From a virus (taxonomy: Duplodnaviria > Caudoviricetes): a DNA stretch of 58,253 nt. Of the stretch, positions 1-58,253 are shown piece by piece. The number at the start of each line of letters is the position of its first letter. The stretch's first letter is position 1. Location of the stretch: positions 1 through 58,253 of the IMG/VR virus record IMGVR_UViG_3300037465_000242. One strand, given 5' to 3'. The translations under genes were made by a program, and so were the position numbers. The notes below the pieces were generated by a model, which had not been told where the DNA came from, ran no database searches, and saw only the letters and a program-made list of their open reading frames with translations.

Positions 1-18
1 AAAAGTCCTGTGAAATGC

Positions 19-108
19 TGATCCGCTGATCCATCGACCGAAACTATCGTGATCTCGCTAGACTTCGGTGGATCAGCCCTGGATCAGGTTCGCGTCTGCT
101 GATCCACC
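19..108. repeat. cluster of GGATCA/TGATCC hexamers, left end
   Basis: TGATCC at 19, 27, 100; GGATCA at 70, 81. Confidence 0.7.
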
Positions 109-176
109 ACGGTACAGGCTTCGCTGTCGGAAAAGGGCCTTGCGCCGGGGTCGTGGGATCTGATACGACCGGCGGT

Positions 177-875
177 ATGTCCAGAGTAGCGGCGACCCCG
201 AAGAAGTCAGCGCGAGTCACTCCTGGCGTCGCGGCCCGCGTGGTATCCTTGGACGACCTTGTGCCCGATCCCGCGAACTTGCGCCTCCACCCGGAGCGCT
301 CGAAGGATGCCATCGCAAGCTCGGTCAAGGAGCTTGGGGCGGCGCGAAGCATCGTGGTCGACAAGGACGGGGTAGTGCGCGCCGGCAACGGCACGCTCGA
401 GGCCGCGAGGGCCGCCGGGATCCGGGAGGCCGTGGTCGTCGAGACCGATGGCAAACAGCTCGTGGTCGTCAAGCGCCCGGACTGGACCGCGGAGCAGGCG
501 CTCGCCTACGCCATCGCCGACAATCGCACGAGCGATCTCTCCAAGTTCGACTACGAGGCCCTCGGCGCGGCGCTCCAACAGCTCCGCGACGTGCAGGCGC
601 CGATCGTGGGCTTCGACTCGGGAGAGCTCGACATGCTCCTCTCCGCGGACTGGCGGCCGAAGGAGCAAGTGGCCGTCGATAGCTACACGCGCGATGCACC
701 AGGCGCCACGGGCTCGAAGGAGCTGACGCTTGTGATCTTGGCCGAGCACGCCGAGGAGATCGCGGCCGCACTCCAGCTTGAGATGACCGCGGGCGTGACG
801 ACGGAGTCAGAGGCGCTGCTCCGCATCGTGCGCCGGGACCGCGACACGACGCGAGCCGCGCTCGAGGGCGCGTGA
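177..875 (+). CDS. ParB/Srx N-terminal-like domain protein
   Basis: LVPDPANLRLH...IASSVKELG...IVVD...AGNGTLEAA...ADNR is the phage ParB-like pattern; start taken at ATG 177 inside ORF 153..875. Confidence 0.8.
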   Translation: MSRVAATPKKSARVTPGVAARVVSLDDLVPDPANLRLHPERSKDAIASSVKELGAARSIVVDKDGVVRAGNGTLEAARAAGIREAVVVETDGKQLVVVKRPDWTAEQALAYAIADNRTSDLSKFDYEALGAALQQLRDVQAPIVGFDSGELDMLLSADWRPKEQVAVDSYTRDAPGATGSKELTLVILAEHAEEIAAALQLEMTAGVTTESEALLRIVRRDRDTTRAALEGA

Positions 876-881
876 GCGCTC

Positions 882-1262
882 GTGATGCACGACGAGATGG
901 TGGTTCTGCGGGGCGTCCGGTTCCAGTCGCTTTGCGAGCATCACCTGCTGCCCTTCGTTGGCGTGGCGCACGTCGGCTACGTGCCGGTGGCGCGCGTCGT
1001 TGGGCTCTCCAAGCTCGCAAGACTCGTGGCGTGCTTCGCGCGCCGGCTCCAGATACAAGAGCGTATGACCGACCAGATCGCGCAGGCCATCATGGAGCAC
1101 CTCAAGCCCAAGGGCGCGGCGGTGGTGATCGAAGCGACGCATTCGTGCATGGCGTTTCGCGGCGCCGCGCAGTCCGATGCTCGCATGGTCACGAGCTCCA
1201 TGCTCGGCGTCATGCGGGAGAAGCCAGAGGCGCGAGCCGAGTTCTTGCGGCTAGTGGGCTAA
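882..1262 (+). pseudogene. folE: GTP cyclohydrolase I, N-terminally truncated
   Basis: DEMV..SLCEHHLLPF.G.AHVGY, GLSKLARLV, RRLQIQERMT.QIA, EATHSCM..RG; N-terminal helical part absent; the coupled GTG at 872 is in another frame. Confidence 0.85.
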
Positions 1263-1311
1263 GCCGCCGGGCCTCGACACCGGGCGCGGCGCGGGCCAGA
1301 AAGAGTAGACC

Positions 1312-1926
1312 GTGCACAGACCGTTGAAAAAGCGAAAGGTGGTCGAGCCTCAGGCGCCCGAGCATCCGTGGGAGCGGCAGCCCGAGGAGTCCGACACTGC
1401 GTGGGCCCACTTCGTCGAGTACCGCGACGCCGGCCCCGCCGAACGCTCGCTGTCGAAGTTGGCCGCGAAGCACCACAAGCAGCGACAGAACTTCGCGAGA
1501 TGGAGCGCCGCGTGGGATTGGGTCGCGCGCTGCGCGGCTTACGACTCCTGGGTTGACAGGCAGGCAAAGCTTGTCGAGGTCGAGGCGATCAAGGACATGC
1601 GCAAGCGCCACGTGCAGATGGCGATGTCCCTTCAAGGCGCGGCCGCGCTGGCGCTCAATAAGATCATCGCCGCCGAGCGCGCGACGGTGACCAATCCCGA
1701 TGGCACGACGTCCCCGGCGCCGCTGACCCTCAAGCCCTCCGAGGTAAAAGAGCTCGCCGACCTCGGCACGAAGCTCGAGCGCTTGACGCGCGGCGAGCCC
1801 ACGGAGGTCGAGGTCGCGCGGCTCGAGGCCGTCGCGCCGCCCATCGTTCACGACTACAGCAATCTCTCGACGGAAGAATTGCGCACGCTTCGCGCGCTCA
1901 TCCGCAAGGCTCGCAGCGATGCTTAG
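1312..1926 (+). CDS. terminase small subunit (putative)
   Basis: PWERQPEES..AW.HF..YRD.G..RSL HTH-like N-terminus; lies just upstream of TerL. Confidence 0.7.
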   Translation: MHRPLKKRKVVEPQAPEHPWERQPEESDTAWAHFVEYRDAGPAERSLSKLAAKHHKQRQNFARWSAAWDWVARCAAYDSWVDRQAKLVEVEAIKDMRKRHVQMAMSLQGAAALALNKIIAAERATVTNPDGTTSPAPLTLKPSEVKELADLGTKLERLTRGEPTEVEVARLEAVAPPIVHDYSNLSTEELRTLRALIRKARSDA

Positions 1927-2101
1927 TGATCGCTCGACGCTTCGCGACATAGAGCGAGTTCGCGTCTGCGCACGGTGCGGGGGCTTGCTGGCGCCGACCT
2001 CGCGGTCGCACGACCTCGAGCAGTGCGTTGACGAGCTGCGTCGCGCTTTGTTCGCGTTCCAGAGGCGCGTCGGCGAGCTCGAGGGCCGGGAGGATCTCTG
2101 A
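1919..2101 (+). CDS. small hypothetical protein with CxxC
   Basis: 60-aa ORF filling the TerS-TerL gap; start overlaps the TerS stop. Confidence 0.4.
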   Translation: MLSDRSTLRDIERVRVCARCGGLLAPTSRSHDLEQCVDELRRALFAFQRRVGELEGREDL

Positions 2102-2104
2102 CCG

Positions 2105-3670
2105 ATGGGCGTCAAGGGCGCCAAGCGCTCGGGTCCGCACCATAAGCAAAAGCTCGACACCATCGACGCTAGGAGCCTCGAGCGCACGCTCTACCTGCGG
2201 CACTTCCGAGAATTCGTCGCCGACGCCTTCGAGGTCGTCGAGGGCGGCGACGCCCACGCGGCCCTCGTTCGCGCGGGGCGAAGGGCGCCGAAGTTCATCC
2301 AGGGCTGGCACATCGACGCCATCGCCGACCATCTCCAGGCGGTCGCCGAGGGCCAGATCCGGCGACTGCTGATCAACATCCCGCCCGGCACCTCCAAGAG
2401 CCTCCTGTCCTGCGTGCTCTGGCCCGCGTGGCTGTGGGCGCGCGATCCGACGCTCCGGTTCCTGTTCTCGAGCTACAGCGAGGAGTTCACCAGGCGCGAC
2501 TGCCGCAAGGCGAAGGCCTTGATCGCGAGCGACTGGTACCGCGGATTGTTCCCCGAGGTGAGGCTCAAGCGCGACCCCGACACGTCGATGGAACATCACA
2601 CAACCGCGGGCGGCGAGCGACACGGAGCTTCGACCGGCAGCGGCGTCACCGGCAAGCATGTACATTGCATAGTCGAGGACGATCCGCTCAAGGCGCAGGA
2701 CGCGCGCAGTCCGCGCGCCCGCGAGGAGGTGTGGGACTACCGGACGCAGACGCTCGGCTTCCGCCTCCTGCCCGAGACGGGGTGGCGCATCGTGATCATG
2801 CAGCGCTTGCACGAGGACGACCCGAGCGGCCGCATCCTCGCGCGCGCCGGCAAAGACGCCGAGGACGACCCGGACGAGTACGTGCACCTGTGCTTGCCGA
2901 TGGAGTTCGAGCCGTCGCGCCGCTGCTCGACCATCCTCTTCGACGACCCGCGCAAGGAGGAGGGCGAGTTACTTTGGCCCGCGCGCATGGACCGCAGGTT
3001 TGTCGACGCGCTCAAGAGCCCGCAGGGCCTCGGCGCGTACGGCTACGCGGGCCAAGCGCAGCAGCGTCCGAGCCCCGTCGAGGGCGGAGTGATCAAGCGG
3101 CACTGGTGGCGCTACTACGAGCAGCCGCCGGAGGTCTTCGACCGCGTGATCCTGTCGTGGGACCTGACGTTCAAGCAGACGGGCTCGAGCTGGGTCGTCG
3201 GCCAGGCGTGGGGGCAGAAGGGGCCGGACGCCTTCCTGCTCGACCAGGTGCGTGACAGGCTCGACTTCCCCGCGCAGGTCGCCGCCGTCCGGGCGCTGCG
3301 CGAGAAGTGGCCCGAGGCGAAGGAGACGCTGATCGAGGATGCGGCGAACGGCTCCGCCGTGGTAAGCGTGGTGCGGAAGGAGATCCCCGGTGTCATACCG
3401 ATCCCGCCGCGCGGCTCGAAGGAGGCCCGGCTCGCCGCCGTCGCGATGTTCGTCGAGGCGGGCAACGTGTGGCTGCCGCACCCGAGGATTGCCCCGTGGA
3501 TCGACGGGCTGGTAGAGGAGGTCACGGTGTTCCCCAACGGCGCCAACGACGATCAATGCGACTGCGCCGGCCAGGCGCTCGCGCGCTTGTTCGCCGCGTC
3601 GGCGAAGAAGCCGACGCGCCCGTTCGGCCTGGGGCGCGCCGGGGAGAGGCCCAACCCGTGGCAGCTGTGA
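2105..3670 (+). CDS. terL: terminase large subunit
   Basis: LLINIPPGTSKS Walker A, IVEDDP Walker B, IMQRLHEDD, nuclease SWD and FPNGANDDQCD. Confidence 0.95.
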   Translation: MGVKGAKRSGPHHKQKLDTIDARSLERTLYLRHFREFVADAFEVVEGGDAHAALVRAGRRAPKFIQGWHIDAIADHLQAVAEGQIRRLLINIPPGTSKSLLSCVLWPAWLWARDPTLRFLFSSYSEEFTRRDCRKAKALIASDWYRGLFPEVRLKRDPDTSMEHHTTAGGERHGASTGSGVTGKHVHCIVEDDPLKAQDARSPRAREEVWDYRTQTLGFRLLPETGWRIVIMQRLHEDDPSGRILARAGKDAEDDPDEYVHLCLPMEFEPSRRCSTILFDDPRKEEGELLWPARMDRRFVDALKSPQGLGAYGYAGQAQQRPSPVEGGVIKRHWWRYYEQPPEVFDRVILSWDLTFKQTGSSWVVGQAWGQKGPDAFLLDQVRDRLDFPAQVAAVRALREKWPEAKETLIEDAANGSAVVSVVRKEIPGVIPIPPRGSKEARLAAVAMFVEAGNVWLPHPRIAPWIDGLVEEVTVFPNGANDDQCDCAGQALARLFAASAKKPTRPFGLGRAGERPNPWQL

Positions 3671-3708
3671 CGCGCGCCGGCGCGATCGCCGCGCGAGGAG
3701 CCTGACGC

Positions 3709-5082
3709 ATGGTCGAGAGAGCGCTGCTCCACAAGTCGATGCCCCTCGACCTCGGCATCCACGGCACGACGGGCCTCAAGCAGTACGGCGGCTGGGTCGT
3801 CGAGGAGTTCCTGCCGCGGCTGCAGGGCCGCCAGGGCGTCCTCGTCTACCGCGAGATCGTCGACAACTCGAGCGTGCACGGCGCCATCAAGTTCGCGATC
3901 GAGTCCCTCCTGCGGCAGGTCGAATGGCGCGTCGAGCCGAGCGGCGACAGTCCCGAGGCGCGCGAGCAGGCCGAGTTCGTCGAGGGCGCGCTCGACGACA
4001 TGAGTCACACGTTCGAGGACCTGCTCGTCGAGATCCTCTCGCACCTCTGGTACGGCTGGAGCTACCACGAGATCGTCTACAAGCTGCGGCGCGGACCCGA
4101 CGCCTCGAGCTCGGCGGCGCGCAGCAAGTTCGACGACGGCAAGGTGGGCTGGCGCAAGCTGCCGATCCGGTCCCAGGACACGCTCGACCGCTGGGAGTTC
4201 GACCCCGCGGACAACGGCGTGCGCGGCATGTGGCAGATGGACCCCTACACGGGCGGCCGCGCGTTCATCCCGATCGAGAAGGCGCTGCTGTTCCGCGCCG
4301 GCGTCCACAAGAGCAACCCAGAGGGCAGGTCGATCTTCAGGAACAGCATCCTCGACCACTTCAAGCTCAAGCGGATCTCCGACATCGAGGCCGTCGGCAT
4401 CGAGCGCGATATGACGGGCCTCCTCGACATGCAGGTGCCGATGGAGATCCTGACGGCCTCCGCGGGGTCGGTCGAGGCGCAGATCAGGAGCGAGCTCGAG
4501 CGCATGCTGGCGACCGTCAAGCGCGACGAGCGCGAGTTCGTCATGCGGCCGACCGAGGTCGACCAGGACGGCAAGCCGACGGGCTACAAGCTCCAGCTCC
4601 TCGCGACCGGCGGGCGCCGCCAGATCGACACGACCGAGGTGAAGAACTACTACGTGCGCCGCATCCTCCAGACCGTCCTGTTCCAGTTCCTCGAGCTCGG
4701 CCAGGAGACCGGGTCGTGGTCGCTCGCCTCGAGCATGACCAAGCTCTCGAGCGTGGCCCTCGGCGCCGTCATGGACTCGATCACCGCCGTGCTCAACCGT
4801 TTCGCCATCCCGAGGCTCATGGACCTGAACGGCGTCCCAAGCGACCTCCACCCGCACATCGTCCACGGCGACATCGAGTCGCCGCCGCTCGACGAGGTCG
4901 CGCAGTACATCACCGCGCTCGCCACCGCCGGCATGCTCTCGCCGACGAAGCAGCTCGAGCGCAAGCTGCTCGAGATCGGCCGCCTGCCCGCCCCGCCGAT
5001 CGCGCAGGAGGACAGGCCGCTGCCGGGCGAGGAGCCGGAGGGGCAGCTCGAGCTCCCGTTGCCCGGCGCCGGGAGCGCCTGA
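3709..5082 (+). CDS. portal protein
   Basis: 457 aa directly after TerL; YGWSYHEIVYK, NPEGRSIFR, GIERD motifs of phage portals. Confidence 0.85.
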   Translation: MVERALLHKSMPLDLGIHGTTGLKQYGGWVVEEFLPRLQGRQGVLVYREIVDNSSVHGAIKFAIESLLRQVEWRVEPSGDSPEAREQAEFVEGALDDMSHTFEDLLVEILSHLWYGWSYHEIVYKLRRGPDASSSAARSKFDDGKVGWRKLPIRSQDTLDRWEFDPADNGVRGMWQMDPYTGGRAFIPIEKALLFRAGVHKSNPEGRSIFRNSILDHFKLKRISDIEAVGIERDMTGLLDMQVPMEILTASAGSVEAQIRSELERMLATVKRDEREFVMRPTEVDQDGKPTGYKLQLLATGGRRQIDTTEVKNYYVRRILQTVLFQFLELGQETGSWSLASSMTKLSSVALGAVMDSITAVLNRFAIPRLMDLNGVPSDLHPHIVHGDIESPPLDEVAQYITALATAGMLSPTKQLERKLLEIGRLPAPPIAQEDRPLPGEEPEGQLELPLPGAGSA

Positions 5083-5083
5083 G

Positions 5084-6043
5084 ATGCCACTCGTCGTCGT
5101 GCGCAAGCAAGACCGCTGGCGCCGCGCGCCTGGCGCCGACAAGGAGCAGCGCCAGTCGTTCGCTATCGCGGCCCGCAACGTGTCGAGGTTCGCGCGCGCC
5201 TTCGCCGAGGCCGTGCGCGCGCTCGTCACGCCGACGGTCGTCCGCGAGCTCCAGAGCCGAGCGGCCGCGGGCGCCACGATCGAGGAGATCGTCGCGGCGA
5301 TCCCGTGGCTCGAGGAGGCCCGCCCGGAGGCCGTCGAGCAGTGGACCGAGATGGCGAGGCGGTTCGAGGCCGCGCACCTGCGGGTGCTCGGCGAGGCCGC
5401 GGCCGATCCAGCGCGAGATCGCGCGGCCGAGGTCCAGAAGCGCGCGAGGCGCGTGCCCTCGGTCCCCGTCAACCCAAAGTCGGTCGCGTGGGCCCGAGAG
5501 AGGGGCGCCGCGCTCGTTCGCGACATCAGTCGCGAGGCCCGCAAGGTCGTCCGCGGCGTCGTCGCCCGCTCCCTCGAGCGCGGCGAACGCGCCGACGCGA
5601 TGGCCCGTCGCATACGCAGGGCCGTGGGCCTCCTCGAGCGCGAGGAGGCCGCGGTCGAGCGGCGTCGCGAGCTGCTCCTGTCGCAGGGCGTCCCAGAGCG
5701 CCGGGCCGAGCAGCTCTCCGACAAGTACGCCGACGAGCTTCTTTCCGCCCGCGCGACGCGCATCGCCCGCACCGAGACGATCGCCGCGCAGAACCGCGGC
5801 CTGTTGGACTCGTGGCGGGCCGCGAGCGATGCCGGCGCCTTGCCGCCGGTCGTGCGCGTGTGGGTCTCCGCGCCGCCGAGCGACAACCCAGGCCGCCCGT
5901 GCCCGATCTGCCTCGAGCTCGACGGGCAGGAGACACCGCTCGACGAGCCGTTCCAGTCCGCGCAGCTCGGGGAGGCCGTGATGGCGCCCCCCTCGCATCC
6001 CGGCTGCCGATGCACTCAGACGCTTCGGCGAGCGGAAGCGTGA
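5084..6043 (+). CDS. minor head protein (MuF / SPP1 gp7-like)
   Basis: RATRIARTET, CPIC..LDG, PPSHPGCRC; follows the portal. Confidence 0.9.
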   Translation: MPLVVVRKQDRWRRAPGADKEQRQSFAIAARNVSRFARAFAEAVRALVTPTVVRELQSRAAAGATIEEIVAAIPWLEEARPEAVEQWTEMARRFEAAHLRVLGEAAADPARDRAAEVQKRARRVPSVPVNPKSVAWARERGAALVRDISREARKVVRGVVARSLERGERADAMARRIRRAVGLLEREEAAVERRRELLLSQGVPERRAEQLSDKYADELLSARATRIARTETIAAQNRGLLDSWRAASDAGALPPVVRVWVSAPPSDNPGRPCPICLELDGQETPLDEPFQSAQLGEAVMAPPSHPGCRCTQTLRRAEA

Positions 6044-6071
6044 CGCCGCGGACGGGCGGCTCGGAGGATCC

Positions 6072-9000
6072 GTGAACAAGCCCACGACGTGGATCGCCAA
6101 GAAGTTGACCGACGCCGACCGCCGGGAGATCGAGCGAGAGACCGCTGAGATCCGCGAGCGCCGCAAAACGCCAGAGGCGCGTCGACCTCACAAGTTCGAA
6201 ACCGCCGAGTGGACGCACCCGAACGGTCACCCGCGATGCGTCATCTGCGGCGACGAGGAGCCCATGGGCGACACGTGCTATGTCGAGAAAGATCAGCTCG
6301 ACGCCGACGCGCTTGCGACTTCGATGCCCGACGTAGAGGACGTCGTCGCGCGAATGGTCGAGCTCGAGCGTCGCGGTCTCTCGCGACAGGCCGCGCGCGC
6401 CCGCATACGCGCCGAGCTCAAGCTCGAGGGCGCGAGCCGCGAGGACGCCACGGAGCTCGTGGCGCGGGCGGAGCGAGTCGAGAAGGCGCGGCCGATGTCG
6501 CGCGAGTACCTAGAGGAGGCCTGGACGATCGCGCGCAAGCTCCTGCCGCCGTGGGCATGGGCGCAGATCCACAGCCAGGCGCTCCCGAGATCGGGCGTGC
6601 GCGCGGCGCGCGCCGCGCGCGAGGACTCGCCGTCGCTGTTCGAGAAGATCGCGCTCGTCGACGTCCGCCCCAGCAAGCTGCGTGAACTGCCCGAGGACGA
6701 GCTGCGGCTCGCTTGGCTGCGGCTGCACCAATGGTACGCGAATGCCAAGCGCGCCAAGCGCCCCGTCGAGGACTTCGTCAACGCCGCCCTGTGGACCATG
6801 GACGAGATGGGCCGGCGCGGCCTCGACGTCGAGCGCGATGACGACCTCGTGCGCGCGATCGAAGACCTGCGCGGCAAGCGCGCGTCCGTCGACGTTTTCG
6901 CCAAGCTCAACTCCCTTCCCCGCGACCTCGTGGTCGTTCGCGACTTCGTGTCGGTCGTCGGCTCGACGGCGAAGGGAAACAAGGAGCCCGAGGACGTCGA
7001 CGTGCTCCTGCGCGCGCCTTGGGATCGGCAAGCGGGGAGCATCGCCATCCAGGCGGAGAACGTCTGGTTGCCGCTGCGCAACGCGCTCGATCCCGACAAG
7101 GCCGGCAAGCTGCACTGGATCGACAACCCTCAGGGCGCGCACGGCGATTACGTCCCGCTCTACGACCTCGTCCTGCGGCGCCGCGACAAGATCGCTGTCG
7201 AGGTCGTCAAGGGCTTTCCTAATTCCACTGCCGAGGTCGGCGTGCACGTCCATAACCTCGAGCGCGAGGCTTCGCGCACGAAGGAGGACGGGGCGCACGC
7301 GCACCTGTACATCCTCCCCGACGGTCGCCGGATCTGGACCGAGGCCGACGGCGCGCACTCCCACGCGCTCGGCTCCCCGACCGCGGACATCGTCGGCCAG
7401 GGCGGAGCGCATAGGCACCGAGTCGTGGTCGACGGCGAGGAGCTCTGGACCGAGGAGGACGGCGCGCACGCCCACCAGCTCCAGGTGTGGTCGTCGGCGT
7501 TCGACGGCATCCACTCGCACAAGCTCAAGCTCAGGAGCGGCGAGACGATCGAGAACCTCATGCCCGGCGCCTACTGGGAGCACGAGGGCCGCCCAGCGCA
7601 GGGCGGATCTCCGCCCGCGCCGCCGGCGCCCGAGCTCGCGCGGCTCGTGAAGGCCGGCCCGCTGCGCGTCGACCTCGGCTGCGGCGACGCGAAGTCCGAG
7701 GGCTACTTCGGCATCGACAAGCGCAAGCTGCCTGGCGTCGACCAGATCGCCGACCTCGAGCAGGGCATCCCGCTCGACGACGCGACGGTCGACGAGGTTA
7801 GGGCGCACCACGTCCTCGAGCACCTCGCTGACAAGGAGCGGATCATGGCCGAGATCCATCGCGTGCTGCGGCCTGGCGGCAGGCTCGTGCTCGAGGTTCC
7901 GAGCACGAAAGGAGAGGGCGCGTTCGCGCATCCGGACCACAAGTCGTGGTGGAACAAGTCGAGCTTCGCCTTCTGGTCGCAGGACGAGCTTCGCGGCGAT
8001 CGACCGAAGTTCGAGGTCGAGGAGCTCGAAGAGGAGATCCGCGGCGACCTCGCCTACGTCAGGGCCGTGCTCCGCAAGCCCGCGGTGGATCCGATCGCTA
8101 AGGCCGTACGTCCGTTCGGCGACTTCACGCCGCCGAAGCCGGCGGTACCTCTGCGCACCGAGCTGTTCGAGGTCGACGAGCTGTGGGAGTGGGCGGAGGA
8201 GCGCCTGCCGGTCTACGTCGAGCCGAAGCACAACGGCTTTCGCGCCATCCTCGAGAAGCAGGGCGATCGGGTTCGCCTGCGGTTCGAGGGCGCGCGCGAC
8301 GACGTGATCGAGCGCTTCCCGGGCCTCCGCGAGGCCGCGCGCAAGATCGCCGGCGACTTCGTCCTCGACCTCGACGCGGGCATCGAGCGCGGCGGCAAGC
8401 GCCTGCCGCGCCCGGAGCTGGCGCGCCTCAACGCCGAGAGCCCGAAGTTAGGGCCGGACGAGAAGCCAGTGCTCACGGCGTTCGACCTCCCACACAAGGG
8501 CTCGGACCTCAGCGGGGAGTCGTTCGCCGAGCGGCGCGAGGTCTTGGAGGCGTTCTTCGAGGGCGAGCTCAAGAGCTCCGGCCTGTTCAAGCTGTCGCCG
8601 GTTCGGCGAGTCGGATCGCGCGCCGAGCTCGAGGAGGCGGCGCGCTGGGCGTTCGATCAGGATCGCTCCGAGGGCCTCGTCGCCAAGAGCGCGCGGGGGC
8701 TCTACGAGACCGACGGCGGCACGAACGAGTGGTCGAAGCTCAAGCGCGTCGCCGAGCTCAAGGTCATCGTCCTTGGCGTGCAGCGCACGGCCGACGGCAG
8801 CTTCAACTACCGCGGCGGCCTGCTGCTCGGCGACCTGGATCTCTCGAACACGGTCGAGCTCGAGGGGCGCGCTTACGTCGACCTCGGCAAGACGTTCAAC
8901 ACGAAGATCGTCGCCTCCGAGGGCGACGTCCTCACGGTGGAGATCCTCGAGCTGATCCCCGACGAGCGCGAGAAGACCCTGGCGTGGCTCGGCCCGACGG

Positions 9001-10769
9001 TCGTCGACGTCGACCGCGCGCGCTCGCAGCCGTACCTCGCGCGCCAGGCGATCGACATCGCTGCGAGGGCTCGGGTGCTCCAGAAGACCGCCATCGTGCC
9101 GACCTCGGGGCCGGCGGGCGCGCCGCTCGCGCTCGTCGGCTCGTCGCCCGGGAAGGTCGAGGCCGCGCGCGGCGAGCCCTTCGTGGGCCAGGCGGGCGAG
9201 ACGCTTAACGAGCTCTACCTCCGGCCGCTCGGCCTCGAGCGCTCCCGCGTCGTGGTCACGAACGCCGTGCCGATCCTGCTCGTCGACGAGGCCGGCGCGG
9301 CGCGCGAGCCGACCGACGAGGAGATCGATCGCTGGCGCGGATGGCTCGAGGGCGAGCTGGATCGTCTCAAGCCCCGGGTCGTCGTGGCGCTTGGGCAGGT
9401 GGCGCGACGAGCCCTTGGAGGCAAAGTCGTCGCCGTGCTCCCGCACCCGGCCGCGGTGCGCAGGTTCGGCGACTCCGGCGAGGTCGAGCGCAAGCTGCGC
9501 CGCATCAGGGAGGCGATCGGGCTCGCCAAGGGCGAGCGCGTCGGTGTGCGCAAGCAGCCGCCGCGCGGCGAGGGCGGCGAGGAGACGCGGGGCCGTCGCG
9601 CGTTCGACGTCTGGGAGGAGACCTGGCACGAGCAGCTCCCGCGGTCGGGCGCCGGCCGGTTCGTCTACCAAAGACACTGGCGCGGCCTCGACGAGGAGCA
9701 GGCGAAGAGGCTTGGCGACGCCGATCTCCTCGAGACCGATCACAGCGTCCACGGCGACCTCCGCCTCGAGGGCGACGACGAGCTGTGGGGCTGGGCCGTG
9801 TTCGTCGGCTCCGCGGCCGACAACCGGAAGCTCCGCGCCGGCGACAAGCTGCTCGCGATGAGCGAGGGCGCGCTCGGCCAGGACAAGCTGCAGCTCGCGA
9901 ACAAGCTCCCGCAGCCGAAGGCGTGGCTCGACGTCGGCGCCCGCGAGCCGCTCGTCGCGATGCCCGGCGAGGTCGGGGCGACCTCGGAGAAGTGGTCCAA
10001 ATTCTTCGCGGTCGACGAGGGCACCTACCGGCTCGGCGTGGCGCGTCAGCACGCCGTGGAGATTTTCCTTGACGGGAAGCACCTCAAGGGGCGATACCTG
10101 ATCCAGTTCGCGCCCGTAGGCGACAGACGGGTCTGGCTGATCGACAAGCCGGACGACCAGCGGCCGACGGGAGAGACACGCGAGCTCGCCGACCTAATAG
10201 GCGAACTGAGGCGCAAGCGGCAGAAGTTCCTGATCTGGGGCAAGCCCGGAGAGGTCCCGCAGAAGATCGACGTCCGATCCGGCAGGGTCATCAAGTCGGT
10301 CACGGTCCCGCTGCTCAAAGAGCGAACGCTCGAGGACAAGCGGATCGTCTACGGGGTCGTCCTCGACCCGTACGTCGTCGACGCCCACGATGATTGGGTG
10401 CCGCCCGACGTGATCGAGGAGACGGCCCACGGGTGGTTCAAGGGCTCCCGCCTCGTCACGCTGCACCACAAGACCAGCGCCAACGCGAGAGCGGTCGAGA
10501 GCCACGTGGAGGCCTACCCGTCGCGCAGCGACTACGTCAGGGCGAGGCTCGGCGAGTCGCACAGGGCGTGGCGGAGGCAGTACGGCGACGACGTCGTGCA
10601 CTCCGGGGCCTGGATCATCGGCGTGCAGCTCGACGACGACCTGTGGGAAGCCTACAAGCGGGACGAGATCGCGGCGTTCAGCATCGAGGGCTTCGGCATG
10701 AGGACCCCGACGACGCGCAAGTCGATGCCGCAGGTGACGTTCGCAGACCTCATCGAAGTCCGGCGCTGA
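6072..10769 (+). CDS. multidomain head protein: Pol-beta-type NTase + His-rich repeats + SAM methyltransferase + ATP-dependent ligase + UDG-like + LigD-type 3'-phosphoesterase + XkdF-like prohead protease
   Basis: VVGSTAKG..EPEDVDV (~6950-7005); repeated DGxHxH (~7240-7530); VDLGCG..GID..HVLEHL..RVLRPGG (~7660-8080); EPKHNGFR, FDL, EGLVAK, WSKLK (~8105-9075); GSSPG..E..GEPFVG.AG, TNAV, HPA (~9090-9520); FVYQRH..HGDLRLE (~9650-10150); KRIVYGVVLDP..DAHDD..VES..GAW..FSIEG (~10300-10720). Confidence 0.8.
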   Translation: MNKPTTWIAKKLTDADRREIERETAEIRERRKTPEARRPHKFETAEWTHPNGHPRCVICGDEEPMGDTCYVEKDQLDADALATSMPDVEDVVARMVELERRGLSRQAARARIRAELKLEGASREDATELVARAERVEKARPMSREYLEEAWTIARKLLPPWAWAQIHSQALPRSGVRAARAAREDSPSLFEKIALVDVRPSKLRELPEDELRLAWLRLHQWYANAKRAKRPVEDFVNAALWTMDEMGRRGLDVERDDDLVRAIEDLRGKRASVDVFAKLNSLPRDLVVVRDFVSVVGSTAKGNKEPEDVDVLLRAPWDRQAGSIAIQAENVWLPLRNALDPDKAGKLHWIDNPQGAHGDYVPLYDLVLRRRDKIAVEVVKGFPNSTAEVGVHVHNLEREASRTKEDGAHAHLYILPDGRRIWTEADGAHSHALGSPTADIVGQGGAHRHRVVVDGEELWTEEDGAHAHQLQVWSSAFDGIHSHKLKLRSGETIENLMPGAYWEHEGRPAQGGSPPAPPAPELARLVKAGPLRVDLGCGDAKSEGYFGIDKRKLPGVDQIADLEQGIPLDDATVDEVRAHHVLEHLADKERIMAEIHRVLRPGGRLVLEVPSTKGEGAFAHPDHKSWWNKSSFAFWSQDELRGDRPKFEVEELEEEIRGDLAYVRAVLRKPAVDPIAKAVRPFGDFTPPKPAVPLRTELFEVDELWEWAEERLPVYVEPKHNGFRAILEKQGDRVRLRFEGARDDVIERFPGLREAARKIAGDFVLDLDAGIERGGKRLPRPELARLNAESPKLGPDEKPVLTAFDLPHKGSDLSGESFAERREVLEAFFEGELKSSGLFKLSPVRRVGSRAELEEAARWAFDQDRSEGLVAKSARGLYETDGGTNEWSKLKRVAELKVIVLGVQRTADGSFNYRGGLLLGDLDLSNTVELEGRAYVDLGKTFNTKIVASEGDVLTVEILELIPDEREKTLAWLGPTVVDVDRARSQPYLARQAIDIAARARVLQKTAIVPTSGPAGAPLALVGSSPGKVEAARGEPFVGQAGETLNELYLRPLGLERSRVVVTNAVPILLVDEAGAAREPTDEEIDRWRGWLEGELDRLKPRVVVALGQVARRALGGKVVAVLPHPAAVRRFGDSGEVERKLRRIREAIGLAKGERVGVRKQPPRGEGGEETRGRRAFDVWEETWHEQLPRSGAGRFVYQRHWRGLDEEQAKRLGDADLLETDHSVHGDLRLEGDDELWGWAVFVGSAADNRKLRAGDKLLAMSEGALGQDKLQLANKLPQPKAWLDVGAREPLVAMPGEVGATSEKWSKFFAVDEGTYRLGVARQHAVEIFLDGKHLKGRYLIQFAPVGDRRVWLIDKPDDQRPTGETRELADLIGELRRKRQKFLIWGKPGEVPQKIDVRSGRVIKSVTVPLLKERTLEDKRIVYGVVLDPYVVDAHDDWVPPDVIEETAHGWFKGSRLVTLHHKTSANARAVESHVEAYPSRSDYVRARLGESHRAWRRQYGDDVVHSGAWIIGVQLDDDLWEAYKRDEIAAFSIEGFGMRTPTTRKSMPQVTFADLIEVRR

Positions 10770-10840
10770 GCCGTCTTCTCAGCAAGCAAGTTTCGACTCA
10801 AAAGAAAGCGCGCGGCCGTTGGCGCGCACAGGAGCACGAC

Positions 10841-11665
10841 GTGGCGAAGGACGCCATCAATGTTTTGACCAACCTCGACACGCTGGGCGTGAGCCTGGTG
10901 CGCCGGGGCGCGAACAAGAGGAAGTTCGCGATCACGAAGTCGGAGGAAGTCATGGACGAGAAGGACATCGAGTTGCTGTCGACCGTGCTCAAGGAGGCGG
11001 GCTACGACGGCGAAGAGAAGCTGGCCGAGGCGATCGCCAAGCAACAGCTCGGCGAGAAGGAGCAGAACGCGATCAAGGGCGCGCTGCGCATCCTCAACGC
11101 CTTCCGCGACAACGCGGAGATCAAGAAGCTCGCCGACATGCTCGCGGCGGCCGTCGGCTACCCGCCACCCAACGGCGGCTACCCGGCCCCGAAGATGCCG
11201 GACGATGCCAAGAAGCCCTCCTACCCGACGCCGATGGCGAAGGCGATCGAGGGTCTTCCCAGCGAGCAGCGCGCCGCCATGGAGCCCGTGCTCAAGGCGA
11301 TCTACGAGTCCGTCGAAGCGTCCGCCGTCGAGCGCATCCAGAAGGCCGAGGAGCGCGCGGCCAAGACGGAGGAGATCCTCAAGGCCGAGCGCGACGAGCG
11401 CCTCCGCAAGGAGTTCGTCGCCAAGGCCGTCGCCGAGTACGACAAGGTGCCCGGCAAGCCCGAGGAGCTCGGGCTCGTCCTCAAGTCGCTCCACGACGTC
11501 GACCCCGGCCTTTGCAAGAAGGTCGAGGCCGTCCTCAAGTCGACGCAGGCCGTGCTCAAGGAAAGCGCGCTCTTCGTCGAGAAGGGCCGATCGGGCGAGA
11601 GCGTCAACGACAACGATCCCTGGGCGCAGATCCAGAAGGCCGCCGACTCGGCGGCCGCCCAGTAA
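10841..11665 (+). CDS. capsid scaffolding protein
   Basis: GTG 10841 after AGGAG; helical and K/E/A-rich; sits between the protease and capsid genes. Confidence 0.7.
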   Translation: MAKDAINVLTNLDTLGVSLVRRGANKRKFAITKSEEVMDEKDIELLSTVLKEAGYDGEEKLAEAIAKQQLGEKEQNAIKGALRILNAFRDNAEIKKLADMLAAAVGYPPPNGGYPAPKMPDDAKKPSYPTPMAKAIEGLPSEQRAAMEPVLKAIYESVEASAVERIQKAEERAAKTEEILKAERDERLRKEFVAKAVAEYDKVPGKPEELGLVLKSLHDVDPGLCKKVEAVLKSTQAVLKESALFVEKGRSGESVNDNDPWAQIQKAADSAAAQ

Positions 11666-11677
11666 GGAGAAGCAACC

Positions 11678-12049
11678 ATGGCTTACGAGGTACCCCTTCA
11701 CCGCCCGCCCGTCGGACTCGCCGCGGCGGATCTGTCCACGCACCAGTTCAAGTTCGCGAAGGTCACCGGCGCCAACGCCGTGAACATCGCGACCGCCGGC
11801 ACCGACGTGGTGATCGGCGTCATCCAGAACAAGCCGACCTCCGGCCAGGCGGTCGAGGTCGAGACGCAAGGCACGACGAAGGTTGTGGCGGGCGCCGCCA
11901 TCTCGGCCGGCGCCGCGGTCATGCCGGACGCTTCGGGCCGCGCCGTCACGGCGACGTCGACCAACAAGATCCAAGGCGTCGCGCTCGAGGCCGCGGGCGG
12001 CGCCGGGGAACTCGTGACCGTGCTGCTGCGGGCCATGGGCACGCTGTAA
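11678..12049 (+). CDS. capsid decoration/cement protein (DUF2190-like)
   Basis: 123 aa, Gly/Ala/Val-rich; V.AGAAI.AG..V..DASGRAV and GVALEAA. Confidence 0.75.
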   Translation: MAYEVPLHRPPVGLAAADLSTHQFKFAKVTGANAVNIATAGTDVVIGVIQNKPTSGQAVEVETQGTTKVVAGAAISAGAAVMPDASGRAVTATSTNKIQGVALEAAGGAGELVTVLLRAMGTL

Positions 12050-12073
12050 GGCGAAAGGAACAGGAGAACGACC

Positions 12074-13231
12074 ATGATCCATCCCATCAAGAAGTCTTAC
12101 GCACCCTGGGTGCGCGGCGCCCCTGGCGCCCTCCGCCAGATCATGAAGGCGGAGCAGATCTCCGAGTTCATGCGGACGGAGAAGGGCGTCGAGCTGTACA
12201 AGGCGTATCTCGCTCAGCACCCGGAGCAGGTCTACGCGGGCGCGGCGCCGAGCGCCATCGCGAAGGGTCAGCCGACCCCGAGCGACGTCCACGTGAACCA
12301 GCCGCTGTCGATGATCTCGATCGCGTTCTTGCAGGACCTGAACGAGTTCATCGCGGACAAGGTGTTCCCGAACATCCCGGTGCAGAAGCAGAGCGACCGC
12401 TACTACTTCTATCCCCGGGGCAACTGGTTCCGCTCGCAGGCGAAGGAGCGCGCGCCGGCGACGGAGTCGGCAGGGTCCGGCTACGACATCGACTCGACGC
12501 CGACCTACGTCGCGAAGCCGATCGCGCTGCACAAGGACGTGGACGATCAACTCAGGTCGAACGCCGACCCGATGATCGACCTCGACCGCGACGCGACCGA
12601 GTTCGTGACGCGCCAGCTCGCGCTCAAGCGTGAGAAGGACTGGGCGGCTCGGTTCTTCGCGACCGGCGTGTGGACCGGCTCGACCACGGGCGGCGACATC
12701 ACGCCGGCCACCCTCTGGTCGGCGCCGGGCTCGACGCCGATCGAGGACATCCGGGCGCAGAAGTCGAGCATCAAGACCAAGACGGGCTTCAAGCCGAACA
12801 CGCTCGTGCTCGGGAACAAGGTGTGGGACGTGCTCCAGGATCACCCGGAGTTCACCGACCGCATCAAGTACACCGAGCGCGGCATCGTCGGCCTGGACCT
12901 GATCGCGGCGGTGCTCGAGCTCGACCAGGTGCTCGTCGCCACGGCGGTCGAGAACACCGCGGCCGAGGGCTTGGCGGAGTCGATGTCGTTCGTGCTCGAC
13001 AGCAAGGACGCGCTGCTCTGCTACTCGAACCCGCGCCCGAGCCTGATGACCCCCTCGGCGGGGTACATCTTCTCGTGGGCGGGCTACCTCGGCGCAGGCC
13101 CCGCGGGCCAGCGTATGAGCCGGTTCCGCATGCAGCAGCTGCGCGCGGACCGGGTCGAGGGCGAGATGGCCTACGACATGAAGGTCGTCGCCCCCGAGAT
13201 GGGCGCGTTCTTCAACAACGCGGTTGCGTGA
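12074..13231 (+). CDS. major capsid protein with N-terminal extension
   Basis: Strong AGGAG RBS; PTPSDVHV..PL..ISIA, FIADKVFP.IPV.KQSD.YY; size and position. Confidence 0.85.
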   Translation: MIHPIKKSYAPWVRGAPGALRQIMKAEQISEFMRTEKGVELYKAYLAQHPEQVYAGAAPSAIAKGQPTPSDVHVNQPLSMISIAFLQDLNEFIADKVFPNIPVQKQSDRYYFYPRGNWFRSQAKERAPATESAGSGYDIDSTPTYVAKPIALHKDVDDQLRSNADPMIDLDRDATEFVTRQLALKREKDWAARFFATGVWTGSTTGGDITPATLWSAPGSTPIEDIRAQKSSIKTKTGFKPNTLVLGNKVWDVLQDHPEFTDRIKYTERGIVGLDLIAAVLELDQVLVATAVENTAAEGLAESMSFVLDSKDALLCYSNPRPSLMTPSAGYIFSWAGYLGAGPAGQRMSRFRMQQLRADRVEGEMAYDMKVVAPEMGAFFNNAVA

Positions 13232-13258
13232 GCCGCCGCGTAGCTCTAGGAAAGGGTC

Positions 13259-13669
13259 ATGCCCTACATAGCGCTCAAGACGTTTGACGCCCCGGGCGGC
13301 GGGAAGCGCCGCCCGGGCGACGTCGTCCCGGAAGCCGAGACCTGGCGCAACCCGCAAGCCTGGATCGGCTCTCACCACGTCAAGTGGGTCTCCGACGACG
13401 AGATCGAGAACGGCCGCTGGCGCCATTACGAGGCGTTCGCTGGAGGCCGCGCCGTCGCTCCGTCGGCGGTCGCAGCCGCCCCCGCGAAGCCTGCGGCCAA
13501 GCCGGCGATCGCTCCGGCGCCTCCGCTCGAGCAGCCGAAGCTCACCAAGCGCGACCTGTCGACGAAGACCAAGGACGAGCTAATCGAGATCGCCGAGGGT
13601 CTCGGGGTCTCGGTGGACCCGTCGATGCTGAAGTCGGAGATCATCGGGGCGATCCTCGACGCCGGCTAA
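13259..13669 (+). CDS. protein with C-terminal Rho-N/HeH-like helical domain
   Basis: LSTKTKDELIEIAEGLGV...LKSEIIGAIL after a Pro/Ala linker. Confidence 0.6.
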   Translation: MPYIALKTFDAPGGGKRRPGDVVPEAETWRNPQAWIGSHHVKWVSDDEIENGRWRHYEAFAGGRAVAPSAVAAAPAKPAAKPAIAPAPPLEQPKLTKRDLSTKTKDELIEIAEGLGVSVDPSMLKSEIIGAILDAG

Positions 13670-13690
13670 CCGCTCCTCGCGGAGGTCGCG

Positions 13691-14137
13691 ATGGCCTGGA
13701 CCTACGACGTAACCCAGCTCGCGACCTCCTCGCTGTTTCAGGTCCGCTTCTACTGCGGCGACACGGACTCGACGCGGCAGCTCGTGCAGGATGAGGAGAT
13801 CGAGTTCGTCCTGCTCTCGCAGCCGAGCTCGCCCCTGGCAGCCGCGATCGTCTGCGACGCCGTCGCCGCGAAGCTCTCGCAGGAGGCCGACGCGCGCGCC
13901 GGCGACCTCTCGGAGTCCTCGAGCCAGAAGGCCGAGGCGTTCCGGCAGCGCGCCAAGGATCTCCGACAGAACGCCGCCCGCCTCGCCAAGCCGATCTTCG
14001 GCGGGATCACCAAGACCCAGAAAGAAAACCTCGAGCGAGACACCGACCTCGTCCAGCCCTCGTTCAGGATCGGGCAGGACGAGCACCCGGAGCTCCCGTC
14101 GGACCGCGGCGCGCTCTTGCCGTGGTGGAGCAGCTGA
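13691..14137 (+). CDS. head-tail adaptor
   Basis: WTY...VRFYCGDTD...DEEIEF; position after the capsid gene. Confidence 0.7.
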   Translation: MAWTYDVTQLATSSLFQVRFYCGDTDSTRQLVQDEEIEFVLLSQPSSPLAAAIVCDAVAAKLSQEADARAGDLSESSSQKAEAFRQRAKDLRQNAARLAKPIFGGITKTQKENLERDTDLVQPSFRIGQDEHPELPSDRGALLPWWSS

Positions 14138-14634
14138 TGGCCGCGCGCGCTCGCGACATCCGTGGCAGATTCGTAAAGGACGTCGACCGCGGCTGGCGCA
14201 AGATCGCGTCCAAGATGGCGCGGTCGACCGCCGTACGCGCGAAGGTCGGCGTGCAGGCGCCAGAGGCTGAGATCGACAGGGGCGGCGGCCTCACGAACGC
14301 CGGGCTCGCCGCGATCCACGAGTTCGGCTCGCCGCCGAGCTCGATCCCCGAGCGTTCGTTCCTGCGATCGACGTTCGACGAGAAGCAACGAGGTTACCAG
14401 AAGGAGCTCGACCGCATCGCCCGCGCCGGGCTCGATGGCGCCGCGCTCGAGGGCGAGATGACGCTGCTCGGCGAGCAATACCGCGCCGACGCGATCGACA
14501 AGATCCGGTCGGGCATCCCGCCGCCGCTCGCGCCCGCCACGATCGCGCGCAAGGGCGGCGAGGCGACGCCGCTCATCGACACGGGCCAGCTCGTCAACTC
14601 GATCCGCGTCGTCGTGGAGAAGGGCGAGCGATGA
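14137..14634 (+). CDS. neck / virion morphogenesis protein
   Basis: AAIHEFG..IPERSFLRST, PPLAPATIARKG..PLIDTGQL; TGATG coupling to the previous gene. Confidence 0.75.
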   Translation: MAARARDIRGRFVKDVDRGWRKIASKMARSTAVRAKVGVQAPEAEIDRGGGLTNAGLAAIHEFGSPPSSIPERSFLRSTFDEKQRGYQKELDRIARAGLDGAALEGEMTLLGEQYRADAIDKIRSGIPPPLAPATIARKGGEATPLIDTGQLVNSIRVVVEKGER

Positions 14635-14993
14635 GGACCATCGACGCCCGCCGCATCCTGCCGCGCTTCCGCACGGCGATCACTGTTAAGCGCAAGGCCG
14701 CCGGCACGTACACAAAGGGCCTCTACACGCCAGCTCCGACCGAGACCACGATCGCGATCGCAAACGCCTCGGTCCAGCCGCTCGACGCCGAGGAGATGCT
14801 CCTGCTCCCCGAGGGCATCCGCACCCGCCAGGCCATCAAGGTCTACTCCCCCGAGCTTCTGCGCACCGCCGACGCGAACGAGGAGGCCGATCGCGTCGTC
14901 TACCTCGGCGAGATGTTCGAGGTGCACTCGGTCGAGGACTGGGACGATCACGGCCGCTTTTGGAAGGCCACCTGCGTCAAGGCGGGCCAATAG
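14631..14993 (+). CDS. head-closure protein (putative)
   Basis: ASVQPL...LLPEGIRT..AIKVYS; neck-region gene order. Confidence 0.6.
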   Translation: MRTIDARRILPRFRTAITVKRKAAGTYTKGLYTPAPTETTIAIANASVQPLDAEEMLLLPEGIRTRQAIKVYSPELLRTADANEEADRVVYLGEMFEVHSVEDWDDHGRFWKATCVKAGQ

Positions 14994-15608
14994 ATGCCGG
15001 TCGCGAGCCCCATAGCGTGGACGACGATCCACGACGCGCTCCACGACTGGCTCTCTGGCGCTCTCGGGATCGCGACGATCTGGGCCGAGCAGGACGCCGA
15101 GCAGCCGCCCTACCCCTTCGCGGTGCTGAACATCGTCGCCGGGCCGACGAAGGTCGCCGGGCAGGACGAGCAGCGCATCACGTTCGACGGCGGGCAGCCC
15201 GCGGGCGAGGAGGTCGGCATCGAGGTGGCGGGCCTGCGCGAGATCACGGTCTCGTGCCAGGTGCTCGCGGCCGCGTCCTCGACGACCGCGCCGCAGGACC
15301 AGTCGCGCGTCGCGCGCGATCTCCTCTCGCGCGCGCAGTCGAGCCTCGTGCTGCCGACGGTCATCGAGGCCTTGCGCGTCGCGGGACTGGCCGTGATAGA
15401 AGAGGGCGCGGTGCAGAACGTGAGCGAGGTCGTCGAGGACAGCTGGATCGGGCGCGCGTCGATGGACGTGCGCTTCTGGGTCGCGGCGAGCATCGAGGAG
15501 CGGACCGGCTACATCAAGGACGTCGAGGTCGAGCACACGTACGACAAACCGGACGGGACGGAGGTCGACGCCGACCTCCGACAGACGTTCATCGTCGAGG
15601 GTCCGTGA
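14994..15608 (+). CDS. tail terminator/completion protein (putative)
   Basis: IWAEQ...PPYPF; immediately upstream of the sheath gene. Confidence 0.6.
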   Translation: MPVASPIAWTTIHDALHDWLSGALGIATIWAEQDAEQPPYPFAVLNIVAGPTKVAGQDEQRITFDGGQPAGEEVGIEVAGLREITVSCQVLAAASSTTAPQDQSRVARDLLSRAQSSLVLPTVIEALRVAGLAVIEEGAVQNVSEVVEDSWIGRASMDVRFWVAASIEERTGYIKDVEVEHTYDKPDGTEVDADLRQTFIVEGP

Positions 15609-15625
15609 CGGAGGCATAGAGAGCG

Positions 15626-17110
15626 ATGGCACTCAGCGACATTGTCCAGGTTACGATCACGCGCGAGACCGCGTCGGTCGCCCGCGCGGGCTTCGGGGTG
15701 CCATGCATCCTGGCGTCGTTCTCGACGACGCACTTCGGCGAGCGGGCGCGGGTCTACGACGACCTCGACGGCCTCGACGCCGACGGCTTCGGCCCCCAAC
15801 ATTTCGTGCACAAGGCCGCGACCGCGATCCTTGCCCAGAACCCCAAGGTCTCGCAGATCGTCGTCGGCCGTCGCGCGCTCTTCGCCGACCGCAAGGTTCG
15901 GCTCACGCCCGTCGCGTCGCCGCCGGCGAACACGCTCTACCGCGTGCTCGTGAACGACCAGCACGCCGACTTCACCACCGACGCCTCGCCGACGATCGCC
16001 GAGATCACGGCCGGGCTTACCTCGGCGATCAACGCGCTAATGCCCTCGGCCTGGGCGGCCCTGACCTCCTACGCGGTCGGCGACCGACGCAAGAACGGCG
16101 GCAACATCTACCGCGCGATCGTCGCGGGCACTTCGGCCGCCTCGGGCGGCCCGAGCGGCACGCGCAACGACATCGTCGACGGGACCGTGACGTGGGAGTA
16201 CATCGGCCCGACGGTTACGGCGACCGACAACGCAACCAACGTCCTCGTCGACCAGGACACGGCGGGCGCGCCCTACGTGCTCGAGGTCGAGCGCCGGCAG
16301 CTGCTCACGCAGAAGGACGAGTCGACGGACCCGGGCATCGTCACGGACCTCACGAACGTGCGCACCGCCCTCGACGGCAACGACGCCTGGTACACCCTCG
16401 TCACCGATGCGCACAGCGAGGCCGAGATCGCCGCGCTCGCCGGCAACGTCGAGACACTGCGCAAGCTCTTCCTCTGCTCGAGCGCGGACGACGAGGTGCT
16501 CACCGCGGTCACGACTGACATCGCGAGCGACCTCGAGGCCGCCAACTACGCGCGCACGGCGCTGTTCTGGCACGAGAGGACAGCGACCTTCCCCGAGGCC
16601 GCGTGGGGCGGCAAGGTGCTGCCGCTCGATCCCGGCTCCGAGACGTGGAAGTTCAAGACGCTCGCGGGCATCGTCGCGTCGACGCTCGACCCGACCAACA
16701 CCACGAACCTCGACAACAAGAACGCGAACCACTACCAGACAGTCGCGGGCGTCGACATCACGGCCGAGGGCACGACCGCTTCCGGCGAGTTCATCGACGT
16801 GACGCGCTTTGTCGACTCGCTCCAAGCCGACATCGAGGAGCACGTCTTCGCGCGCCTCGCGGCGTCGGCCAAGATCCCGTTCACCGACGCGGGGATCGCG
16901 ATCATCGAGAACGAGCTGCGCGGCTCGCTCCTCCGCGGCATCACGTCGGGCGGGCTCGCCGCCGATCCCGCGCCCACCGTCACGGTGCCCCGCGCGGCCG
17001 ACGTCGACCCGCTCGACAAGGCGGATCGCATCCTGCGCGACGTGCTCTTCACGGCGGTGCTCGCCGGCGCGATCCACAAGCTGGTCATCAACGGCCGCCT
17101 GACGGTCTGA
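15626..17110 (+). CDS. tail sheath protein (DUF3383-like) with inserted ~52-aa module
   Basis: MALSDIVQVTI, PGSETWKFKTLAG, GEFIDV, KIPFTDAGI, LAGAIH. Confidence 0.9.
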   Translation: MALSDIVQVTITRETASVARAGFGVPCILASFSTTHFGERARVYDDLDGLDADGFGPQHFVHKAATAILAQNPKVSQIVVGRRALFADRKVRLTPVASPPANTLYRVLVNDQHADFTTDASPTIAEITAGLTSAINALMPSAWAALTSYAVGDRRKNGGNIYRAIVAGTSAASGGPSGTRNDIVDGTVTWEYIGPTVTATDNATNVLVDQDTAGAPYVLEVERRQLLTQKDESTDPGIVTDLTNVRTALDGNDAWYTLVTDAHSEAEIAALAGNVETLRKLFLCSSADDEVLTAVTTDIASDLEAANYARTALFWHERTATFPEAAWGGKVLPLDPGSETWKFKTLAGIVASTLDPTNTTNLDNKNANHYQTVAGVDITAEGTTASGEFIDVTRFVDSLQADIEEHVFARLAASAKIPFTDAGIAIIENELRGSLLRGITSGGLAADPAPTVTVPRAADVDPLDKADRILRDVLFTAVLAGAIHKLVINGRLTV

Positions 17111-17126
17111 TAGGAGAGGCGCAACC

Positions 17127-17549
17127 ATGTTGGCGACTTACAACCCTGCCGAAGTGACGATCGTCTTCGCCGGCATCCCGATCTCCGGCTTCGCCGAGGG
17201 GACGTTCGTCTCCGTCGAGCGCAACGAAGACTCCTACGCCATGCAGGTCGGCGCCGACGGCAACGCGACGCGCGCCAAGAGCAACAATCGCTCGGGTCGC
17301 GTGACCCTCACGCTCATCCAGTCGTCGGTGAGCAATGACGCGCTGTCGGCGCAGGCGAAGCTCGACGAACTCAACGACGGCGACGGCATCGGGCCGCTGC
17401 TCATCAAGGACCTCTCCGGGCGCACGGTCATCCAGGCCGAGCAGGCGTGGATCGTCAAGCCCGCCACCGTCGAGTACGGGCGCGAGGCGAGCGAGCGCGA
17501 GTGGGTGATCGAGTCCGACGCGCTCGACATGGACGTCGCCGGCAACTAA
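17127..17549 (+). CDS. tail tube protein (DUF3277-like)
   Basis: TYNP..V...G..ISGF..G, VGADG, SGRVTLTL.QSS.SN, REW. Confidence 0.85.
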   Translation: MLATYNPAEVTIVFAGIPISGFAEGTFVSVERNEDSYAMQVGADGNATRAKSNNRSGRVTLTLIQSSVSNDALSAQAKLDELNDGDGIGPLLIKDLSGRTVIQAEQAWIVKPATVEYGREASEREWVIESDALDMDVAGN

Positions 17550-17560
17550 AGCTTACGGGC

Positions 17561-17989
17561 GTGGCGCTCAAAGTCTACGACCCGAAGGGTGTCCTGATCA
17601 TCTTCGCCGGCGTGCCCATCTCCGGCAAAGGCGAGACGCAGTTCCTCTCGGTCGAGACGAACCAGCCCACGTGGGCTATGTCCGTCGGCGTCTCCGGCGA
17701 GGCCGCCCGCGCGAGGTCCAACGATCGATCCGGCCGCGTGACGATCACGCTCATCCAGTCCTCGATCGTGAACGACGTCCTGTCGGCCCTCGCCAACGTC
17801 GACGCCAACACGCCCGGCGGCGACGGCGTCGGGCCGCTGCTCATCAAAGACCTCTCCGGCCGGACGCTGGTGTCGGCCGCCCACGCCTGGATCGTGAAGC
17901 CAGCGGACGTCGGCTTCGCCGTCGAGGCGTCGGAGCGCCAGTGGGTCATCGAGACGCCGGAGCTCCAGATCTTCGTCGGGGGGAATTGA
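17561..17989 (+). CDS. second tail tube paralog
   Basis: GTG 17561; aligns by eye along its full length with the preceding gene (SGRVTITLIQSS, GDGVGPLLIKDLSGRT, AWIVKPA). Confidence 0.85.
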   Translation: MALKVYDPKGVLIIFAGVPISGKGETQFLSVETNQPTWAMSVGVSGEAARARSNDRSGRVTITLIQSSIVNDVLSALANVDANTPGGDGVGPLLIKDLSGRTLVSAAHAWIVKPADVGFAVEASERQWVIETPELQIFVGGN

Positions 17990-18022
17990 TGCGGCGGCGA
18001 AACCGGGTTAGGTAGGCGATCG

Positions 18023-18472
18023 ATGTCGCAGACCGACGGGGCGAAGAAGACGATCGGCGCGGTCGAGTACACCGTCTACAGGCTCGATCCGACGATCTCC
18101 TACCGGCTCGCCCGCCGGCTCGGCGCCGTTCTCGGACCCGCGATCGGGGCGGCCATCGGCAAGGCGGACGGCTCGTCCGTCTCCGAGGCGAACGTGGACC
18201 TCGAGCGCGCCGCGCGCGAGCTCTTCGACCGTCTCGACGAGAAGCTGCTCGACGACCTCGTCCACGCCTTCGGCGAGGTGAGCCTCGCGGGCGGCGCCAA
18301 GGTCCGGGACGTCTTCTCGGCGCACTTCCGAGGCCGCGTCGACGAGATGTTCGAGTGGCTCGCGTTCTGCCTATCGGTCGAGTACGAGGGCCTCATAAAA
18401 AAAGTCCGAAGCGGTATCGGCCGCGTCGCCCTGCTCCGACAGACTCCAGCGTCAGGCTCCCCGAGCACCTGA
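18023..18472 (+). CDS. tail assembly chaperone (short form)
   Basis: Lies between tube and tape measure genes; contains a slippery A-run. Confidence 0.75.
   Translation: MSQTDGAKKTIGAVEYTVYRLDPTISYRLARRLGAVLGPAIGAAIGKADGSSVSEANVDLERAARELFDRLDEKLLDDLVHAFGEVSLAGGAKVRDVFSAHFRGRVDEMFEWLAFCLSVEYEGLIKKVRSGIGRVALLRQTPASGSPST
18397..18404 (+). promoter_or_regulatory. programmed -1 ribosomal frameshift site A AAA AAA (G)
   Basis: A7 run in correct phase in a GC-rich genome; the -1 frame is open to 18636. Confidence 0.8.
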
Positions 18473-18636
18473 GCGACTCGTGGATCTTCTGGCGCCTAGT
18501 CCTCCGCCGGGTTGCCACGTGGGAGGAGATCCGACGATACTGGGACCTGGGCGAAGTCCTCGACGCCAACGAGGCGCTCGACATCCAGGACGACGCCGAC
18601 TGGCTGGCCGCTAGGCCGCTGAAGGGGCACCGATGA
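18397..18636 (+). CDS. frameshifted C-terminal extension of the tail chaperone
   Basis: -1 frame encodes WIFWRLVLRRVATWEEI...LDANEALD; no good independent start; stop overlaps the tape measure ATG. Confidence 0.7.
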   Translation, partial: KKSPKRYRPRRPAPTDSSVRLPEHLSDSWIFWRLVLRRVATWEEIRRYWDLGEVLDANEALDIQDDADWLAARPLKGHR

Positions 18637-20261
18637 TCGTTCGCGAGCTCGTCGCGCTGTTCGGCTTCCAGGTCGACAAGCGGTCGGCCGCCGACGTCGA
18701 CGGCGCGATCCGCGGCGTCGTCCGCGGCGCCAAGGTGCTCGGCGCGGCCATCGCCGGCGCCGCCGTCGTCGAGGGGATCCGGCGCATGGTCGTCAGCACG
18801 GCGCAGCTCGGCGGCGAGATCCAGACGACCTCCGAGCGCATCGGGGTCGGGACGAGGGCGCTTCAAGAGCTTCGCTTCGCTGCCGGCCAGGCCGACGTCT
18901 CGAGCGAGGAGCTGACGACGGGCCTCCGCGTTCTCTCTCGCAACGCGAACGAGGCGCGTCAGGGCAGCAAGGAGCTCGGCCGCGACTTCCGGCGGCTCGG
19001 CGTCAGCGTCACGGGTGCGGACGGCAAGCTGAAGCCCGTCGACGCGCTTCTCGAGGAGCTTGCTGGCGGGTTCGCGCGCCTCGGATCCGACACGGAGCGC
19101 GCCGCCCTCGCGCAGTCCGTCTTCGGGAGATCGGGCGTATCGCTCGTGCCGCTTCTCAAGCGCGGGAAGGACGGCATCCGGGCGCTGCGCGAGGAGGCCG
19201 ACGCGCTCGGCGGTGTCCTCGACGACGATCTCATCCAGCTCTCGAGCGACTTCGACGACTCTCAGAAGCGCCTACGCTTCACGCTCCAGGGGCTCAAGAA
19301 CGTGGTGGCGAAGGCGCTCCTGCCGTCGTTCAAGGCCTCCGTCGACGCGACGATCGAGTGGATCCGCGCGAACCGCGAGGCGATCGCGCAGAACATCCAG
19401 GCGGTCTTCCAGAACGTCGCCCGCGTGCTCGGCGCGATCGCGAGCGCCATGACGGGGGCGGTCGCCGCGGCGCGCGGGTGGTTCGCCGCGCTCGACCCAG
19501 TGCGCGCGTCCCTCGTCAAGATCGGGCTGATCGCGCTGGGCCTGGCGGTCGTCCTGGCGCTTCCCGGCGGCGCCCTCTTCCTGCTCATCGCTCTCGTAGG
19601 GCTCCTCATCGAGGACTTCCAGACTTGGCGGGCTGGCGGCAAGTCGGCGATAGGCGAGCTCGTGGCGGCGCTCGAGCAGCTCGCCGCCGAGTTCCCGAAC
19701 GTGTCGGCCGCGATCCTCTCCGTCGGCGTCGCGTTCGGCAGGGTCTTCGGCGCCATGCAGGACACCGCCTTCTCGTTCATCCAGTTTTTCGTCGACCTGT
19801 TCACGGTGCGCGCAGGGCCGATCCAGGCGATCAAGAACTTCGCCAACAACACGCTGATGATCCTCGGCGACCTCTTCGAGGTTGACCTCGTCGCAGCCGT
19901 GCACGGGTTTATAAGCGAGATCGGGGCCGCCTTCGCCTCGGTGTGGCGGGCCATCCCCGCGCCGCTCAGGGGCTTGCTCGAGAGGGGCGCGGCGGCCGTC
20001 GCCCACGTGGGCGGCACCTTGGCGGGTGCCCTCGGGATCGGGGGCGGCGCCGCGGCCGCGCCGGCCGCGGTCGCAGGGCGAGCGCCATCGGCGGTGTCGG
20101 CCCAGCAGACGAACAACATCACCGTGTCGGTGGACGCCGCCGGCGCCCAGAACCCGGAGGCGGTCGCGGTCGCCGTCGGCCGAGAGGTCAGGTCCGTACT
20201 CGAGGCGCAGAACCGAGAAGCGCTAGGGATGCTCTCGGTCGTCGCGCCGGCGGCGCCGTAG
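18633..20261 (+). CDS. tape measure protein
   Basis: MIVRELVALFGFQVD start; Ala/Gly-rich helical body with hydrophobic segments; position. Confidence 0.85.
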   Translation: MIVRELVALFGFQVDKRSAADVDGAIRGVVRGAKVLGAAIAGAAVVEGIRRMVVSTAQLGGEIQTTSERIGVGTRALQELRFAAGQADVSSEELTTGLRVLSRNANEARQGSKELGRDFRRLGVSVTGADGKLKPVDALLEELAGGFARLGSDTERAALAQSVFGRSGVSLVPLLKRGKDGIRALREEADALGGVLDDDLIQLSSDFDDSQKRLRFTLQGLKNVVAKALLPSFKASVDATIEWIRANREAIAQNIQAVFQNVARVLGAIASAMTGAVAAARGWFAALDPVRASLVKIGLIALGLAVVLALPGGALFLLIALVGLLIEDFQTWRAGGKSAIGELVAALEQLAAEFPNVSAAILSVGVAFGRVFGAMQDTAFSFIQFFVDLFTVRAGPIQAIKNFANNTLMILGDLFEVDLVAAVHGFISEIGAAFASVWRAIPAPLRGLLERGAAAVAHVGGTLAGALGIGGGAAAAPAAVAGRAPSAVSAQQTNNITVSVDAAGAQNPEAVAVAVGREVRSVLEAQNREALGMLSVVAPAAP

Positions 20262-20271
20262 GAACCGCGCG

Positions 20272-20868
20272 ATGGCGCTCTTCGGCAGGACGCAGGTCGT
20301 CGTCATCGAGAGCCTCTTCCCGGTCACGACGCTCATCCAGCTCGAGGCCTCGGTGTCGGAGAGCCACCGCCGCGTCGCCGAGGTGACCGAGCACCCGGTC
20401 GAGGCCGGCGCGGACGTCTCCGACCACATACGCTTCAAGGCCCGCGAGCTCGACATCACGGGCATCGTCTCGAACACGCCGATCCAGCTCCTCGCGAGCC
20501 TCACGTCGCTGCCGTCGGTGCCGGGCGGAGATCCGAGCAGTCGCGCCGAGGACGCCTTCCTCGAGCTCGAGCGCATCATGGAGTCCGGGTCGCTGTGCCT
20601 GATCGCGACGACCCTGTTCCAGTACGAGGGCATGGCGCTCGTCTCGCTCTCGACGCCCCGCGACGCCGCGCGCGGCAACGTGGCCGAGCTCCAGATGACT
20701 TGGCGCGAGGTGCGCCTGGCCGAGACGCTCAAGATCGCCGCGCCGGTGCCGCTGTCGCCGTCGCGATCGGTGACCGCCGAACTCGGCCGGCAGAGCGCCA
20801 AGGTCGCCAAGGCCGCGTCGGCGGCGCAGTCGCAGTCCGCCCTGTTGGCCCTCCTGGGCTTGCTCTGA
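20272..20868 (+). CDS. baseplate/tube-initiator protein
   Basis: ESH...VTEHPVEAGADVSDH. Confidence 0.7.
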   Translation: MALFGRTQVVVIESLFPVTTLIQLEASVSESHRRVAEVTEHPVEAGADVSDHIRFKARELDITGIVSNTPIQLLASLTSLPSVPGGDPSSRAEDAFLELERIMESGSLCLIATTLFQYEGMALVSLSTPRDAARGNVAELQMTWREVRLAETLKIAAPVPLSPSRSVTAELGRQSAKVAKAASAAQSQSALLALLGLL

Positions 20869-20883
20869 CGCGGAGGTGAACCG

Positions 20884-21216
20884 ATGGCGACCGTCCAGCT
20901 GCCGACCCGCACCGACCTCGGGCTCTACCGGATGGAGGTCGACCTCGATGGCGCGACGTTCCAGTTCGCGTTCCGCTTCAACGAGCGCGAGGGCTTCTGG
21001 TACTTCGACCTGGCGGACGCCGACGGCGAGCCGATCAAGTCCGGCGTCAAGGTCGTCACGGGGTTCCCGCTCGCGCGGCTGGTCCGCGACCTCCGCCGAC
21101 CTCCCGGCGAGTTCACGGCGGTCGACACGGCGGACACCGACCGCGAGGCTGGCCTCGAAGACCTCGGCGACGAGGTGGTGCTGAACTACACCGAGGCGGC
21201 GGACCTGCCGGGCTGA
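20884..21216 (+). CDS. small baseplate protein
   Basis: VDLDG..F.F.FRFNER...WYFDL; gene order. Confidence 0.65.
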   Translation: MATVQLPTRTDLGLYRMEVDLDGATFQFAFRFNEREGFWYFDLADADGEPIKSGVKVVTGFPLARLVRDLRRPPGEFTAVDTADTDREAGLEDLGDEVVLNYTEAADLPG

Positions 21217-21220
21217 CCGC

Positions 21221-22063
21221 GTGGGCGCGCTGTTCCACCGGCAGTTCGCGCTGAGCGTCGGCGGCATCGGCATCGCCACGTCCTCCACGGATCCGGCGCG
21301 CATCCATTCGACCTTGCGCGTGGCGTTCCGGGTCGACAGGACCTCGCAGAAGGAGCCGAGCCCCGCCGAGATCACGATCTGGAACCTCTCGAAGGACAGC
21401 CGCGCCGCGCTCGAGTCGGCGCGGCTGCCGGTCGAGCTCAGCGTCGGCTACTCGGGCCAGATCTTCCGCATCTTCTCGGGCGACCTGCTCGACGCCTCGA
21501 CGCAGCGCCAGGGCGTCGACCTCGTCACCAAGCTCCAGCTCCAGGACGGCGCCGGTCGCTACCGCTCGGCGCGCGTCAACGAGTCGCTCGCCCCCGGCAC
21601 GCCGCTCTCGGCCGCGATCCAGGCCGCGGCCACGGCGCTCGGGCTTCCCCTCGGCAATCTCGCCGCGCACCTGACGAACGTCCGCGGCACGACCCAGGCG
21701 CTACAGAAGGGCTTCGCGCTCGTAGGCTCGGCGCAGGAGCAGCTCACGAAGCTCCTCAAGCTCGCCGGCTACGGGTGGTCGATCCAGGACGGCCAGCTCC
21801 AGGTGCTCGCGCCCGGCGAGCCGGCGCCCGGCGAGACCGTCGTCCTCAACGCTGACAGCGGCCTCGTCGGCTCGCCCGAGCGCGGCCAGGACGGCACGGT
21901 CAAGGCGCGCTCGCTCATCGTCCCCGGGATCGCGCCCGGGCGCCTCGTGATCATCGATCGCGCCGAGGAGGCCATCACGCTCAAGGTCGAGCGGGCGCTC
22001 CACGTGGGTGACTCGTGGGCGTCCGACTGGTACACCGAAATAGAAGGGCAGCCGACGACATGA
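21221..22063 (+). CDS. baseplate hub protein
   Basis: AEITIWNLS, VGY, IFSGD, WSIQDGQL, GLVGSP, HVGDS. Confidence 0.75.
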   Translation: MGALFHRQFALSVGGIGIATSSTDPARIHSTLRVAFRVDRTSQKEPSPAEITIWNLSKDSRAALESARLPVELSVGYSGQIFRIFSGDLLDASTQRQGVDLVTKLQLQDGAGRYRSARVNESLAPGTPLSAAIQAAATALGLPLGNLAAHLTNVRGTTQALQKGFALVGSAQEQLTKLLKLAGYGWSIQDGQLQVLAPGEPAPGETVVLNADSGLVGSPERGQDGTVKARSLIVPGIAPGRLVIIDRAEEAITLKVERALHVGDSWASDWYTEIEGQPTT

Positions 22064-22764
22064 CGACCGCCTCCAACAGCCGCACGCCGAGCCTCGCCGA
22101 GGTCATCCGCGCCGCGATGGACGGGCGCCTCGCCGACGTTCACGTCGCGATCCCGGGCAAGATCGAGCGCTACGATCCCGCGACGCAGCGCGCCGACGTC
22201 AAGCCCCTCGTCAAGCGCCGCGTCGCCGCGGCCGACGGCGAGGAGATCGTCGAGTCGATCCCCGTCGTGCCGAGCGTCCCCGTGCTCTTCCCGCGTTCGG
22301 GCGCGTTCTTCATCTCGCTGCCGCTGCAGGTCGGCGACAACGTCCTCCTCGTCTTCTGCGACCGCAGCCTCGACGAGTTCGTCTTCGGCCCGCCCGGGGT
22401 CGAGGCCGAGCCAGACGACTTCCGCACCCACGACCTCTCCGACGCGATCGCCATCCCTGGCGTCTGGCCCGTCGCCAGGGCCCTGACGGGCGCGCACCCG
22501 TCCAACCTGGCGATGGGCCACGACGTCCCGGGCGGCGTGCAGCTGCACGTCGACACGTCCGCCGTGCACCTCGGCGCGTACCCGGCCGCCGACTTCGTCG
22601 CGCTCGCGAGTCTGGTTCTCGGCGAACTTAACGATCTGAAAACCGCGATCAATTCTTGGACTCCCGTCCCAGGCGATGGCGGGGCCGCGTTAAAAACTAT
22701 CTTCACGACTCTGTTCATGACCTGGCCCGCGAGCGTCGCCGCGGCGCGGGCCAAGGCGACCTGA
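22060..22764 (+). CDS. baseplate spike protein (Gp138-like)
   Basis: HVAIPGKIE.YD...ADVKP, VPVLFP, GD.VLLVF.DRSLD, HDLSDAIAIPG. Confidence 0.8.
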   Translation: MTTASNSRTPSLAEVIRAAMDGRLADVHVAIPGKIERYDPATQRADVKPLVKRRVAAADGEEIVESIPVVPSVPVLFPRSGAFFISLPLQVGDNVLLVFCDRSLDEFVFGPPGVEAEPDDFRTHDLSDAIAIPGVWPVARALTGAHPSNLAMGHDVPGGVQLHVDTSAVHLGAYPAADFVALASLVLGELNDLKTAINSWTPVPGDGGAALKTIFTTLFMTWPASVAAARAKAT

Positions 22765-22767
22765 AGC

Positions 22768-23130
22768 ATGGACATCGCGCTCGACCCGGACACCGGCGAC
22801 CTGCTCATCGAAGGCGGCGACCTCGCGCTGCTCGACGGCGTCGAGGCCATCTCCCAGCACGTGGCGATCCGGTTGCAGTTCTTCCAGGGCGAGTGGTTCC
22901 TCGACACGCGCGTCGGGATCCCCTACTACCAGCGCGTCCTCGTGAAGAACCCCGACCTCAACGCCGTGCGCTTCCTCCTGCGCGCGGCCGTCGCGTCGAC
23001 GCCGGGGATCGGGGAGCTGCAGAGCTTCTCGACCGAGTACGCGAACGCCTCGCGCACGCTGTCGGTCGAGTTCGAGGCCTCGACCGAGGATGGGCCGTTG
23101 ACCTTCGATCGAGAATTGATCATAGGCTAG
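22768..23130 (+). CDS. baseplate wedge / sheath initiator
   Basis: RLQFFQGEWFLD..GIPY. Confidence 0.75.
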   Translation: MDIALDPDTGDLLIEGGDLALLDGVEAISQHVAIRLQFFQGEWFLDTRVGIPYYQRVLVKNPDLNAVRFLLRAAVASTPGIGELQSFSTEYANASRTLSVEFEASTEDGPLTFDRELIIG

Positions 23131-23134
23131 GCGC

Positions 23135-24466
23135 ATGGCGGGCGTGACGACCGAGGGCTTCGAGCAAAAGACGCTCGAGGATCTCAAGGCCGAGATCGAG
23201 GACGCCGAGCGCGCGGCCTTCGGGCCCGGGATCAACACGCTCGCGACGTCGGTCTTCGGCCAGCTCAACGGCGTCTTCGCCGGCAAGCTCGCCGAGCTCT
23301 GGGAGGTCGCCGCCGCGATCTACCGCTCGCTCTACCCCGACAGCGCCTCGGGCGAGGCCCTCGACAACGTCGCCTCGATCACGGGCGCCCTGCGCCTCGC
23401 GGCGCGCAAGAGCTCGGCCGAGGACGTGATCTGCACGGGGACCGCAGGCACAGTGCTCGCCGTCGGCCGCGTGCTATCGGTCTCCGGCGCGGGCGACCGC
23501 TTCGCCTCGACGGCCGCGGCGACGCTCGCGGCGGCGACGGCCTGGGCGCCGACGACCGCCTACGCGGTCGGCAACGTGAGGTCCAACTCTGGCAACATCT
23601 ACGTCGTCACCGTCGCCGGCACCTCGGCGGCGTCGGGCGGCCCGAGCGGCACCGGGGCCGCGATCGTCGACGGCACGGTCACGTGGCGCTTCGTCGGGAC
23701 GGGGCTCGCCTTCGCCCTCGTCGACTTCGAGTCCGAGGAGTTCGGGCCGATCAACGCCCCGGCGTTCACGCTCTCGGTCATCGAGACGCCGGTCTCGGGC
23801 TGGAGCGGCGCGGCCAACCGGCTCGATGCCGAGCTCGGCCGCGACGTCGAGAGCGACGCCGACTTCCGCGTCCGCCGCGAGCAGCTCCTCGGCACGGGCG
23901 GCGACGCGACGATCGAGGCGATCCGCGCCGCGGTGCTCGGGGTCGAGGGCGTCACCGAGGCCTTCGTCTTCGACAACCCGACCGACGTCACCGACGTCGA
24001 CGGCCTGCCGCCGCACTCCGTCGAGGTCGTCGTCCTCGGCGGCACCGACGAGGACCTCGCTGAGGCGATCTTCGGCTCGGTCGCCGCGGGCATCGCGACG
24101 CACGGCTCGACGACCGAGATCGTCACCGACTCGCAGGGGTTCTCGCACACGATCAAGTTCAGCCGCCCGACCGAGCTGCTCATGTACGTCGACGTGACGG
24201 TCGTCGTCGACGCGGGCCTGTTCCCGCTCGACGGCGTCGACCAGGTAAAGGCCGCGATCGTCGCCGAGGGCGACCGCCTCGGCATCGGCGACGACGTGAT
24301 TACCGTTCGCCTAAAGTGCGCGTCGCTCGAGGTCTCGGGCGTTACCGACGTGACGGTGCTCGAGGTCGACGACGTCGCGTTCCCGTCGAGCACGTCGAAC
24401 CACCCGGTCGCCGTGCGCGAGGTGGCGCGCTTCGACACGAGCCGCGTCGTCGTGACGGTGGCCTAG
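23135..24466 (+). CDS. baseplate J-like protein with inserted ~52-aa module
   Basis: ASGEALD, G.DVESDADFR.R, GLPPHSVEVVV.GG, FSRP. Confidence 0.85.
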   Translation: MAGVTTEGFEQKTLEDLKAEIEDAERAAFGPGINTLATSVFGQLNGVFAGKLAELWEVAAAIYRSLYPDSASGEALDNVASITGALRLAARKSSAEDVICTGTAGTVLAVGRVLSVSGAGDRFASTAAATLAAATAWAPTTAYAVGNVRSNSGNIYVVTVAGTSAASGGPSGTGAAIVDGTVTWRFVGTGLAFALVDFESEEFGPINAPAFTLSVIETPVSGWSGAANRLDAELGRDVESDADFRVRREQLLGTGGDATIEAIRAAVLGVEGVTEAFVFDNPTDVTDVDGLPPHSVEVVVLGGTDEDLAEAIFGSVAAGIATHGSTTEIVTDSQGFSHTIKFSRPTELLMYVDVTVVVDAGLFPLDGVDQVKAAIVAEGDRLGIGDDVITVRLKCASLEVSGVTDVTVLEVDDVAFPSSTSNHPVAVREVARFDTSRVVVTVA

Positions 24467-24467
24467 C

Positions 24468-25079
24468 GTGGCGCTCGTCGAGAAGACGACGCACGTCGAG
24501 GAGGCTCGGCGCCAGCTCGCCCAGCAGTTCCGCGACAAGGCGAACATCGAGGCGCTGCTCGCGGCCTTCGTCGATCGGATCCAGGACCTCGAAGCGGTCC
24601 TCTTCGACCTCGGCCTGCAGCGCGACGTCGACGCTGCCGAGGGCGCGCAGCTCGACGGTGCGGGCGACATCGTCGGCGAGGCGCGCGAGGGGCGCGCGGA
24701 CGTCGACTACCGCATCGCGATCAAGGCGCGCATCGCCGCCAACCTCTCGTCGGGCACGGTCGAGGACGTGATCCTCGTGCTCCTGCTCGCGCTCTCGCTC
24801 GGCGCGGGCGACATCTTTCTCGAGCAGCTGCCGCCCGCCGCGTTCCGCGTGCAGCTGCAGGAGCCGCTATCGATCGCCACGGCCGCGCGAGCCGCGGCGC
24901 TGCTGCGCGACGCCCGGGCGGCGGGCGTGGGCGCATTCCTCGAGTTCTCCGAGTTCGCCGCGGCGCAGACGTTCACGTTCTCCGACAGCTCGTCGCTCGC
25001 GATGGGCGACACGTCCAAGGGCTTCGCCGACGCGACGCAGACCACTGGCGGGCACTTCGCCGGTGCGATATTGAGCTGA
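24468..25079 (+). CDS. baseplate wedge protein (DUF2612-like)
   Basis: QQFRDK.NI, A.GAQLD..GDIVG..R, YR.AIKARI. Confidence 0.75.
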   Translation: MALVEKTTHVEEARRQLAQQFRDKANIEALLAAFVDRIQDLEAVLFDLGLQRDVDAAEGAQLDGAGDIVGEAREGRADVDYRIAIKARIAANLSSGTVEDVILVLLLALSLGAGDIFLEQLPPAAFRVQLQEPLSIATAARAAALLRDARAAGVGAFLEFSEFAAAQTFTFSDSSSLAMGDTSKGFADATQTTGGHFAGAILS

Positions 25080-25083
25080 GCCG

Positions 25084-26247
25084 ATGCCGATCAAGCCGAC
25101 CACGTTGCCAGAGTGGGCGAGCGATCCCGGGGCCGACATCGTCGAGCCCGCGCTCGCGCAGAAGCAGGACGGCTGGGACACGAGCGACCGGCCGCCGGCG
25201 CAGTTCTTCAACTGGTGGCAGAACAACGTCTTCACCTGGGTCCAGTTCGTCAACGCTCCCGTCGGCCAGGCCGGCCTGCCGGCCTTCGACGCGACGGGCG
25301 GCAGCTCGAGCGGCACGGGGATCAAGGCCACCGGTGGATCTCCGAACGGCATAGGGCTCCACGGCGTCGGCACAGGCTCGGGCGAGGGCGTTCTCTCGAT
25401 CGGCGGCGCGACGGACGGCACCGCAGTCAAGGGCACGGCGGGCGGCGCGAGCGGTCGCGGCGTACTCGGCATCGGCTCTGGCGCCAACGGCTTCGGCGTC
25501 CACGGCGTGGCGCCGGGGATCACGCCCGGATCGCCATCGGTCTTTACGGGAGGGCACGCAGGATTCTTCGAGGGGCTGGTGCGCACGCACGGTAGGCAGG
25601 CGATCACGCCCACGACGGCCGAAGGCTTGCGCGTCGACGGCATCGGCTCTGGCCAACCCGCGGCGATCCTGATGGCGGACACGTACGGCGTCCTGATCTC
25701 GGCCGGCGGGTTTTCCCCATCAGTGTTCGGATCGCAGACTGGTCTGAACGTCACCGGCGGCGGCACGGGGCTGTCGGCCGGTATTCGTGGCGTGTCGAAC
25801 AGCACGACTGCCGGCTCGCACGGTGTGATCGGCGAGGGCGCCGGCGCTAACTCCGGCGTCAGCGGCACAGGAGGACCCTCGTCCGGGGTGGGCGTAGAGG
25901 GTACAGCCGGAGGCGCGCTTGGCATAGGCGTGAAGGGGACGGCGACCAGCGGTGACGGCGTGCAAGGCTTCGCCAGCGGATCGGGATCGAGTTCTGGCGT
26001 CTATGGCAGGCAGAGCGGTAGCGGATTCGCTGGATTTTTTCAAAACGTAGGTACCGGCTACGGGCTCGTCGCCGAGGCCGATACGACGGCGCCAGTGAGG
26101 GCCGCTTTTCGTATCGTGCCGCAAGATACAGCGCCGACGACTGCTTTGAAGGGTGATCTCTATGTTCAAACAGGCGGCTCCGATGATGGTAAATTGAAAA
26201 TATTTAACGGTACGGCGTGGGTCACCGTCGGCGGCCAGGCGCCTTAG
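25084..26247 (+). CDS. tail fibre protein, glycine-rich repeats
   Basis: PEWA...GW...PPAQFFNWW baseplate anchor followed by GxGVxG repeats. Confidence 0.75.
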   Translation: MPIKPTTLPEWASDPGADIVEPALAQKQDGWDTSDRPPAQFFNWWQNNVFTWVQFVNAPVGQAGLPAFDATGGSSSGTGIKATGGSPNGIGLHGVGTGSGEGVLSIGGATDGTAVKGTAGGASGRGVLGIGSGANGFGVHGVAPGITPGSPSVFTGGHAGFFEGLVRTHGRQAITPTTAEGLRVDGIGSGQPAAILMADTYGVLISAGGFSPSVFGSQTGLNVTGGGTGLSAGIRGVSNSTTAGSHGVIGEGAGANSGVSGTGGPSSGVGVEGTAGGALGIGVKGTATSGDGVQGFASGSGSSSGVYGRQSGSGFAGFFQNVGTGYGLVAEADTTAPVRAAFRIVPQDTAPTTALKGDLYVQTGGSDDGKLKIFNGTAWVTVGGQAP

Positions 26248-26260
26248 GAGCGATATTCGA

Positions 26261-26773
26261 ATGCCAATCCTTCTCACGACTCCCTTGTCCGTCGGCGCTC
26301 TCGACGCCTCGGACTACACGCACGCGATCATCCACAGGTTCGAGATCCTCCCGACGCTCGGCAGGCTCAAGCTCGAGGTGCGTCACGGGAGAATCGTCGG
26401 CGGCGTCTGGCAGGACGGCGCGGTCCTCGTCGAGGGCAAGTCGATCAGGAGTTTCACGCTCGCCGATCGTTCTAGCCCCGCGTGGCAGGCACTGACGGAC
26501 TATGCGATCGGCGACGTGCGCAAGAACGACGGCGACAAAACGTACGTGTGCGCGGTCGCCGGCACGTCCGCCGCGTCGGGCGGCCCGACCGGGACCGGGC
26601 AGACGATCGTCGACGGCACTGTCACGTGGACGTACATCGGTATCGAGGCCGAGTTCACGACGATGGTCGCGAGCCTGCCGACGAGCGGCAGCGAGCTCAT
26701 CTACAACGGCGCGGCGCGCGTCCTCTACCAGTGGCTCATCGACCGCGGCCACTACGCGGGGACGATCGTATGA
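26261..26773 (+). CDS. tail-associated protein carrying a third copy of the ~52-aa module
   Basis: WQALTDYAIGDVRKND...AGTSAASGGPTGTGQTIVDGTVTWTYIG. Confidence 0.65.
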   Translation: MPILLTTPLSVGALDASDYTHAIIHRFEILPTLGRLKLEVRHGRIVGGVWQDGAVLVEGKSIRSFTLADRSSPAWQALTDYAIGDVRKNDGDKTYVCAVAGTSAASGGPTGTGQTIVDGTVTWTYIGIEAEFTTMVASLPTSGSELIYNGAARVLYQWLIDRGHYAGTIV

Positions 26774-27000
26774 CCGCCCTGCGGCCCGCGATCGTGCAGC
26801 TCACGCGCGCCGAGCGCGCCGAGCTCGAGGCGACGTTCTTGAAGCTCCGCGTCCTCGATCTCGAATACGCCGAGAATCGCGCCGCGATCCTCTCCGAGCA
26901 GGACCGCGTCGCCGCCGAGGTCCGCCGGCGCACCGGCGCGGACGTCCGCTCGGGCTACAGGATCGACGTCCGCACCGGGACGTGCCGGCTCGCCGAGTGA
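26770..27000 (+). CDS. hypothetical protein
   Basis: ATGA overlap with the previous stop; typical codon usage. Confidence 0.5.
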   Translation: MTALRPAIVQLTRAERAELEATFLKLRVLDLEYAENRAAILSEQDRVAAEVRRRTGADVRSGYRIDVRTGTCRLAE

Positions 27001-27135
27001 TCCTTGCGCTCGCGGGCGCGCGGCGCTAGCCTCCGATCCTCGGCCGCGGGTGGGCGCTTCTTGTGTGCGTCTCGCCCTCCCCCCAGGCGCAGGCCGGCCC
27101 GCCCGCGGCCAACCATGCGAGAGGAGTGAGAGCCC

Positions 27136-27621
27136 GTGCAAGACGTAGCCCTTCCCGCGGCGCCCGCCTCGGGCCTGCCGCCCGAGATCAACGTCGCCGT
27201 CAGCCTGATGCGCTCCGCCTACGACAACGCCGGCTGGCTCGGAGTCGCGGTCGCGGCCGTGCCCGTGCTCGTCAACGCCTACCGCTCGAGCTTCGTCCAG
27301 GGCCTAGCCCCGGCGCGGCTCAAGTGGGACGCGCTGCCGGGCTGGCTCAAGCTCGCCTCGCCCGTGCTCACGGCCCTCGGGACGACGACCGCGGCGAGCC
27401 TCGCCGCGGGCTTCCCGATCGGGGTCTCGCTCACGGCGGCCCTGCCGGCCGGGCTCGTCGCCGCGGGCTACCACGAGGTCGCCAAGTTCGTCTCCGCTAC
27501 GCGTCACGTCGAGAGGGCCCTGTCGAAGATGCCCGAGAGCGTGCGCAAGGCCGCGTCGCTCGCGAGCGTCAGGACGCGCCCGCGCTTCGACGAGCCGCCG
27601 GGCGAGGGCGGCGCGGCGTGA
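27136..27621 (+). CDS. membrane protein (holin candidate)
   Basis: GAGGAG RBS; 2-3 hydrophobic segments and a charged C-terminus. Confidence 0.5.
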   Translation: MQDVALPAAPASGLPPEINVAVSLMRSAYDNAGWLGVAVAAVPVLVNAYRSSFVQGLAPARLKWDALPGWLKLASPVLTALGTTTAASLAAGFPIGVSLTAALPAGLVAAGYHEVAKFVSATRHVERALSKMPESVRKAASLASVRTRPRFDEPPGEGGAA

Positions 27622-27929
27622 GGCGCCTCCTCTGGATCGCCTCGCTGGCCTCCGCCGCGGGGCTCGCGGCGTTCCTCTGGTTTACGAGCCGTCGCGGCAA
27701 GCTCTCGGCCTCGATCAAGTCCGAGGTCGCCGCGGCCAAGGCCGCCTGGGTCGCCGCCGAGGCCGAGGCCGAGCGCGGCGCCGACGCGGCCCGCGCCGAG
27801 GTCGAGGCGCGCCACAAGGCGGAGCTCGACGCCCTCGACGAGCGGCAGCGCGAGGAGGCGAAGGAGCTCGCGGAGGATCCCGCCGAGCTCGCGAGGTTTT
27901 TGGTTCGCGTCGGGCGCCGCGGTGCTTGA
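27618..27929 (+). CDS. N-anchored coiled-coil protein (i-spanin-like)
   Basis: GTGA coupling; N-terminal TM segment then an Ala/Glu-rich helix. Confidence 0.45.
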   Translation: MRRLLWIASLASAAGLAAFLWFTSRRGKLSASIKSEVAAAKAAWVAAEAEAERGADAARAEVEARHKAELDALDERQREEAKELAEDPAELARFLVRVGRRGA

Positions 27930-28323
27930 GGTCGCGCTCGTCTCGGCGCTCCTCGCCGTGCCCGCGTGCGACGGCGCCGACTGCGCGACGCCACTGCGAG
28001 CCGGCGAGCCGGCGCCGCACGACGGCCAGCTCCTCACCACCTCGCTCGCGATCCGTCTCGGCCAGCGCGCCGATCGGTGCGACGCCGTCGTCGCGATCGA
28101 GCTCGAGCGTGCCCGCGCCCTCGCCGCGGTCGATCTCGCCCTCGAGCGCGAACTTAGGCGGCTCGAGACCGAGGCCGCGGCGCGCAAGGCCGCGGCGCTC
28201 GAGCGCGCGATCGAGGCGGCCGAGCCGCCGTGGCACGAGCGCCCGGCGTTCGTCGCCGCGGCTTCGGCCGCACTCTCCGTGGCGGCGATGTACGCCGCCG
28301 CGCGCCTGGCGGTACCGAGGTGA
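27922..28323 (+). CDS. signal-peptide/lipoprotein-like protein with C-terminal TM (spanin candidate)
   Basis: Hydrophobic N-terminus ending LAVPAC (imperfect lipobox), coiled coil, C-terminal hydrophobic helix. Confidence 0.4.
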   Translation: MLEVALVSALLAVPACDGADCATPLRAGEPAPHDGQLLTTSLAIRLGQRADRCDAVVAIELERARALAAVDLALERELRRLETEAAARKAAALERAIEAAEPPWHERPAFVAAASAALSVAAMYAAARLAVPR

Positions 28324-28359
28324 CGGCGGCTCCGCGTTCTGCTAACGGGTGATCTCGAG

Positions 28360-28707
28360 ATGAAGATCGAGGCTGGACTGGCGGCCGCGACGGGCGCGGC
28401 GATCTTCTTGACGCAGGCCGCGTCGGCGGTCGCGTCGTCGCCGGCGCTCGACGTCATGACCCAACTCGTCTCCGCCCTCGGGCCGATGGGCTTCGTCATG
28501 TGGCTCGTCTGGCGGACGACGAACCACACGATCCCGAGGCTCGCGAAGAGTTTCGAGGACGCGATCGATAGACAGCGCGGAGAGTTCCGCGAGACCTTGA
28601 CCGAGCAGCGCGCCGACTTCATGTCCTCGATCGACCGCGAGCGCCAGGTGTGCGCGAAGCTCTCCGAGGCGATCGACAAGCTCGCCGACAGGGAGCGTGG
28701 TCGGTGA
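28360..28707 (+). CDS. membrane protein with coiled-coil tail (holin-like)
   Basis: Two hydrophobic segments then a charged helix. Confidence 0.5.
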   Translation: MKIEAGLAAATGAAIFLTQAASAVASSPALDVMTQLVSALGPMGFVMWLVWRTTNHTIPRLAKSFEDAIDRQRGEFRETLTEQRADFMSSIDRERQVCAKLSEAIDKLADRERGR

Positions 28708-28907
28708 CCCGCAAGGCGACCATCTCGATCCTCGTCGCCGTCGCGGCGCTGCTCGTCGCGTGGGACGTCTGGGTCTACCTCGAGCCTACGGGCGGCGACA
28801 CGATCAGCGAGGTCACGCTCGGGTTCGCCCGCCGCCATCCTGTCCTGCCGTTCGCGATCGGCGTAGTGTGCGGCCATCTATTTTGGAGCCAACGCCCGAA
28901 GGAGTGA
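28704..28907 (+). CDS. small membrane protein
   Basis: GTGA coupling; two TM segments; DTISE and GHLFW. Confidence 0.55.
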   Translation: MTRKATISILVAVAALLVAWDVWVYLEPTGGDTISEVTLGFARRHPVLPFAIGVVCGHLFWSQRPKE

Positions 28908-28913
28908 CTAGAA

Positions 28914-31436
28914 ATGGCCATCCAGCAGACGATCGACCGTCTCATTTCCATCCTCCAACGCTACGCCAACGTCCCGCCCAAGGAGGCGACGGCGCTGCGC
29001 GACGGCCTCGACGAGCTCGCGCCCTACGACACCGAGGCGGAGCTCCTCGCCGACACGCCCGACGACGGCACGATCGCCTACGCGGCCGACACCGGCGCGT
29101 TCTTCTTCCGTCGCGGCGCCGCGTGGGAGGCGTCGCCGAACCCGGCGATCTCCGCGACGCTCGACTGGAAGCAGTCCGTCCGCGCCGCGACCACGGCGAA
29201 TATCACGCTCAGCGGCCTCCAAACGATCGACGGCGTTTCGCTCGCCGCCGGCGATCGCGTCCTCGTCAAGAACCAGACGACCGCGAGCGAGAACGGCCTC
29301 TACGTCGCCGCCGCCGGCGCCTGGCCGCGCGCGGACGACGCCGACGAGGACTCCGACGTGACCGCCGGCCTCGCCGTCTCGGTGTCCGAGGGTGCCGTCA
29401 ACGCCGACAAGGGCTTCCTCCTCGCGACGAACGATCCGATCGTCGTCGGCACGACCGCGCTCTCGTTCGCCGAGTTCGGATCGATGCCCGACCCGTTCAC
29501 GCCACCCGACGGCACCTGGAACGTCATCGGCGGCATCTCGGTGCGCGCGAGCGGCGGCGCCAGCAACTCCGAGCAGTACGGCGACGGGGCCGATGCCTCC
29601 GCGCTCGACGCCACGGCGGTCGGCGCCTTCGCGGTCGCGTCCAACACGTCCACGACCGCGGTCGGCAAAGACGCGCAGGCGACGGGGGCCAGCGCCGTCG
29701 CGGTCGGCTCGGGCTCGGAGGCGTCTGGCAGCCAGGGGGCCACAGTCGGCAACAGCTCGCGCGCGAACGCCGCCAACGCGACGGCCTTCGGAACGGCGGC
29801 GGGCGCGGACGCTTCGGGCGCGACCGCCATCGGTCAGGGCGCTACGGTCAGCGCCGGCGCCACCGACGGCGTCGCCGTCGGGCGCGCGGCGTCCATCTCG
29901 GCGAGCAGCACCGGCGTCGTCCTCGTCGGCCCCGAGGCGTCGGTCACTGGAACCAGGACGGGCGTCACCGTCGTAGGCAAGCCCACCGGGGCGGTGTCTG
30001 CCAGCAACGTCACGGCGATCGGAGATTCCGTCAACGTTGGCTCAGGCGTCGCGGACGTGACGGCGGTGGGCCAAGGCGCTACCGCGACCGGAACAGAAGG
30101 GACCGCGATCGGCAAGTCCGCGGTCGCCAGCGCCGCGCAGGCGACGGCCGTGGGCAAGTCCGCGTCGGCGACGTTAGGCGGCGGGGTCGCGGTAGGACGC
30201 GCCGCCAGCGCCTCTAACAGCGACACGACGGCAGTCGGATCGCTAGCCTTCGCGAGCGGCAACGGCGCCACCTCTCTCGGCGAGAGCGCCAACGCCGCGG
30301 GCACCCGCAGCACGTCGATTGGGCGCGGATCGAACGCGACCACCACCGACAGCACGGCCATCGGTAACGTATCTATTGCTAGCGCGACAGGCGGTGGCGC
30401 CACCGCTGTCGGGCAAGCCGCGGTGGTCTCTTCCGCCGCCACCGACGGCATCGCGATCGGGCGTGCCTCCTCTCTGAGCGCCGCTGCCGGAGTCGTCATC
30501 GCTCCCGCGACGACCGTGAGTGCGTCGGGTTGTACTGTCGTCGGGAAGCCCACTGGCTCCGTCTCCGGCACAGATGTCACCGCGGTCGGCGACGGGACGA
30601 TCGTGGGCACGGGCATCGCGAATGTGACGGCGATCGGAGCCGACGCCGAGGCGACGTTCGCGAACGCGACTGCCGTCGGTAAGGGCGCTCGCGCCGTCGC
30701 CAGCGCCGCGACATCGCTGGGACAGGGCGCCGTCACGTCGATCGCGGACGGTGTCGCCGTCGGCCAAGCTGCCACATCTTCAGGCACGCAAGCGACGGCG
30801 CTGGGTTCTGGGGCCACGGCCTCGGCGTCGCAAGCAACCGCCCTCGGAAGCAACTCGAACGTCACAGGCGCGAACAGCACAGCTGTCGGCCGCGGCGCCA
30901 ACACCTCGAGCGCCACGGACGCACTCGCGGCGGGGCATGGGACCAACGCGACCGGGACGGAGAGCGTCGCGGTCGGCAAGTCGGCGGGCGCGACGGCGGC
31001 CGGCGGCGTCGCGGTGGGCAAGAGCGCTTCGGCCGGGCACACCGACGGCATCGCGATTGGACGCAATGCCGCGACGACCGCGGCGGGTGAGGGTGTCTGG
31101 GGCGCGCCGGCGAACAAGGTCAGCTTCCGCACCTTCGCCGGCGTGAGCTTCCCGACGGTCGCGAAGACTGCGGACTACACGGCGACGAAGGATGACTACA
31201 CGATCCTCGTCGACGCCACCGCGGGCGCCGTCACGATCACTTTGCCGGCCGCCGCGTTGCACCCGGGCCGCATCTACAACGTGAAGAAGGTCGACAGCTC
31301 GGCGAACGCGGTCACGATCGACGGGAACGGGGCCGAAACGATCGACGGCGCCGCGACGCAATCGCTCCCGGCGCAGTGGAACAGCAAACAGATCCAGAGC
31401 GATGGCACGGCCTGGTTCATCCTCGCGAGCGTGTAG
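28914..31436 (+). CDS. fibre/adhesin with YadA-head-like repeats
   Basis: GGAG RBS; WKQSVRAATTANITLSGLQTIDGV..GDRVLVKNQ domain; many ~14-aa A.AVG..A.A repeats; C-terminal ILVDATAGAVTITLP domain. Confidence 0.8.
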   Translation: MAIQQTIDRLISILQRYANVPPKEATALRDGLDELAPYDTEAELLADTPDDGTIAYAADTGAFFFRRGAAWEASPNPAISATLDWKQSVRAATTANITLSGLQTIDGVSLAAGDRVLVKNQTTASENGLYVAAAGAWPRADDADEDSDVTAGLAVSVSEGAVNADKGFLLATNDPIVVGTTALSFAEFGSMPDPFTPPDGTWNVIGGISVRASGGASNSEQYGDGADASALDATAVGAFAVASNTSTTAVGKDAQATGASAVAVGSGSEASGSQGATVGNSSRANAANATAFGTAAGADASGATAIGQGATVSAGATDGVAVGRAASISASSTGVVLVGPEASVTGTRTGVTVVGKPTGAVSASNVTAIGDSVNVGSGVADVTAVGQGATATGTEGTAIGKSAVASAAQATAVGKSASATLGGGVAVGRAASASNSDTTAVGSLAFASGNGATSLGESANAAGTRSTSIGRGSNATTTDSTAIGNVSIASATGGGATAVGQAAVVSSAATDGIAIGRASSLSAAAGVVIAPATTVSASGCTVVGKPTGSVSGTDVTAVGDGTIVGTGIANVTAIGADAEATFANATAVGKGARAVASAATSLGQGAVTSIADGVAVGQAATSSGTQATALGSGATASASQATALGSNSNVTGANSTAVGRGANTSSATDALAAGHGTNATGTESVAVGKSAGATAAGGVAVGKSASAGHTDGIAIGRNAATTAAGEGVWGAPANKVSFRTFAGVSFPTVAKTADYTATKDDYTILVDATAGAVTITLPAAALHPGRIYNVKKVDSSANAVTIDGNGAETIDGAATQSLPAQWNSKQIQSDGTAWFILASV

Positions 31437-31438
31437 GC

Positions 31439-31822
31439 GTGCGCTCCTTACTCCTCGCGCTCCTCGGGCTCTTCGCCCAGGCCGATCGGCCCGGGGCGCT
31501 GGCGCGCCTCACTCTCCGCGGCTCGATCGCGCCGTCCGCCACGGTCATGATCGACGCAGAGTCCGTGGGCCACGACGCGCAGGCCGTCGCGGCGCGCTAC
31601 GAGGAGACGGGCGGCGGGCCTTCCTGGCGCGGCGCGTGGCTCGTCTACGAGCCGAACCACGTCACTGCCACGGACGATGGCGCCGAGTTCGAGCGGCCAG
31701 CGCTCGCCTGGCGCCTGCCGATCGACGAGCTGCCGGACGCGATCGAGGTGGCCAGAGCCTGGGCGCCCCACGCTCGCGAACTGCTTGCCGGCGAGTCGGT
31801 GGCGGCGAGGGGCGGCCCGTGA
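31439..31822 (+). CDS. hypothetical protein with signal-peptide-like N-terminus
   Basis: GTG 31439 just after the previous stop; LLLALLGLFAQA. Confidence 0.45.
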   Translation: MRSLLLALLGLFAQADRPGALARLTLRGSIAPSATVMIDAESVGHDAQAVAARYEETGGGPSWRGAWLVYEPNHVTATDDGAEFERPALAWRLPIDELPDAIEVARAWAPHARELLAGESVAARGGP

Positions 31823-32052
31823 AAGACATCGTGAGCGTCGCGTTCAGCGTCGACGAGGTAGAGCTTAGCCGCCTCGTCGCGCTCGGCGGCCCCGAGTCGC
31901 GGGTCGAGCTCGAGGAGCTGCTCGCAAAGGCTCGGGACGTCATCGAGAAGGCGACGCGCGATCTGTCGCTACTGTTCGCCGAGTACGAGGACCGCTTCCG
32001 CGCGCGCGTCGGCCGCAACGTCGTGCCGTTCCGCGGCGCCAAGGAGTCTTGA
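31819..32052 (+). CDS. hypothetical protein
   Basis: GTGA coupling; ends NVVPFRG. Confidence 0.5.
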   Translation: MKDIVSVAFSVDEVELSRLVALGGPESRVELEELLAKARDVIEKATRDLSLLFAEYEDRFRARVGRNVVPFRGAKES

Positions 32053-32053
32053 G

Positions 32054-32494
32054 ATGCCGTTCAAGCTCGGCCCGAAGTCCCTCGAGCGCCTGCGCGGCGT
32101 GCACCCGGACCTCGTCCGCGTCGTCGAGCGGGCGATCGGCTACAGCCCGGTCAATTTCGCCGTCTCGGAGGGCCTCCGCTCGATCGAGCGCCAGCGCGAG
32201 CTCGTCGCCAAGGGCTTCAGCAAGACGCTCGCGTCGAAGCACCTCGTGCAGGTAGGCGGCCTCGGTCACGCGGTGGACGTCGTCGCGGTCGGCGACCTGA
32301 ACGCCGACGGCGTGATCGACGCGCAGGACAAGTCGCTCACTTGGTCGCCCGCGATCTACCGCTCGATCGCCGCCGCGATGAAGCGCGCCGCCGCCGAGCT
32401 CGGCGTGCCGATCCGTTGGGGCGGCGACTTTAAAAGTTTTTTCGATGGTCCTCATTTCGAGCTCGTCGACCTGAGCGAGATCTCGCGGCGCTAG
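32054..32494 (+). CDS. endolysin, M15 family L-Ala-D-Glu peptidase
   Basis: SLERLRGVHPDL, EGLRS.ERQ, SKH, GHAVD, IRWGGDF, DGPHFEL. Confidence 0.92.
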   Translation: MPFKLGPKSLERLRGVHPDLVRVVERAIGYSPVNFAVSEGLRSIERQRELVAKGFSKTLASKHLVQVGGLGHAVDVVAVGDLNADGVIDAQDKSLTWSPAIYRSIAAAMKRAAAELGVPIRWGGDFKSFFDGPHFELVDLSEISRR

Positions 32495-32730
32495 TCCTCG
32501 GGGTCGATCGGCGCTGGCGGCGCCTCGGGCTCGGGGCGCGGCGCAGCCGGCGACAGCGAGTCGAGCAGCGCGAGGAGCTCGTCCGCGGGCACGGCCGCGA
32601 CTCCGGCGGCGTCGAAGCGCGCCTGCGCGGCCCACGACCGGACGCGCTCTAGGTCGGCGCGTCGCGCCTCGAGCTCCGCCGAGATCCGGCGGGCCAGGTC
32701 GCGCAGGGCGGCGCTCTCGTCGTCCATCAC
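32491..32730 (-). CDS. hypothetical protein (last gene of the - strand arm)
   Basis: Converges on the endolysin with overlapping stops. Confidence 0.45.
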   Translation of the reverse strand: MMDDESAALRDLARRISAELEARRADLERVRSWAAQARFDAAGVAAVPADELLALLDSLSPAAPRPEPEAPPAPIDPED

Positions 32731-33008
32731 CGACCGATACCACGCCCGTGTTTCACGTGGAACGCCGCCGCCAGCGAGCGTCGAGCACGCGCTCGCAGCC
32801 GCGGCACCTCGGCAAGCCCGCGTCGCCTCGGGGCGAGGCGTGCGCCGCCGTGCCGCAGAGCGCCCGCTCCCACGAGCCGCGCCAGTAGGCGTGGCGGACG
32901 CGCCCGGCCTTGAGCCAGACGACCACGGTCACGGCATGAGCCAGAGCGTCGCGGCGACGACGGCGATCGTGATCGCGGCGGCCTTGATCCAGTCGGCGCG
33001 CTCGCGGG

Positions 33009-33623
33009 TCATGGGTGTCCCCGTAACTTCACCGACCGCGCCATCTCTAGCAGCACGTCGCGGAATGCCGGCGGCGTGGCGGCTCTAGCCTTGGCGCTCA
33101 TGCGTTCCAGTTCGTCAACGCGCAACACGCCCGCTTCTCTCGCGGCCCTGCGTTCCTCCGCGGAATGATAACCAGCGCCTCCGATGGCCATGCGCTCCCC
33201 GGCGGCGCGGCCCCAGCGCAGCGGGGGCGGCTCGACGCCGGGGAGCGCATGGCCAGGTGGGCTTGCGTGCTCGATGTCCGTAGTGCCCCTGCTCCACACA
33301 GCAGGTCCAACCGGGATCGTCGATTCCAGCCCGGATCCAACCTCCGCTGCGCGGTGGCATGTTCACGCCGAACCTACTCCAGGCGTAGCTGGCCTCTGGG
33401 TGCTCGAGCACTCCTCCCCATCGACGCACGGCCGCTATCGCCGAAGCAAAGCAACCGTCATCATCCCCTAGCTTCCGCCTGATCCGAGCCGATGGCCCGC
33501 CGAACCAGTATCTGCCCCATCGCGCGCACGGCGGATGCGCCACGACCGGCCACGGACCCGCGTACCGTCGCGCGTCACGTACCTCGTCCCACGGATCGAC
33601 GTCGGGAAGAGCGCGGCGATCAC
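33009..33623 (-). pseudogene. DNA cytosine-methyltransferase-like protein, frameshifted twice
   Basis: GTG 33623 gives MIAALF; frame change to LPDVDPWD..VVAHPPCARW..GGVLEHP..QGHYGHRARKPTW; second frame change near 33250 to LRWG...ATPPAFRDVLL. Confidence 0.6.
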
Positions 33624-33883
33624 CTTTCGACCTTCGACGCCGCGCGGCGCAGCGCGATCGCCAGGGCGACGCTCGCGAGGAGCAGGCCAACTCCGATCCA
33701 GACCGGCACGGGCCGCGAGGCGGGCGGCTCGGCCCGCGTCGGGGCCTCCGCGGCCGGGCGCGGCATGACGATCGTCGTCGCCGGCAGGTCCATTCGCTCG
33801 ACGTAGGTCTTCGCGCCCTTCGACGGGACCTCGATCGGTGCGAGCGTCGTCGCTACGAAGGCGGCCAGCGTTAGGATCCTCAT
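33620..33883 (-). CDS. membrane protein (signal peptide + C-terminal TM)
   Basis: ATGA coupling; hydrophobic at both ends. Confidence 0.5.
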   Translation of the reverse strand: MRILTLAAFVATTLAPIEVPSKGAKTYVERMDLPATTIVMPRPAAEAPTRAEPPASRPVPVWIGVGLLLASVALAIALRRAASKVER

Positions 33884-34128
33884 CGACTCGACTCCTTCCA
33901 CCGCTCGAGCCTGGCGCGGATCGTCTCCGCGTCCGGCTTCTGGTCCTTCGCTTCTCGTCCCTCGATCGCCTCGAGCAGCGCGAAGGCGCGCTCTCGGCGC
34001 TTGCGATGCCACGCCCAGCGACAGGCGTCCGAACAGAACCTCGTCCCCAGCCGCCCGCGCACGAGGACGGGCTCGCCGCAGCTCTGGCAGGTCGCCGGGG
34101 TCGCCTTGGCTCTTTCCCTCGTCGCCAT
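33880..34128 (-). CDS. zinc-finger protein
   Basis: CQSCG...FCSDACR. Confidence 0.6.
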   Translation of the reverse strand: MATRERAKATPATCQSCGEPVLVRGRLGTRFCSDACRWAWHRKRRERAFALLEAIEGREAKDQKPDAETIRARLERWKESSR

Positions 34129-34420
34129 GGATGGCGCGTATCTCAAACCCGTGCACGGGGTGTCAAGCGCCTTCGCCTAGCACTCGTGGCACCTCCTCGG
34201 GTCGTGCCGGTGGGCGCAGGGCATCACGAGCGGCTCGAGGGTCCACTCTTCGCCGCACTGCGCGAGGTACTGCGACGCGATCGAGGCTGCGTGGATCCCG
34301 CAGTAGACGCCGCCGTGTGCCAGGCCGCCGTCGGGGGCTCGGAGCCTGGCTTCGGCCCTCGCGCCGCAGCCGAAGGTGGCGCACGACTGGACGATCGGGT
34401 GAGTGGCACGGGTTCGGCGC

Positions 34421-34603
34421 TCATAGCATCTTCTCCCGCAGGGCGTCCGGATCGGCGTTCAGCTCCGAGAGCAGCGCGCGGCGGTAGGCCCAGACGAGCT
34501 CGTTTAGCTCGCGGCGCTGCTCGCGGTTCAAGGTCTGCTCGAGCATCGCCCGGAGGCGCTTGACCTCCTCCCAGGCGCGCGTCTTCTCTGCCTCGCCGCT
34601 CAT
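34421..34603 (-). CDS. hypothetical protein
   Basis: ATGA-coupled 60-aa helical ORF (MSGEAEKT...). Confidence 0.4.
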   Translation of the reverse strand: MSGEAEKTRAWEEVKRLRAMLEQTLNREQRRELNELVWAYRRALLSELNADPDALREKML

Positions 34604-35149
34604 CGTCGCGCCCCTCGCAGCTCCGCGTGATACGCCGCGTCCCACGCCATCACCCAGCGCCATGCTCGGGCGCCGATCGGCGTCGCGCGCAGGAGCAGCC
34701 AGTTGTGCCAGGCGCGGGTGCGACGGGCGCGAAGCCTGTCGATCCTTGTTTTCGTGCTCACGGTTCGGCCCCTTTTCCTCTCGTTCATGGAATGCTCCAC
34801 CTCGCAGCGCCCGTGGCCGCGGGCCGTCGAGTCGGCGTGCCCCGAGCGCCGGTGCCCGCACGCGCAGGTCTCGTCCACGACCACGATGCCGTCGGGGCGC
34901 TTGCGCGGGAAAGGGTTGGCGGGGCGGCTCGCGCTCACGGCGAGCTCCCGAGACGCTCGAGCATCGTGCGCCACAGCGCGGTTCCAGGCGCGCACTCCGG
35001 CAGCGGGTCGAGCTTGTCGGTCGCGACGTAGGTCGCGTGCCACGCCGAGTACGCCTCCCCGCCGCCGTCCGCCGGCCTGCCATCGATCAGCCTGCGGCGC
35101 ATGCGCAGCCATTCGCACTTGCGCAGCAGGGCCTCTTCGCCGCGCGCGG

Positions 35150-35809
35150 TCACGGGATCGCTCCTCTCCGGCTCGTGCGCACCTCGGCGGTCTCGTACGC
35201 GCGCCAGCCCGGGATCTGCGGGTCGCGCCCCAGCGACCGGGTGAGCGCCTCGAGCTTCTCGACGTCGGGAACTAGGTACTCGCGCGGTATCAGGCTCGCG
35301 TCGGCGACCTCGCCCGTCCACACGATCTTGCTCGTCGCCGTGCCCTGATCGACGACGTGCGCCTCGGCCTTCTCGTAAGCCTTCGCCGCGGCGGCCTGGT
35401 CGCCGGCGGACGCCGCCTGCACTGAGGCCCTGAGCAGCCGCGCGCGCTCCTGCGCCTGCGCGACGTCCCACTCCCCGATCTTGCGCTTGATCACGTCGAT
35501 CGCCTCCTTGAGCGCCCGCGTCGCCGGCCGGAACGAGGCGTCGATGTCGGCCGCCACGGCCTTGAGCGGCTTGACCCACGCCAGGCGCTTGCCGTCCCAG
35601 GCGTCGTGCTTCCGCGCGATCTCGGCGAGCGCGCCCTCGGCGAACTCGCGGTCGGCCGCCTTGCGGATCTCGAGCTTCCGGGCGAGGTCGAGCACCTTGC
35701 CGGCGTCGGCCGCCGCGCCCTCGGTGAACTTGTCGACCTCCCTCCTCGGGATGATCAACGCCTCGTCTTGCTCGGACGCCTTGCGCTTCGCTTTCGCCGT
35801 CGCTGCCAT
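35150..35809 (-). CDS. phage coiled-coil protein (Gp157-like C-terminus)
   Basis: AAGGAG RBS; coiled coil then W..EV.D...IPREYLVPD...IPG. Confidence 0.6.
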   Translation of the reverse strand: MAATAKAKRKASEQDEALIIPRREVDKFTEGAAADAGKVLDLARKLEIRKAADREFAEGALAEIARKHDAWDGKRLAWVKPLKAVAADIDASFRPATRALKEAIDVIKRKIGEWDVAQAQERARLLRASVQAASAGDQAAAAKAYEKAEAHVVDQGTATSKIVWTGEVADASLIPREYLVPDVEKLEALTRSLGRDPQIPGWRAYETAEVRTSRRGAIP

Positions 35810-36175
35810 GTCTTCTTCTCCTTGTTCGCGCGGCGCCTGGGCGCCGCCTCGGGTTTGGGTTGCTCGAACCAGATCCGGCCGTCGCGCAGGCGCACCGTCA
35901 GCCGGGCGATGGTCGCCCCGGCGACGCGCAGCTCCGCGTCCTCGAACGTCGCGTCCAACAGCTCGAATGTCACGACGACACCTCCCGGCCCTGCCGGTCG
36001 ACGAGCTCGGGCTCGCCGCCGTGCAGGCCCATCACGCAGCCCGGGTCGCCGCAGTCGTAGTCGTTGATCCAGCACCCGGCGTGCAGAGCGAGCGCCGGAT
36101 CCGAGCGGTCGTTCATGCGGCGCAGCTCGCGCTCCGACAAGCGCGGACCGAAGCGGCGCTCGACGACGAGCACCA

Positions 36176-36376
36176 TCACCGCGCCCTCGCGGCCGAGCGA
36201 GCGCCGTGACAGACCGAGCACAAGCAGTCCTCGATCCGCACCAGCGGCGGGCCTTCGAGCGGGCCGACGGTCGAGCTGCCGACGATCGCGTGGTAGCCCA
36301 TGCGCTCGATGCCGGCGCGCCTTCTCGGGTAGACGCTCGTTTCGTCGTACACTTTCCAACTCGGTGATCTCGCCAT
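36176..36376 (-). CDS. small early protein
   Basis: GAGGAG RBS before ATG 36376, just downstream of hammerhead 2. Confidence 0.45.
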   Translation of the reverse strand: MARSPSWKVYDETSVYPRRRAGIERMGYHAIVGSSTVGPLEGPPLVRIEDCLCSVCHGARSAARAR

Positions 36377-36423
36377 GGTCTGCTCCTCGCGGTTCCCACC
36401 GGGCGACCTGCCCGGCTTCGGCT

Positions 36424-36487
36424 CCCGCTACCGGGGCGCCCGGAGGCGCCCGCGGTTTCGGTCCTGCCACGGGCCTCGTCAGGCGGG
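36424..36487 (-). ncRNA. type I hammerhead ribozyme (copy 2)
   Basis: Minus strand: CCCGC-CUGACGA-GGCCC GUGGCA GGACC-GAAA-CCGCGGGCGCC UCCG GGCGCCCCG-GUA-GCGGG; full core and three stems (one mismatch in stem II); predicted cut between 36429 and 36428. Confidence 0.88.
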
Positions 36488-36490
36488 GCG

Positions 36491-37594
36491 TCAGGCGGCA
36501 CTCACCTCCACCGCGTCGAGCAACCGCGCGGCGCGGCGCTCGAGGTCGAGGCGCTCGTCGCCGAACGGGACCTCGTGCGCCTGGGCGGTGAGGCCCTGCA
36601 CCAGCGACCACACCGAGCGCGGATTCGCGCCCGGCTCCGCGGCCGCGAGCTCGATCGCGCGCCGGCTCTCGCCCTGCGTGAAGCCTCGGGCCTTGAGCCA
36701 CGACTTGGCTTCCTTCTCGCTCCTGCCCACCTCGATCGCGCGGGCCTGCCGGACCATGGCCACCGTCTCGTCGGTGCTCGCCGTCAGGTAGCGTTGGATC
36801 GCCGGCCGCGCCTCGCGCAAGTAGCGCATCGGGCCGCCCGAGGTGTGCCGGATCTTGAGCGACCGGACCTCGCGCCCGCCCCAGATGATGCGATTGTCGC
36901 AGATTCGTCGATAGAGGAACGCCGTTACCTCGAACGCCGCCGCGCCGACCTCGCTGTTGCGCGCGATCAAGCCACGGAACAGCGTCTCGACGCCGCTCGT
37001 CCCCGGGACCTCGATCGGGTGCTGGTCGTCGACCAGGCACACGAAGCAGTCGCGGTCGGAGGCGTAGAGCGTCGTCGCCTTCTTCGGGTCGGTCGCAGCG
37101 TACGAGGCCGCCGGAACTTTCCACGCCTCGAGGTCGAGGTGCTCGAGGATGGCGCTCGTCAGCTCGGCGTCGTAGATCCTGCTGTACGTGTCCGACGTGA
37201 TCGCCTCGACGCTCCACCTCCCGGCGCCGCCGTTCGCCTGCGCGTGGCGGAGCAGGAGCTTCGCGTCCTCGCGCTGCTGCTCGAGAGAATACTGGAGCGG
37301 GATCTGCGCGAGCTCCGCGGGGAGCGTGCGCAGGTAGCCCGCCGGCGCCTTCGCAGCGCCGGCGAGCTGGCCGAAGGCCCAGTGCGTCAGCACCGCGCCC
37401 GTGCCCTTCTCGGGGTCGACGAGGGCGAGGTCGCCGTCGTCGAGCGCCCGCACCCGCAGGTGGTCGAGCGCGACCCCGCGCTGCCGCGACGCGGCGCGCT
37501 TGCTCTCGTTGTAGACGTGCAGCTCGGGCACGGTCAGGAAGCGCTGGTCGCTCGGTCGGTTCTGCCACTCTTTGTTGATCGCCAGGGTGTCCAT
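36491..37594 (-). CDS. DUF932-like protein
   Basis: AGGAG RBS; W.NRP.DQRF, THWAFGQL, LYASDRDCF..LVD, NSEVG, R.ICDNRIIWG, H; family named from motif recall. Confidence 0.65.
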   Translation of the reverse strand: MDTLAINKEWQNRPSDQRFLTVPELHVYNESKRAASRQRGVALDHLRVRALDDGDLALVDPEKGTGAVLTHWAFGQLAGAAKAPAGYLRTLPAELAQIPLQYSLEQQREDAKLLLRHAQANGGAGRWSVEAITSDTYSRIYDAELTSAILEHLDLEAWKVPAASYAATDPKKATTLYASDRDCFVCLVDDQHPIEVPGTSGVETLFRGLIARNSEVGAAAFEVTAFLYRRICDNRIIWGGREVRSLKIRHTSGGPMRYLREARPAIQRYLTASTDETVAMVRQARAIEVGRSEKEAKSWLKARGFTQGESRRAIELAAAEPGANPRSVWSLVQGLTAQAHEVPFGDERLDLERRAARLLDAVEVSAA

Positions 37595-37645
37595 AGGATC
37601 TCCTCTCGGGTGTCCGGCCCGGGCGACGTGCCCGAGCCTTTGGTT

Positions 37646-37704
37646 CCCGCTACGCGCTCGCGCGAGCGCGTTTCGGCCGGGTCCGCCCGGCCTCGTCAGG
37701 CGGG
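37646..37704 (-). ncRNA. type I hammerhead ribozyme (copy 1)
   Basis: Minus strand: CCCGC-CUGACGA-GGCCGGG CGGA CCCGGCC-GAAA-CGCGCUC GCGC GAGCGC-GUA-GCGGG; perfect stems; predicted cut between 37651 and 37650. Confidence 0.92.
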
Positions 37705-37705
37705 G

Positions 37706-38260
37706 TTAGCGCACTTCGCGAATCACTATGTCGCCGTGCCCCGCTCTCGCCTCGGCCTGCTCTCTGACCTCGTCCTCGTCGTCGCCAGCAGCCAGGACCA
37801 TCGGCGCTATAGACAGAGCCGCCCATCCGAGCGCGGCGCAGGTGCCTACGTCCTGTCTCGCGATCGCGATATATCTGGTCGCGGCGGCAATCGACTCCTC
37901 GATGAACTCTTCGACCGCATCGACCGCATCGCCGTAGGACACGACCTCACCCCACCCGCTCTCGATCTTGGCAGCCTCGCGGATATGGCGCAGCGCCTCC
38001 GCCACGCGGCCACCTTCTAGTGCCCGAATCGCCGCATCGGCCTCCTCGGCCGCTGCCCGCGCGTCGCTACCGGCACGCGCGCAGTAGGCGCAGTCGGCGC
38101 TACTGCCGGCGCACCAGACGGTGTCGTCGTCGGGGTGATCGGCCGTGCACGACGGCGCACACTCGTGTTCGTGGGTCCAGTTGCATCCGGTCCAGGATTC
38201 CCGGGCCCGGCGGATGGTGGTGATGGTGTCGCGTACGTCGGTGATATGCTGCGAGTTCAT
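37706..38260 (-). CDS. Cys/His-containing early protein
   Basis: ATG 38260 downstream of the predicted promoter; TAA stop abuts hammerhead 1. Confidence 0.5.
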   Translation of the reverse strand: MNSQHITDVRDTITTIRRARESWTGCNWTHEHECAPSCTADHPDDDTVWCAGSSADCAYCARAGSDARAAAEEADAAIRALEGGRVAEALRHIREAAKIESGWGEVVSYGDAVDAVEEFIEESIAAATRYIAIARQDVGTCAALGWAALSIAPMVLAAGDDEDEVREQAEARAGHGDIVIREVR

Positions 38261-38322
38261 GATCTTGTCGGCTTGCCGGCGGGCGCCATGCCCGCCTTCG
38301 TGTGCCGCTCCTGATAATGATG

Positions 38323-38351
38323 ATATTACACTGAGCGAAAATAGGGCGCAA
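38323..38351 (-). promoter_or_regulatory. sigma70-like early promoter
   Basis: TTGCGC-17 bp-TAATAT inside an AT-rich island with an upstream T-tract. Confidence 0.6.
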
Positions 38352-38396
38352 CAAAAAAGAGCACGCCCGCGATCGCGGGGTGACGCGGTGCGCGAT

Positions 38397-38666
38397 CTAT
38401 AATATGCGTCGGCGAAGCAGCACGTAGCGGCCATCGGCTTTGCGGCCGACTCGAGCGACGACGCACCCGCGCTCGCGAGCGAGCGCGTCGAGGAAGAAGT
38501 AGACGGCGCGGCCGGTCACGCCGAGGGCCGAGGCGAGCTCGTCGACCGATCGGGGCGTCGCGAGCAGCTCCTCGAGCGCGTCGAGGTGGCGCGCGCGCCG
38601 CAAGAAGCGCAGGTCGGGCGAGCCGTCCTTGTTGAGCCTGATCGCCGCCGTCGTCCTCATCTTCAC
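38397..38666 (-). CDS. helix-turn-helix DNA-binding protein
   Basis: RSVDELASALGVTGRAVYFFLDAL. Confidence 0.7.
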   Translation of the reverse strand: MKMRTTAAIRLNKDGSPDLRFLRRARHLDALEELLATPRSVDELASALGVTGRAVYFFLDALARERGCVVARVGRKADGRYVLLRRRIL

Positions 38667-39178
38667 AGCCCCAAGCCCGCCGCGTCGGTCTTGGCCCGCT
38701 TCTCGCCCAACCGATCGAGCGCGAAGAGCCCGAGGCCGATCGCGTCAATAACGTTGTGCCGCAGGCCGGCAGGCATTTTCGCCGTGTGTAACACGTTTCG
38801 CTCGCGCTCGTCGAGCCTTTCTTCGATGCGCCGCAGCATCACCGCCTTCGCAGCGTTTCTTTTCCAGGCGTGCGGGCGCACGAGCTCGGCGATCGCGTGC
38901 GATTCGAAGGCCTGAGCGATTCTCCCCGCCGTCAGCGCCACCGAGATCAGGTCGTTCGGGTCGCCGCGCCAGCTGCGCTGCTGGTAGACCTGCGGCACCT
39001 CGACCACGATCCTGAGCCCTTCGGACCAGGCGTTAGGCGTTATCTTGTCGGCGAGTATCCCGATCGCCTCGCCGATCGGTTCTCCTCGCTCGAGGCCGCA
39101 GAACGCGAGGCGCTGGTTCGCGAAGACGGCCCAGCCGACGTGCGCTGCGGCCGGATCGAAGGAGAACAGCCAGCTCAT
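38663..39178 (-). CDS. RuvC-like Holliday junction resolvase
   Basis: SFDP...GWAVF, IVVEVP, P.AWK, HNVIDAIGLG; ATGA-coupled start. Confidence 0.75.
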   Translation of the reverse strand: MSWLFSFDPAAAHVGWAVFANQRLAFCGLERGEPIGEAIGILADKITPNAWSEGLRIVVEVPQVYQQRSWRGDPNDLISVALTAGRIAQAFESHAIAELVRPHAWKRNAAKAVMLRRIEERLDERERNVLHTAKMPAGLRHNVIDAIGLGLFALDRLGEKRAKTDAAGLGL

Positions 39179-39672
39179 GATGACAGCGCCTTCTGCACGA
39201 GCCGCTCGGCGGCGTCGAGGTCGGGGCGGTCCCACGGGATGCGGATCACCTCGACGCCCCGGCACCACGGGTGCGCGTGGCCCTCCATCTCGCGCACCAT
39301 CGACTCGTAGCCGCGCTTGAGCTCCCGCAGGTAGCCCGCCTCGATGCCCCGCTCGGCCTCGCGCCCGCGCTGCTTGATCCGATCCATGGCGATGTCCACC
39401 GAGACTTCGAGGTAGAGCATGACCGACGGCGGCTGGAGCGAGCGCAGCATCACGTCGCGCGCCAGGCGGTACGTCTCCCACTCGAGCTGCAGGAGGTGCA
39501 CCTGCATCGCGAACGCCCAGCGCGCCGGGTCGGCGTAGAACCGATCGAGGTACGGGTTGCCGTCGACGATCTCCTCGATCGCGCGCCAGTGGAAGGCGTC
39601 CGCGAGGTGGCGCGCGAGCGTGGTCTTGCCGGCGCCGATGACGCCCTCGAGCCATATGACAGCTGATCTCAT
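39175..39672 (-). pseudogene. deoxynucleoside kinase with internal in-frame deletion
   Basis: LEGVIGAGKTT, NPYLDRFY.DP.RWAF..Q, RIKQRGR..E, YL..L...Y; the central DRS..D segment is absent. Confidence 0.75.
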
Positions 39673-40007
39673 GGCGCGCACTCCAGGTACTTCGCCGCGA
39701 GGCCCTCCGCGACGAGCTTGGCGTTGAGGTCGATGCCGTCGGCCAGGAGCTAGCCGAGCAGGCGCCCGTACTTGTCGCGCCGCGCCCTGCCGTTACGCAG
39801 GGCGGGCTTGAAGTCGATCGCCTTGGCGCCGCGGACCCGCGACAGCAGGGCGTCGCGCGCCTTCTTGCCCGGCTCTCCCATCGAGAGCTCGGGCGCGTCG
39901 ACGCCGCGGAGGCGGACGCTCTCGCGCCAGAGCAGGTCCGGTCGCGGGGCGGGATTCAGCGGCTTGATCAGGCCCTCCGGCCTCTCGTTCGGCACCTTCG
40001 CGCTCAT
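39669..40007 (-). pseudogene. thermonuclease (SNase-like), interrupted
   Basis: VRLRGVDAPE, DKYGRLLG, in-frame TAG at 39750-39752, then LLADGIDLNAKLVAEGLA..Y; the N-terminal DGDT motif is missing. Confidence 0.75.
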
Positions 40008-40228
40008 GGCCCATCCTCCGGCACGAGGATCGCCACGGTCTCGTCGATCTCGAGCCCGTGCACCTCGAGCCTCTCGCGCGACGCCGCCGCCGCGGCCAGC
40101 TTGTTCGCGGCGCCGCGCGCCGCCTCCTTCGCCTGCTCGCGGAGCCGCCCGAGCGTGCAGTCGTCTCCCCAGGCGCCGGCCTCGTACTCGAGGAACAGCG
40201 ACATCCTGATCCGAGCCTTGTGGCTCAT
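40004..40228 (-). CDS. hypothetical protein
   Basis: ATGA-coupled at both ends. Confidence 0.5.
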   Translation of the reverse strand: MSHKARIRMSLFLEYEAGAWGDDCTLGRLREQAKEAARGAANKLAAAAASRERLEVHGLEIDETVAILVPEDGP

Positions 40229-40680
40229 ACCTGCCTCACTTGCGGCAGCGGGTTGCAGCGTCGCCACGACCGCAGCCACGCGAGCAGCTCGCCGACGTTG
40301 GCGAAGCGCTCTTCGACGTGCGGGTGGAGGTAGAACGCGCACGTGCGACCGCTCGCATCCTCGGTCGGGCCCACGAGCAGGATCGTGCCGCTCGATCCAG
40401 AGTAGTTCAGTGCTCGCGCCAGCGAACAAGCGATCGCGACTCCTAGCTCGGTGTGCGTGCCGCGCCCGCCTGGCAGGAGCGCGACGAAGAGATCCGCGGC
40501 CTGCACGCCATCGACCTCCGCCATCGCCACCTCGCGGATCTTGTCCGGCCCTTGATCCTGAACGCTGCCGTGCTGCCACCACTCGTAGGACGGCGCCAGT
40601 CCGAGCGCTCTCAGCTCGAGCGCTAGCGCCTTCGCCTCTTCTGCCCGCTCGAGCCCCGTCGCGACGTAGAACGATCTCAT
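40225..40680 (-). CDS. nucleoside 2-deoxyribosyltransferase-like protein
   Basis: FYVAT, EVDGV..ADLFVALLPGGRGTHTELG.A. Confidence 0.75.
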   Translation of the reverse strand: MRSFYVATGLERAEEAKALALELRALGLAPSYEWWQHGSVQDQGPDKIREVAMAEVDGVQAADLFVALLPGGRGTHTELGVAIACSLARALNYSGSSGTILLVGPTEDASGRTCAFYLHPHVEERFANVGELLAWLRSWRRCNPLPQVRQV

Positions 40681-40898
40681 CGCGCGGCCTCCGGCTCGAA
40701 GCTCGCGCGTCCCGGCGCCTCGACGGCGCGGGCCTCCTCGATCCAGCGCGCGAACTCGGCGAGCGGCTCCATGCGGCCGACCTCGCCTCGCCCGTGCCAC
40801 AGCACGATCCCGCCGTGAACCGCCCGCACCGAGCGCGGCCGCTCGAGGCCGCTCAGCGGGATCCATCTCTGCCCTCTCTTGATCACCGCGCTATTCAT
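40677..40898 (-). CDS. hypothetical protein
   Basis: 73-aa ORF with stop coupled to the next gene. Confidence 0.45.
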   Translation of the reverse strand: MNSAVIKRGQRWIPLSGLERPRSVRAVHGGIVLWHGRGEVGRMEPLAEFARWIEEARAVEAPGRASFEPEAAR

Positions 40899-40901
40899 TT
40901 T

Positions 40902-41234
40902 TCAACGTTCTCCTGTTGGCCCGATCGCTTCGGGGCCGCCTCGCCGGCGCCACGCCGTGAGCCCGAGCAACTCCTCGAACTGCTGTCGGCGCGCGTCGCA
41001 CTGGAGCAAGGCGCGCTCCGAGACGTCGGCGCGGATCTCGGCCTGGTGCAGGATCGCCGCGGTCGCCCGCAGCTCGCGCTCGGCCTGGAAGGCGATCAGG
41101 GCGAACAGGATCGCCGCGAGCGCCAGGGCCGCCACGAGGATCGAGACGCCGGCTACGACGATCGATCGGCCGTGCACGCGGACCTCGGTCACCACGCGGT
41201 CCTCTTTGCCGGCGCTTTCGGCAAGCAGAGCCAT
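40902..41234 (-). CDS. membrane-anchored coiled-coil protein
   Basis: Long hydrophobic stretch IVVAGVSILVAALALAAILFALIAF. Confidence 0.5.
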   Translation of the reverse strand: MALLAESAGKEDRVVTEVRVHGRSIVVAGVSILVAALALAAILFALIAFQAERELRATAAILHQAEIRADVSERALLQCDARRQQFEELLGLTAWRRRGGPEAIGPTGER

Positions 41235-41397
41235 TGATCTCTCACCTTCCCGTGCCTGATCTCGACGATCCCCCAGCCGGCGGACTCGCACTCCGCGGCC
41301 AGCGCTGCGCTCTCGCGCTCGGCGGCGACCGCGGCGCGAGGCCCGATCGCGGCGTTCCTGATCTTCGTGAGCGCGTCTAAAACGATATCGAGCTGTT

Positions 41398-41469
41398 CGC
41401 AGACGTGCTGTTCAAACGTACGATCAGGCAAGCCGCAGACGTGCTGTTCAAACGTACGATCAGGCAAGC
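41398..41469. repeat. perfect 36-bp tandem duplication
   Basis: CGCAGACGTGCTGTTCAAACGTACGATCAGGCAAGC twice, at 41398-41433 and 41434-41469. Confidence 0.95.
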
Positions 41470-42342
41470 TCATGCATCCTCCGGCGATCTGAACCCCAAG
41501 AACACGGGGAGCCTCGGCGCGTCCTTCTCGCCGAACTTCTGCGACTTGTACTTCACGACGGCTCCGAGGTAGCGATCACGCTCTGCCCACACGCGGGCGC
41601 GCAGCTCCTCGGTGAGCCCCGCGCCGACGCCGAACTCGACGCCGTCCGGTCGGCGCAGGATCAAGGCGCCCAGGGTGCTCGCGGGGACCTTGCCGCCCTT
41701 CGAGCTCGAGCGCTTGGTGAGGCCGAGCTCGTTGGTCTTCGCCTCGTTCTCGTTGCGCATCAGCTCCTCGAAGCCGACGACGGTCGCCTCCGCGTCGAGG
41801 AATCTTTTCAGCTTGAGCAGCCAACCCTCGCGCAAGGTCGATCGGCCCTGCTTGTAGGGGCCCTCGGGGCGCCGCAGCATCAGGCCCTCGAAGCCTCGGG
41901 CGAGCGCTTCCTCCTCGGCCGTCGCGAGCTGCTCCGGCCCGTCGACCCAGAACGTCGGCACGACCTGCACGCGCGGGTCGTCGATCCTGGCGACGACCTC
42001 GGCGAGCGCCTCGACGCGCTCGCGGTAGGGCGCGAGGAGCCCGAGGCCGAGGTAGTCGAAAGCGCAGAAGGCGAAGTCGGGCTCGCCCTCGTGCGACATG
42101 ATCGCCGACGTGCAGTCCTGGAACGTCGCGCCCGAGAGCAGCTCGCCGTCGAGCCCGTGCGGCAGCGCGCGCTCGAGCGTCTCGCGCACGTGCTTGTTCG
42201 GGATCGGCTTGAGCGAGCGCGACAGCAGTCGACCCGCGATCGTGAGGGCTCGGATCCCGTCTATCTTGGGCGAAACGATCATCGGATACGGCAGCGCCTT
42301 GACGTCCTCTACGGTCGCGGCGAGCATGGGCCTACGAATCAC
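41470..42342 (-). CDS. ATP-dependent DNA ligase
   Basis: PMLA, SPKIDGIR, LDGEL, FD, EGLMLR, LLKLKRF and an OB-fold tail; GTG 42342. Confidence 0.92.
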   Translation of the reverse strand: MIRRPMLAATVEDVKALPYPMIVSPKIDGIRALTIAGRLLSRSLKPIPNKHVRETLERALPHGLDGELLSGATFQDCTSAIMSHEGEPDFAFCAFDYLGLGLLAPYRERVEALAEVVARIDDPRVQVVPTFWVDGPEQLATAEEEALARGFEGLMLRRPEGPYKQGRSTLREGWLLKLKRFLDAEATVVGFEELMRNENEAKTNELGLTKRSSSKGGKVPASTLGALILRRPDGVEFGVGAGLTEELRARVWAERDRYLGAVVKYKSQKFGEKDAPRLPVFLGFRSPEDA

Positions 42343-42947
42343 GGGATCTTCCTTTCGAACTTCTCTCTGATGCGGGCCTCGATCTCGGGTAGCGCACTCT
42401 CTCTCTCTTCGGGCGCCCAAAGATAACACTTGCCGCGCACGTCTCGATCGTGCGTGTAGCCCGCGATTCGATAGCAGGCTCCGGGGTTGGTGCTGCGCAC
42501 GTCCGCGATACCGATCTCGGTGCGGAGTCGCTCTTCGGGAAGCGTGCCGTACTTCTCGCGCCAGAAGACGAACGTGCTCGCGGTGGCCGTGACGACCAAG
42601 AGCGCCGCTGGGATCGGGCACTCGTCGAAGCGCCGGAAGAGCAGGTTGCGCCAGATCCAGCGAGCGTCCGGGTCGGGCGCCCCCGATCGGTCTCGCGACG
42701 CGCCGCTGCCGCGTCTGGCCGGAGTCTTTTGACGGACGCACGCCCAAACGGCCGCGAGAGATTCGTGCAGAAGGACGATCTCCTGCCCGACGCCGGTGAA
42801 CGTCTTGGAGCCCGGCGAGCGGCGGGAGTAATGCGGGCCGCGCCCGGCCCATCGCCCCGTTCCGTCCACGATATCGAGTGCCAGGCGATCGCCGGAGGAG
42901 GATCGCTGCCACCCGCCGCTCAGGCCGAATCCGGCGAGGGCGCTCAC
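42339..42947 (-). CDS. conserved phage protein, possibly Mom-like GNAT DNA-modifying enzyme
   Basis: HYSR...G.EIVL, FR, VRSTNPGACYRIAGY; fold assignment is tentative. Confidence 0.4.
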   Translation of the reverse strand: MSALAGFGLSGGWQRSSSGDRLALDIVDGTGRWAGRGPHYSRRSPGSKTFTGVGQEIVLLHESLAAVWACVRQKTPARRGSGASRDRSGAPDPDARWIWRNLLFRRFDECPIPAALLVVTATASTFVFWREKYGTLPEERLRTEIGIADVRSTNPGACYRIAGYTHDRDVRGKCYLWAPEERESALPEIEARIREKFERKIP

Positions 42948-45862
42948 GCGGCCCGTCCTTTCCTCTTCGCCTCGCGGGCGAGGTGCTCCTCCCACGTGAT
43001 GTAGCGACCCTCGTCGCCGTGCTCGGCGTCGCCGAACGCGGCGCTGGCACTCTTGCTCCAGTTGCGCATCAGCGCCGGCGAGGCGCGCGCCGGCACGTCG
43101 GGCGTGAGCTCCTGCATCGCGTCGCACATGACGCGGTCGAGCTCCACCGCGGCCTCGTGCGCGTAGTCCTCGGGCGCCTCCACGATGATCTCGTCGTGGA
43201 CGAACACCACCGGGCGGCAGCCGAGCAGCGCCGAGCCCTCGGTGCCCGGGGCGCCGTAACAGCGCTTCGCCACCTCCCACAGCGCGCTCTTGCTGGCGTC
43301 GGCCGCGAGGCCCTGGAACTGGCCGTTGGCGGCCGCGGGGAAGTGGCAGCGCCCGCGGATGCGCCCGGAATAGAGCTGCGTCATCGTCGCCTCGCCGCCG
43401 CCCCTCTCGCACAGGTTCGCGATGATCGAGAAGTAGTCGCGCGCATAGGGCTCGAACTCGAAGTAGCGCGCCTTGAGGTCCTCGGCTTCCTGCTGCGACA
43501 GGCTCAGGCCGTACCCGCGGGCGTAGAGCCTGAACTTCGTGGCGCCCATGCCGCCGGGGAAGCCGAAGATGCATTGACCCGCGACGACCGGGATTCCCCC
43601 GTCGCGCACGAGCACGAACGATGAAGGCACCGACAGACACACGACCTCGCCGCCGTAAGACAGGCTCTCGGGCTCGAGCGCCTCCCCGCGCGTTGCCGAA
43701 TGATCACCGATCGATAGACGCCAAAGCGCGGCGTGCTTCGGGTTCGATTTTTTCTCCCGCGTCAACCGGGATTTTCTCCCGGATAGCGCCGCGATCGCCT
43801 GGAGCACGTCTGCATTCTCACGCTTGGTCGTCGCGAATGCGTAGCGACGGCCTTGCGGAAGCACGTGCGAATCCCAGTGAGTGGCCTCGTCGAGGATCTC
43901 CTCGCGGCACTTCAGCGGGAGCCCGATCCACCAACCCGGCATGGTCTTGTCCGGCGTCAGCAGGCGGCGGACGCGAACGGCCAGCGCCTTGCGGAGATAG
44001 AAAAACGTCACGCGCCCTCGTCGCGTCTCCGTCCAGCCGCTCAGCGGCTCGAGCAAGGCGCGCATGCGTTCGACCTTGCGCTTCTTCGAGAAGCCGAACC
44101 GAATGCCGGCCGTCGTGTAACTCCCGTCGGCCTGCGTTGCGACGGCGAGCCTGAGCAGCGCCCAATCCTGCTGCCCGCCGGGGAAGCGGCCGCTCGACAT
44201 GATGCCGGCGCTCGCCCAACATCGCGCCTTCGGCAGTTCTTCCGGCGTCGTCACGTACGGCTCGCCGTCCTGACGGAACCCGAGCATACGGTGGTCCGGC
44301 GTGACGCGCAGATCGATGCCCTTGTTCTTGAGGCGCACGAGACGCCCCTCCGGCGCCTCTCGGCGCGTCAGCGCCAGCGGCCTCTCCCACGCGATCACGC
44401 ACTCGCCGTCGCGCCCCGGGTAGGCGGCGGCGACCTCGTCCTCGTAGGTCAGGTCAGCAATCCTCGCCCATCCCCGCGAGCGGGTCAGGATCTCCGTGTC
44501 GGGGTGGAAGCACGCCTTCGCTCTTTGCCTCCAGCTCAAGAACTCCGGCTCCTTCGCCTTCTTGCGGCGCAGCGCCTCGGCGTAGTCGATCTGGAGGAGC
44601 TGCGCCGCGAAGTCGGTGTGCGCGTCGTAGCCCGGGTCGGCGCGGAAGCGCTCCGCCAGGCGCGAGCGCCCGACCATCGCCGTGAGCACCTGGGCGAACG
44701 TGCGGACCTCCTGGTTGTCGAAGTCGCAGGCGATCAGGACCATCCCGTCACGGGCGCGGAAGCACTCGCGCACGCCGGGCTCGCGCGGCTGCTGCTGGAG
44801 GTTCGGGTTGCGGCAGCTCGTGCGCCCCGTGTCGCCGCCGAGGACGTCCGTGTCGGCGTGCAGCGGCTTGTCGCCGGCCGCCTCGAGCTTGTCGACGAAC
44901 GTGGAGAGGATCTTCTCGGCGTGCGCGTAGTCGACGAGCCCCTGGAGCGCCGGGTGCGTGCACTGCTCGATGACGTCGGCGGCGGTCTGGATCGCGCCCT
45001 TGGGCGTGCGCGGGACCTCGCCCTCCCCGGCCCACGTCTCCTCGATCAGGGCGCGGATCGCCGCCATCTTCTTCGAGCCCTTCTTCGGGTCGATGAGCCC
45101 CGCGGCGCGGAGCTGCTCGAGCCCGAGCGCCATGTCGGCCCCGAGCTTCGCGCGCAGCTCGCGCACGCGCGGCTGGTCGACCATGATCCCGCGGCACTTC
45201 ATCAATTGCAGCGCGAACGCGAAGGCCGACTGCCTGCCGCACTCCGGCGACCACATCTCGTACTGCGGGAAGTCGCGTGCGACCTGCTGCTCCTGATCGC
45301 CCCACACCGCGATCGTCGCCGCCGCGTCGCTCATCGCGTACTGGCGCGCGCCCTCGGGCCAGAGGTCGATCGGCACGTCGGCCAGGTCGGCGTAGTTGAG
45401 GCGCCAGGTTTCCTTGTCGAGCTCGATGCCCAAGCGCGCGCGGGCCATCTCGTCGAGGGAATAGGTCTTGCGGTAGCCGCGCCCGTCCTGCACCGCGAAG
45501 CGCGAGCCCCGCGCGATGTCGATCAGGATCTCCCTGACCCGGGTGCAGTGGATCCCGAGCGCGTCGTAGGCACCCCAGATCGCCGGGGCGATCTCCTGGA
45601 TCTCCCGCCCGTCGTGGCTTAGGGCGCAGGCGAGATCGTAGCCGATGTTCTGCCCGACGACGAGCACCTCGCCCTTAGCCGCGAGCTCGAGGGCCTCCGC
45701 CAGCCGCGGCAGGCCGCTGACGCGATCGTGCAGCGACACGCCCAGCTCCGCCGACGCTTCCGAGACGCACACGATCGGCGGCGCCATCTCACCCGGCTTG
45801 AACAGGTGCGTCTCGGCATCGAAGCTGATGACTACACGTGAGTCCATGTAGCGCTGCTCCAT
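42944..45862 (-). CDS. family A DNA polymerase with 3'-5' exonuclease and an intein
   Basis: ExoI SFDAET, TGRTS..PNLQQ.PR, motif A DFDNQEVR, motif B RQRAKA/CIFGFPGG, FQGLAAD, motif C VHDE. Confidence 0.95.
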   Translation of the reverse strand: MEQRYMDSRVVISFDAETHLFKPGEMAPPIVCVSEASAELGVSLHDRVSGLPRLAEALELAAKGEVLVVGQNIGYDLACALSHDGREIQEIAPAIWGAYDALGIHCTRVREILIDIARGSRFAVQDGRGYRKTYSLDEMARARLGIELDKETWRLNYADLADVPIDLWPEGARQYAMSDAAATIAVWGDQEQQVARDFPQYEMWSPECGRQSAFAFALQLMKCRGIMVDQPRVRELRAKLGADMALGLEQLRAAGLIDPKKGSKKMAAIRALIEETWAGEGEVPRTPKGAIQTAADVIEQCTHPALQGLVDYAHAEKILSTFVDKLEAAGDKPLHADTDVLGGDTGRTSCRNPNLQQQPREPGVRECFRARDGMVLIACDFDNQEVRTFAQVLTAMVGRSRLAERFRADPGYDAHTDFAAQLLQIDYAEALRRKKAKEPEFLSWRQRAKACFHPDTEILTRSRGWARIADLTYEDEVAAAYPGRDGECVIAWERPLALTRREAPEGRLVRLKNKGIDLRVTPDHRMLGFRQDGEPYVTTPEELPKARCWASAGIMSSGRFPGGQQDWALLRLAVATQADGSYTTAGIRFGFSKKRKVERMRALLEPLSGWTETRRGRVTFFYLRKALAVRVRRLLTPDKTMPGWWIGLPLKCREEILDEATHWDSHVLPQGRRYAFATTKRENADVLQAIAALSGRKSRLTREKKSNPKHAALWRLSIGDHSATRGEALEPESLSYGGEVVCLSVPSSFVLVRDGGIPVVAGQCIFGFPGGMGATKFRLYARGYGLSLSQQEAEDLKARYFEFEPYARDYFSIIANLCERGGGEATMTQLYSGRIRGRCHFPAAANGQFQGLAADASKSALWEVAKRCYGAPGTEGSALLGCRPVVFVHDEIIVEAPEDYAHEAAVELDRVMCDAMQELTPDVPARASPALMRNWSKSASAAFGDAEHGDEGRYITWEEHLAREAKRKGRAA
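43574..44512 (-). mobile_element. intein (313 aa) with LAGLIDADG-type endonuclease region
   Basis: Begins CFHPDTEILT; block B VTPDHR; LAVATQADGS; ends VVCLSVPS.FVLVR.GG...VAGQ followed by Cys+1. Confidence 0.9.
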
Positions 45863-45956
45863 TTTCTCCTCGATCCGTGCCCGTCTCTCCGAGCTGTCAC
45901 GCCTTATTGCAAGGGAAGCCGGCGTTCGCCTCCTGCCTGCGCTTTCGCGCTCTGTG

Positions 45957-46481
45957 TCAGCTCGCCGCCTTCTGCTCGCCCGGCTTGCGGAAGGGCGGCA
46001 GCCCCGCCTTCGCCCGGAGATCGTCGGCCTGATCCTGCGTGATGCCCGCGACCGGGCGCCAGACGTGCTTCGTGAAGTGCTTGCCCGTCTTGCTCGACAC
46101 CTTGTCGTAGCACTCGAGCGACAGGAGATAGCCAGCCGCCGGCTGCTCGACCGAGGTCAGGAGCTTCACGAGGTTCTCGTCGATGCTCTCCTCGGGGATC
46201 CCGAGCGCGAGGAAGAAGCGCTTGGCGTCGTCCTTCGCTCCCGGGTGGCTCGAGTTGAGGACCTGCGCGCAGTCCTGCGTGCCCGGGGGCCGCTCGTCCA
46301 CGCGCGACTCGAGGATGTCGCAGTTGATGATCAGCATCTCCGAGCCCGCCCTGGACGGGTTCTTCGAGTCGAACATCTTGAGCTGCTTGAGCTGCACGAC
46401 GGGATAGAGTCCCGGGAGGAAGAACAGGCCGCTCCCCTCCGTCGGCTTCGCGCCCGCAATCTGGTTAGCAAACATGCCCAT
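45957..46481 (-). CDS. putative single-stranded DNA-binding protein
   Basis: AAGGA RBS; adjacent to the polymerase; KTGKHFTKHVW; function inferred from context. Confidence 0.45.
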   Translation of the reverse strand: MGMFANQIAGAKPTEGSGLFFLPGLYPVVQLKQLKMFDSKNPSRAGSEMLIINCDILESRVDERPPGTQDCAQVLNSSHPGAKDDAKRFFLALGIPEESIDENLVKLLTSVEQPAAGYLLSLECYDKVSSKTGKHFTKHVWRPVAGITQDQADDLRAKAGLPPFRKPGEQKAAS

Positions 46482-46563
46482 GATCCGTTTTCCTTTCGCT
46501 GTACGCTGCTCGCCCTAGCTTCGGGCACGCCCCGGAGCACCATGCGCCGGGGCAACTTCTCGA

Positions 46564-46866
46564 TCAGTCCTGGTAGGCCAGGTCGTTGTCCTCCGCCCAC
46601 CAGCGCGCGACGCAGATGGTCTTCGCCAGCGCGTCCTCGTCGACGAGCTGCGACTTCGGCACCCACAGGTCGCGCCCCGTGAAGCCGCCCGGCGGCAGCT
46701 TGAACAGCACCGCCCTCTCCGTCTCGCGCATGCGAGCGTGGTACTCGACGAGCACGGGCTCCTCGCGTTCCTCCTTCGCCGACTCGGCGCACGAGCGGCA
46801 GAGCTCGAAATCCTCGCCCTTCCAGCCGCCGCACTCGGGGCATTCGTTCTCAGGCTCGAGCGGCAT
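46564..46866 (-). CDS. zinc-ribbon protein
   Basis: CPECGG...LCRSC, ETERAVL, WVPKSQ. Confidence 0.55.
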   Translation of the reverse strand: MPLEPENECPECGGWKGEDFELCRSCAESAKEEREEPVLVEYHARMRETERAVLFKLPPGGFTGRDLWVPKSQLVDEDALAKTICVARWWAEDNDLAYQD

Positions 46867-47366
46867 TGCTCGCCTCCCTGCTCCGCCAATTCCCGGCGTG
46901 CCAGCCTTCGTCTTCCGCGAAGTCGAGCACGCCTTCGTACACATCGCTCTGTTCCTGCTCGGTCATCCGGCGCCCCCGGACACTCGGTCGGGAGCGTGCC
47001 TTCGGCTCCGCCGCACACGTTGCATGCCCCTAACCCGCCTGAGCAGATGCCACAGCCTTCTTTGTCGCAGCGGTGCCAGGCGTGCTGGTGCTTCGGATTG
47101 CTGATCGACAGGATGCAGTATCCAGGCTCAAGCCCCGGGCGCGGCCCGCGGATGACGTACAGCACGCGCACCCACAGCGCGCGGCCTGTATAGCCGCGCG
47201 GAGCCTCGTTGATGCCCTCCGGCCGCGTCGGGTCCCACTCGCGCAAGTGCAGCATATCGCCGGCTTCGTAGCGCGGCTCGCGATCGTCGACGCGCAGCTC
47301 GAAGCGCTTGCGGTAGTTCGCCACGTCGTCGAAGAACTCGGTCCAGATTTTCAGCTCGTGCTTCAC
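46850..47366 (-). pseudogene. ASCH/DUF3850-domain protein with Cys-rich C-terminal domain, single-base frameshift
   Basis: HELKIW..FF..V....KRFELR..DR..Y..GD.LHLREW, YTGR; CNVCGGAEG.LPTECPG continues as MTEQEQSDVYEGVLDF only if one G of the run near 46975 is removed. Confidence 0.6.
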
Positions 47367-49216
47367 GCGACCTCCCCGAGATCACCGACCGCGAGGTCGG
47401 CGTAGAGGAGCTTCTGCCTCGCGCCCGTGGTCTGCTCGATGTAGCGCGCGTCGGCGAGGGCCTGCCGCAGCGACGCGCGGAGCTCGTCCGCGTGCAGCCA
47501 CACCTCGTAGCTCACCTCGTCCGCCTCCTGCCCCTCGCGGTGCGTGCGGCCGAGGAGCTGCTCCCAGGTCTTGCCGCTCGAGGGCGGCGCGACGACGAGC
47601 GAGCGCGACCAGCGCTGGAGGTTCTTGCCCTCCGAGTGGGCCGCGATGCTCGCGATGATCGGGCCGGAAGCGTCGAGGATCTCGGCCGACGCCTTCATGC
47701 CGGCGCCGAAGTAGCGGAAGCCGGACAGCTCGGCGAGGCGCTCCGCGAAGGCGACGTGCTCCGTCCAGGCGATCCCGCCTTCTCCGGGTTCGGCCTGGCT
47801 CTGTTGCAGCCACGCCGCCGCGTGGTGCAGCGCGAACGGGTCGACCCACTCGGCGACCGTGTTGGGCTTGCACGTGTCCTTGACCTCGTGCCACTCGCGC
47901 CAGATCTTCACGAGCGCCTCGTCGCCGCGCCCCTCGTCCGCGAGCCTCGCGAACCAGCGCGACACGAGCAGCTCGGAGTCGAGCCCGCGGCGGTTGTGCT
48001 TGAGGGTCTCACGCACGAGCGCCTTCCACGCCTTGCGCGCCGACAGCCAGCCGGCCGGCGGGGATGGGTCCCAGCGGTAGAAGAAGCCGCACGCGAGCTC
48101 GCGCATGTGCCGCCACAGCTCGACCGCCTCGGCGATCTCGTCGCCGTACGGCGTCGTCCACGTCGTCCGCATCCTGTCCATGTGCCCGAGCACGATGCCC
48201 GGCACGCGCACGGGCGCCTCGACGATGCGCAGCGACACGCCTAGCTCGGACTGCGCCGTCGCCACGACGCCCGGGGTCTCGACGAGGCGCCTGCGGTACC
48301 CGTCGCGCGGCCCCTCGCCCTCGTCGCACAGGCGCGTCAGCGCGCCCGGCCCCTTGCGCTGCTCGTCAGGCACTCCCTCGTCGAGCGCGTCGGCCCAGTC
48401 CGCGAGCTCGCGCCAGGCGTTCGGCAGCGGGGCGAGGTCCGGCTTGAGGGCCCACAGGAGGAGCTGCCAATAATCGCGCAGCGAGCGCTTCGTCACCGAG
48501 CCCGACACCGCGAGAACGCGAGTCTGCGGGTGCTGGCGCATGTACTCCGCGAGGCGCTTCGTGCGGGCCGCCTGCGGGTTCTTCACGCTGTGGCACTCGT
48601 CGAGCAGGATGAGGTCCGGCGCGAGCTCGTGCAGCATGCCTTTGTTCTTGGCGAGCGACAGCTCGGAGTAGCCGACGACGCGCAGGCGGCCGCTGAGCCG
48701 CCAGTGCCGGCGGAGCATCGGGATCACCTTGCGCAAGGTCTGGTCGCGGAGCTGGGCGGGGACGAACAGGACGGGGCGCTCGGCACCGATCACGACCGGC
48801 GCCAGGAGCGTGATCAGGGCCTTGCCCTTGCCGACGCCGATGGGGCCGAACAGGCCGTGCACGGTGCAGAGCTCGATGAGTGCCGCAGCTTGGTTGGGCC
48901 AGAGCGACTTCGGGCAGCGGCAGTGCTCCGAGCACGGCTGGTCGCCGCCCGGGATCCTGAGCAGCGCGTTGAGCTCTTCCGTCGCGGCGCCGAGCGTGGG
49001 GTCGACGTCCCACCTGCGCCGCGGCAGCGCTTCGATGCGCCTGAACTCCTGCGTGGCGTGGACCCCCTCGCGCGCGATGAGCTGCCCCCACCTCGAGCGC
49101 CTCCCGATGTTCTCGATCCCGAACATCATGGCGAGGCGCGCCGAGGCGGACAGGTCGTCGCCGTTCTTCTTCGCCGCCTGGGTCGCGCGGACGAAGTCTG
49201 CGAAGTTGAAGGCCAC
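47363..49216 (-). CDS. SF2 (SNF2-like) helicase
   Basis: GVGKGKAL, LLDECH, AVSGS, EGKNLQ, WEQLLGRTHR. Confidence 0.88.
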   Translation of the reverse strand: MAFNFADFVRATQAAKKNGDDLSASARLAMMFGIENIGRRSRWGQLIAREGVHATQEFRRIEALPRRRWDVDPTLGAATEELNALLRIPGGDQPCSEHCRCPKSLWPNQAAALIELCTVHGLFGPIGVGKGKALITLLAPVVIGAERPVLFVPAQLRDQTLRKVIPMLRRHWRLSGRLRVVGYSELSLAKNKGMLHELAPDLILLDECHSVKNPQAARTKRLAEYMRQHPQTRVLAVSGSVTKRSLRDYWQLLLWALKPDLAPLPNAWRELADWADALDEGVPDEQRKGPGALTRLCDEGEGPRDGYRRRLVETPGVVATAQSELGVSLRIVEAPVRVPGIVLGHMDRMRTTWTTPYGDEIAEAVELWRHMRELACGFFYRWDPSPPAGWLSARKAWKALVRETLKHNRRGLDSELLVSRWFARLADEGRGDEALVKIWREWHEVKDTCKPNTVAEWVDPFALHHAAAWLQQSQAEPGEGGIAWTEHVAFAERLAELSGFRYFGAGMKASAEILDASGPIIASIAAHSEGKNLQRWSRSLVVAPPSSGKTWEQLLGRTHREGQEADEVSYEVWLHADELRASLRQALADARYIEQTTGARQKLLYADLAVGDLGEVA

Positions 49217-49426
49217 GGAGATCGCCTTGACTTCTTCTCGAGCTGCTCGATGCGTTGGCGTAGACGGCGGATCTCGTCGAGCAGGATGCCCCGATCAAGG
49301 GCGGCCCTCCCCACGTTGGTCGGGATGCTGCGACCCGTCCGAGCAGCGTGCTGCTTCACGTAAGTTGCGTGCCGCCTTCGGATGCTGTCGAGCGTGTTGT
49401 CGTCCGCCGTGTACGTCGCGGAGCCC

Positions 49427-50980
49427 TTACGCCAGGCCCGTGCAGACCACGTCAGCGTGCGCGTCGAGGACCGCCTTGACGGCGTAAGCCTCCTCGGAGC
49501 GCCCGTTGACGTAGATCGTGCCTTTCCAATCGCTCTCCTCGAGCCATTTGTCGAAGGCGTGAGCCAGCAGAGCTCGACCTTGCGCGTAGGGGATCAGCGA
49601 CCAGTGCGAGACGCTAGCCTCGTCGGCCACTTGGCGCATGATCGGGGCGAGCAGCTCGACGAGCTGAACCGGGTCGGCGTTATCGCCCGGACGCTTCACG
49701 ATCGCGACGTTGTAGAGGACCGTGAGCTGCGAGCGGTTCTCGCCCTTCGGCTGGCTGGGCGGGGCCCCGTTCGTCTTGGGTCTGCGGGTCTTCTTGGCGG
49801 CCTCGAGCACGGGGCTCGCCTCTTGCGCGGGGGCCGCCTGCGCCGGAGCAGGGGCCTCGGCCGCGGGAATTTCGGCTTGCGCCGGGGCGGGGGCGGGCGG
49901 CGGGATCGCTTGCGCGGGAGCTGCCTGCGAGGGCTTCGCGCCGCCGAGCCCCAGTCTGGCCGCGAGGCCGGAAGCGGTCGACGCTTGCGCGGGAGCATCC
50001 TGCGTCGGTGCCGGAGACGGCGCAGGAGCGGGAGCTGCTTGCGCCGGCGCGGGAGGCGGATTCACGCCCGTGGCGCCCTTCGCGCGCTGCAGCGCCGCGA
50101 GTACCGTGTTAACGCCTGGCGCTTGCGCGGGCGAGAGCTTGTTCTTCATCGCTTGCAGTTGTTCGAAGAGCGGGATCGCCATTTGCTGGTCTCCTTGTTG
50201 AGAGGGCGGCGCTATACCACCCTTTTCATTGGCTGTAAATAGGTTTTTTCGCGCGCCGAAATCGAACTTGCCGAGGCCGCGGCCGACCGAGCATCGATTG
50301 CGATACGGGCAGCCGGTCTTGCCGTACATCGAGCAGGCCTCTGGATTGCCCTCGAGCTGCTCGGCCGGCACCTTGCGCTTGCGGAGCTCGAGCATGGCGT
50401 GCGCCTTCCGCTCGACCGGGCCCCACGCCTCGATCACCTGCGCCGTGGTGCGCACGAGCGAGACGGGCTTCACGCGCGTGCTGTTCTTCTCGAGATAGAT
50501 CCACCGTCCCTCGACCTCGCGGACCGCCTGGCCCGGGAAGAGTTCGAGCGCGGCGCGCGAGTAACCGACGTGCTGCGCGTCGGCGGCGAGCTCGGCGGGC
50601 GTCTTCGCCCACTCGAGCGAGCTCGTGAACTTGTTGTCGGTCACGAGCACACGGCCGTTCTCCGGCGGCGCGACGCAGTCGATGAAGCCGTAGAAGGCGT
50701 CGCCGCGGTCGTTGAGCGGGATCGAGAACTCGTGCTCGACGAGCAGATGCGGCCCTGGCGCAGGGAGGATCCCCGGGCGCATCGCGGCCTGCACGAGCTT
50801 GCCGAGGGCGTCGTCGCCGGGGTGGTCGCCGCGCTTGAGCAGCCCCTCGACGCGCTTGTGGCCGAGGATCCCCTCCTGCTGCGCCTGGCTCGTGGGCTCG
50901 GGGAACCCCTCGATGATCTTGAACGCCCATCGACGCTGGCAGAGGTCGAAGCTCTGCACTTGGCTCGGACTGATCCGCAT
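49427..50980 (-). CDS. PD-(D/E)XK (RecB/Cas4-like) exonuclease with Pro/Ala linker and C-terminal domain
   Basis: ISPSQV..FDLC.RRW, G..GH, GFID, TDNKFT, Q...Y, C..Y...CPY...C; ATG 50980. Confidence 0.85.
   Translation of the reverse strand: MRISPSQVQSFDLCQRRWAFKIIEGFPEPTSQAQQEGILGHKRVEGLLKRGDHPGDDALGKLVQAAMRPGILPAPGPHLLVEHEFSIPLNDRGDAFYGFIDCVAPPENGRVLVTDNKFTSSLEWAKTPAELAADAQHVGYSRAALELFPGQAVREVEGRWIYLEKNSTRVKPVSLVRTTAQVIEAWGPVERKAHAMLELRKRKVPAEQLEGNPEACSMYGKTGCPYRNRCSVGRGLGKFDFGARKNLFTANEKGGIAPPSQQGDQQMAIPLFEQLQAMKNKLSPAQAPGVNTVLAALQRAKGATGVNPPPAPAQAAPAPAPSPAPTQDAPAQASTASGLAARLGLGGAKPSQAAPAQAIPPPAPAPAQAEIPAAEAPAPAQAAPAQEASPVLEAAKKTRRPKTNGAPPSQPKGENRSQLTVLYNVAIVKRPGDNADPVQLVELLAPIMRQVADEASVSHWSLIPYAQGRALLAHAFDKWLEESDWKGTIYVNGRSEEAYAVKAVLDAHADVVCTGLA
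50211..50239 (-). promoter_or_regulatory. intragenic sigma70-like promoter
   Basis: TTTACA-17 bp-TATAGC with TGn extension, AT-rich, followed by AAGGAG and in-frame ATG 50182. Confidence 0.55.
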
Positions 50981-51036
50981 CTCTCGTTTCCTTCGCCTTC
51001 GTCCGCTTCGCGCTCGCGCAGTTCGCAGCCTGCTAC

Positions 51037-52161
51037 CTAGCCGCCTCCGACTATTTGTTGCGCGTCGATCTTGAGCCTCCGCTCCCATATCTCTCGATCC
51101 TCGCGCGACAGCATGCTCAGGACGGACTCGGCCTCGGAGACGCACGCGCCGTGGGCGGGCCCGTCGACCAGGTCGAACCGCTCCAGATCGCCGCGCCTTC
51201 CGCACAGCCTGCATGCTCGAGACCCCGAGGGACTCCACGTCCGCAGGTCGACGTCCTCGTAGCCCGGGGCCTCGTTGCCGACGCAATCCCACCCGTCGCG
51301 GGCGCGCCGGGCGAAGAGCTCTAGCCTCGGGCCCGCGTACATCGCCTCGAGCTTGTCTTGCAGCTCCTCGGGCTTGGCGCTGTGGCGGAGCGCCGGCGAG
51401 CAGTGTGCGTTGAGCTGCGACCGGCTGTCGGGCTTCGGTCGCCCGCGGACGCCGATCAGCGCGTGCTCGGTGCAGCCGCGGAAGTGATGGCCCATGCCCA
51501 TCTGCAGCTTGACCTCGAACGCCGCGTGGTCCTCGCGGTCGAAATCGTGCAGCTCGGCCTCGACGGCCTCGGGCAGGCGCAGGCGCTCGAGGCCCGGGAT
51601 CGTCCGCAGCGCCGGGATCGCGGCCAGCGCGTCGGACCAAAACCGCGACCGGCCCATGAGGCGGTCGAACGCCTCGCGCCCACCGGAGCAGCGGTCGTCG
51701 CCGGCGAGGTCGAGGAGCCGGTTGACCTCGTCGAGGTGCCCGCCCGGGTATGGGCCGAGGCGCTCGCCGCGCGCGTAGGCAGCGTCCGCGCGGGCGCAGT
51801 CGTAGTCGTCGACGCCGGACTCGTGGAGGATCTCGCGCCACGCTTCGCCGAGGTCGGCGAACCTCGGCGGCCTGGGCGGCCGCGGGTTCCTCGCGCCCTT
51901 GAGCCACGTGTAGACCTGCTTGTGCGCGAAGCCCCACGCGGCCATGACCACGAGGCCGTCGGCGAGCAGCGCGGAGGGCGTCCAGAGCGCCAGCACGGCG
52001 TCGGGCGCGCACCAGTCGCCGACCGGGATCGCCGCGATCTCGGCGGTGAGCATGGTCGGGTAGTGATCCACGGAACCGCGCCGAACGGCGGACATGGCAA
52101 GCCTGTCGCCGAACGACCACGGCGGGTCGACGACGATCACCCGATAGGGCTCGAACCTCAT
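51037..52161 (-). CDS. MT-A70 family N6-adenine methyltransferase with insertion
   Basis: VIVVDPPW, HYPTM, LALW, AWGF, GMGHHFR..TEH, HSAKP, RLELFAR, GNE. Confidence 0.88.
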   Translation of the reverse strand: MRFEPYRVIVVDPPWSFGDRLAMSAVRRGSVDHYPTMLTAEIAAIPVGDWCAPDAVLALWTPSALLADGLVVMAAWGFAHKQVYTWLKGARNPRPPRPPRFADLGEAWREILHESGVDDYDCARADAAYARGERLGPYPGGHLDEVNRLLDLAGDDRCSGGREAFDRLMGRSRFWSDALAAIPALRTIPGLERLRLPEAVEAELHDFDREDHAAFEVKLQMGMGHHFRGCTEHALIGVRGRPKPDSRSQLNAHCSPALRHSAKPEELQDKLEAMYAGPRLELFARRARDGWDCVGNEAPGYEDVDLRTWSPSGSRACRLCGRRGDLERFDLVDGPAHGACVSEAESVLSMLSREDREIWERRLKIDAQQIVGGG

Positions 52162-53033
52162 AGGGACAACGCCGCCTGTCGCGGCCTCTCGACCTCAGAG
52201 AGGTTGCGCGCCGCCTGCTCGTAGTAGCTGCGCTTGAGCTCGACCCCCACGAACCGTCGTCCCTCCTGCAGCGCGACGTAGCCCTCGGAGCCGATGCCGG
52301 CGAAGGGCGAGAACACGACATCGCCCGGGTTGCTCCAGAGAAGCAGGGCGCGCCGGATGACCTCGAGCTGCAGCGGGCATATGTGACGCTCGTCGGCCTC
52401 CTCCCGCGCGCTGCGGAACTGCAATGTGTCGCTCGGGTCGATGTCCATCCACACGGGCGAGGCGTAGCGCTGCCAGAGCTGCACCGGGAACGACTCGTCG
52501 GTGTGCGCGATGGGCTCCTCGTTGGTGCCAGGCTTGCGCATCGTGACGAGGTAGTCGGGTATGCCTTGCCTGCTCATCGAGGAGTCCTTCTTGAGCTGTA
52601 TGTGCAGCAGCCCGAGAGCCTTGGTGCGCTGCATCGCCGTGACGGGATCCTTCCAGATCACGACCTCGGAATGGTGCACCCACCCGGCGCGAGCGAACGA
52701 CCGGATGAGATCACCCCGGAAGTCACGCAGGCCGATGACGCCGTCGCGCATTTTCGACGTCGGCAGGAGCATGCAATGGAACGAGAGCAATCGACCCGGC
52801 TTGGTGACACGATAGAGCTCGGGTACGAGAAACTCGAGGTGATCGACGAACTGATCGTGATCGGCGCTGTTACCCATGTCCCGCGGCGACGCCGAGTAGG
52901 TATAGAGACTCGCGAACGGCGGCGAGAACACCGAGTAGTGCACCGAGGCGTCCGGCACGCCCCTGATGACCTCGCACGTGTCGGCTTGGTAGATCGCGAA
53001 CTTCTCGCCGTGGCACTGATCAAGAACCTTCAT
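52158..53033 (-). CDS. DNA methyltransferase (N4-C/N6-A, beta-class motif order)
   Basis: VFSPPF, HICPLQL, VFSPFAGIGSEG, GVELK.SY; ATG 53033. Confidence 0.9.
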   Translation of the reverse strand: MKVLDQCHGEKFAIYQADTCEVIRGVPDASVHYSVFSPPFASLYTYSASPRDMGNSADHDQFVDHLEFLVPELYRVTKPGRLLSFHCMLLPTSKMRDGVIGLRDFRGDLIRSFARAGWVHHSEVVIWKDPVTAMQRTKALGLLHIQLKKDSSMSRQGIPDYLVTMRKPGTNEEPIAHTDESFPVQLWQRYASPVWMDIDPSDTLQFRSAREEADERHICPLQLEVIRRALLLWSNPGDVVFSPFAGIGSEGYVALQEGRRFVGVELKRSYYEQAARNLSEVERPRQAALSL

Positions 53034-54436
53034 GTCGACTCCGAGGTGAGCCACGACGGTATGACCATCGGGGCAGTTGGGCAGTAGTCGTTCCACTCGC
53101 GGCGCGCGGCGCCCACCGATGCGCGCACGGCCTCGAGCACGTGGATCGCGGTCTCGTCGGCGAGCCTGGCGGCGTCGGCCTCCTTGCGGCGGTAGTTCGC
53201 CGTGATCGCGGAGTCGGTCTCGGCGCGGATGACGAACACGTCGACGGGGCGTCTCTGTCCGAATCGCCAGCAACGGCGGATGGCCTGGTAGGTCTGCTCG
53301 TACGAGTGCGAGGCGCCCACGAAGATCTGGCGTGCGCAGTGCTGCCAGTTCATGCCGAACCCGGCGATGCTGGGCTTGGTCACGAGGACGCGATACCGGC
53401 CGTCTGCGAACCCGAGGAGGCGGTCCTCCTTGTCGTCGGGCGCGTCCGAGCCGCGCACCTGCACGGCGCCGGATATGGCCCGCTCGATCGCGTCGCCCTC
53501 GTCGTTGAGCTCGCACCATACGAGCGCCGGCTCGTCGCCGGCGGCGAGCTCCGCCGCGGCCTCGACGCGCCTATCGAGAGTGGCCCGGCGCACCGCGCGC
53601 TGCTCCGCGAGCGTCATTGACTCGGTCGCGAACAGGGCGCCGCTCCTCCACGCCTCGGTGTGGTCGACGCGCAGAACGCGCTCGTGCATGCGCAGCGGCG
53701 GGAGCGCGAACCCGTCGTTGGGATAGCCGAGGTCGCTCGGCCTGCGCACGATGGCCCCCCACCCGGCGACCCATCGCCAGAACGCGGCGACGGCATGCCC
53801 CTTGAGCCGCCAGTTCTGCGTGCTGCCGCCGTCGTGCACAAAGTACTCGGAGAGCATCTCCGTGCGCGTCTTTATGCCGAGGAACTCGGAGTGGTTGCCG
53901 AGCTCCGTGTGGTCGTTCGGTGCCGGCGTCGCGGTGCAGGCCAGCCGAAACGGGGTCGCGCTGAACGCTCCGATCAGGGCGGTGCGCGTCGCGCCGTCGT
54001 AGCTCTTGAGGATGCTCGACTCGTCTAGGACGATTCCGTGGAACCGGCTCGGGTCGAAGCGATCGAGAATGTCGTAGTTGGTGACGACGATGCGGCTGCC
54101 GTCGTCCTGGCGGCGGTACTCGGCGTCTATGCCACAGGCCCGCGCTTCGCGCACGGTCTGCTGCGCGACGGCGAGCGGCGTAAGGATGAGCACGCGGCCG
54201 TGGCGGGAGACGTGCCTTGCCCAGTCGAGCTGCATGCGCGTCTTGCCGAGCCCCGTGTCAGCGAAGATGGCTGCGCAGCTGCGGCGCAGCGCCCACGCGA
54301 CGAGGTCGCGCGCGAACGGGAACAGGTAATCGCCGGGCGCGATCTCGCTCGCGTCGAGGCCCTGCGCGCGCATAGGCTCGATCTTGCTCGCGATCCACGA
54401 GTCGTAGTCGACTCGCATGCTTTGCTCGGCGCTCAC
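53030..54436 (-). CDS. SF2 helicase coupled to the methyltransferase
   Basis: DTGLGKT, LDESSILK, TATPAPND, GFGMNWQ, QAIRRCWRFGQ; GTG 54436 after GAGGAG. Confidence 0.88.
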   Translation of the reverse strand: MSAEQSMRVDYDSWIASKIEPMRAQGLDASEIAPGDYLFPFARDLVAWALRRSCAAIFADTGLGKTRMQLDWARHVSRHGRVLILTPLAVAQQTVREARACGIDAEYRRQDDGSRIVVTNYDILDRFDPSRFHGIVLDESSILKSYDGATRTALIGAFSATPFRLACTATPAPNDHTELGNHSEFLGIKTRTEMLSEYFVHDGGSTQNWRLKGHAVAAFWRWVAGWGAIVRRPSDLGYPNDGFALPPLRMHERVLRVDHTEAWRSGALFATESMTLAEQRAVRRATLDRRVEAAAELAAGDEPALVWCELNDEGDAIERAISGAVQVRGSDAPDDKEDRLLGFADGRYRVLVTKPSIAGFGMNWQHCARQIFVGASHSYEQTYQAIRRCWRFGQRRPVDVFVIRAETDSAITANYRRKEADAARLADETAIHVLEAVRASVGAARREWNDYCPTAPMVIPSWLTSEST

Positions 54437-54718
54437 GTCTCCTCCTCGCGGCGCTCGGCCGCTTCGATCAGCTGCAGCTCGTCCGGCGGGTTCGACTGCA
54501 GGAAGACCAGGATCTTGGGGCTCGGGGCTCACGAGCAAGAACTCGATCCCGACGACCAGGCCTCGGACGTGGGCGGGCTCGCACCCGGGCGCCATGCCGG
54601 CGAGGTCCGTACATGACGCGCGTGCCGACCTGGAGCGCGAGCCAGCGCTCGCCGTTCGGATCGCGACGCTGGAGCGCGGGCTTCTCGCGATCGCGGGTCG
54701 GGGCGTAGAACTCGGCGA

Positions 54719-55165
54719 TCACGGCGCGTCCTCCGCGCGCTCGGCGTGGTCGCTCGACTCGGAGTGCAGCGGGCAGCCCGGGTCGTCGAGGTCGCGCTCG
54801 CCGTTCTCTTTGGGCGGGCATGAGCAGTCGCCGTGGTTCGGACACCACGTCGCGGCGAGGCCGGTGCACTCGGGCCTCGGCACCTTCGCCGGCCAGAACC
54901 GCTGAAGCGAGGCCACGCGCTCGAACCAAGGCCCGTGTTCGCACGTCGACGGCCACGGATCGATCCGCACCCACGCCTCGCGGTCGAGCCACACGAGATC
55001 GAGGCGCTTGGCGCCGAACGGCTCGCCCGAGAACTCCGGCTCCTCGTCGGTCTGGTAGAACTCGATGCCGAGCGCGGTGACGACGCGGGCGAACCGCTCG
55101 GGGTAGTGGACGCCGAAGGCGTCCCACGGCAGCCCCGTCAGCTCGGCGATCTCGCGGTCGGTCAC
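54719..55165 (-). CDS. hypothetical protein with Cys/His-rich C-terminus
   Basis: GTGA-coupled start; CTG..ATWCPNHGDCSC...CPLH. Confidence 0.5.
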   Translation of the reverse strand: MTDREIAELTGLPWDAFGVHYPERFARVVTALGIEFYQTDEEPEFSGEPFGAKRLDLVWLDREAWVRIDPWPSTCEHGPWFERVASLQRFWPAKVPRPECTGLAATWCPNHGDCSCPPKENGERDLDDPGCPLHSESSDHAERAEDAP

Positions 55166-55362
55166 GGCACGAGCTCCTTCAGCCGCGCGATCGCCTGTTC
55201 CTGCGCGACCTGCAGCTCGGCGATCTTCGCCACGACCCACGCCTCGAACAGCGCGTGGCGAACGTGCCCTCCGTCCGCTGGATGCCGCGCGGCGGAGCAA
55301 TAGCGCATCTCGCGCGTCAGCTCGTCGCGACGCTTAAGAACGGTCTCTTCGGGCGCGGGCAT
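55162..55362 (-). CDS. hypothetical protein
   Basis: GAGG RBS; 66 aa directly after the primase gene. Confidence 0.45.
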   Translation of the reverse strand: MPAPEETVLKRRDELTREMRYCSAARHPADGGHVRHALFEAWVVAKIAELQVAQEQAIARLKELVP

Positions 55363-55376
55363 CGTCGTTCCTCACT

Positions 55377-57899
55377 TCAGAAAGGCTCTTCGGCCGCGTT
55401 GATCGCCGGCACGTCGAGGCCGTCCACCTCGTCCGAGTCGTCCTCGCCTGGCTCGCGTTCCGCGCTCGGCGGCGTCTCGCCGTCCCAGAGCGTCCGCAGC
55501 ATCGTCTCCTCGTGGCCGACGTTCGACTTCGCCCAGCCGAACAGCATGTCGACCATGATCTCGCGGTAACGATAGCGCACGGCCTTGCCGGTCGCGGGGT
55601 TCTTCCACCTGAGACACGGCCGCTCTTTCTTGCTGATGGCGCGCACGGCCGCGCACACCTTGCCGGTCTCGGGCTCGATGTTCGTGTCGTAGAGGTAGAG
55701 CTTCCAGCCCTGAACGATGGACTCCTCGTTGACGAGGAGCCGCCCCTTGCCCACGCGGATCAGGCCGTCGTTGCGCTGGAGGTAGGGCTTCGGGTTCATC
55801 AGGAAGTGCACGAGCCAGTCGCAGACGCGCGACGTCCAGTCGGAGGAGACGAGCAGCAGGCGGTGCATCTGAGAGACGTCGCCCTCGACCCAGAAGCGCC
55901 GGCCGCGCTCGACTTTGCGGTTCTGCGCCAGCCACAGCGCATGCGACGCTATGCCGCCCTTGGCCCAGCCGTCGCGCAGCTCGGCCGGGAGCGACTCGAG
56001 GAGCCGCGTCGCCTCCTCGGGGGCGTCGATGTAGAGGAATCGCCGGGCCACCGCCTCGAGGTCCTGGCCGCTGACGGCGTCCTTGTTCGAGAGGAGGAAC
56101 TCATTGTTGGCGGTGATGATGAGTCGAATGGCGCCGCGCAGCGTGCAGGGCGGCAGGTACTTGCGGGTGAGCGTGCGCTCGAGGGTCGAGATGATCGAGC
56201 GGAGCTTGGTCGTGATCGAGTTGCCCTTCCAGTGGCGCGGCAGGGCCTCGTCTGCTAGCACCAGCGGGCAGCGAACGATCTCGTCGTTGAAGTCGGAGAG
56301 CACCTTGTCGAGCTCGCCGGGCGTGTCGGACCAGAGGCGCGCGAGGCCCTGGGCGAGGATGGTCTTGCCGGCGCCCGAGTGTCCGGCGACGTAGACGGCG
56401 CAGAGCAGCTTGTCGAGGTCGGGAACGCAGGCGAGCCAGTCGCAGAGCTTGCCGTACTGGTCGCCGGCGAAGACCTTGAGCCAGCCGTCGATCTGCTCGT
56501 CGAAGCGGGGAGCGACGTCCGGGCTGAGCGGCCGCACCGCCTCGAAGACGCGCCGGCGTCGCTCGTCGAAGGTGGTCTCTTGCGCCGTGAGGTCGGCGAC
56601 GATCTCGACCGCGACCATGCCGAAGTCCTCGGCGAGCTCCTGCACGGGGCGCCTGCGGTAGCCGCCCTTCGCCAGCGGCTCGTTGAGCAGCACCGGGGCG
56701 CGGGCGAGTATCTCGACGGCCGCGGTGCGCGCGGTGCCGGCGGGGAACGGGCCGCGGTAGGCGCCGTCGCCCGCCAGCAGGTAGAAGGCGGAGTCGCCGG
56801 CCTGGATGATCCAGCGCCGCCGCAGCGCCTCGGCCGCGCCGCCGGATCCGTCGGTCGCGAGCCCCTGCTTCTCGGCGATGGCGCGGAGCTCGTCGTCGGT
56901 GTACTTGCCCTGGCCGACCGGGGCGTTCCTGAGCTGGTGCTCGTAGGCCTTCTCGATCGCCTCGGCCTTCGCCTGCGTCTCCCACTCGGCGACCTTCGCC
57001 AGCGCGTCGGTGTAGCAGCGCACGGCGTCCTCGACGTCCGGCGCCTCGCCGTCGCGGGCGGCCATCGCGCCGTAGGACGGCGCGAACGCCTCGCGGATCG
57101 CCTCCTCGGAGAAGGGCTGCTCGCGCGACTTCTGCGCCAGCCACATCGTCACCTGGAGCGCCACCTCGTGGCGGCTGCCTTTCGGCGCGAACGGTTCGCC
57201 CTTGGCGACGGCGCGCACCGCGTCGAGGATCTCTGGCCCCGGGCGGCCCCTCTCGAGCAGGCGCAGGAGGGCGGCGGCCCCAAGGGAGCGCGTCGCGCGG
57301 TCGGCGGACGGCCCGGACCCCGCGACCAGCCGCTCGGCGTCGATCCACTCGCCCTCGTTCTCGAGGCTCCAGGCAACGTCGGGGTTCCAGGTCGAGGGCG
57401 CGAAGAAGACGCGGCCGACGTCCTTGGTCTTGCGGTCGTTGCGGCCGCCGACGAGCTTGTTGAGGGCCTGCCAGGCGGCCTTGTGCTTCGCCGGCGGGAG
57501 CGGCTCGCGCAGCGGCAGCACGAAACGGACCTTGATCTTGCCACCAGCGGCCGGCGCGGCGTGCCGGTGCGAGGTGTAGGCGACCCAAGCGTAGGGCGCG
57601 ATCGCCTCGACCACGGCCGCCAGGCCCGCCTCGTCGACGTCGTCGAGGTCGAGGCCGAGCGCGTGCACCGCGACGACGTTGGCGCCCTTGTGTCCCTGGC
57701 CCTGCGGGATCTCGCCGAGCACGTAGCAGATGCCGTCCTTGGCGGCGTTGAGCGCCTTCTCGTCCGCGCCGTCCTCGACGGAGCCGCGCCGCTCGTGCCG
57801 CGAGAACATCTCGACCCACTCGGGCCACGATCGGGACTCCGGGTTCCCCTTGTCGTCGCGGAGGCACTCGTAGCGGGTGAAGACGACCTGCCGGGTCAC
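55377..57899 (-). CDS. primase-helicase (AEP-like N-terminus + SF3-type NTPase)
   Basis: LDLDD, YTSHRH, RFVLPL, D..RVFFAP; C-terminal GHSGAGKT, VLADE, IITAN, RRF. Confidence 0.85.
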   Translation of the reverse strand: MTRQVVFTRYECLRDDKGNPESRSWPEWVEMFSRHERRGSVEDGADEKALNAAKDGICYVLGEIPQGQGHKGANVVAVHALGLDLDDVDEAGLAAVVEAIAPYAWVAYTSHRHAAPAAGGKIKVRFVLPLREPLPPAKHKAAWQALNKLVGGRNDRKTKDVGRVFFAPSTWNPDVAWSLENEGEWIDAERLVAGSGPSADRATRSLGAAALLRLLERGRPGPEILDAVRAVAKGEPFAPKGSRHEVALQVTMWLAQKSREQPFSEEAIREAFAPSYGAMAARDGEAPDVEDAVRCYTDALAKVAEWETQAKAEAIEKAYEHQLRNAPVGQGKYTDDELRAIAEKQGLATDGSGGAAEALRRRWIIQAGDSAFYLLAGDGAYRGPFPAGTARTAAVEILARAPVLLNEPLAKGGYRRRPVQELAEDFGMVAVEIVADLTAQETTFDERRRRVFEAVRPLSPDVAPRFDEQIDGWLKVFAGDQYGKLCDWLACVPDLDKLLCAVYVAGHSGAGKTILAQGLARLWSDTPGELDKVLSDFNDEIVRCPLVLADEALPRHWKGNSITTKLRSIISTLERTLTRKYLPPCTLRGAIRLIITANNEFLLSNKDAVSGQDLEAVARRFLYIDAPEEATRLLESLPAELRDGWAKGGIASHALWLAQNRKVERGRRFWVEGDVSQMHRLLLVSSDWTSRVCDWLVHFLMNPKPYLQRNDGLIRVGKGRLLVNEESIVQGWKLYLYDTNIEPETGKVCAAVRAISKKERPCLRWKNPATGKAVRYRYREIMVDMLFGWAKSNVGHEETMLRTLWDGETPPSAEREPGEDDSDEVDGLDVPAINAAEEPF

Positions 57900-58127
57900 G
57901 GGCGCGCCCCGGCGTTTTGGCGACGCGGTTTCGGCGCCTGCGCCGCCTTGATCCGCGTTCCGAGGTCGCTGGGTTTCATCTCTATCGCCCCCCCCCCTCC
58001 GATTCGATGGCGAGCCCGTCGTTCGAGGCGGCGCTATATACCAAGCGCGGCCGGTGAGACAATGAAATTTTCACTTAGCGATCGGATAATTCGCGCGTTC
58101 GCGATCGCGAGGAGGGCGCCGGCCGCG

Positions 58128-58240
58128 CTGGATCAGGTCTGGATCAAACCGCGCTTGATCCGGGGTCTTAGAACTCAAGTGCGCGAATTAATTAGAGAGT
58201 CAGCCAAAAACACGGGTTTGCGAGGTGGATCACCGGATCC
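58128..58240. repeat. cluster of GGATCA/TGATCC hexamers, right end
   Basis: GGATCA at 58130, 58141, 58227; TGATCC at 58156; GGATCC at 58235. Confidence 0.7.
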
Positions 58241-58253
58241 CTTATATCTTTTA

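What the first reader, a model, noticed from the sequence alone, without database searches (positions are those of the whole stretch)
6072..10769. Prohead protease fused to a multi-enzyme nucleic-acid repair kit
Seen: one 1565-aa ORF in the protease slot (between MuF and scaffold) carries ordered motifs for a Pol-beta-superfamily nucleotidyltransferase, His-rich repeats, a class I SAM methyltransferase, an ATP-dependent ligase, a UDG-like domain, a LigD-type 3'-phosphoesterase and a C-terminal XkdF-like protease. Established: glycosylase, 3'-end healing, nucleotide addition and ligation are steps of base-excision/nick repair, and prohead proteases are assembled into the procapsid. Inference: the protease acts as a packaging tag that loads repair enzymes into the head, for delivery with the genome or to repair it after host nuclease or deaminase attack. 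Enzyme fusions to head proteins such as MuF are known in general; I cannot confirm whether this combination has been described.
Basis: partly seen in the sequence, partly recalled or inferred. Interest (0 to 1): 0.88.

Follow-up and report, generated by a model that had tools for sequence, protein, structure and literature searches.

The report
Head protease fused to DNA-repair enzymes
An uncultured tailed phage makes its only recognisable capsid-maturation protease as the tail end of a 1565-residue protein that also carries a DNA ligase, a DNA-end-cleaning enzyme, a uracil-glycosylase-like domain, a methyltransferase and a small nucleotidyltransferase, probably so that a DNA-mending kit is built into the virus head, though packaging is untested.

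Summary
ORF 6072-10769 (+) is real and lies between the MuF and scaffold/capsid genes of a myovirus. Pfam passes its thresholds for the SAM methyltransferase, ATP-dependent DNA ligase, UDG and C-terminal XkdF protease. A confident AlphaFold model of residues 1150-1410 matches only LigD 3'-phosphoesterases. The nucleotidyltransferase rests on an invariant GS...DxD motif, one homologue passing Pfam and weak fold matches.

The protein belongs to a large cassette-like family: 75 IMG/VR loci, and 341 cluster representatives at E<=1e-30 for the phosphoesterase+protease part. XkdF is C-terminal in 147 of 151 family proteins. Catalytic residues are conserved across the family. Every domain junction carries a conserved hydrophobic-x-Lys, a candidate processing site. 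A separate canonical ligase sits in the replication module, so the fused ligase is an extra one.

Best reading (about 0.5): a polyvalent head protein that its own protease cuts into enzymes carried in the capsid, which heal and seal the incoming genome. Packaging, cleavage and all enzyme activities are inferred. It is a new variant of the published "polyvalent protein" class.

The parts
6072..10769 (+). Whole polyprotein gene (P0001, 1565 aa; GTG start behind a GGAGGA ribosome-binding site)
6072..6476 (+). Module A, residues 1-135: Cys/His-containing N-terminal module of unknown fold. It moves between family members.
   Evidence: BLASTP maps residues 8-83 onto other positions in P0011, P0053, P0065 and P0066. 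Present in 10 of 197 family proteins. No Pfam hit and no Atlas hit.
6489..7226 (+). Module B, residues 140-385: helical subdomain followed by a minimal (MNT-like) Pol-beta-superfamily nucleotidyltransferase core at about residues 287-367, with G297-S298...D308-x-D310
   Evidence: G297, D308 and D310 each kept in 54 of 55 relatives. AF2 model pLDDT 75.4 overall, high over this part. VIA second look: 8xeo_B Z 5.0, rmsd 3.2, 70 aligned; 1no5_B Z 4.8. Homologue P0052 passes PF01909. Present in 153 of 197 family proteins.
7227..7646 (+). Module C, residues 386-525: six GxHxH His-pair repeats, then a Pro-rich linker. Function unknown; metal binding is a guess.
   Evidence: repeats at 390, 407, 427, 445, 464, 479. 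Pfam YmaF only E 0.46. AF2 confidence low to middling. Atlas uninformative. Present in 21 of 197 family proteins.
7647..8087 (+). Module D, residues 526-672: small class I SAM-dependent methyltransferase (DLGCGD motif; H580-x-x-E583-H584 invariant). Substrate unknown.
   Evidence: Pfam Methyltransf_11 43.1 bits, cut-off 21.2. H580, E583 and H584 kept in 42 of 42 relatives. 43.7% identity to a Synechococcus phage S-CRM01 methyltransferase.
8097..9086 (+). Module E, residues 676-1005: ATP-dependent DNA ligase (adenylation domain plus a C-terminal part that was not analysed). Motifs: I K719-H-N-G-F-R, III LDLDA, IIIa FD, IV EGLVAK, V WSKLKR.
   Evidence: Pfam 51.9 bits, cut-off 26.2. Family profile against PDB: archaeal DNA ligases 2cfm and 3gde, E about 1e-16. 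Residue alignment to the M. tuberculosis LigD ligase domain 1vs0. K719, N721, R724, E867 and K872 kept in 64 of 64 relatives.
9087..9521 (+). Module F, residues 1006-1150: family-4-like uracil-DNA-glycosylase-superfamily domain. It has no Fe-S cysteines. Motif A reads GSSPG; motif B reads HPAA.
   Evidence: Pfam UDG 74 bits. PDB 4zbx E 4.4e-14, with residue alignment. Motif A positions A 19/22, S 19/22, P 21/22; H1125 21/22.
9564..10286 (+). Module G, residues 1165-1405: LigD-type 3'-phosphoesterase fold with H1202...H1227-x-D1229-x-R1231
   Evidence: AF2 pLDDT 91.9. Foldseek top 7 all LigD phosphoesterases (3p43 E 3.9e-7, TM on target 0.79). Family profile against PDB: 5 of 5 hits are LigD phosphoesterases. 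Pfam LigD_N sub-threshold in 14 of 49 members. H1227, D1229 and R1231 kept in 44 of 44 relatives.
10299..10769 (+). Module H, residues 1410-1565: XkdF-type (Peptidase_S78_2) putative prohead serine protease, at the very C-terminus
   Evidence: Pfam 56.7 bits, cut-off 24. phrog_3017 head maturation protease, 4.2e-16. D1437 and S1537 kept in 53 of 53, H1466 in 48 of 53. C-terminal in 147 of 151 family proteins.
7203..7214 (+). Example of the conserved junction motif (V378-V-K380-G). The others are L667-R-K, I675-A-K, L1003-Q-K, V1159-R-K, V1406-I-K and L1414-L-K. These are candidate self-processing sites.
   Evidence: Of 19 [VILM]-x-K tripeptides in P0001, 7 are kept in at least 18 of 21 aligned relatives. 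Six of these lie at domain junctions; the seventh is ligase motif IV. The F|G junction falls in a model stretch with pLDDT below 50.
10841..11665 (+). Next gene: 274-aa scaffold-like protein whose conserved N-terminal motif (EVSLVxRGANxKKFxIxK) matches the N-terminus of the XkdF-protease family phrog_3017
   Evidence: The same kind of downstream gene occurs in distant relatives L063 and L053.
5084..6043 (+). MuF-like head morphogenesis gene directly upstream
   Evidence: Pfam Phage_Mu_F E 6.4e-14
12074..13231 (+). Major capsid protein gene
   Evidence: phrog_1005 E 2e-87; Pfam Phage_cap_E
41470..42327 (-). Separate stand-alone canonical ATP-dependent DNA ligase (285 aa; motif I KIDGIR), beside the DNA polymerase gene

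Best explanation
P0001 is a phage 'polyvalent' head protein. It is a chain of nucleic-acid enzymes whose C-terminal XkdF domain is the phage's capsid-maturation protease.

Shown here:
- The domain identities and their order.
- The head-gene slot.
- A large cassette-like family with the protease at the C-terminus.
- Conservation of catalytic residues.
- A conserved hydrophobic-x-Lys at every junction.
- A second, canonical ligase in the replication module.

Inferred:
1. The protease domain co-assembles with the scaffold inside the procapsid and so drags the enzyme chain in.
2. The protease then cuts the chain at the junction Lys sites into single enzymes, which are too large to leave the shell.
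3. These enzymes travel in the head with the DNA and enter the cell with it.
4. There, the minimal nucleotidyltransferase, the LigD-type 3'-phosphoesterase and the ligase act like a LigD end-healing and sealing set on the incoming phage genome. The substrates would be nicks, dirty 3' ends and breaks made by host nucleases, or damage accumulated in the virion. The UDG-like and methyltransferase modules are optional add-ons.
For: Domain calls.
- Pfam above threshold for the methyltransferase, ligase, UDG and XkdF.
- Phosphoesterase fold: model pLDDT 91.9. All 7 Foldseek matches with E<=0.001 are LigD phosphoesterases. 5 of 5 PDB profile hits are LigD phosphoesterases.
- Nucleotidyltransferase: motif kept in 54 of 55 relatives, P0052 passes PF01909, MNT folds at Z 4-5.

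Gene context.
- Terminase, portal, MuF, P0001, scaffold, scaffold, capsid.
- By phmmer with the window's own proteins, 34 of 57 loci with at least 1.5 kb upstream show MuF or portal. 23 of 54 with at least 1.5 kb downstream show scaffold or capsid. The 23 upstream misses are 18 distant loci, the weak match L076 and four nearer ones (L027, L034, L044, L051). The 31 downstream misses likewise include the nearer L027, L028, L034, L044 and L051.
- PHROGs on 10 flanking ORFs of 7 distant loci: 6 of 6 upstream are portal or MuF-like. Of 4 downstream, one is a major-head/virion structural protein, two carry the scaffold N-terminal motif (phrog_3017/phrog_13975) and one hits only phrog_13975.
- No S78, ClpP or S49 protease anywhere in the record.

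Family.
- 67 proteins in the word-indexed search.
- 75 IMG/VR loci.
- 341 cluster representatives at E<=1e-30, and 2129 at E<=0.001, for residues 1165-1565.
- XkdF at the C-terminal end in 147 of 151. Modules come and go as cassettes.

Catalytic residues kept.
- Ligase K719, R724, E867 and K872: 64 of 64.
- Phosphoesterase H1227, D1229 and R1231: 44 of 44.
- XkdF S1537 and D1437: 53 of 53.

Junction motifs.

Extra canonical ligase (KIDGIR) next to the polymerase, so the fused ligase is not the replication ligase.

Predicted complex of the XkdF domain with the scaffold-like protein: weak support only.
- Score 0.51 (median of 3 runs); best of 3 controls 0.00.
- The mark was reached by 58 of 80 solved complexes and 2 of 110 mismatched pairs. 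At 0.60 or under it was reached by only 7 of those 80 and by both passing mismatches.
- Runs agree in at least 62% of contacts; partner pLDDT at least 55.

Precedent in print.
- Phage polyvalent proteins are predicted to be capsid-packaged, and an assemblin-like peptidase is always at their C-terminus (PMC5512222, passages).
- T4 and P1 load proteins through capsid-targeting sequences (PMC9024508, passages).
- Mycobacteriophages Omega and Corndog use host LigD to circularise their genomes (PMC12848934, passage citing Pitcher 2006).
Against: There is no direct evidence of packaging, cleavage, ejection or any enzyme activity.

Incorporation route.
- Ordinary XkdF proteins such as Lactococcus phage 28201 gp33 carry the protease at the N-terminus with about 200 further residues behind it.
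- P0001 has nothing behind the protease domain, so how it enters the procapsid is open.
- The complex prediction is only weak support.

Departures from the textbook enzymes.
- Ligase motif I has Asn for Asp, in 64 of 64 relatives.
- UDG motif A lacks the Glu, and the Fe-S cysteines are absent.
- The phosphoesterase region that aligns to the 'EDH' His of LigD is not conserved.
- The nucleotidyltransferase fold support is weak: no Foldseek match at E<=0.001.

Other points.
- No AP-endonuclease or lyase, kinase or Ku was recognised.
- Minimal family members are just phosphoesterase plus XkdF, about 330-420 aa; 5 of the 11 proteins under 450 aa. The phosphoesterase-like domain may therefore serve the protease itself rather than be cargo.
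- The record is only 76% complete by CheckV, so another protease could lie in the missing part.
- Many copies of a 170-kDa protein would take up much head volume (my own reasoning).
Confidence: 0.5

Rival explanations
1. The enzymes work in the producer cell at the assembly and packaging site and are then discarded. Tethered to the procapsid or portal through the protease, they would seal nicks, trim ends and remove uracil from DNA about to be packaged. They would then be degraded or expelled at maturation, so nothing is delivered to the next host.
For: Same anatomy and slot as the main reading. The junction Lys motifs would equally serve degradation. From recall, not from any call: prohead proteases and scaffolds normally leave the head after cleavage, and T4 packaging is sensitive to nicks.
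Against: Folded 15-35 kDa enzyme domains would not easily leave a closed shell (my reasoning). The phage already has a separate canonical ligase for DNA metabolism in the cell. Polyvalent proteins in print are interpreted as delivered (PMC5512222).
Confidence: 0.15
2. The enzyme folds are mostly non-catalytic internal head proteins. They would be DNA-binding or space-filling cargo, or an extended scaffold, that has kept old folds.
For: Departures from canonical motifs: ligase Asn for Asp, UDG GSSPG without Fe-S, and the LigD His84 region not conserved. Earlier notes of this scan describe relatives with dead ligase and phosphoesterase domains (e1-6091949, e1-3295555; unchecked AI notes). Phosphoesterase+XkdF minimal forms exist.
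Against: Across the family the nucleotidyl-transfer lysine and motifs IV and V are kept in 63-64 of 64, the phosphoesterase HxDxR in 44 of 44, the nucleotidyltransferase DxD in 54 of 55 and the methyltransferase HxxEH in 42 of 42. That pattern is expected for working active sites. The Asn in motif I is itself invariant, which points to a family-specific chemistry rather than decay.
Confidence: 0.1
3. The kit acts on RNA or on host proteins rather than on phage DNA. One version is repair of tRNAs cut by host anticodon nucleases, using phosphoesterase, nucleotidyltransferase, ligase and a Hen1-like methyltransferase. Another is protein nucleotidylation by the MNT-like domain.
For: Relatives carry an N-terminal 2H/LigT phosphoesterase: P0011, P0025 and P0034, that is 3 of the 7 proteins scanned. 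Minimal Pol-beta nucleotidyltransferases in polyvalent proteins were predicted to modify proteins (PMC5512222). The methyltransferase has no DNA-methylase motif that I could see, and it has an HxxEH...H pattern. The likeness of that pattern to Hen1 is recalled, not tested.
Against: The ligase module is nearest to DNA ligases: archaeal ligases at E about 1e-16 and the LigD ligase domain. The UDG superfamily and the LigD phosphoesterase are known from DNA repair. The methyltransferase profile hits in PDB did not include Hen1 among the 60 rows shown of 84.
Confidence: 0.12
4. The long ORF is an assembly or frameshift artefact that joins separate genes.
For: In five related contigs the homologous region is split into two ORFs: L016, L018, L022, L024 and L045.
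Against: Dozens of independent contigs and databases hold uninterrupted homologues with the same order. GC3 is 0.92 for the ORF as a whole.
Confidence: 0.01

Closest known systems
Phage-type polyvalent proteins with a C-terminal virion-assembly peptidase (Iyer, Burroughs, Anand, de Souza, Aravind 2017, PMC5512222; passages read)
   Same: Many unrelated catalytic domains in one polypeptide. Encoded beside portal, MuF and terminase genes. A peptidase at the C-terminus, proposed to process the protein during virion assembly. Minimal Pol-beta nucleotidyltransferase, GNAT, 2H and methylase modules also occur in that class.
   Different: In that paper's main text 'UDG' occurs 0 times, 'uracil' once (in a reference) and 'ligase' 3 times (RNA ligases). 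The six 'phosphoesterase' hits are 2H or polymerase-associated. A LigD-phosphoesterase + DNA ligase + UDG cargo is therefore not described there. The peptidase named there is 'assemblin-like'. Whether that includes XkdF I could not establish. A later paper from the same group calls XkdF 'unrelated' to the S77 prohead peptidase (PMC7824862). The full architecture lists of the 2017 paper are in external files that I could not see.
Bacterial LigD (NHEJ ligase with polymerase, 3'-phosphoesterase and ligase domains)
   Same: A 3'-phosphoesterase of the same fold joined in one protein to an ATP-dependent DNA ligase and a nucleotide-adding domain. The logic is end healing plus sealing.
   Different: The nucleotide-adding module is a minimal Pol-beta/MNT-type fold, not an archaeo-eukaryotic primase-polymerase. 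The phosphoesterase is below the Pfam LigD_N threshold and carries a 19-residue insert between the two His ligands. Ligase motif I reads KxNGxR. No Ku is present in the record. The protein is fused to a capsid protease in a head-gene module.
Ordinary XkdF-type head proteases, e.g. Lactococcus phage 28201 gp33 (349 aa; annotated 'head maturation protease' in the RefSeq record)
   Same: Same Pfam and PHROG protease family and the same slot: terminase, portal, head morphogenesis, protease, capsid.
   Different: There the protease domain is N-terminal and about 200 residues follow it. Here it is the last 155 residues behind about 1400 residues of enzymes. The N-terminal motif of that family (phrog_3017 positions 5-52) sits on the separate downstream scaffold-like gene.
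Capsid-targeted internal proteins: T4 IPs and Alt, P1 DarB (PMC9024508, passages); HK97 protease-mediated encapsidation (Duda, Oh, Hendrix 2013, seen only as a reference; content recalled)
   Same: Proteins are loaded into the procapsid through a targeting element, often cut by the head protease, and delivered with the DNA to protect it.
   Different: Those systems use short N-terminal targeting sequences or separate adaptor proteins. Here the proposed tag is the protease domain itself, and the cargo is a repair set rather than an anti-restriction methylase/helicase or an ADP-ribosyltransferase.

Membership tests
Polyvalent proteins of phages (Iyer et al. 2017) | Several domains of disparate activity in one polypeptide | tested here: met
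   Seven recognisable modules plus one unknown
Polyvalent proteins of phages (Iyer et al. 2017) | Encoded by a phage with a portal-terminase system, in the head-gene neighbourhood | tested here: met
   conserved in relatives
Polyvalent proteins of phages (Iyer et al. 2017) | Packaged in the capsid and transmitted with the DNA | not testable with these tools
   Needs virion proteomics. The only indirect test was the weak complex prediction with the scaffold.
XkdF / Peptidase_S78_2 (PF14550) | Match above the Pfam gathering score | tested here: met
   56.7 bits against 24; profile positions 7-123 of 126
XkdF / Peptidase_S78_2 (PF14550) | Conserved candidate catalytic Ser, His and Asp | tested here: inconclusive
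   S1537 and D1437 kept in 53 of 53, H1466 in 48 of 53. Which residues are catalytic in this family is not known to me from any call.
ATP-dependent DNA ligase (PF01068) | Match above the Pfam gathering score | tested here: met
   51.9 bits against 26.2
ATP-dependent DNA ligase (PF01068) | Motif I KxDGxR with the adenylated Lys | tested here: inconclusive
   Lys719 and Arg724 are present (64 of 64), but the Asp is Asn in 64 of 64. The effect on activity is unknown.
ATP-dependent DNA ligase (PF01068) | Motifs III, IIIa, IV and V | tested here: met
   LDLDA (Asp for Glu), FD, EGLVAK and WSKLKR, aligned to 1vs0. E867 and K872 kept in 64 of 64, K889 and K891 in 63 of 64.
ATP-dependent DNA ligase (PF01068) | OB-fold domain with motif VI | not tested
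   Residues about 895-1005 are conserved, but neither the fold nor motif VI was examined.
Family 4 uracil-DNA glycosylase | UDG superfamily match | tested here: met
   Pfam 74 bits against 24.3. The best PDB hits are family 4 and UdgX.
Family 4 uracil-DNA glycosylase | Motif A GE[AG]PG (motif form recalled; the aligned 4zbx reads GEAPG) | tested here: not met
   GSSPG in the query; A 19/22 and S 19/22 at the two middle positions in relatives
Family 4 uracil-DNA glycosylase | Four Cys binding a 4Fe-4S cluster (recalled feature) | tested here: not met
   No Cys in residues 1006-1150. The Cys of 4zbx align to non-Cys residues.
Family 4 uracil-DNA glycosylase | Motif B His | tested here: met
   H1125 in HPAA; kept in 21 of 22
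LigD 3'-phosphoesterase (PF13298) | Fold | tested here: met
   Foldseek 3p43 E 3.9e-7, TM on target 0.79. All 7 significant hits are LigD phosphoesterases.
LigD 3'-phosphoesterase (PF13298) | Pfam gathering score | tested here: not met
   23 bits for the isolated module, cut-off 31.1. 14 of 49 members match at E<=0.01, all sub-threshold.
LigD 3'-phosphoesterase (PF13298) | His...His-x-Asp-x-Arg metal and phosphate site | tested here: met
   HGDLRLE aligns to HYDFRLE of 3p43, 3p4h, 5dmp and 3n9b. H1227, D1229 and R1231 kept in 44 of 44. H1202 kept in 27 of 27 where aligned; 17 sequences are cut short there.
LigD 3'-phosphoesterase (PF13298) | Equivalents of P. aeruginosa His84 and Tyr88 (recalled as essential) | tested here: inconclusive
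   The stretch aligned to '...EDH' of 3p4h is not conserved and has no His in P0001. Invariant K1278, P1282 and W1285 lie nearby. No residue-level structural superposition was available.
Pol-beta-superfamily (MNT-like) nucleotidyltransferase | hG[GS]...D-x-[DE] motif | tested here: met
   G297-S298, D308-x-D310. G, D and D each kept in 54 of 55; S in 49 of 55.
Pol-beta-superfamily (MNT-like) nucleotidyltransferase | Third catalytic carboxylate | tested here: inconclusive
   Candidate D340 is kept in only 30 of 55
Pol-beta-superfamily (MNT-like) nucleotidyltransferase | Profile or fold match | tested here: inconclusive
   The query has no Pfam hit. PF01909 matches 2 of 51 members at E<=0.01. 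P0052 scores 28.8 bits, above the cut-off of 21. Foldseek gives nothing at E<=0.001. VIA gives Z 4-5 to MNT folds over model residues 152-232.
Class I SAM-dependent methyltransferase | Pfam match and glycine-rich SAM motif | tested here: met
   Methyltransf_11 43.1 bits against 21.2. In DLGCGD, D534 and G536 are kept in 33 of 33 where aligned.

The most novel reading that the evidence does not exclude
A widespread, undescribed class of virion-borne DNA repair. Phages would build a LigD-like end-healing and sealing set into the head: a minimal nucleotidyltransferase, a 3'-phosphoesterase and a ligase with a KxNGxR active site, here extended by a UDG-like domain, a methyltransferase and a His-repeat module. 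The set is fused to the capsid protease, which cuts it apart at hydrophobic-x-Lys sites. The pieces are injected with the genome. They then reseal nicks and breaks, or circularise the genome, in the first minutes of infection. The ligase may be pre-adenylated so that it needs no host ATP. This would be a general counter to host nucleases and to damage accumulated in long-lived virions.
Probability: 0.3. Interest if true: 0.85.

Novelty: new variant of a known kind. Interest (0 to 1): 0.62.

Why it matters
Known virion-delivered phage proteins protect DNA by masking or methylating it, or they reprogramme the host. A delivered repair kit would be a different counter-defence: mending what nucleases, glycosylases or time have already done to the genome.

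The family is large. For the phosphoesterase+protease part there are 341 cluster representatives at E<=1e-30. It is modular. It would therefore be a natural library of capsid-loadable enzymes, and a test bed for how cargo is targeted to phage heads.

It also offers a distinct, strictly conserved ligase variant (KxNGxR, 64 of 64) and a divergent LigD-type phosphoesterase for biochemistry.

If the enzymes turn out not to be packaged, the finding is still a compact example of domain accretion onto a head protease.

Tried and rejected
- Megablast of the gene against 50,697 phage records: no match. tblastn there gave only single-domain hits, and none of the 45 records covered 80% of the query or more.
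- VIA-align against 48,161 PDB representatives with the B+C model: the list was filled by generic helical matches to model residues 52-138, best Z 7.0. It says nothing about the nucleotidyltransferase or the His repeats.
- ESM Atlas on residues 384-512 (best score 0.75, an unnamed cluster) and on residues 1-138 (no usable hit): uninformative.
- I thought the scaffold's N-terminal motif resembled the stretch just before the XkdF domain in P0001. An HMM of the scaffold N-termini found no significant match in any large ORF; the best rows had E 5 to 68 and lay elsewhere. The idea is dropped.
- I took the 'AIAK|G' in the capsid protein as a maturation site. Relatives' capsid proteins simply start at MPQPTPSD. 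The window's 64-residue N-terminal extension is therefore peculiar to it, and the site is only a suggestion.
- Searches of the record for S78, ClpP, S49 and Ku found nothing. The S77 search rang in no control genome, so it is uninformative.
- Genome contigs gave 6 loci, all in metagenome-assembled genomes: Bacillota, Dehalococcoidales, Chloroflexota, Dehalococcoides, Leptospira, and one methyltransferase-only hit in Fuerstiella. No cultured host came out of it.
- Notes of this scan for this genome and this sequence: none.
- Literature. Eight answered full-text searches found no paper describing a ligase, LigD-phosphoesterase or UDG fusion to an XkdF or prohead protease. 'phage + LigD + phosphoesterase + virion' returned 0 papers. 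The one paper holding 'maturation protease', 'DNA ligase', 'uracil-DNA glycosylase' and 'fused' (PMC4889955) was read by passages and is unrelated. Subscription journals and supplements were not searchable.
- Duda et al. 2013 (PMC3709472) is not held.

Full report
WHAT IS THERE

The window is a 58,253-bp IMG/VR virus record, about 70% G+C, estimated 76% complete. It encodes a myovirus:
- large terminase 2105-3670, Mu-type portal 3709-5082 and MuF 5084-6043;
- scaffold-like genes 10841-11665 and 11678-12049, and major capsid protein 12074-13231;
- tail sheath, tape measure and baseplate genes;
- on the other strand, a replication module with DNA polymerase, helicases, primase and a DNA methyltransferase.

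The finding's ORF, 6072-10769 (+), is an open 1565-codon frame. Its GC3 is 0.92. It has a GTG start behind a GGAGGA ribosome-binding site, directly after the MuF stop. It is the gene between MuF and the scaffold genes.

DOMAIN BY DOMAIN

Pfam passes its own thresholds for four domains:
- Methyltransf_11, residues 558-607;
- DNA_ligase_A_M, 713-891;
- UDG, 1012-1132;
- Peptidase_S78_2/XkdF, 1417-1543.

PHROGs agrees on the protease, ligase and methyltransferase.

I divided the protein into modules A-H by mapping relatives onto it.

Module G (1165-1405) is only a sub-threshold LigD_N hit: 17.4 bits in the whole protein, 23 bits alone, and 14 of 49 family members at E<=0.01.
- An AlphaFold2 model built on a 49-sequence alignment is confident (pLDDT 91.9, pTM 0.87).
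- Its seven Foldseek matches with E<=0.001 are all LigD 3'-phosphoesterases: 3p43, 3n9b, 3p4h, 3n9d, 5dmp and 2lj6. The next row has E 0.012.
- A profile of the module hits only LigD phosphoesterases in the PDB sequence set: 5 of 5, best 5.6e-5. 'HGDLRLE' aligns to their 'HYDFRLE'.

Module B (140-385) models as a helical subdomain followed by a small alpha/beta core (pLDDT 75.4 for B+C together).
- Foldseek finds nothing at E<=0.001. Its weak rows include MNT antitoxins.
- The VIA second look aligns model residues 152-232 to MNT-type nucleotidyltransferases at Z 4-5: 8xeo_B Z 5.0, rmsd 3.2, 70 aligned; 1no5_B Z 4.8. The tool warns this is a middling level.
- The motif G297-S298...D308-x-D310 is kept: G, D and D each in 54 of 55 relatives.
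- One homologue, 45% identical over the module, passes PF01909.
- I accept a minimal Pol-beta-type nucleotidyltransferase with moderate confidence.

Module C (386-525) holds six GxHxH units. It has no significant family or fold match.

Module A (1-135) is an unassigned Cys/His module that appears at other positions in a few relatives.

ARE THE ENZYMES LIKELY TO BE ALIVE?

Earlier notes of this scan describe relatives with dead ligase and phosphoesterase domains. I therefore counted key residues over all distinct related ORFs from the 75 IMG/VR loci.

| Module | Residues | Kept |
|---|---|---|
| Ligase | K719, R724, E867, K872 | 64 of 64 |
| Ligase | K889, K891 | 63 of 64 |
| Phosphoesterase | H1227, D1229, R1231 | 44 of 44 |
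| Nucleotidyltransferase | D308, D310 | 54 of 55 |
| Methyltransferase | H580, E583, H584 | 42 of 42 |
| XkdF | S1537, D1437 | 53 of 53 |
| XkdF | H1466 | 48 of 53 |

Against full orthodoxy:
- Ligase motif I reads KxNGxR, with Asn in 64 of 64. Motif III has Asp for Glu.
- The UDG-like domain has GSSPG where the aligned family-4 enzyme 4zbx has GEAPG. It has no cysteine where 4zbx has its cluster cysteines.
- The stretch aligned to the 'EDH' of LigD phosphoesterases is not conserved.

So the ligase, phosphoesterase and nucleotidyltransferase look active but variant. The UDG-like domain may excise uracil or may only bind DNA.

A FAMILY, NOT A ONE-OFF

- The word-indexed search returned 67 proteins of 860-2739 aa. 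Two of them are unrelated methyltransferase-only hits.
- A pattern scan of IMG/VR gave 75 loci.
- An exhaustive phmmer of residues 1165-1565 against 1.84 billion cluster representatives gave 2129 hits at E<=0.001 and 341 at E<=1e-30.

I scored the 197 proteins in hand with HMMs of my eight modules.
- XkdF is present in 151, and within 25 residues of the C-terminus in 147 of them.
- The nucleotidyltransferase module is in 153, ligase in 139, UDG in 84, methyltransferase in 58, His repeats in 21 and module A in 10.
- Many of these proteins are fragments. The second batch was selected through module G, so these are not unbiased frequencies.

The commonest architectures are B-E-F-G-H, B-D-E-G-H, B-E-G-H and B-D-E-F-G-H. 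Minimal forms are G-H alone, about 330-420 aa. Only one other protein shows the full A-to-H order.

More distant loci place the phosphoesterase directly after the nucleotidyltransferase and reach 2310 aa. Other cassettes seen are 2H/LigT, Dam methylase, GNAT and metallo-beta-lactamase folds.

GENE CONTEXT IN RELATIVES

phmmer with the window's own head proteins gave these counts:
- MuF or portal upstream in 34 of 57 loci with at least 1.5 kb of upstream DNA;
- scaffold or capsid downstream in 23 of 54 loci with at least 1.5 kb of downstream DNA.

The 23 upstream misses are 18 distant loci (L042, L052 onward), the weak match L076 and four nearer ones (L027, L034, L044, L051). The 31 downstream misses likewise include the nearer L027, L028, L034, L044 and L051.

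For seven of the distant loci I scanned 10 flanking ORFs with PHROGs.
- 6 of 6 upstream ORFs are portal or MuF-like.
- Of the 4 downstream ORFs, one is a major-head/virion structural protein and two carry the scaffold N-terminal motif (phrog_3017/phrog_13975). One hits only phrog_13975, a family of unknown function.

In the window's own record no S78, ClpP or S49 protease was found. The S77 search was uninformative. XkdF here is therefore the only recognisable head protease, with the caveat of 76% completeness.

TWO FURTHER OBSERVATIONS BEAR ON THE MECHANISM

First, the record has a second, stand-alone ligase of canonical type at 41470-42327 (-). It is 285 aa, has motifs KIDGIR and LDGELL, and lies beside the polymerase gene. 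The fused ligase is therefore an additional enzyme with its own conserved signature, not the replication ligase.

Second, every junction between modules carries a conserved hydrophobic-x-Lys, although the linkers otherwise vary in length and sequence.
- The sites are VVK380, LRK669, IAK677, LQK1005, VRK1161, VIK1408 and LLK1416.
- Of the 19 such tripeptides in P0001, seven are kept in at least 18 of 21 aligned relatives. Six of these are at junctions; the seventh is ligase motif IV.
- The F|G junction lies in a model stretch with pLDDT below 50.
- I read these as candidate self-processing sites. This is inference. The specificity of XkdF proteases is not known to me.

HOW IT MOST LIKELY WORKS

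Prohead proteases act inside the procapsid, so a protein that ends in the protease should be taken in with it. Cutting at the junctions would leave single folded enzymes that cannot leave the shell. They would stay with the DNA and enter the next cell with it, as is established for T4 internal proteins and P1 DarB (PMC9024508, passages). The same is proposed in general for phage polyvalent proteins with a C-terminal assembly peptidase (PMC5512222, passages).

The recurrent modules are the nucleotidyltransferase, the LigD-type phosphoesterase and the ligase, present in 153, 192 and 139 of the 197 proteins; G is inflated by the selection through it. This set mirrors the polymerase-phosphoesterase-ligase logic of bacterial LigD. 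That points to healing and sealing of DNA ends: nicks and breaks from host nucleases, or joining of genome ends. That phages care about end joining at entry has precedent. Mycobacteriophages Omega and Corndog use host LigD to circularise (PMC12848934, passage citing Pitcher 2006).

A complex prediction of the XkdF domain with the downstream scaffold-like protein gave weak support only.
- Median score 0.51; best of 3 controls 0.00.
- The mark was reached by 58 of 80 solved complexes and 2 of 110 mismatches. At 0.60 or under it was reached by only 7 of the 80 and by both mismatches.
- Runs agreed in at least 62% of contacts; partner pLDDT at least 55.

None of packaging, cleavage, ejection or activity is shown. 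I put the whole chain of inference at about 0.5.

RIVALS

- The enzymes act at the packaging site in the producer cell and are discarded (0.15).
- They are non-catalytic internal proteins (0.10). This is disfavoured by the residue counts.
- They act on RNA or host proteins (0.12). The 2H cassettes in relatives, and the published view of minimal nucleotidyltransferases as protein modifiers, speak for it. The DNA-ligase, UDG and LigD-phosphoesterase affinities speak against it.
- It is an assembly artefact (0.01).

An open difficulty for the main reading is the incorporation route. Ordinary XkdF proteins have about 200 residues behind the protease domain. P0001 has none, so the incorporation signal is unidentified.

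COMPARISON WITH WHAT IS KNOWN, AND NOVELTY

The class is published: polyvalent phage proteins, including ones ending in a virion-assembly peptidase. In the main text of that paper, however, UDG is absent. 'Ligase' refers to RNA ligases, and the phosphoesterases discussed are 2H or polymerase-associated. Its complete architecture tables are external files I could not see.

Eight answered full-text searches found no description of a DNA ligase, LigD phosphoesterase or UDG fused to an XkdF or other prohead protease.

Within this scan, similar fusions have been noted in other genomes. The window is therefore one, unusually complete, member of a recurrent design. I rate it a new variant of a known kind, of solid but not exceptional interest until packaging is tested.

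Noticed in passing
window 42944-45862 (-): The 972-aa DNA polymerase matches polymerase families at both ends. Its middle part, residues about 446-763, matches stretches of unrelated PHROGs (thymidylate synthase, PhoH, ribonucleotide reductase). It begins with a Cys-containing 'CFHPDTEILT' stretch. This looks like an intein or homing-endonuclease insert.
   Followed up: no
window 41470-42327 (-): A stand-alone 285-aa canonical ATP-dependent DNA ligase (KIDGIR, LDGELL, EGLMLR, LLKLKR), which my GC3-based gene list had missed. It makes this a two-ligase phage.
   Followed up: partly
window 12074-12265 (+): The window's capsid protein has a 64-residue N-terminal extension ending AIAK|GQPTPSD. In 20 related loci the conserved capsid sequence begins at about that point, mostly preceded by Met-Pro. 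The extension may be a removable propeptide, or the start codon may be mis-assigned.
   Followed up: partly
window 10865-11020 (+) and related loci: The scaffold-like protein downstream of the polyprotein has a strongly conserved N-terminal motif, L.DL...EVSLV.RGAN.KKF.I.K. It matches the N-terminus (positions 5-52) of the XkdF-protease family phrog_3017. The same is seen downstream of distant relatives L063 and L053. Its role (docking on the protease, cleavage site) is unknown.
   Followed up: partly
L016, L018, L022, L024, L045: In five related contigs the homologous polyprotein region is split into two overlapping ORFs. This could be sequencing frameshifts, real splits or programmed frameshifting. 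Not examined.
   Followed up: no
window 8226-8243 (+), ligase motif I: The fused ligase and all 64 distinct relatives read K-x-N-G-x-R instead of the usual K-x-D-G-x-R. This is a strictly conserved family signature whose biochemical meaning is unknown.
   Followed up: partly
window 7227-7520 (+): Six GxHxH repeats, spaced 15-20 residues apart, form a module found in 21 of 197 family proteins. It has no family or fold match. It may bind metal.
   Followed up: partly
L054, L073, L060, L058 (distant relatives): Relatives of 1939-2310 aa have long stretches with no Pfam match between the recognisable modules. Beyond ligase and XkdF, only a Dam methylase (L054) and a metallo-beta-lactamase fold (L073) were recognised.
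   Followed up: no

Follow-up and report, generated by a model that had tools for sequence, protein, structure and literature searches.

The window analysed here, the whole 58,253-nt stretch of a tailed-phage record, derives from an uncultured freshwater virus with 70% GC and carries two hammerhead-like sequences, one on either side of a gene of the DUF932 family. This arrangement raises the question whether the two sequences are genuine self-cleaving ribozymes and, if so, what becomes of the RNA between them. The first-pass annotation had suggested that the transcript cuts itself at both sites and that the released RNA closes into a protein-coding circle, or at least that the operon is processed without RNases.

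In both sites, termed HH-A and HH-B (Table 1), the conserved core C3 U4 G5 A6 N7 G8 A9 ... G12 A13 A14 is complete and in the correct order, and stems II and III are closed by loops while stem I is open, which corresponds to the three-helix architecture of a type I hammerhead. HH-A contains a stem I of five pairs (CCCGC/GCGGG), the core CUGACGA, a stem II of 7 bp with the loop CGGA, followed by GAAA, and a stem III of 8 bp plus the A15.1:U16.1 pair. HH-B is identical to HH-A in stem I and core; its stem II (GG-CC/GG-CC, loop GUGGCA) has one C.A mismatch and its stem III of 11 pairs has one bulged C. The full cores, the identical stem I and the stems II and III that differ in sequence and still pair, all described in the first-pass annotation, were found in the sequence, with this mismatch and this bulge in HH-B. 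Both sites retain G10.1-C11.1 and A15.1-U16.1 and have a nucleotide other than G at position 17; this H17 follows U16.1 and is itself followed by the 3′ strand of stem I (GUA, then GCGGG). Cleavage is predicted between GUA and G, after A37651 in HH-A (37651/37650) and after A36429 in HH-B (36429/36428), and the two sites lie in the same orientation with a cut-to-cut spacing of 1222 nt.

Table 1. Position of the two hammerheads, their leaders and the neighbouring genes in the window
Feature	Position	Strand	Basis or remark
Upstream ORF, 242 aa	37706..38434	-	no Pfam family; weak phrog_21394 match, E 0.004
HH-A, type I hammerhead	37704-37646	-	descriptor scan; covariance model R1; canonical MFE fold
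5′ leader of the DUF932 message	37595..37645	-	sequence, predicted fold, consensus fold
CC, weak pseudoknot partner of HH-A	37643-37642	-	sequence
Leader hairpin after HH-A	37638-37616	-	predicted fold
CCCG, complementary to stem I 3′ strand	37610-37607	-	sequence
Shine-Dalgarno AGAGGAG of the DUF932 gene	37606-37600	-	sequence
DUF932-family gene, 367 aa	36491..37594	-	Pfam PF06067, phrog_1362, GC3
HH-B, type I hammerhead	36487-36424	-	descriptor scan; covariance model R1
5′ leader of the 66-aa ORF	36377..36423	-	sequence, predicted fold -25.1 kcal/mol, alignment fold
GCCG, pseudoknot partner of HH-B loop II UGGC	36422-36419	-	sequence
Leader hairpin after HH-B	36416-36398	-	predicted fold
CCGC, complementary to stem I 3′ strand	36392-36389	-	sequence
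Shine-Dalgarno GAGGAG of the 66-aa ORF	36388-36383	-	sequence
Small ORF, 66 aa	36176..36376	-	no family; would open the RNA that follows HH-B

The bare core pattern was not above chance in the window (3 matches compared to a shuffle mean of 2.55), and we therefore scanned for the full architecture. This descriptor matched exactly two sites, HH-A and HH-B. On 200 first-order Markov shuffles it gave a mean of 0.02 matches, as four shuffles contained one match and none contained two. For an independent score we used a covariance model, R1, made from hammerheads of other viral contigs with the sequences of the window left out. Because a MAFFT alignment of 101 sequences (A1) misaligned an optional U after A9, R1 was built from 42 sequences without the U insertion (A2). 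With filters off, R1 scored HH-A at 57.1 bits (E 6e-12) and HH-B at 37.1 bits (E 5e-7), and the next-best match in the window reached 12 bits (E 0.9). Judged by their sequences, HH-A and HH-B are genuine members of the type I hammerhead family.

A check against the Rfam hammerhead models, as proposed in the first-pass annotation, reported neither site, either in a cmscan of the whole window at the gathering score or in one of positions 36200-37900 at E<=10. When RF00163 (Hammerhead_1) was run on five records, no match exceeded the 34-bit cut-off and the best family-member score was 28.4 bits. Four of these records are other records rich in phage hammerheads of the R1 family, and since they gave no match either, we read the null result as low sensitivity of the model. 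We judge the Rfam threshold to be a sensitivity limit of RF00163 and no defining feature of the ribozyme class. The phage hammerheads share with Hammerhead_1 the open stem I permutation, the core and the cleavage chemistry, but the two sites of the window miss E<=10, and in the phage family stems II and III are longer and A9 is often followed by an additional U.

Searching with R1 gave 122 matches at E<=1e-3 in 100 sources, including the two of the window. In the alignment of these matches (A3; 112 distinct sequences), which was fitted to model R1 and so favours the structure, 95.7% of the cells are paired, compared to 34-47% in slid controls. Compensatory changes were found in 14 of 16 pairs (330 cells), a level reached by none of 500 shuffles. 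Across the family alignments the core positions are invariant while the stems covary. Going by these alignments, HH-A and HH-B belong to a large phage-borne family of type I hammerheads with strong covariation. The family members are also placed in a recurrent way: of 106 cases, 84 have a Shine-Dalgarno sequence and a start codon downstream of the cleavage site, mostly at a distance of 26-56 nt, and 57 have a stop triplet, whatever its frame, whose end lies 0-3 nt upstream of stem I. Many contigs carry 3-7 cassettes in tandem, set around small ORFs most of which lack annotation. DUF932 was found in 3 and ArdC-N in 2 of 123 ORFs downstream of family hammerheads.

Both ribozymes of the window follow this layout, each being part of an intergenic cassette of ~115 nt. 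The cassette begins with a stop codon, followed by the hammerhead, a pseudoknot partner just 3′ of stem I and a leader hairpin; then come a few nucleotides complementary to the stem I 3′ strand, the Shine-Dalgarno sequence and the start codon. The first-pass annotation had placed the hammerheads 1-3 nt after stop codons, which agrees with the distances measured: the TAA stop (37708-37706) of the upstream 242-aa ORF ends 1 nt before HH-A, and the TGA stop (36493-36491) of the DUF932 gene ends 3 nt before HH-B. The two cassettes are paralogous, with an identical block of 17 nt and leader hairpins that are 94% identical (repeat D18).

The only plausible gene between HH-A and HH-B is the 367-aa ORF, which had also been annotated in the first pass as the lone intervening, DUF932-like gene with a ribosome-binding site. 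It matches Pfam PF06067 (DUF932) with E 1.2e-5 and 25.6 bits at a cut-off of 23, matches phrog_1362 with E 3.6e-32, has a GC3 of 0.95 and is preceded by a Shine-Dalgarno sequence. A literature search on DUF932 function yielded nothing on its mechanism. Upstream of HH-A, the 242-aa ORF is uncertain as a gene, because its phrog_21394 match is weak and it fails the GC3 coding filter. The co-oriented minus-strand cluster around the locus includes DNA polymerase A, an SNF2-related helicase and an MT-A70 methylase. Between 32 and 42 kb, a scan revealed nothing resembling a promoter, and terminator-like sites were no more frequent than expected.

We then considered the two pairings that the cassette would allow outside the hammerhead itself. 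Loop II of HH-B (UGGC) can form four pairs with the GCCG just 3′ of stem I, while the corresponding pairing of HH-A is only GG:CC. In the family set selected with CCGC (n=105), the complementary run between loop II and the 3′ flank had a mean of 3.84, compared to 3.29 in 300 permutations (maximum 3.48); in the set unbiased for stem I it was 2.97 against a permutation mean of 2.84 (maximum 3.06), which is not significant. After cleavage, the leader could capture the 3′ strand of stem I. CCGC occurs 2-32 nt downstream in 66 of 96 family cases, compared to 4-20 of 96 for composition-matched 4-mers and 13 of 96 for CCGC in a control segment. This leader signal was absent from the set unbiased for stem I (4.09 against a permutation mean of 4.01, maximum 4.23). 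Both leaders of the window are predicted to fold in this way, that of DUF932 with its 5′ end paired to the CCCG (-28.2 kcal/mol), and when four leaders, paralogues or orthologues, were folded as an alignment, three pairs of the consensus showed compensatory changes.

The predicted folds of the ribozymes bear on whether both copies would still cut. HH-A is predicted to adopt the canonical three-helix fold as its minimum free energy structure, which at -37.4 kcal/mol accounts for 74% of the ensemble (z -2.97). For HH-B the canonical fold (-35.5 kcal/mol) lies 2.6 kcal/mol above the minimum (-38.1 kcal/mol), stem I has an ensemble probability of ~1% in a folding model that ignores the pseudoknot, and with the 3′ flank added the minimum energy structure differs from the hammerhead fold. 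One or both copies could have decayed and lack a useful cutting rate, in which case no defined 1222-nt RNA would arise. Such decay would fit the stem II mismatch and competing fold of HH-B, its R1 score in the lower tail of the family, and the 2-bp pseudoknot of HH-A, whose orthologue in the closest relative, L001, has a pairing of the UGGC:GCCG type. Pseudoknots between loop II and the flank are critical for fast cleavage at 0.5 mM Mg2+, and a pseudoknot shortened to two pairs lowered activity more than 100-fold, according to the accessible sections of Perreault et al. (PMC3088659). Moreover, HH-A and HH-B use GUA, while most pattern-selected family members use GUC. However, all core positions and the flanking pairs described above are intact in both copies, stems III are long and stable in both, and the closest relative has retained both cassettes. 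GUA, for its part, is a permitted hammerhead cleavage triplet and is used by other family members too. Taking these points together, we consider decay of either copy quite improbable.

The hammerheads most likely cut a polycistronic transcript into single-gene messages independently of RNases. The leftward replication and early gene cluster would probably be transcribed as a long polycistronic RNA; co-transcription is assumed here. Folding co-transcriptionally, the hammerheads would cleave the RNA 3′ of A37651 and of A36429. The ends left by type I hammerheads are a 5′-OH and a 2′,3′-cyclic phosphate, and the reaction is reversible. Each upstream fragment would accordingly end in a compact ribozyme structure with the cyclic phosphate, and each downstream fragment would begin with the 5′-OH and refold by pairing its GCGG(G) to the CC(C)G(C) close by. 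The new fold would put the ribosome-binding site just 3′ of a 5′-terminal structure. The DUF932 gene would thereby end up on a message of 1222 nt, and the message downstream of it would open with the 66-aa ORF. The release of a single-gene RNA and the processing of the operon without RNases, both put forward in the first-pass annotation, would follow from cleavage, given that the hammerheads sit at gene junctions and that the two cuts would free an RNA with the DUF932 gene only. Family membership, covariation, placement and predicted folds are what the analysis shows; that the hammerheads cleave in vivo, that the cluster is co-transcribed and that cleavage uncouples the stability and translation of each message from those of its neighbours is inferred.

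The further proposal was that the excised 1222-nt RNA is joined by the ribozyme or by an RtcB-type ligase into a circle that is translated. If true, the phage would be the first with a dsDNA genome to make a circular mRNA that encodes a protein. The end chemistry of hammerheads and the reversibility of the reaction suit a circle, and since HH-A and HH-B have identical stem I strands, the junction would rebuild a complete hammerhead. Among 57 pairs of neighbouring hammerheads, the inner stem I is the same in both members of 33, including the pair of the window, and compatible in trans in 8 others. In the remaining 16 pairs, however, stem I is paired in cis through compensatory changes and mismatched in trans, and therefore selection acts on cis cleavage. 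The shared stem I, which had been taken as a hint of a circle, is moreover not special to the pair of the window: it is a feature of the paralogous ~115-nt cassettes and of family-wide conservation, the latter seen in members selected by a pattern that itself required CCGC/GCGG in stem I.

The joining step would require that the 5′-OH end (GCGGG...) pairs with the CCCGC of HH-B before ligation. According to the predicted fold, the released 5′ end instead forms a local structure at the 5′ terminus, and the predicted probability of its pairing with the CCCGC of HH-B in the 1222-nt RNA is ~0.001, although predictions for an RNA of 1.2 kb are unreliable. Ligation would also recreate a complete ribozyme at the junction, which could cut anew, and the closest relative has two genes, not one, between its two ribozymes. 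Perreault et al. likewise raised circular products; in the accessible sections of that paper, circular or spliced products are described as undetected, with the data unpublished there (PMC3088659). Our literature search, which covered sources outside subscription journals, yielded no report of circular RNA from phage hammerheads. We obtained no evidence for a circular protein-coding mRNA, the predicted pairing favouring the local 5′ fold, and regard the translated circle as very unlikely. We give just as little credence to a variant in which the shared stem I acts as a splint and the leader complement hides the restored ribozyme, allowing the circle to persist.

The arrangement was compared with that in related phages. 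The closest relative, L001, is a complete genome whose DUF932 protein is 77% identical. It shares HH-A with the DUF932 gene and HH-B with its leader. The second ribozyme of L001 is preceded by an additional 310-aa ORF and followed by an unrelated one; the 66-aa ORF of the window showed no similarity to the ORF in the same position of L001. The first-pass annotation had proposed a search of related phages for hammerheads flanking DUF932 genes. Among the DUF932 relatives fetched (L001-L008 and L359-L376, several of them on contigs too short to judge), a hammerhead adjoins the gene only in L001/L359, which are the same contig, and in L367. The phage genome collection contained no close cultured relative, the sole match being 78 nt in a Microcystis phage. 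A search for the same DNA pattern in genome contigs gave mostly chance matches, with 3 of 80 listed loci passing R1, and no link to the experimentally tested Agrobacterium and Azorhizobium ribozymes.

These differences would fit another role for the cassettes, namely as module boundaries: the ~115-nt repeats would provide homology for the exchange or insertion of genes, and cleavage would be secondary or tolerated. The extra 310-aa ORF and the unrelated following ORF around the second cassette of L001 would be in line with such a role, as would the paralogy of the two cassettes and the tandem arrays in other contigs. A purely recombinational role, on the other hand, would not keep the catalytic core invariant while the stems covary, nor would it maintain a pseudoknot between loop II and the flank, and the synteny comparison rests on one close relative. 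A boundary function is also compatible with RNA processing and no replacement for it. We therefore consider it unlikely that the cassettes serve primarily as module boundaries, and retain cutting of the transcript as the preferred role.

The arrangement of ribozymes flanking a gene was already published in 2011, and the locus reveals no new kind of system. As given in the accessible sections of Perreault et al. 2011 (PMC3088659), clustered hammerheads flank single prophage genes, as in Agrobacterium tumefaciens around ardA, in Azorhizobium caulinodans and in Clostridium scindens, and mRNA processing and circles were both considered. These clusters cleaved in vitro at all expected sites and also cleaved in vivo in E. 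coli (PMC3088659). As far as these sections go, the locus resembles them in its same-strand intergenic phage hammerheads that bracket single genes or short blocks, in the pseudoknot as tertiary contact, in the proposed cutting into single-gene messages and in the anti-restriction-type neighbours, which recur in the present set (ArdC-N, DUF932). It differs in the phage, which is an uncultured freshwater virus, and in the flanked gene. The CCCGC/GCGGG subfamily may already be drawn in the supplement of Perreault et al. 2011. The 3′-flank pseudoknot and the leader element complementary to stem I could possibly have been depicted in the alignments or supplement as well.

Same-orientation hammerheads that release a unit RNA with ligatable ends are also known from viroid-like RNAs and retrozymes (de la Pena and colleagues). 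In the parts of that literature available, these RNAs are small, mostly non-coding, highly self-complementary and copied via RNA or cDNA, whereas the unit in the window measures 1.2 kb, codes for a protein and is part of the operon of a dsDNA phage. According to the accessible part of a review (PMC6765202), bacterial self-cleaving ribozymes of the twister and other classes, from the same gene neighbourhoods, likewise occupy phage-linked intergenic sites with a suggested role in polycistronic processing, and their function is described there as not yet settled. These ribozymes have a different fold and catalytic core. The role of the many phage-genome hammerheads is still described as open in the available sections of two reviews (PMC6765202, PMC6155905). 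The present locus offers a clean, minimal test case, as it contains two ribozymes and one gene of a family, DUF932, that is recurrently associated with hammerheads, and a close complete relative with the same cassettes around two genes adds to its value. The family analysis provides testable features, namely the pseudoknot between loop II and the 3′ flank and a leader that would capture the 3′ strand of stem I after cleavage, and the neighbouring pairs that match in cis and not in trans bear on the old question of circle formation. Finally, a search of sequencing runs matched positions 36300-37800 of the window to no RNA run and to two freshwater metagenome datasets, one perhaps being the sample of origin, both of them DNA.

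Two elements on the minus strand, here termed HH-A and HH-B, have the complete type I hammerhead layout in the sequence 36300-37850, and a DUF932 ORF is the sole convincing gene between them. This confirms the first-pass annotation, which had described paired hammerheads around one DUF932-like gene, with an identical stem I and each starting 1-3 nt after a stop codon. Cleavage is predicted after A37651 in HH-A and after A36429 in HH-B, a spacing of 1222 nt.

Coordinates of the two hammerheads and the adjoining coding features
Feature	Position	Strand	Details
HH-A	37704-37646	-	CCCGC / CUGACGA / GGCCGGG-CGGA-CCCGGCC / GAA / A-CGCGCUCG-CGCG-CGAGCGCG-U / A / GCGGG
HH-B	36487-36424	-	CCCGC / CUGACGA / GGCCC-GUGGCA-GGACC / GAA / A-CCGCGGGCGCC-UCCG-GGCGCCCCGG-U / A / GCGGG
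Upstream ORF stop	TAA 37708-37706	-	ends 1 nt before HH-A
DUF932 ORF	36491-37594	-	367 aa; GC3 0.95; Pfam DUF932 E 1.2e-5; phrog_1362 E 3.6e-32
DUF932 ORF stop	TGA 36493-36491	-	ends 3 nt before HH-B

On its own, the core pattern occurs in the window about as often as expected by chance (3 matches, 2.55 expected). An architecture scan for the core, all three helices, the A15.1-U16.1 pair and any base but G at position 17 returned exactly HH-A and HH-B; 200 Markov shuffles gave a mean of 0.02 matches and none had two. The search with Rfam hammerhead models that the first-pass annotation had proposed gave no match at either site, neither at the gathering score nor at E ≤ 10. We therefore trained our own covariance model, R1, on 42 type I hammerheads taken from viral contigs other than the window. 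With filters off, R1 scored HH-A at 57.1 bits (E 6e-12) and HH-B at 37.1 bits (E 5e-7), the third-best match in the window having 12 bits (E 0.9). The Rfam model RF00163 (cut-off 34 bits) reached at most 28.4 bits in five records, the window's own and four ribozyme-rich ones; because it also fails on the latter, the blank result is a property of the model rather than of the locus. Sequence and comparative evidence support the identity of the ribozymes and the predicted excision of a 1222-nt RNA.

A first pattern derived from the window (CCGC-CUGANGA...CGAAA...GCGG) matched more than 113 IMG/VR contig stretches among the matches listed, in which the architecture scan found at least 102 distinct compact hammerheads, many clustered at 2-7 per locus. 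R1 gave at least 122 matches in 100 sources among the loci listed. In their alignment 95.7% of cells are paired (slid controls, 34-47%) and 14 of 16 pairs (330 cells) have compensatory changes, which none of 500 shuffles equalled; the core is invariant across the family alignments. About half of the CCCGC-type hammerheads (e.g. L010, L012 and L019) have an additional U inserted after A9, ahead of G10.1, which is absent from HH-A and HH-B. A second pattern, with stem I left free, yielded 87 distinct type I hammerheads, a few being loose matches, with very diverse stems I (UUAA, CUAA, ACAA, CCAC and others). AT-rich viral contigs (L124, L150, L190, L132, L147, L161, L179, L183, L214 and others) have recurrent stem I classes common to different contigs, such as GGUUAA/UUAACC and GUCUAA/UUAGAC; the stem I sequence itself is kept, beyond its pairing, but stems II and III are free to vary. 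In bacterial and archaeal genome contigs the second pattern gave mostly chance matches, R1 passing 3 of the 80 loci listed: L259 (Nostoc calcicola contig), L314 (Cyanobacteria MAG) and L258 (Clostridia MAG), presumably prophage-borne. Three loci (L082:5678-10567, L107:695-3341 and L121:8736-12044) have 6-7 hammerheads in a row at a spacing of ~220-900 nt, each followed by a small ORF; in L082 each is also followed by a conserved leader, ..CUGCAAUGGAG...

The first-pass annotation had further proposed that the two cuts are followed by ligation into a circular mRNA with the DUF932 gene. The ends left by cleavage are chemically ligatable and the common stem I would suit such a product, but this identity is accounted for by paralogy and family-wide conservation: the ~115-nt hammerhead-plus-leader units of the window and of L001, its closest relative, are conserved and paralogous. 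Of 57 same-strand pairs of neighbouring hammerheads, the window's own among them, 33 have a common stem I and 8 differ yet are compatible, whereas the stem I strands of the other 16 pair within each ribozyme (in cis) but mismatch between the two (in trans). For the released 5' end a local fold is predicted, and pairing with the CCCGC of HH-B in the 1222-nt RNA has a probability of ~0.001, a weak kind of evidence. The complete genome of L001, whose DUF932 protein is 77% identical to the window's, has exactly two R1 matches. The first lies ahead of DUF932, just as HH-A does, but the second follows an extra 310-aa ORF (L001 4193-5125, corresponding to 36488-36491 in the window; no Pfam family) absent from the window, so that two genes and not one are bracketed; the stop of this ORF abuts the ribozyme. 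The ORF after the second hammerhead is unrelated to the window's 66-aa ORF. Moreover, according to the available text of Perreault et al. 2011 (PMC3088659), circles were not detected. A search for sequencing runs with the locus (36300-37800) listed two DNA entries from freshwater metagenomes and no RNA run. The circular-mRNA reading is unsupported and we consider it very improbable. Flanking of DUF932 by hammerheads, which the first-pass annotation had suggested looking for in related phages, holds for L001 and partly for L367, which has one 18 nt after the DUF932 stop; the remaining more distant DUF932 relatives compared, several on short contigs, had none.

The sequences are best read as sites at which ribozymes, without the help of RNases, would cut a polycistronic transcript at the borders between genes. 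In the family, stem I begins 0-3 nt after a stop triplet in 57 of 106 cases, and a Shine-Dalgarno (SD) sequence and start codon follow the cut in 84 of 106, mostly at 26-56 nt. The 123 distinct ORFs after hammerheads have a median of 88 aa and few have a Pfam family, most commonly YodL (5), DUF932 (3, one being L001) and ArdC-N (2). In 66 of 96 cases the stem I 3' strand has its complement, CCGC, at 2-32 nt downstream (composition-matched 4-mers, 4-20; CCGC in a control segment, 13), and this complement covaries with stem I in several variants (GUGGG/CCCAC in L050, GCGGU/ACCGC in L082); in the set found with stem I free, the signal was not significant. Both downstream products of the window are predicted to fold with the 5' GCGG(G) and the CCCG or CCGC directly upstream of the SD paired around a hairpin. 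This fold is common to the four leaders of the window and L001, with compensatory changes in 3 pairs among only four sequences. Cutting would leave a folded ribozyme and a cyclic phosphate at the 3' end of the upstream fragment, and on the downstream one a 5'-OH and a fold of the 5' terminus adjoining the SD.

The available text of Perreault et al. 2011 (PMC3088659) already puts forward this transcript-cutting hypothesis and reports in vitro cleavage at all expected sites of three clustered arrangements and cleavage of one in E. coli; later reviews (PMC6765202, PMC6155905), in the parts available, still call the function open. The pair around DUF932 is a new instance of this known arrangement. 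Perreault et al. 2011 also showed loop II/3'-flank pseudoknots to be needed for fast cleavage at 0.5 mM Mg2+. In the family, loop II, which typically reads ..GGNN.., has its complement one to three positions beyond the 3' end of stem I (UGGCA with AGCC, GGUA with AACC, GGUC with GACC, GGGAUA with AUAUCC), with a mean complementary run of 3.84 versus 3.29 when permuted (maximum 3.48 over 300; n=105); the same crude test was not significant in the set found with stem I free (2.97 versus 2.84, maximum 3.06). HH-B has a predicted UGGC:GCCG pseudoknot, HH-A a minimal GG:CC. The canonical fold of HH-B lies 2.6 kcal/mol above the MFE, with stem I at ~1% ensemble probability when the pseudoknot is ignored, and the MFE of HH-B with flanks is not the hammerhead. 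Because of this fold and the minimal HH-A pseudoknot, one copy may be slow or inactive.

In the window's 32-42 kb region, no promoter-like site was found and terminator-like sites were not in excess. The window makes up a whole IMG/VR virus record of 58,253 nt, which is linear, 76% complete and 69.7% GC. The plus strand codes for structural functions (terminase, Mu-type portal, capsid, DUF3383); genes for DUF5906, MT-A70, an SNF2-related protein and DNA polymerase A are in the minus-strand cluster. At 25100-32500, a stretch separating the structural and replication modules, the GC3 coding filter retains few ORFs. The MT-A70-type DNA methyltransferase gene of the minus-strand cluster lies at 51037-52161 (-).
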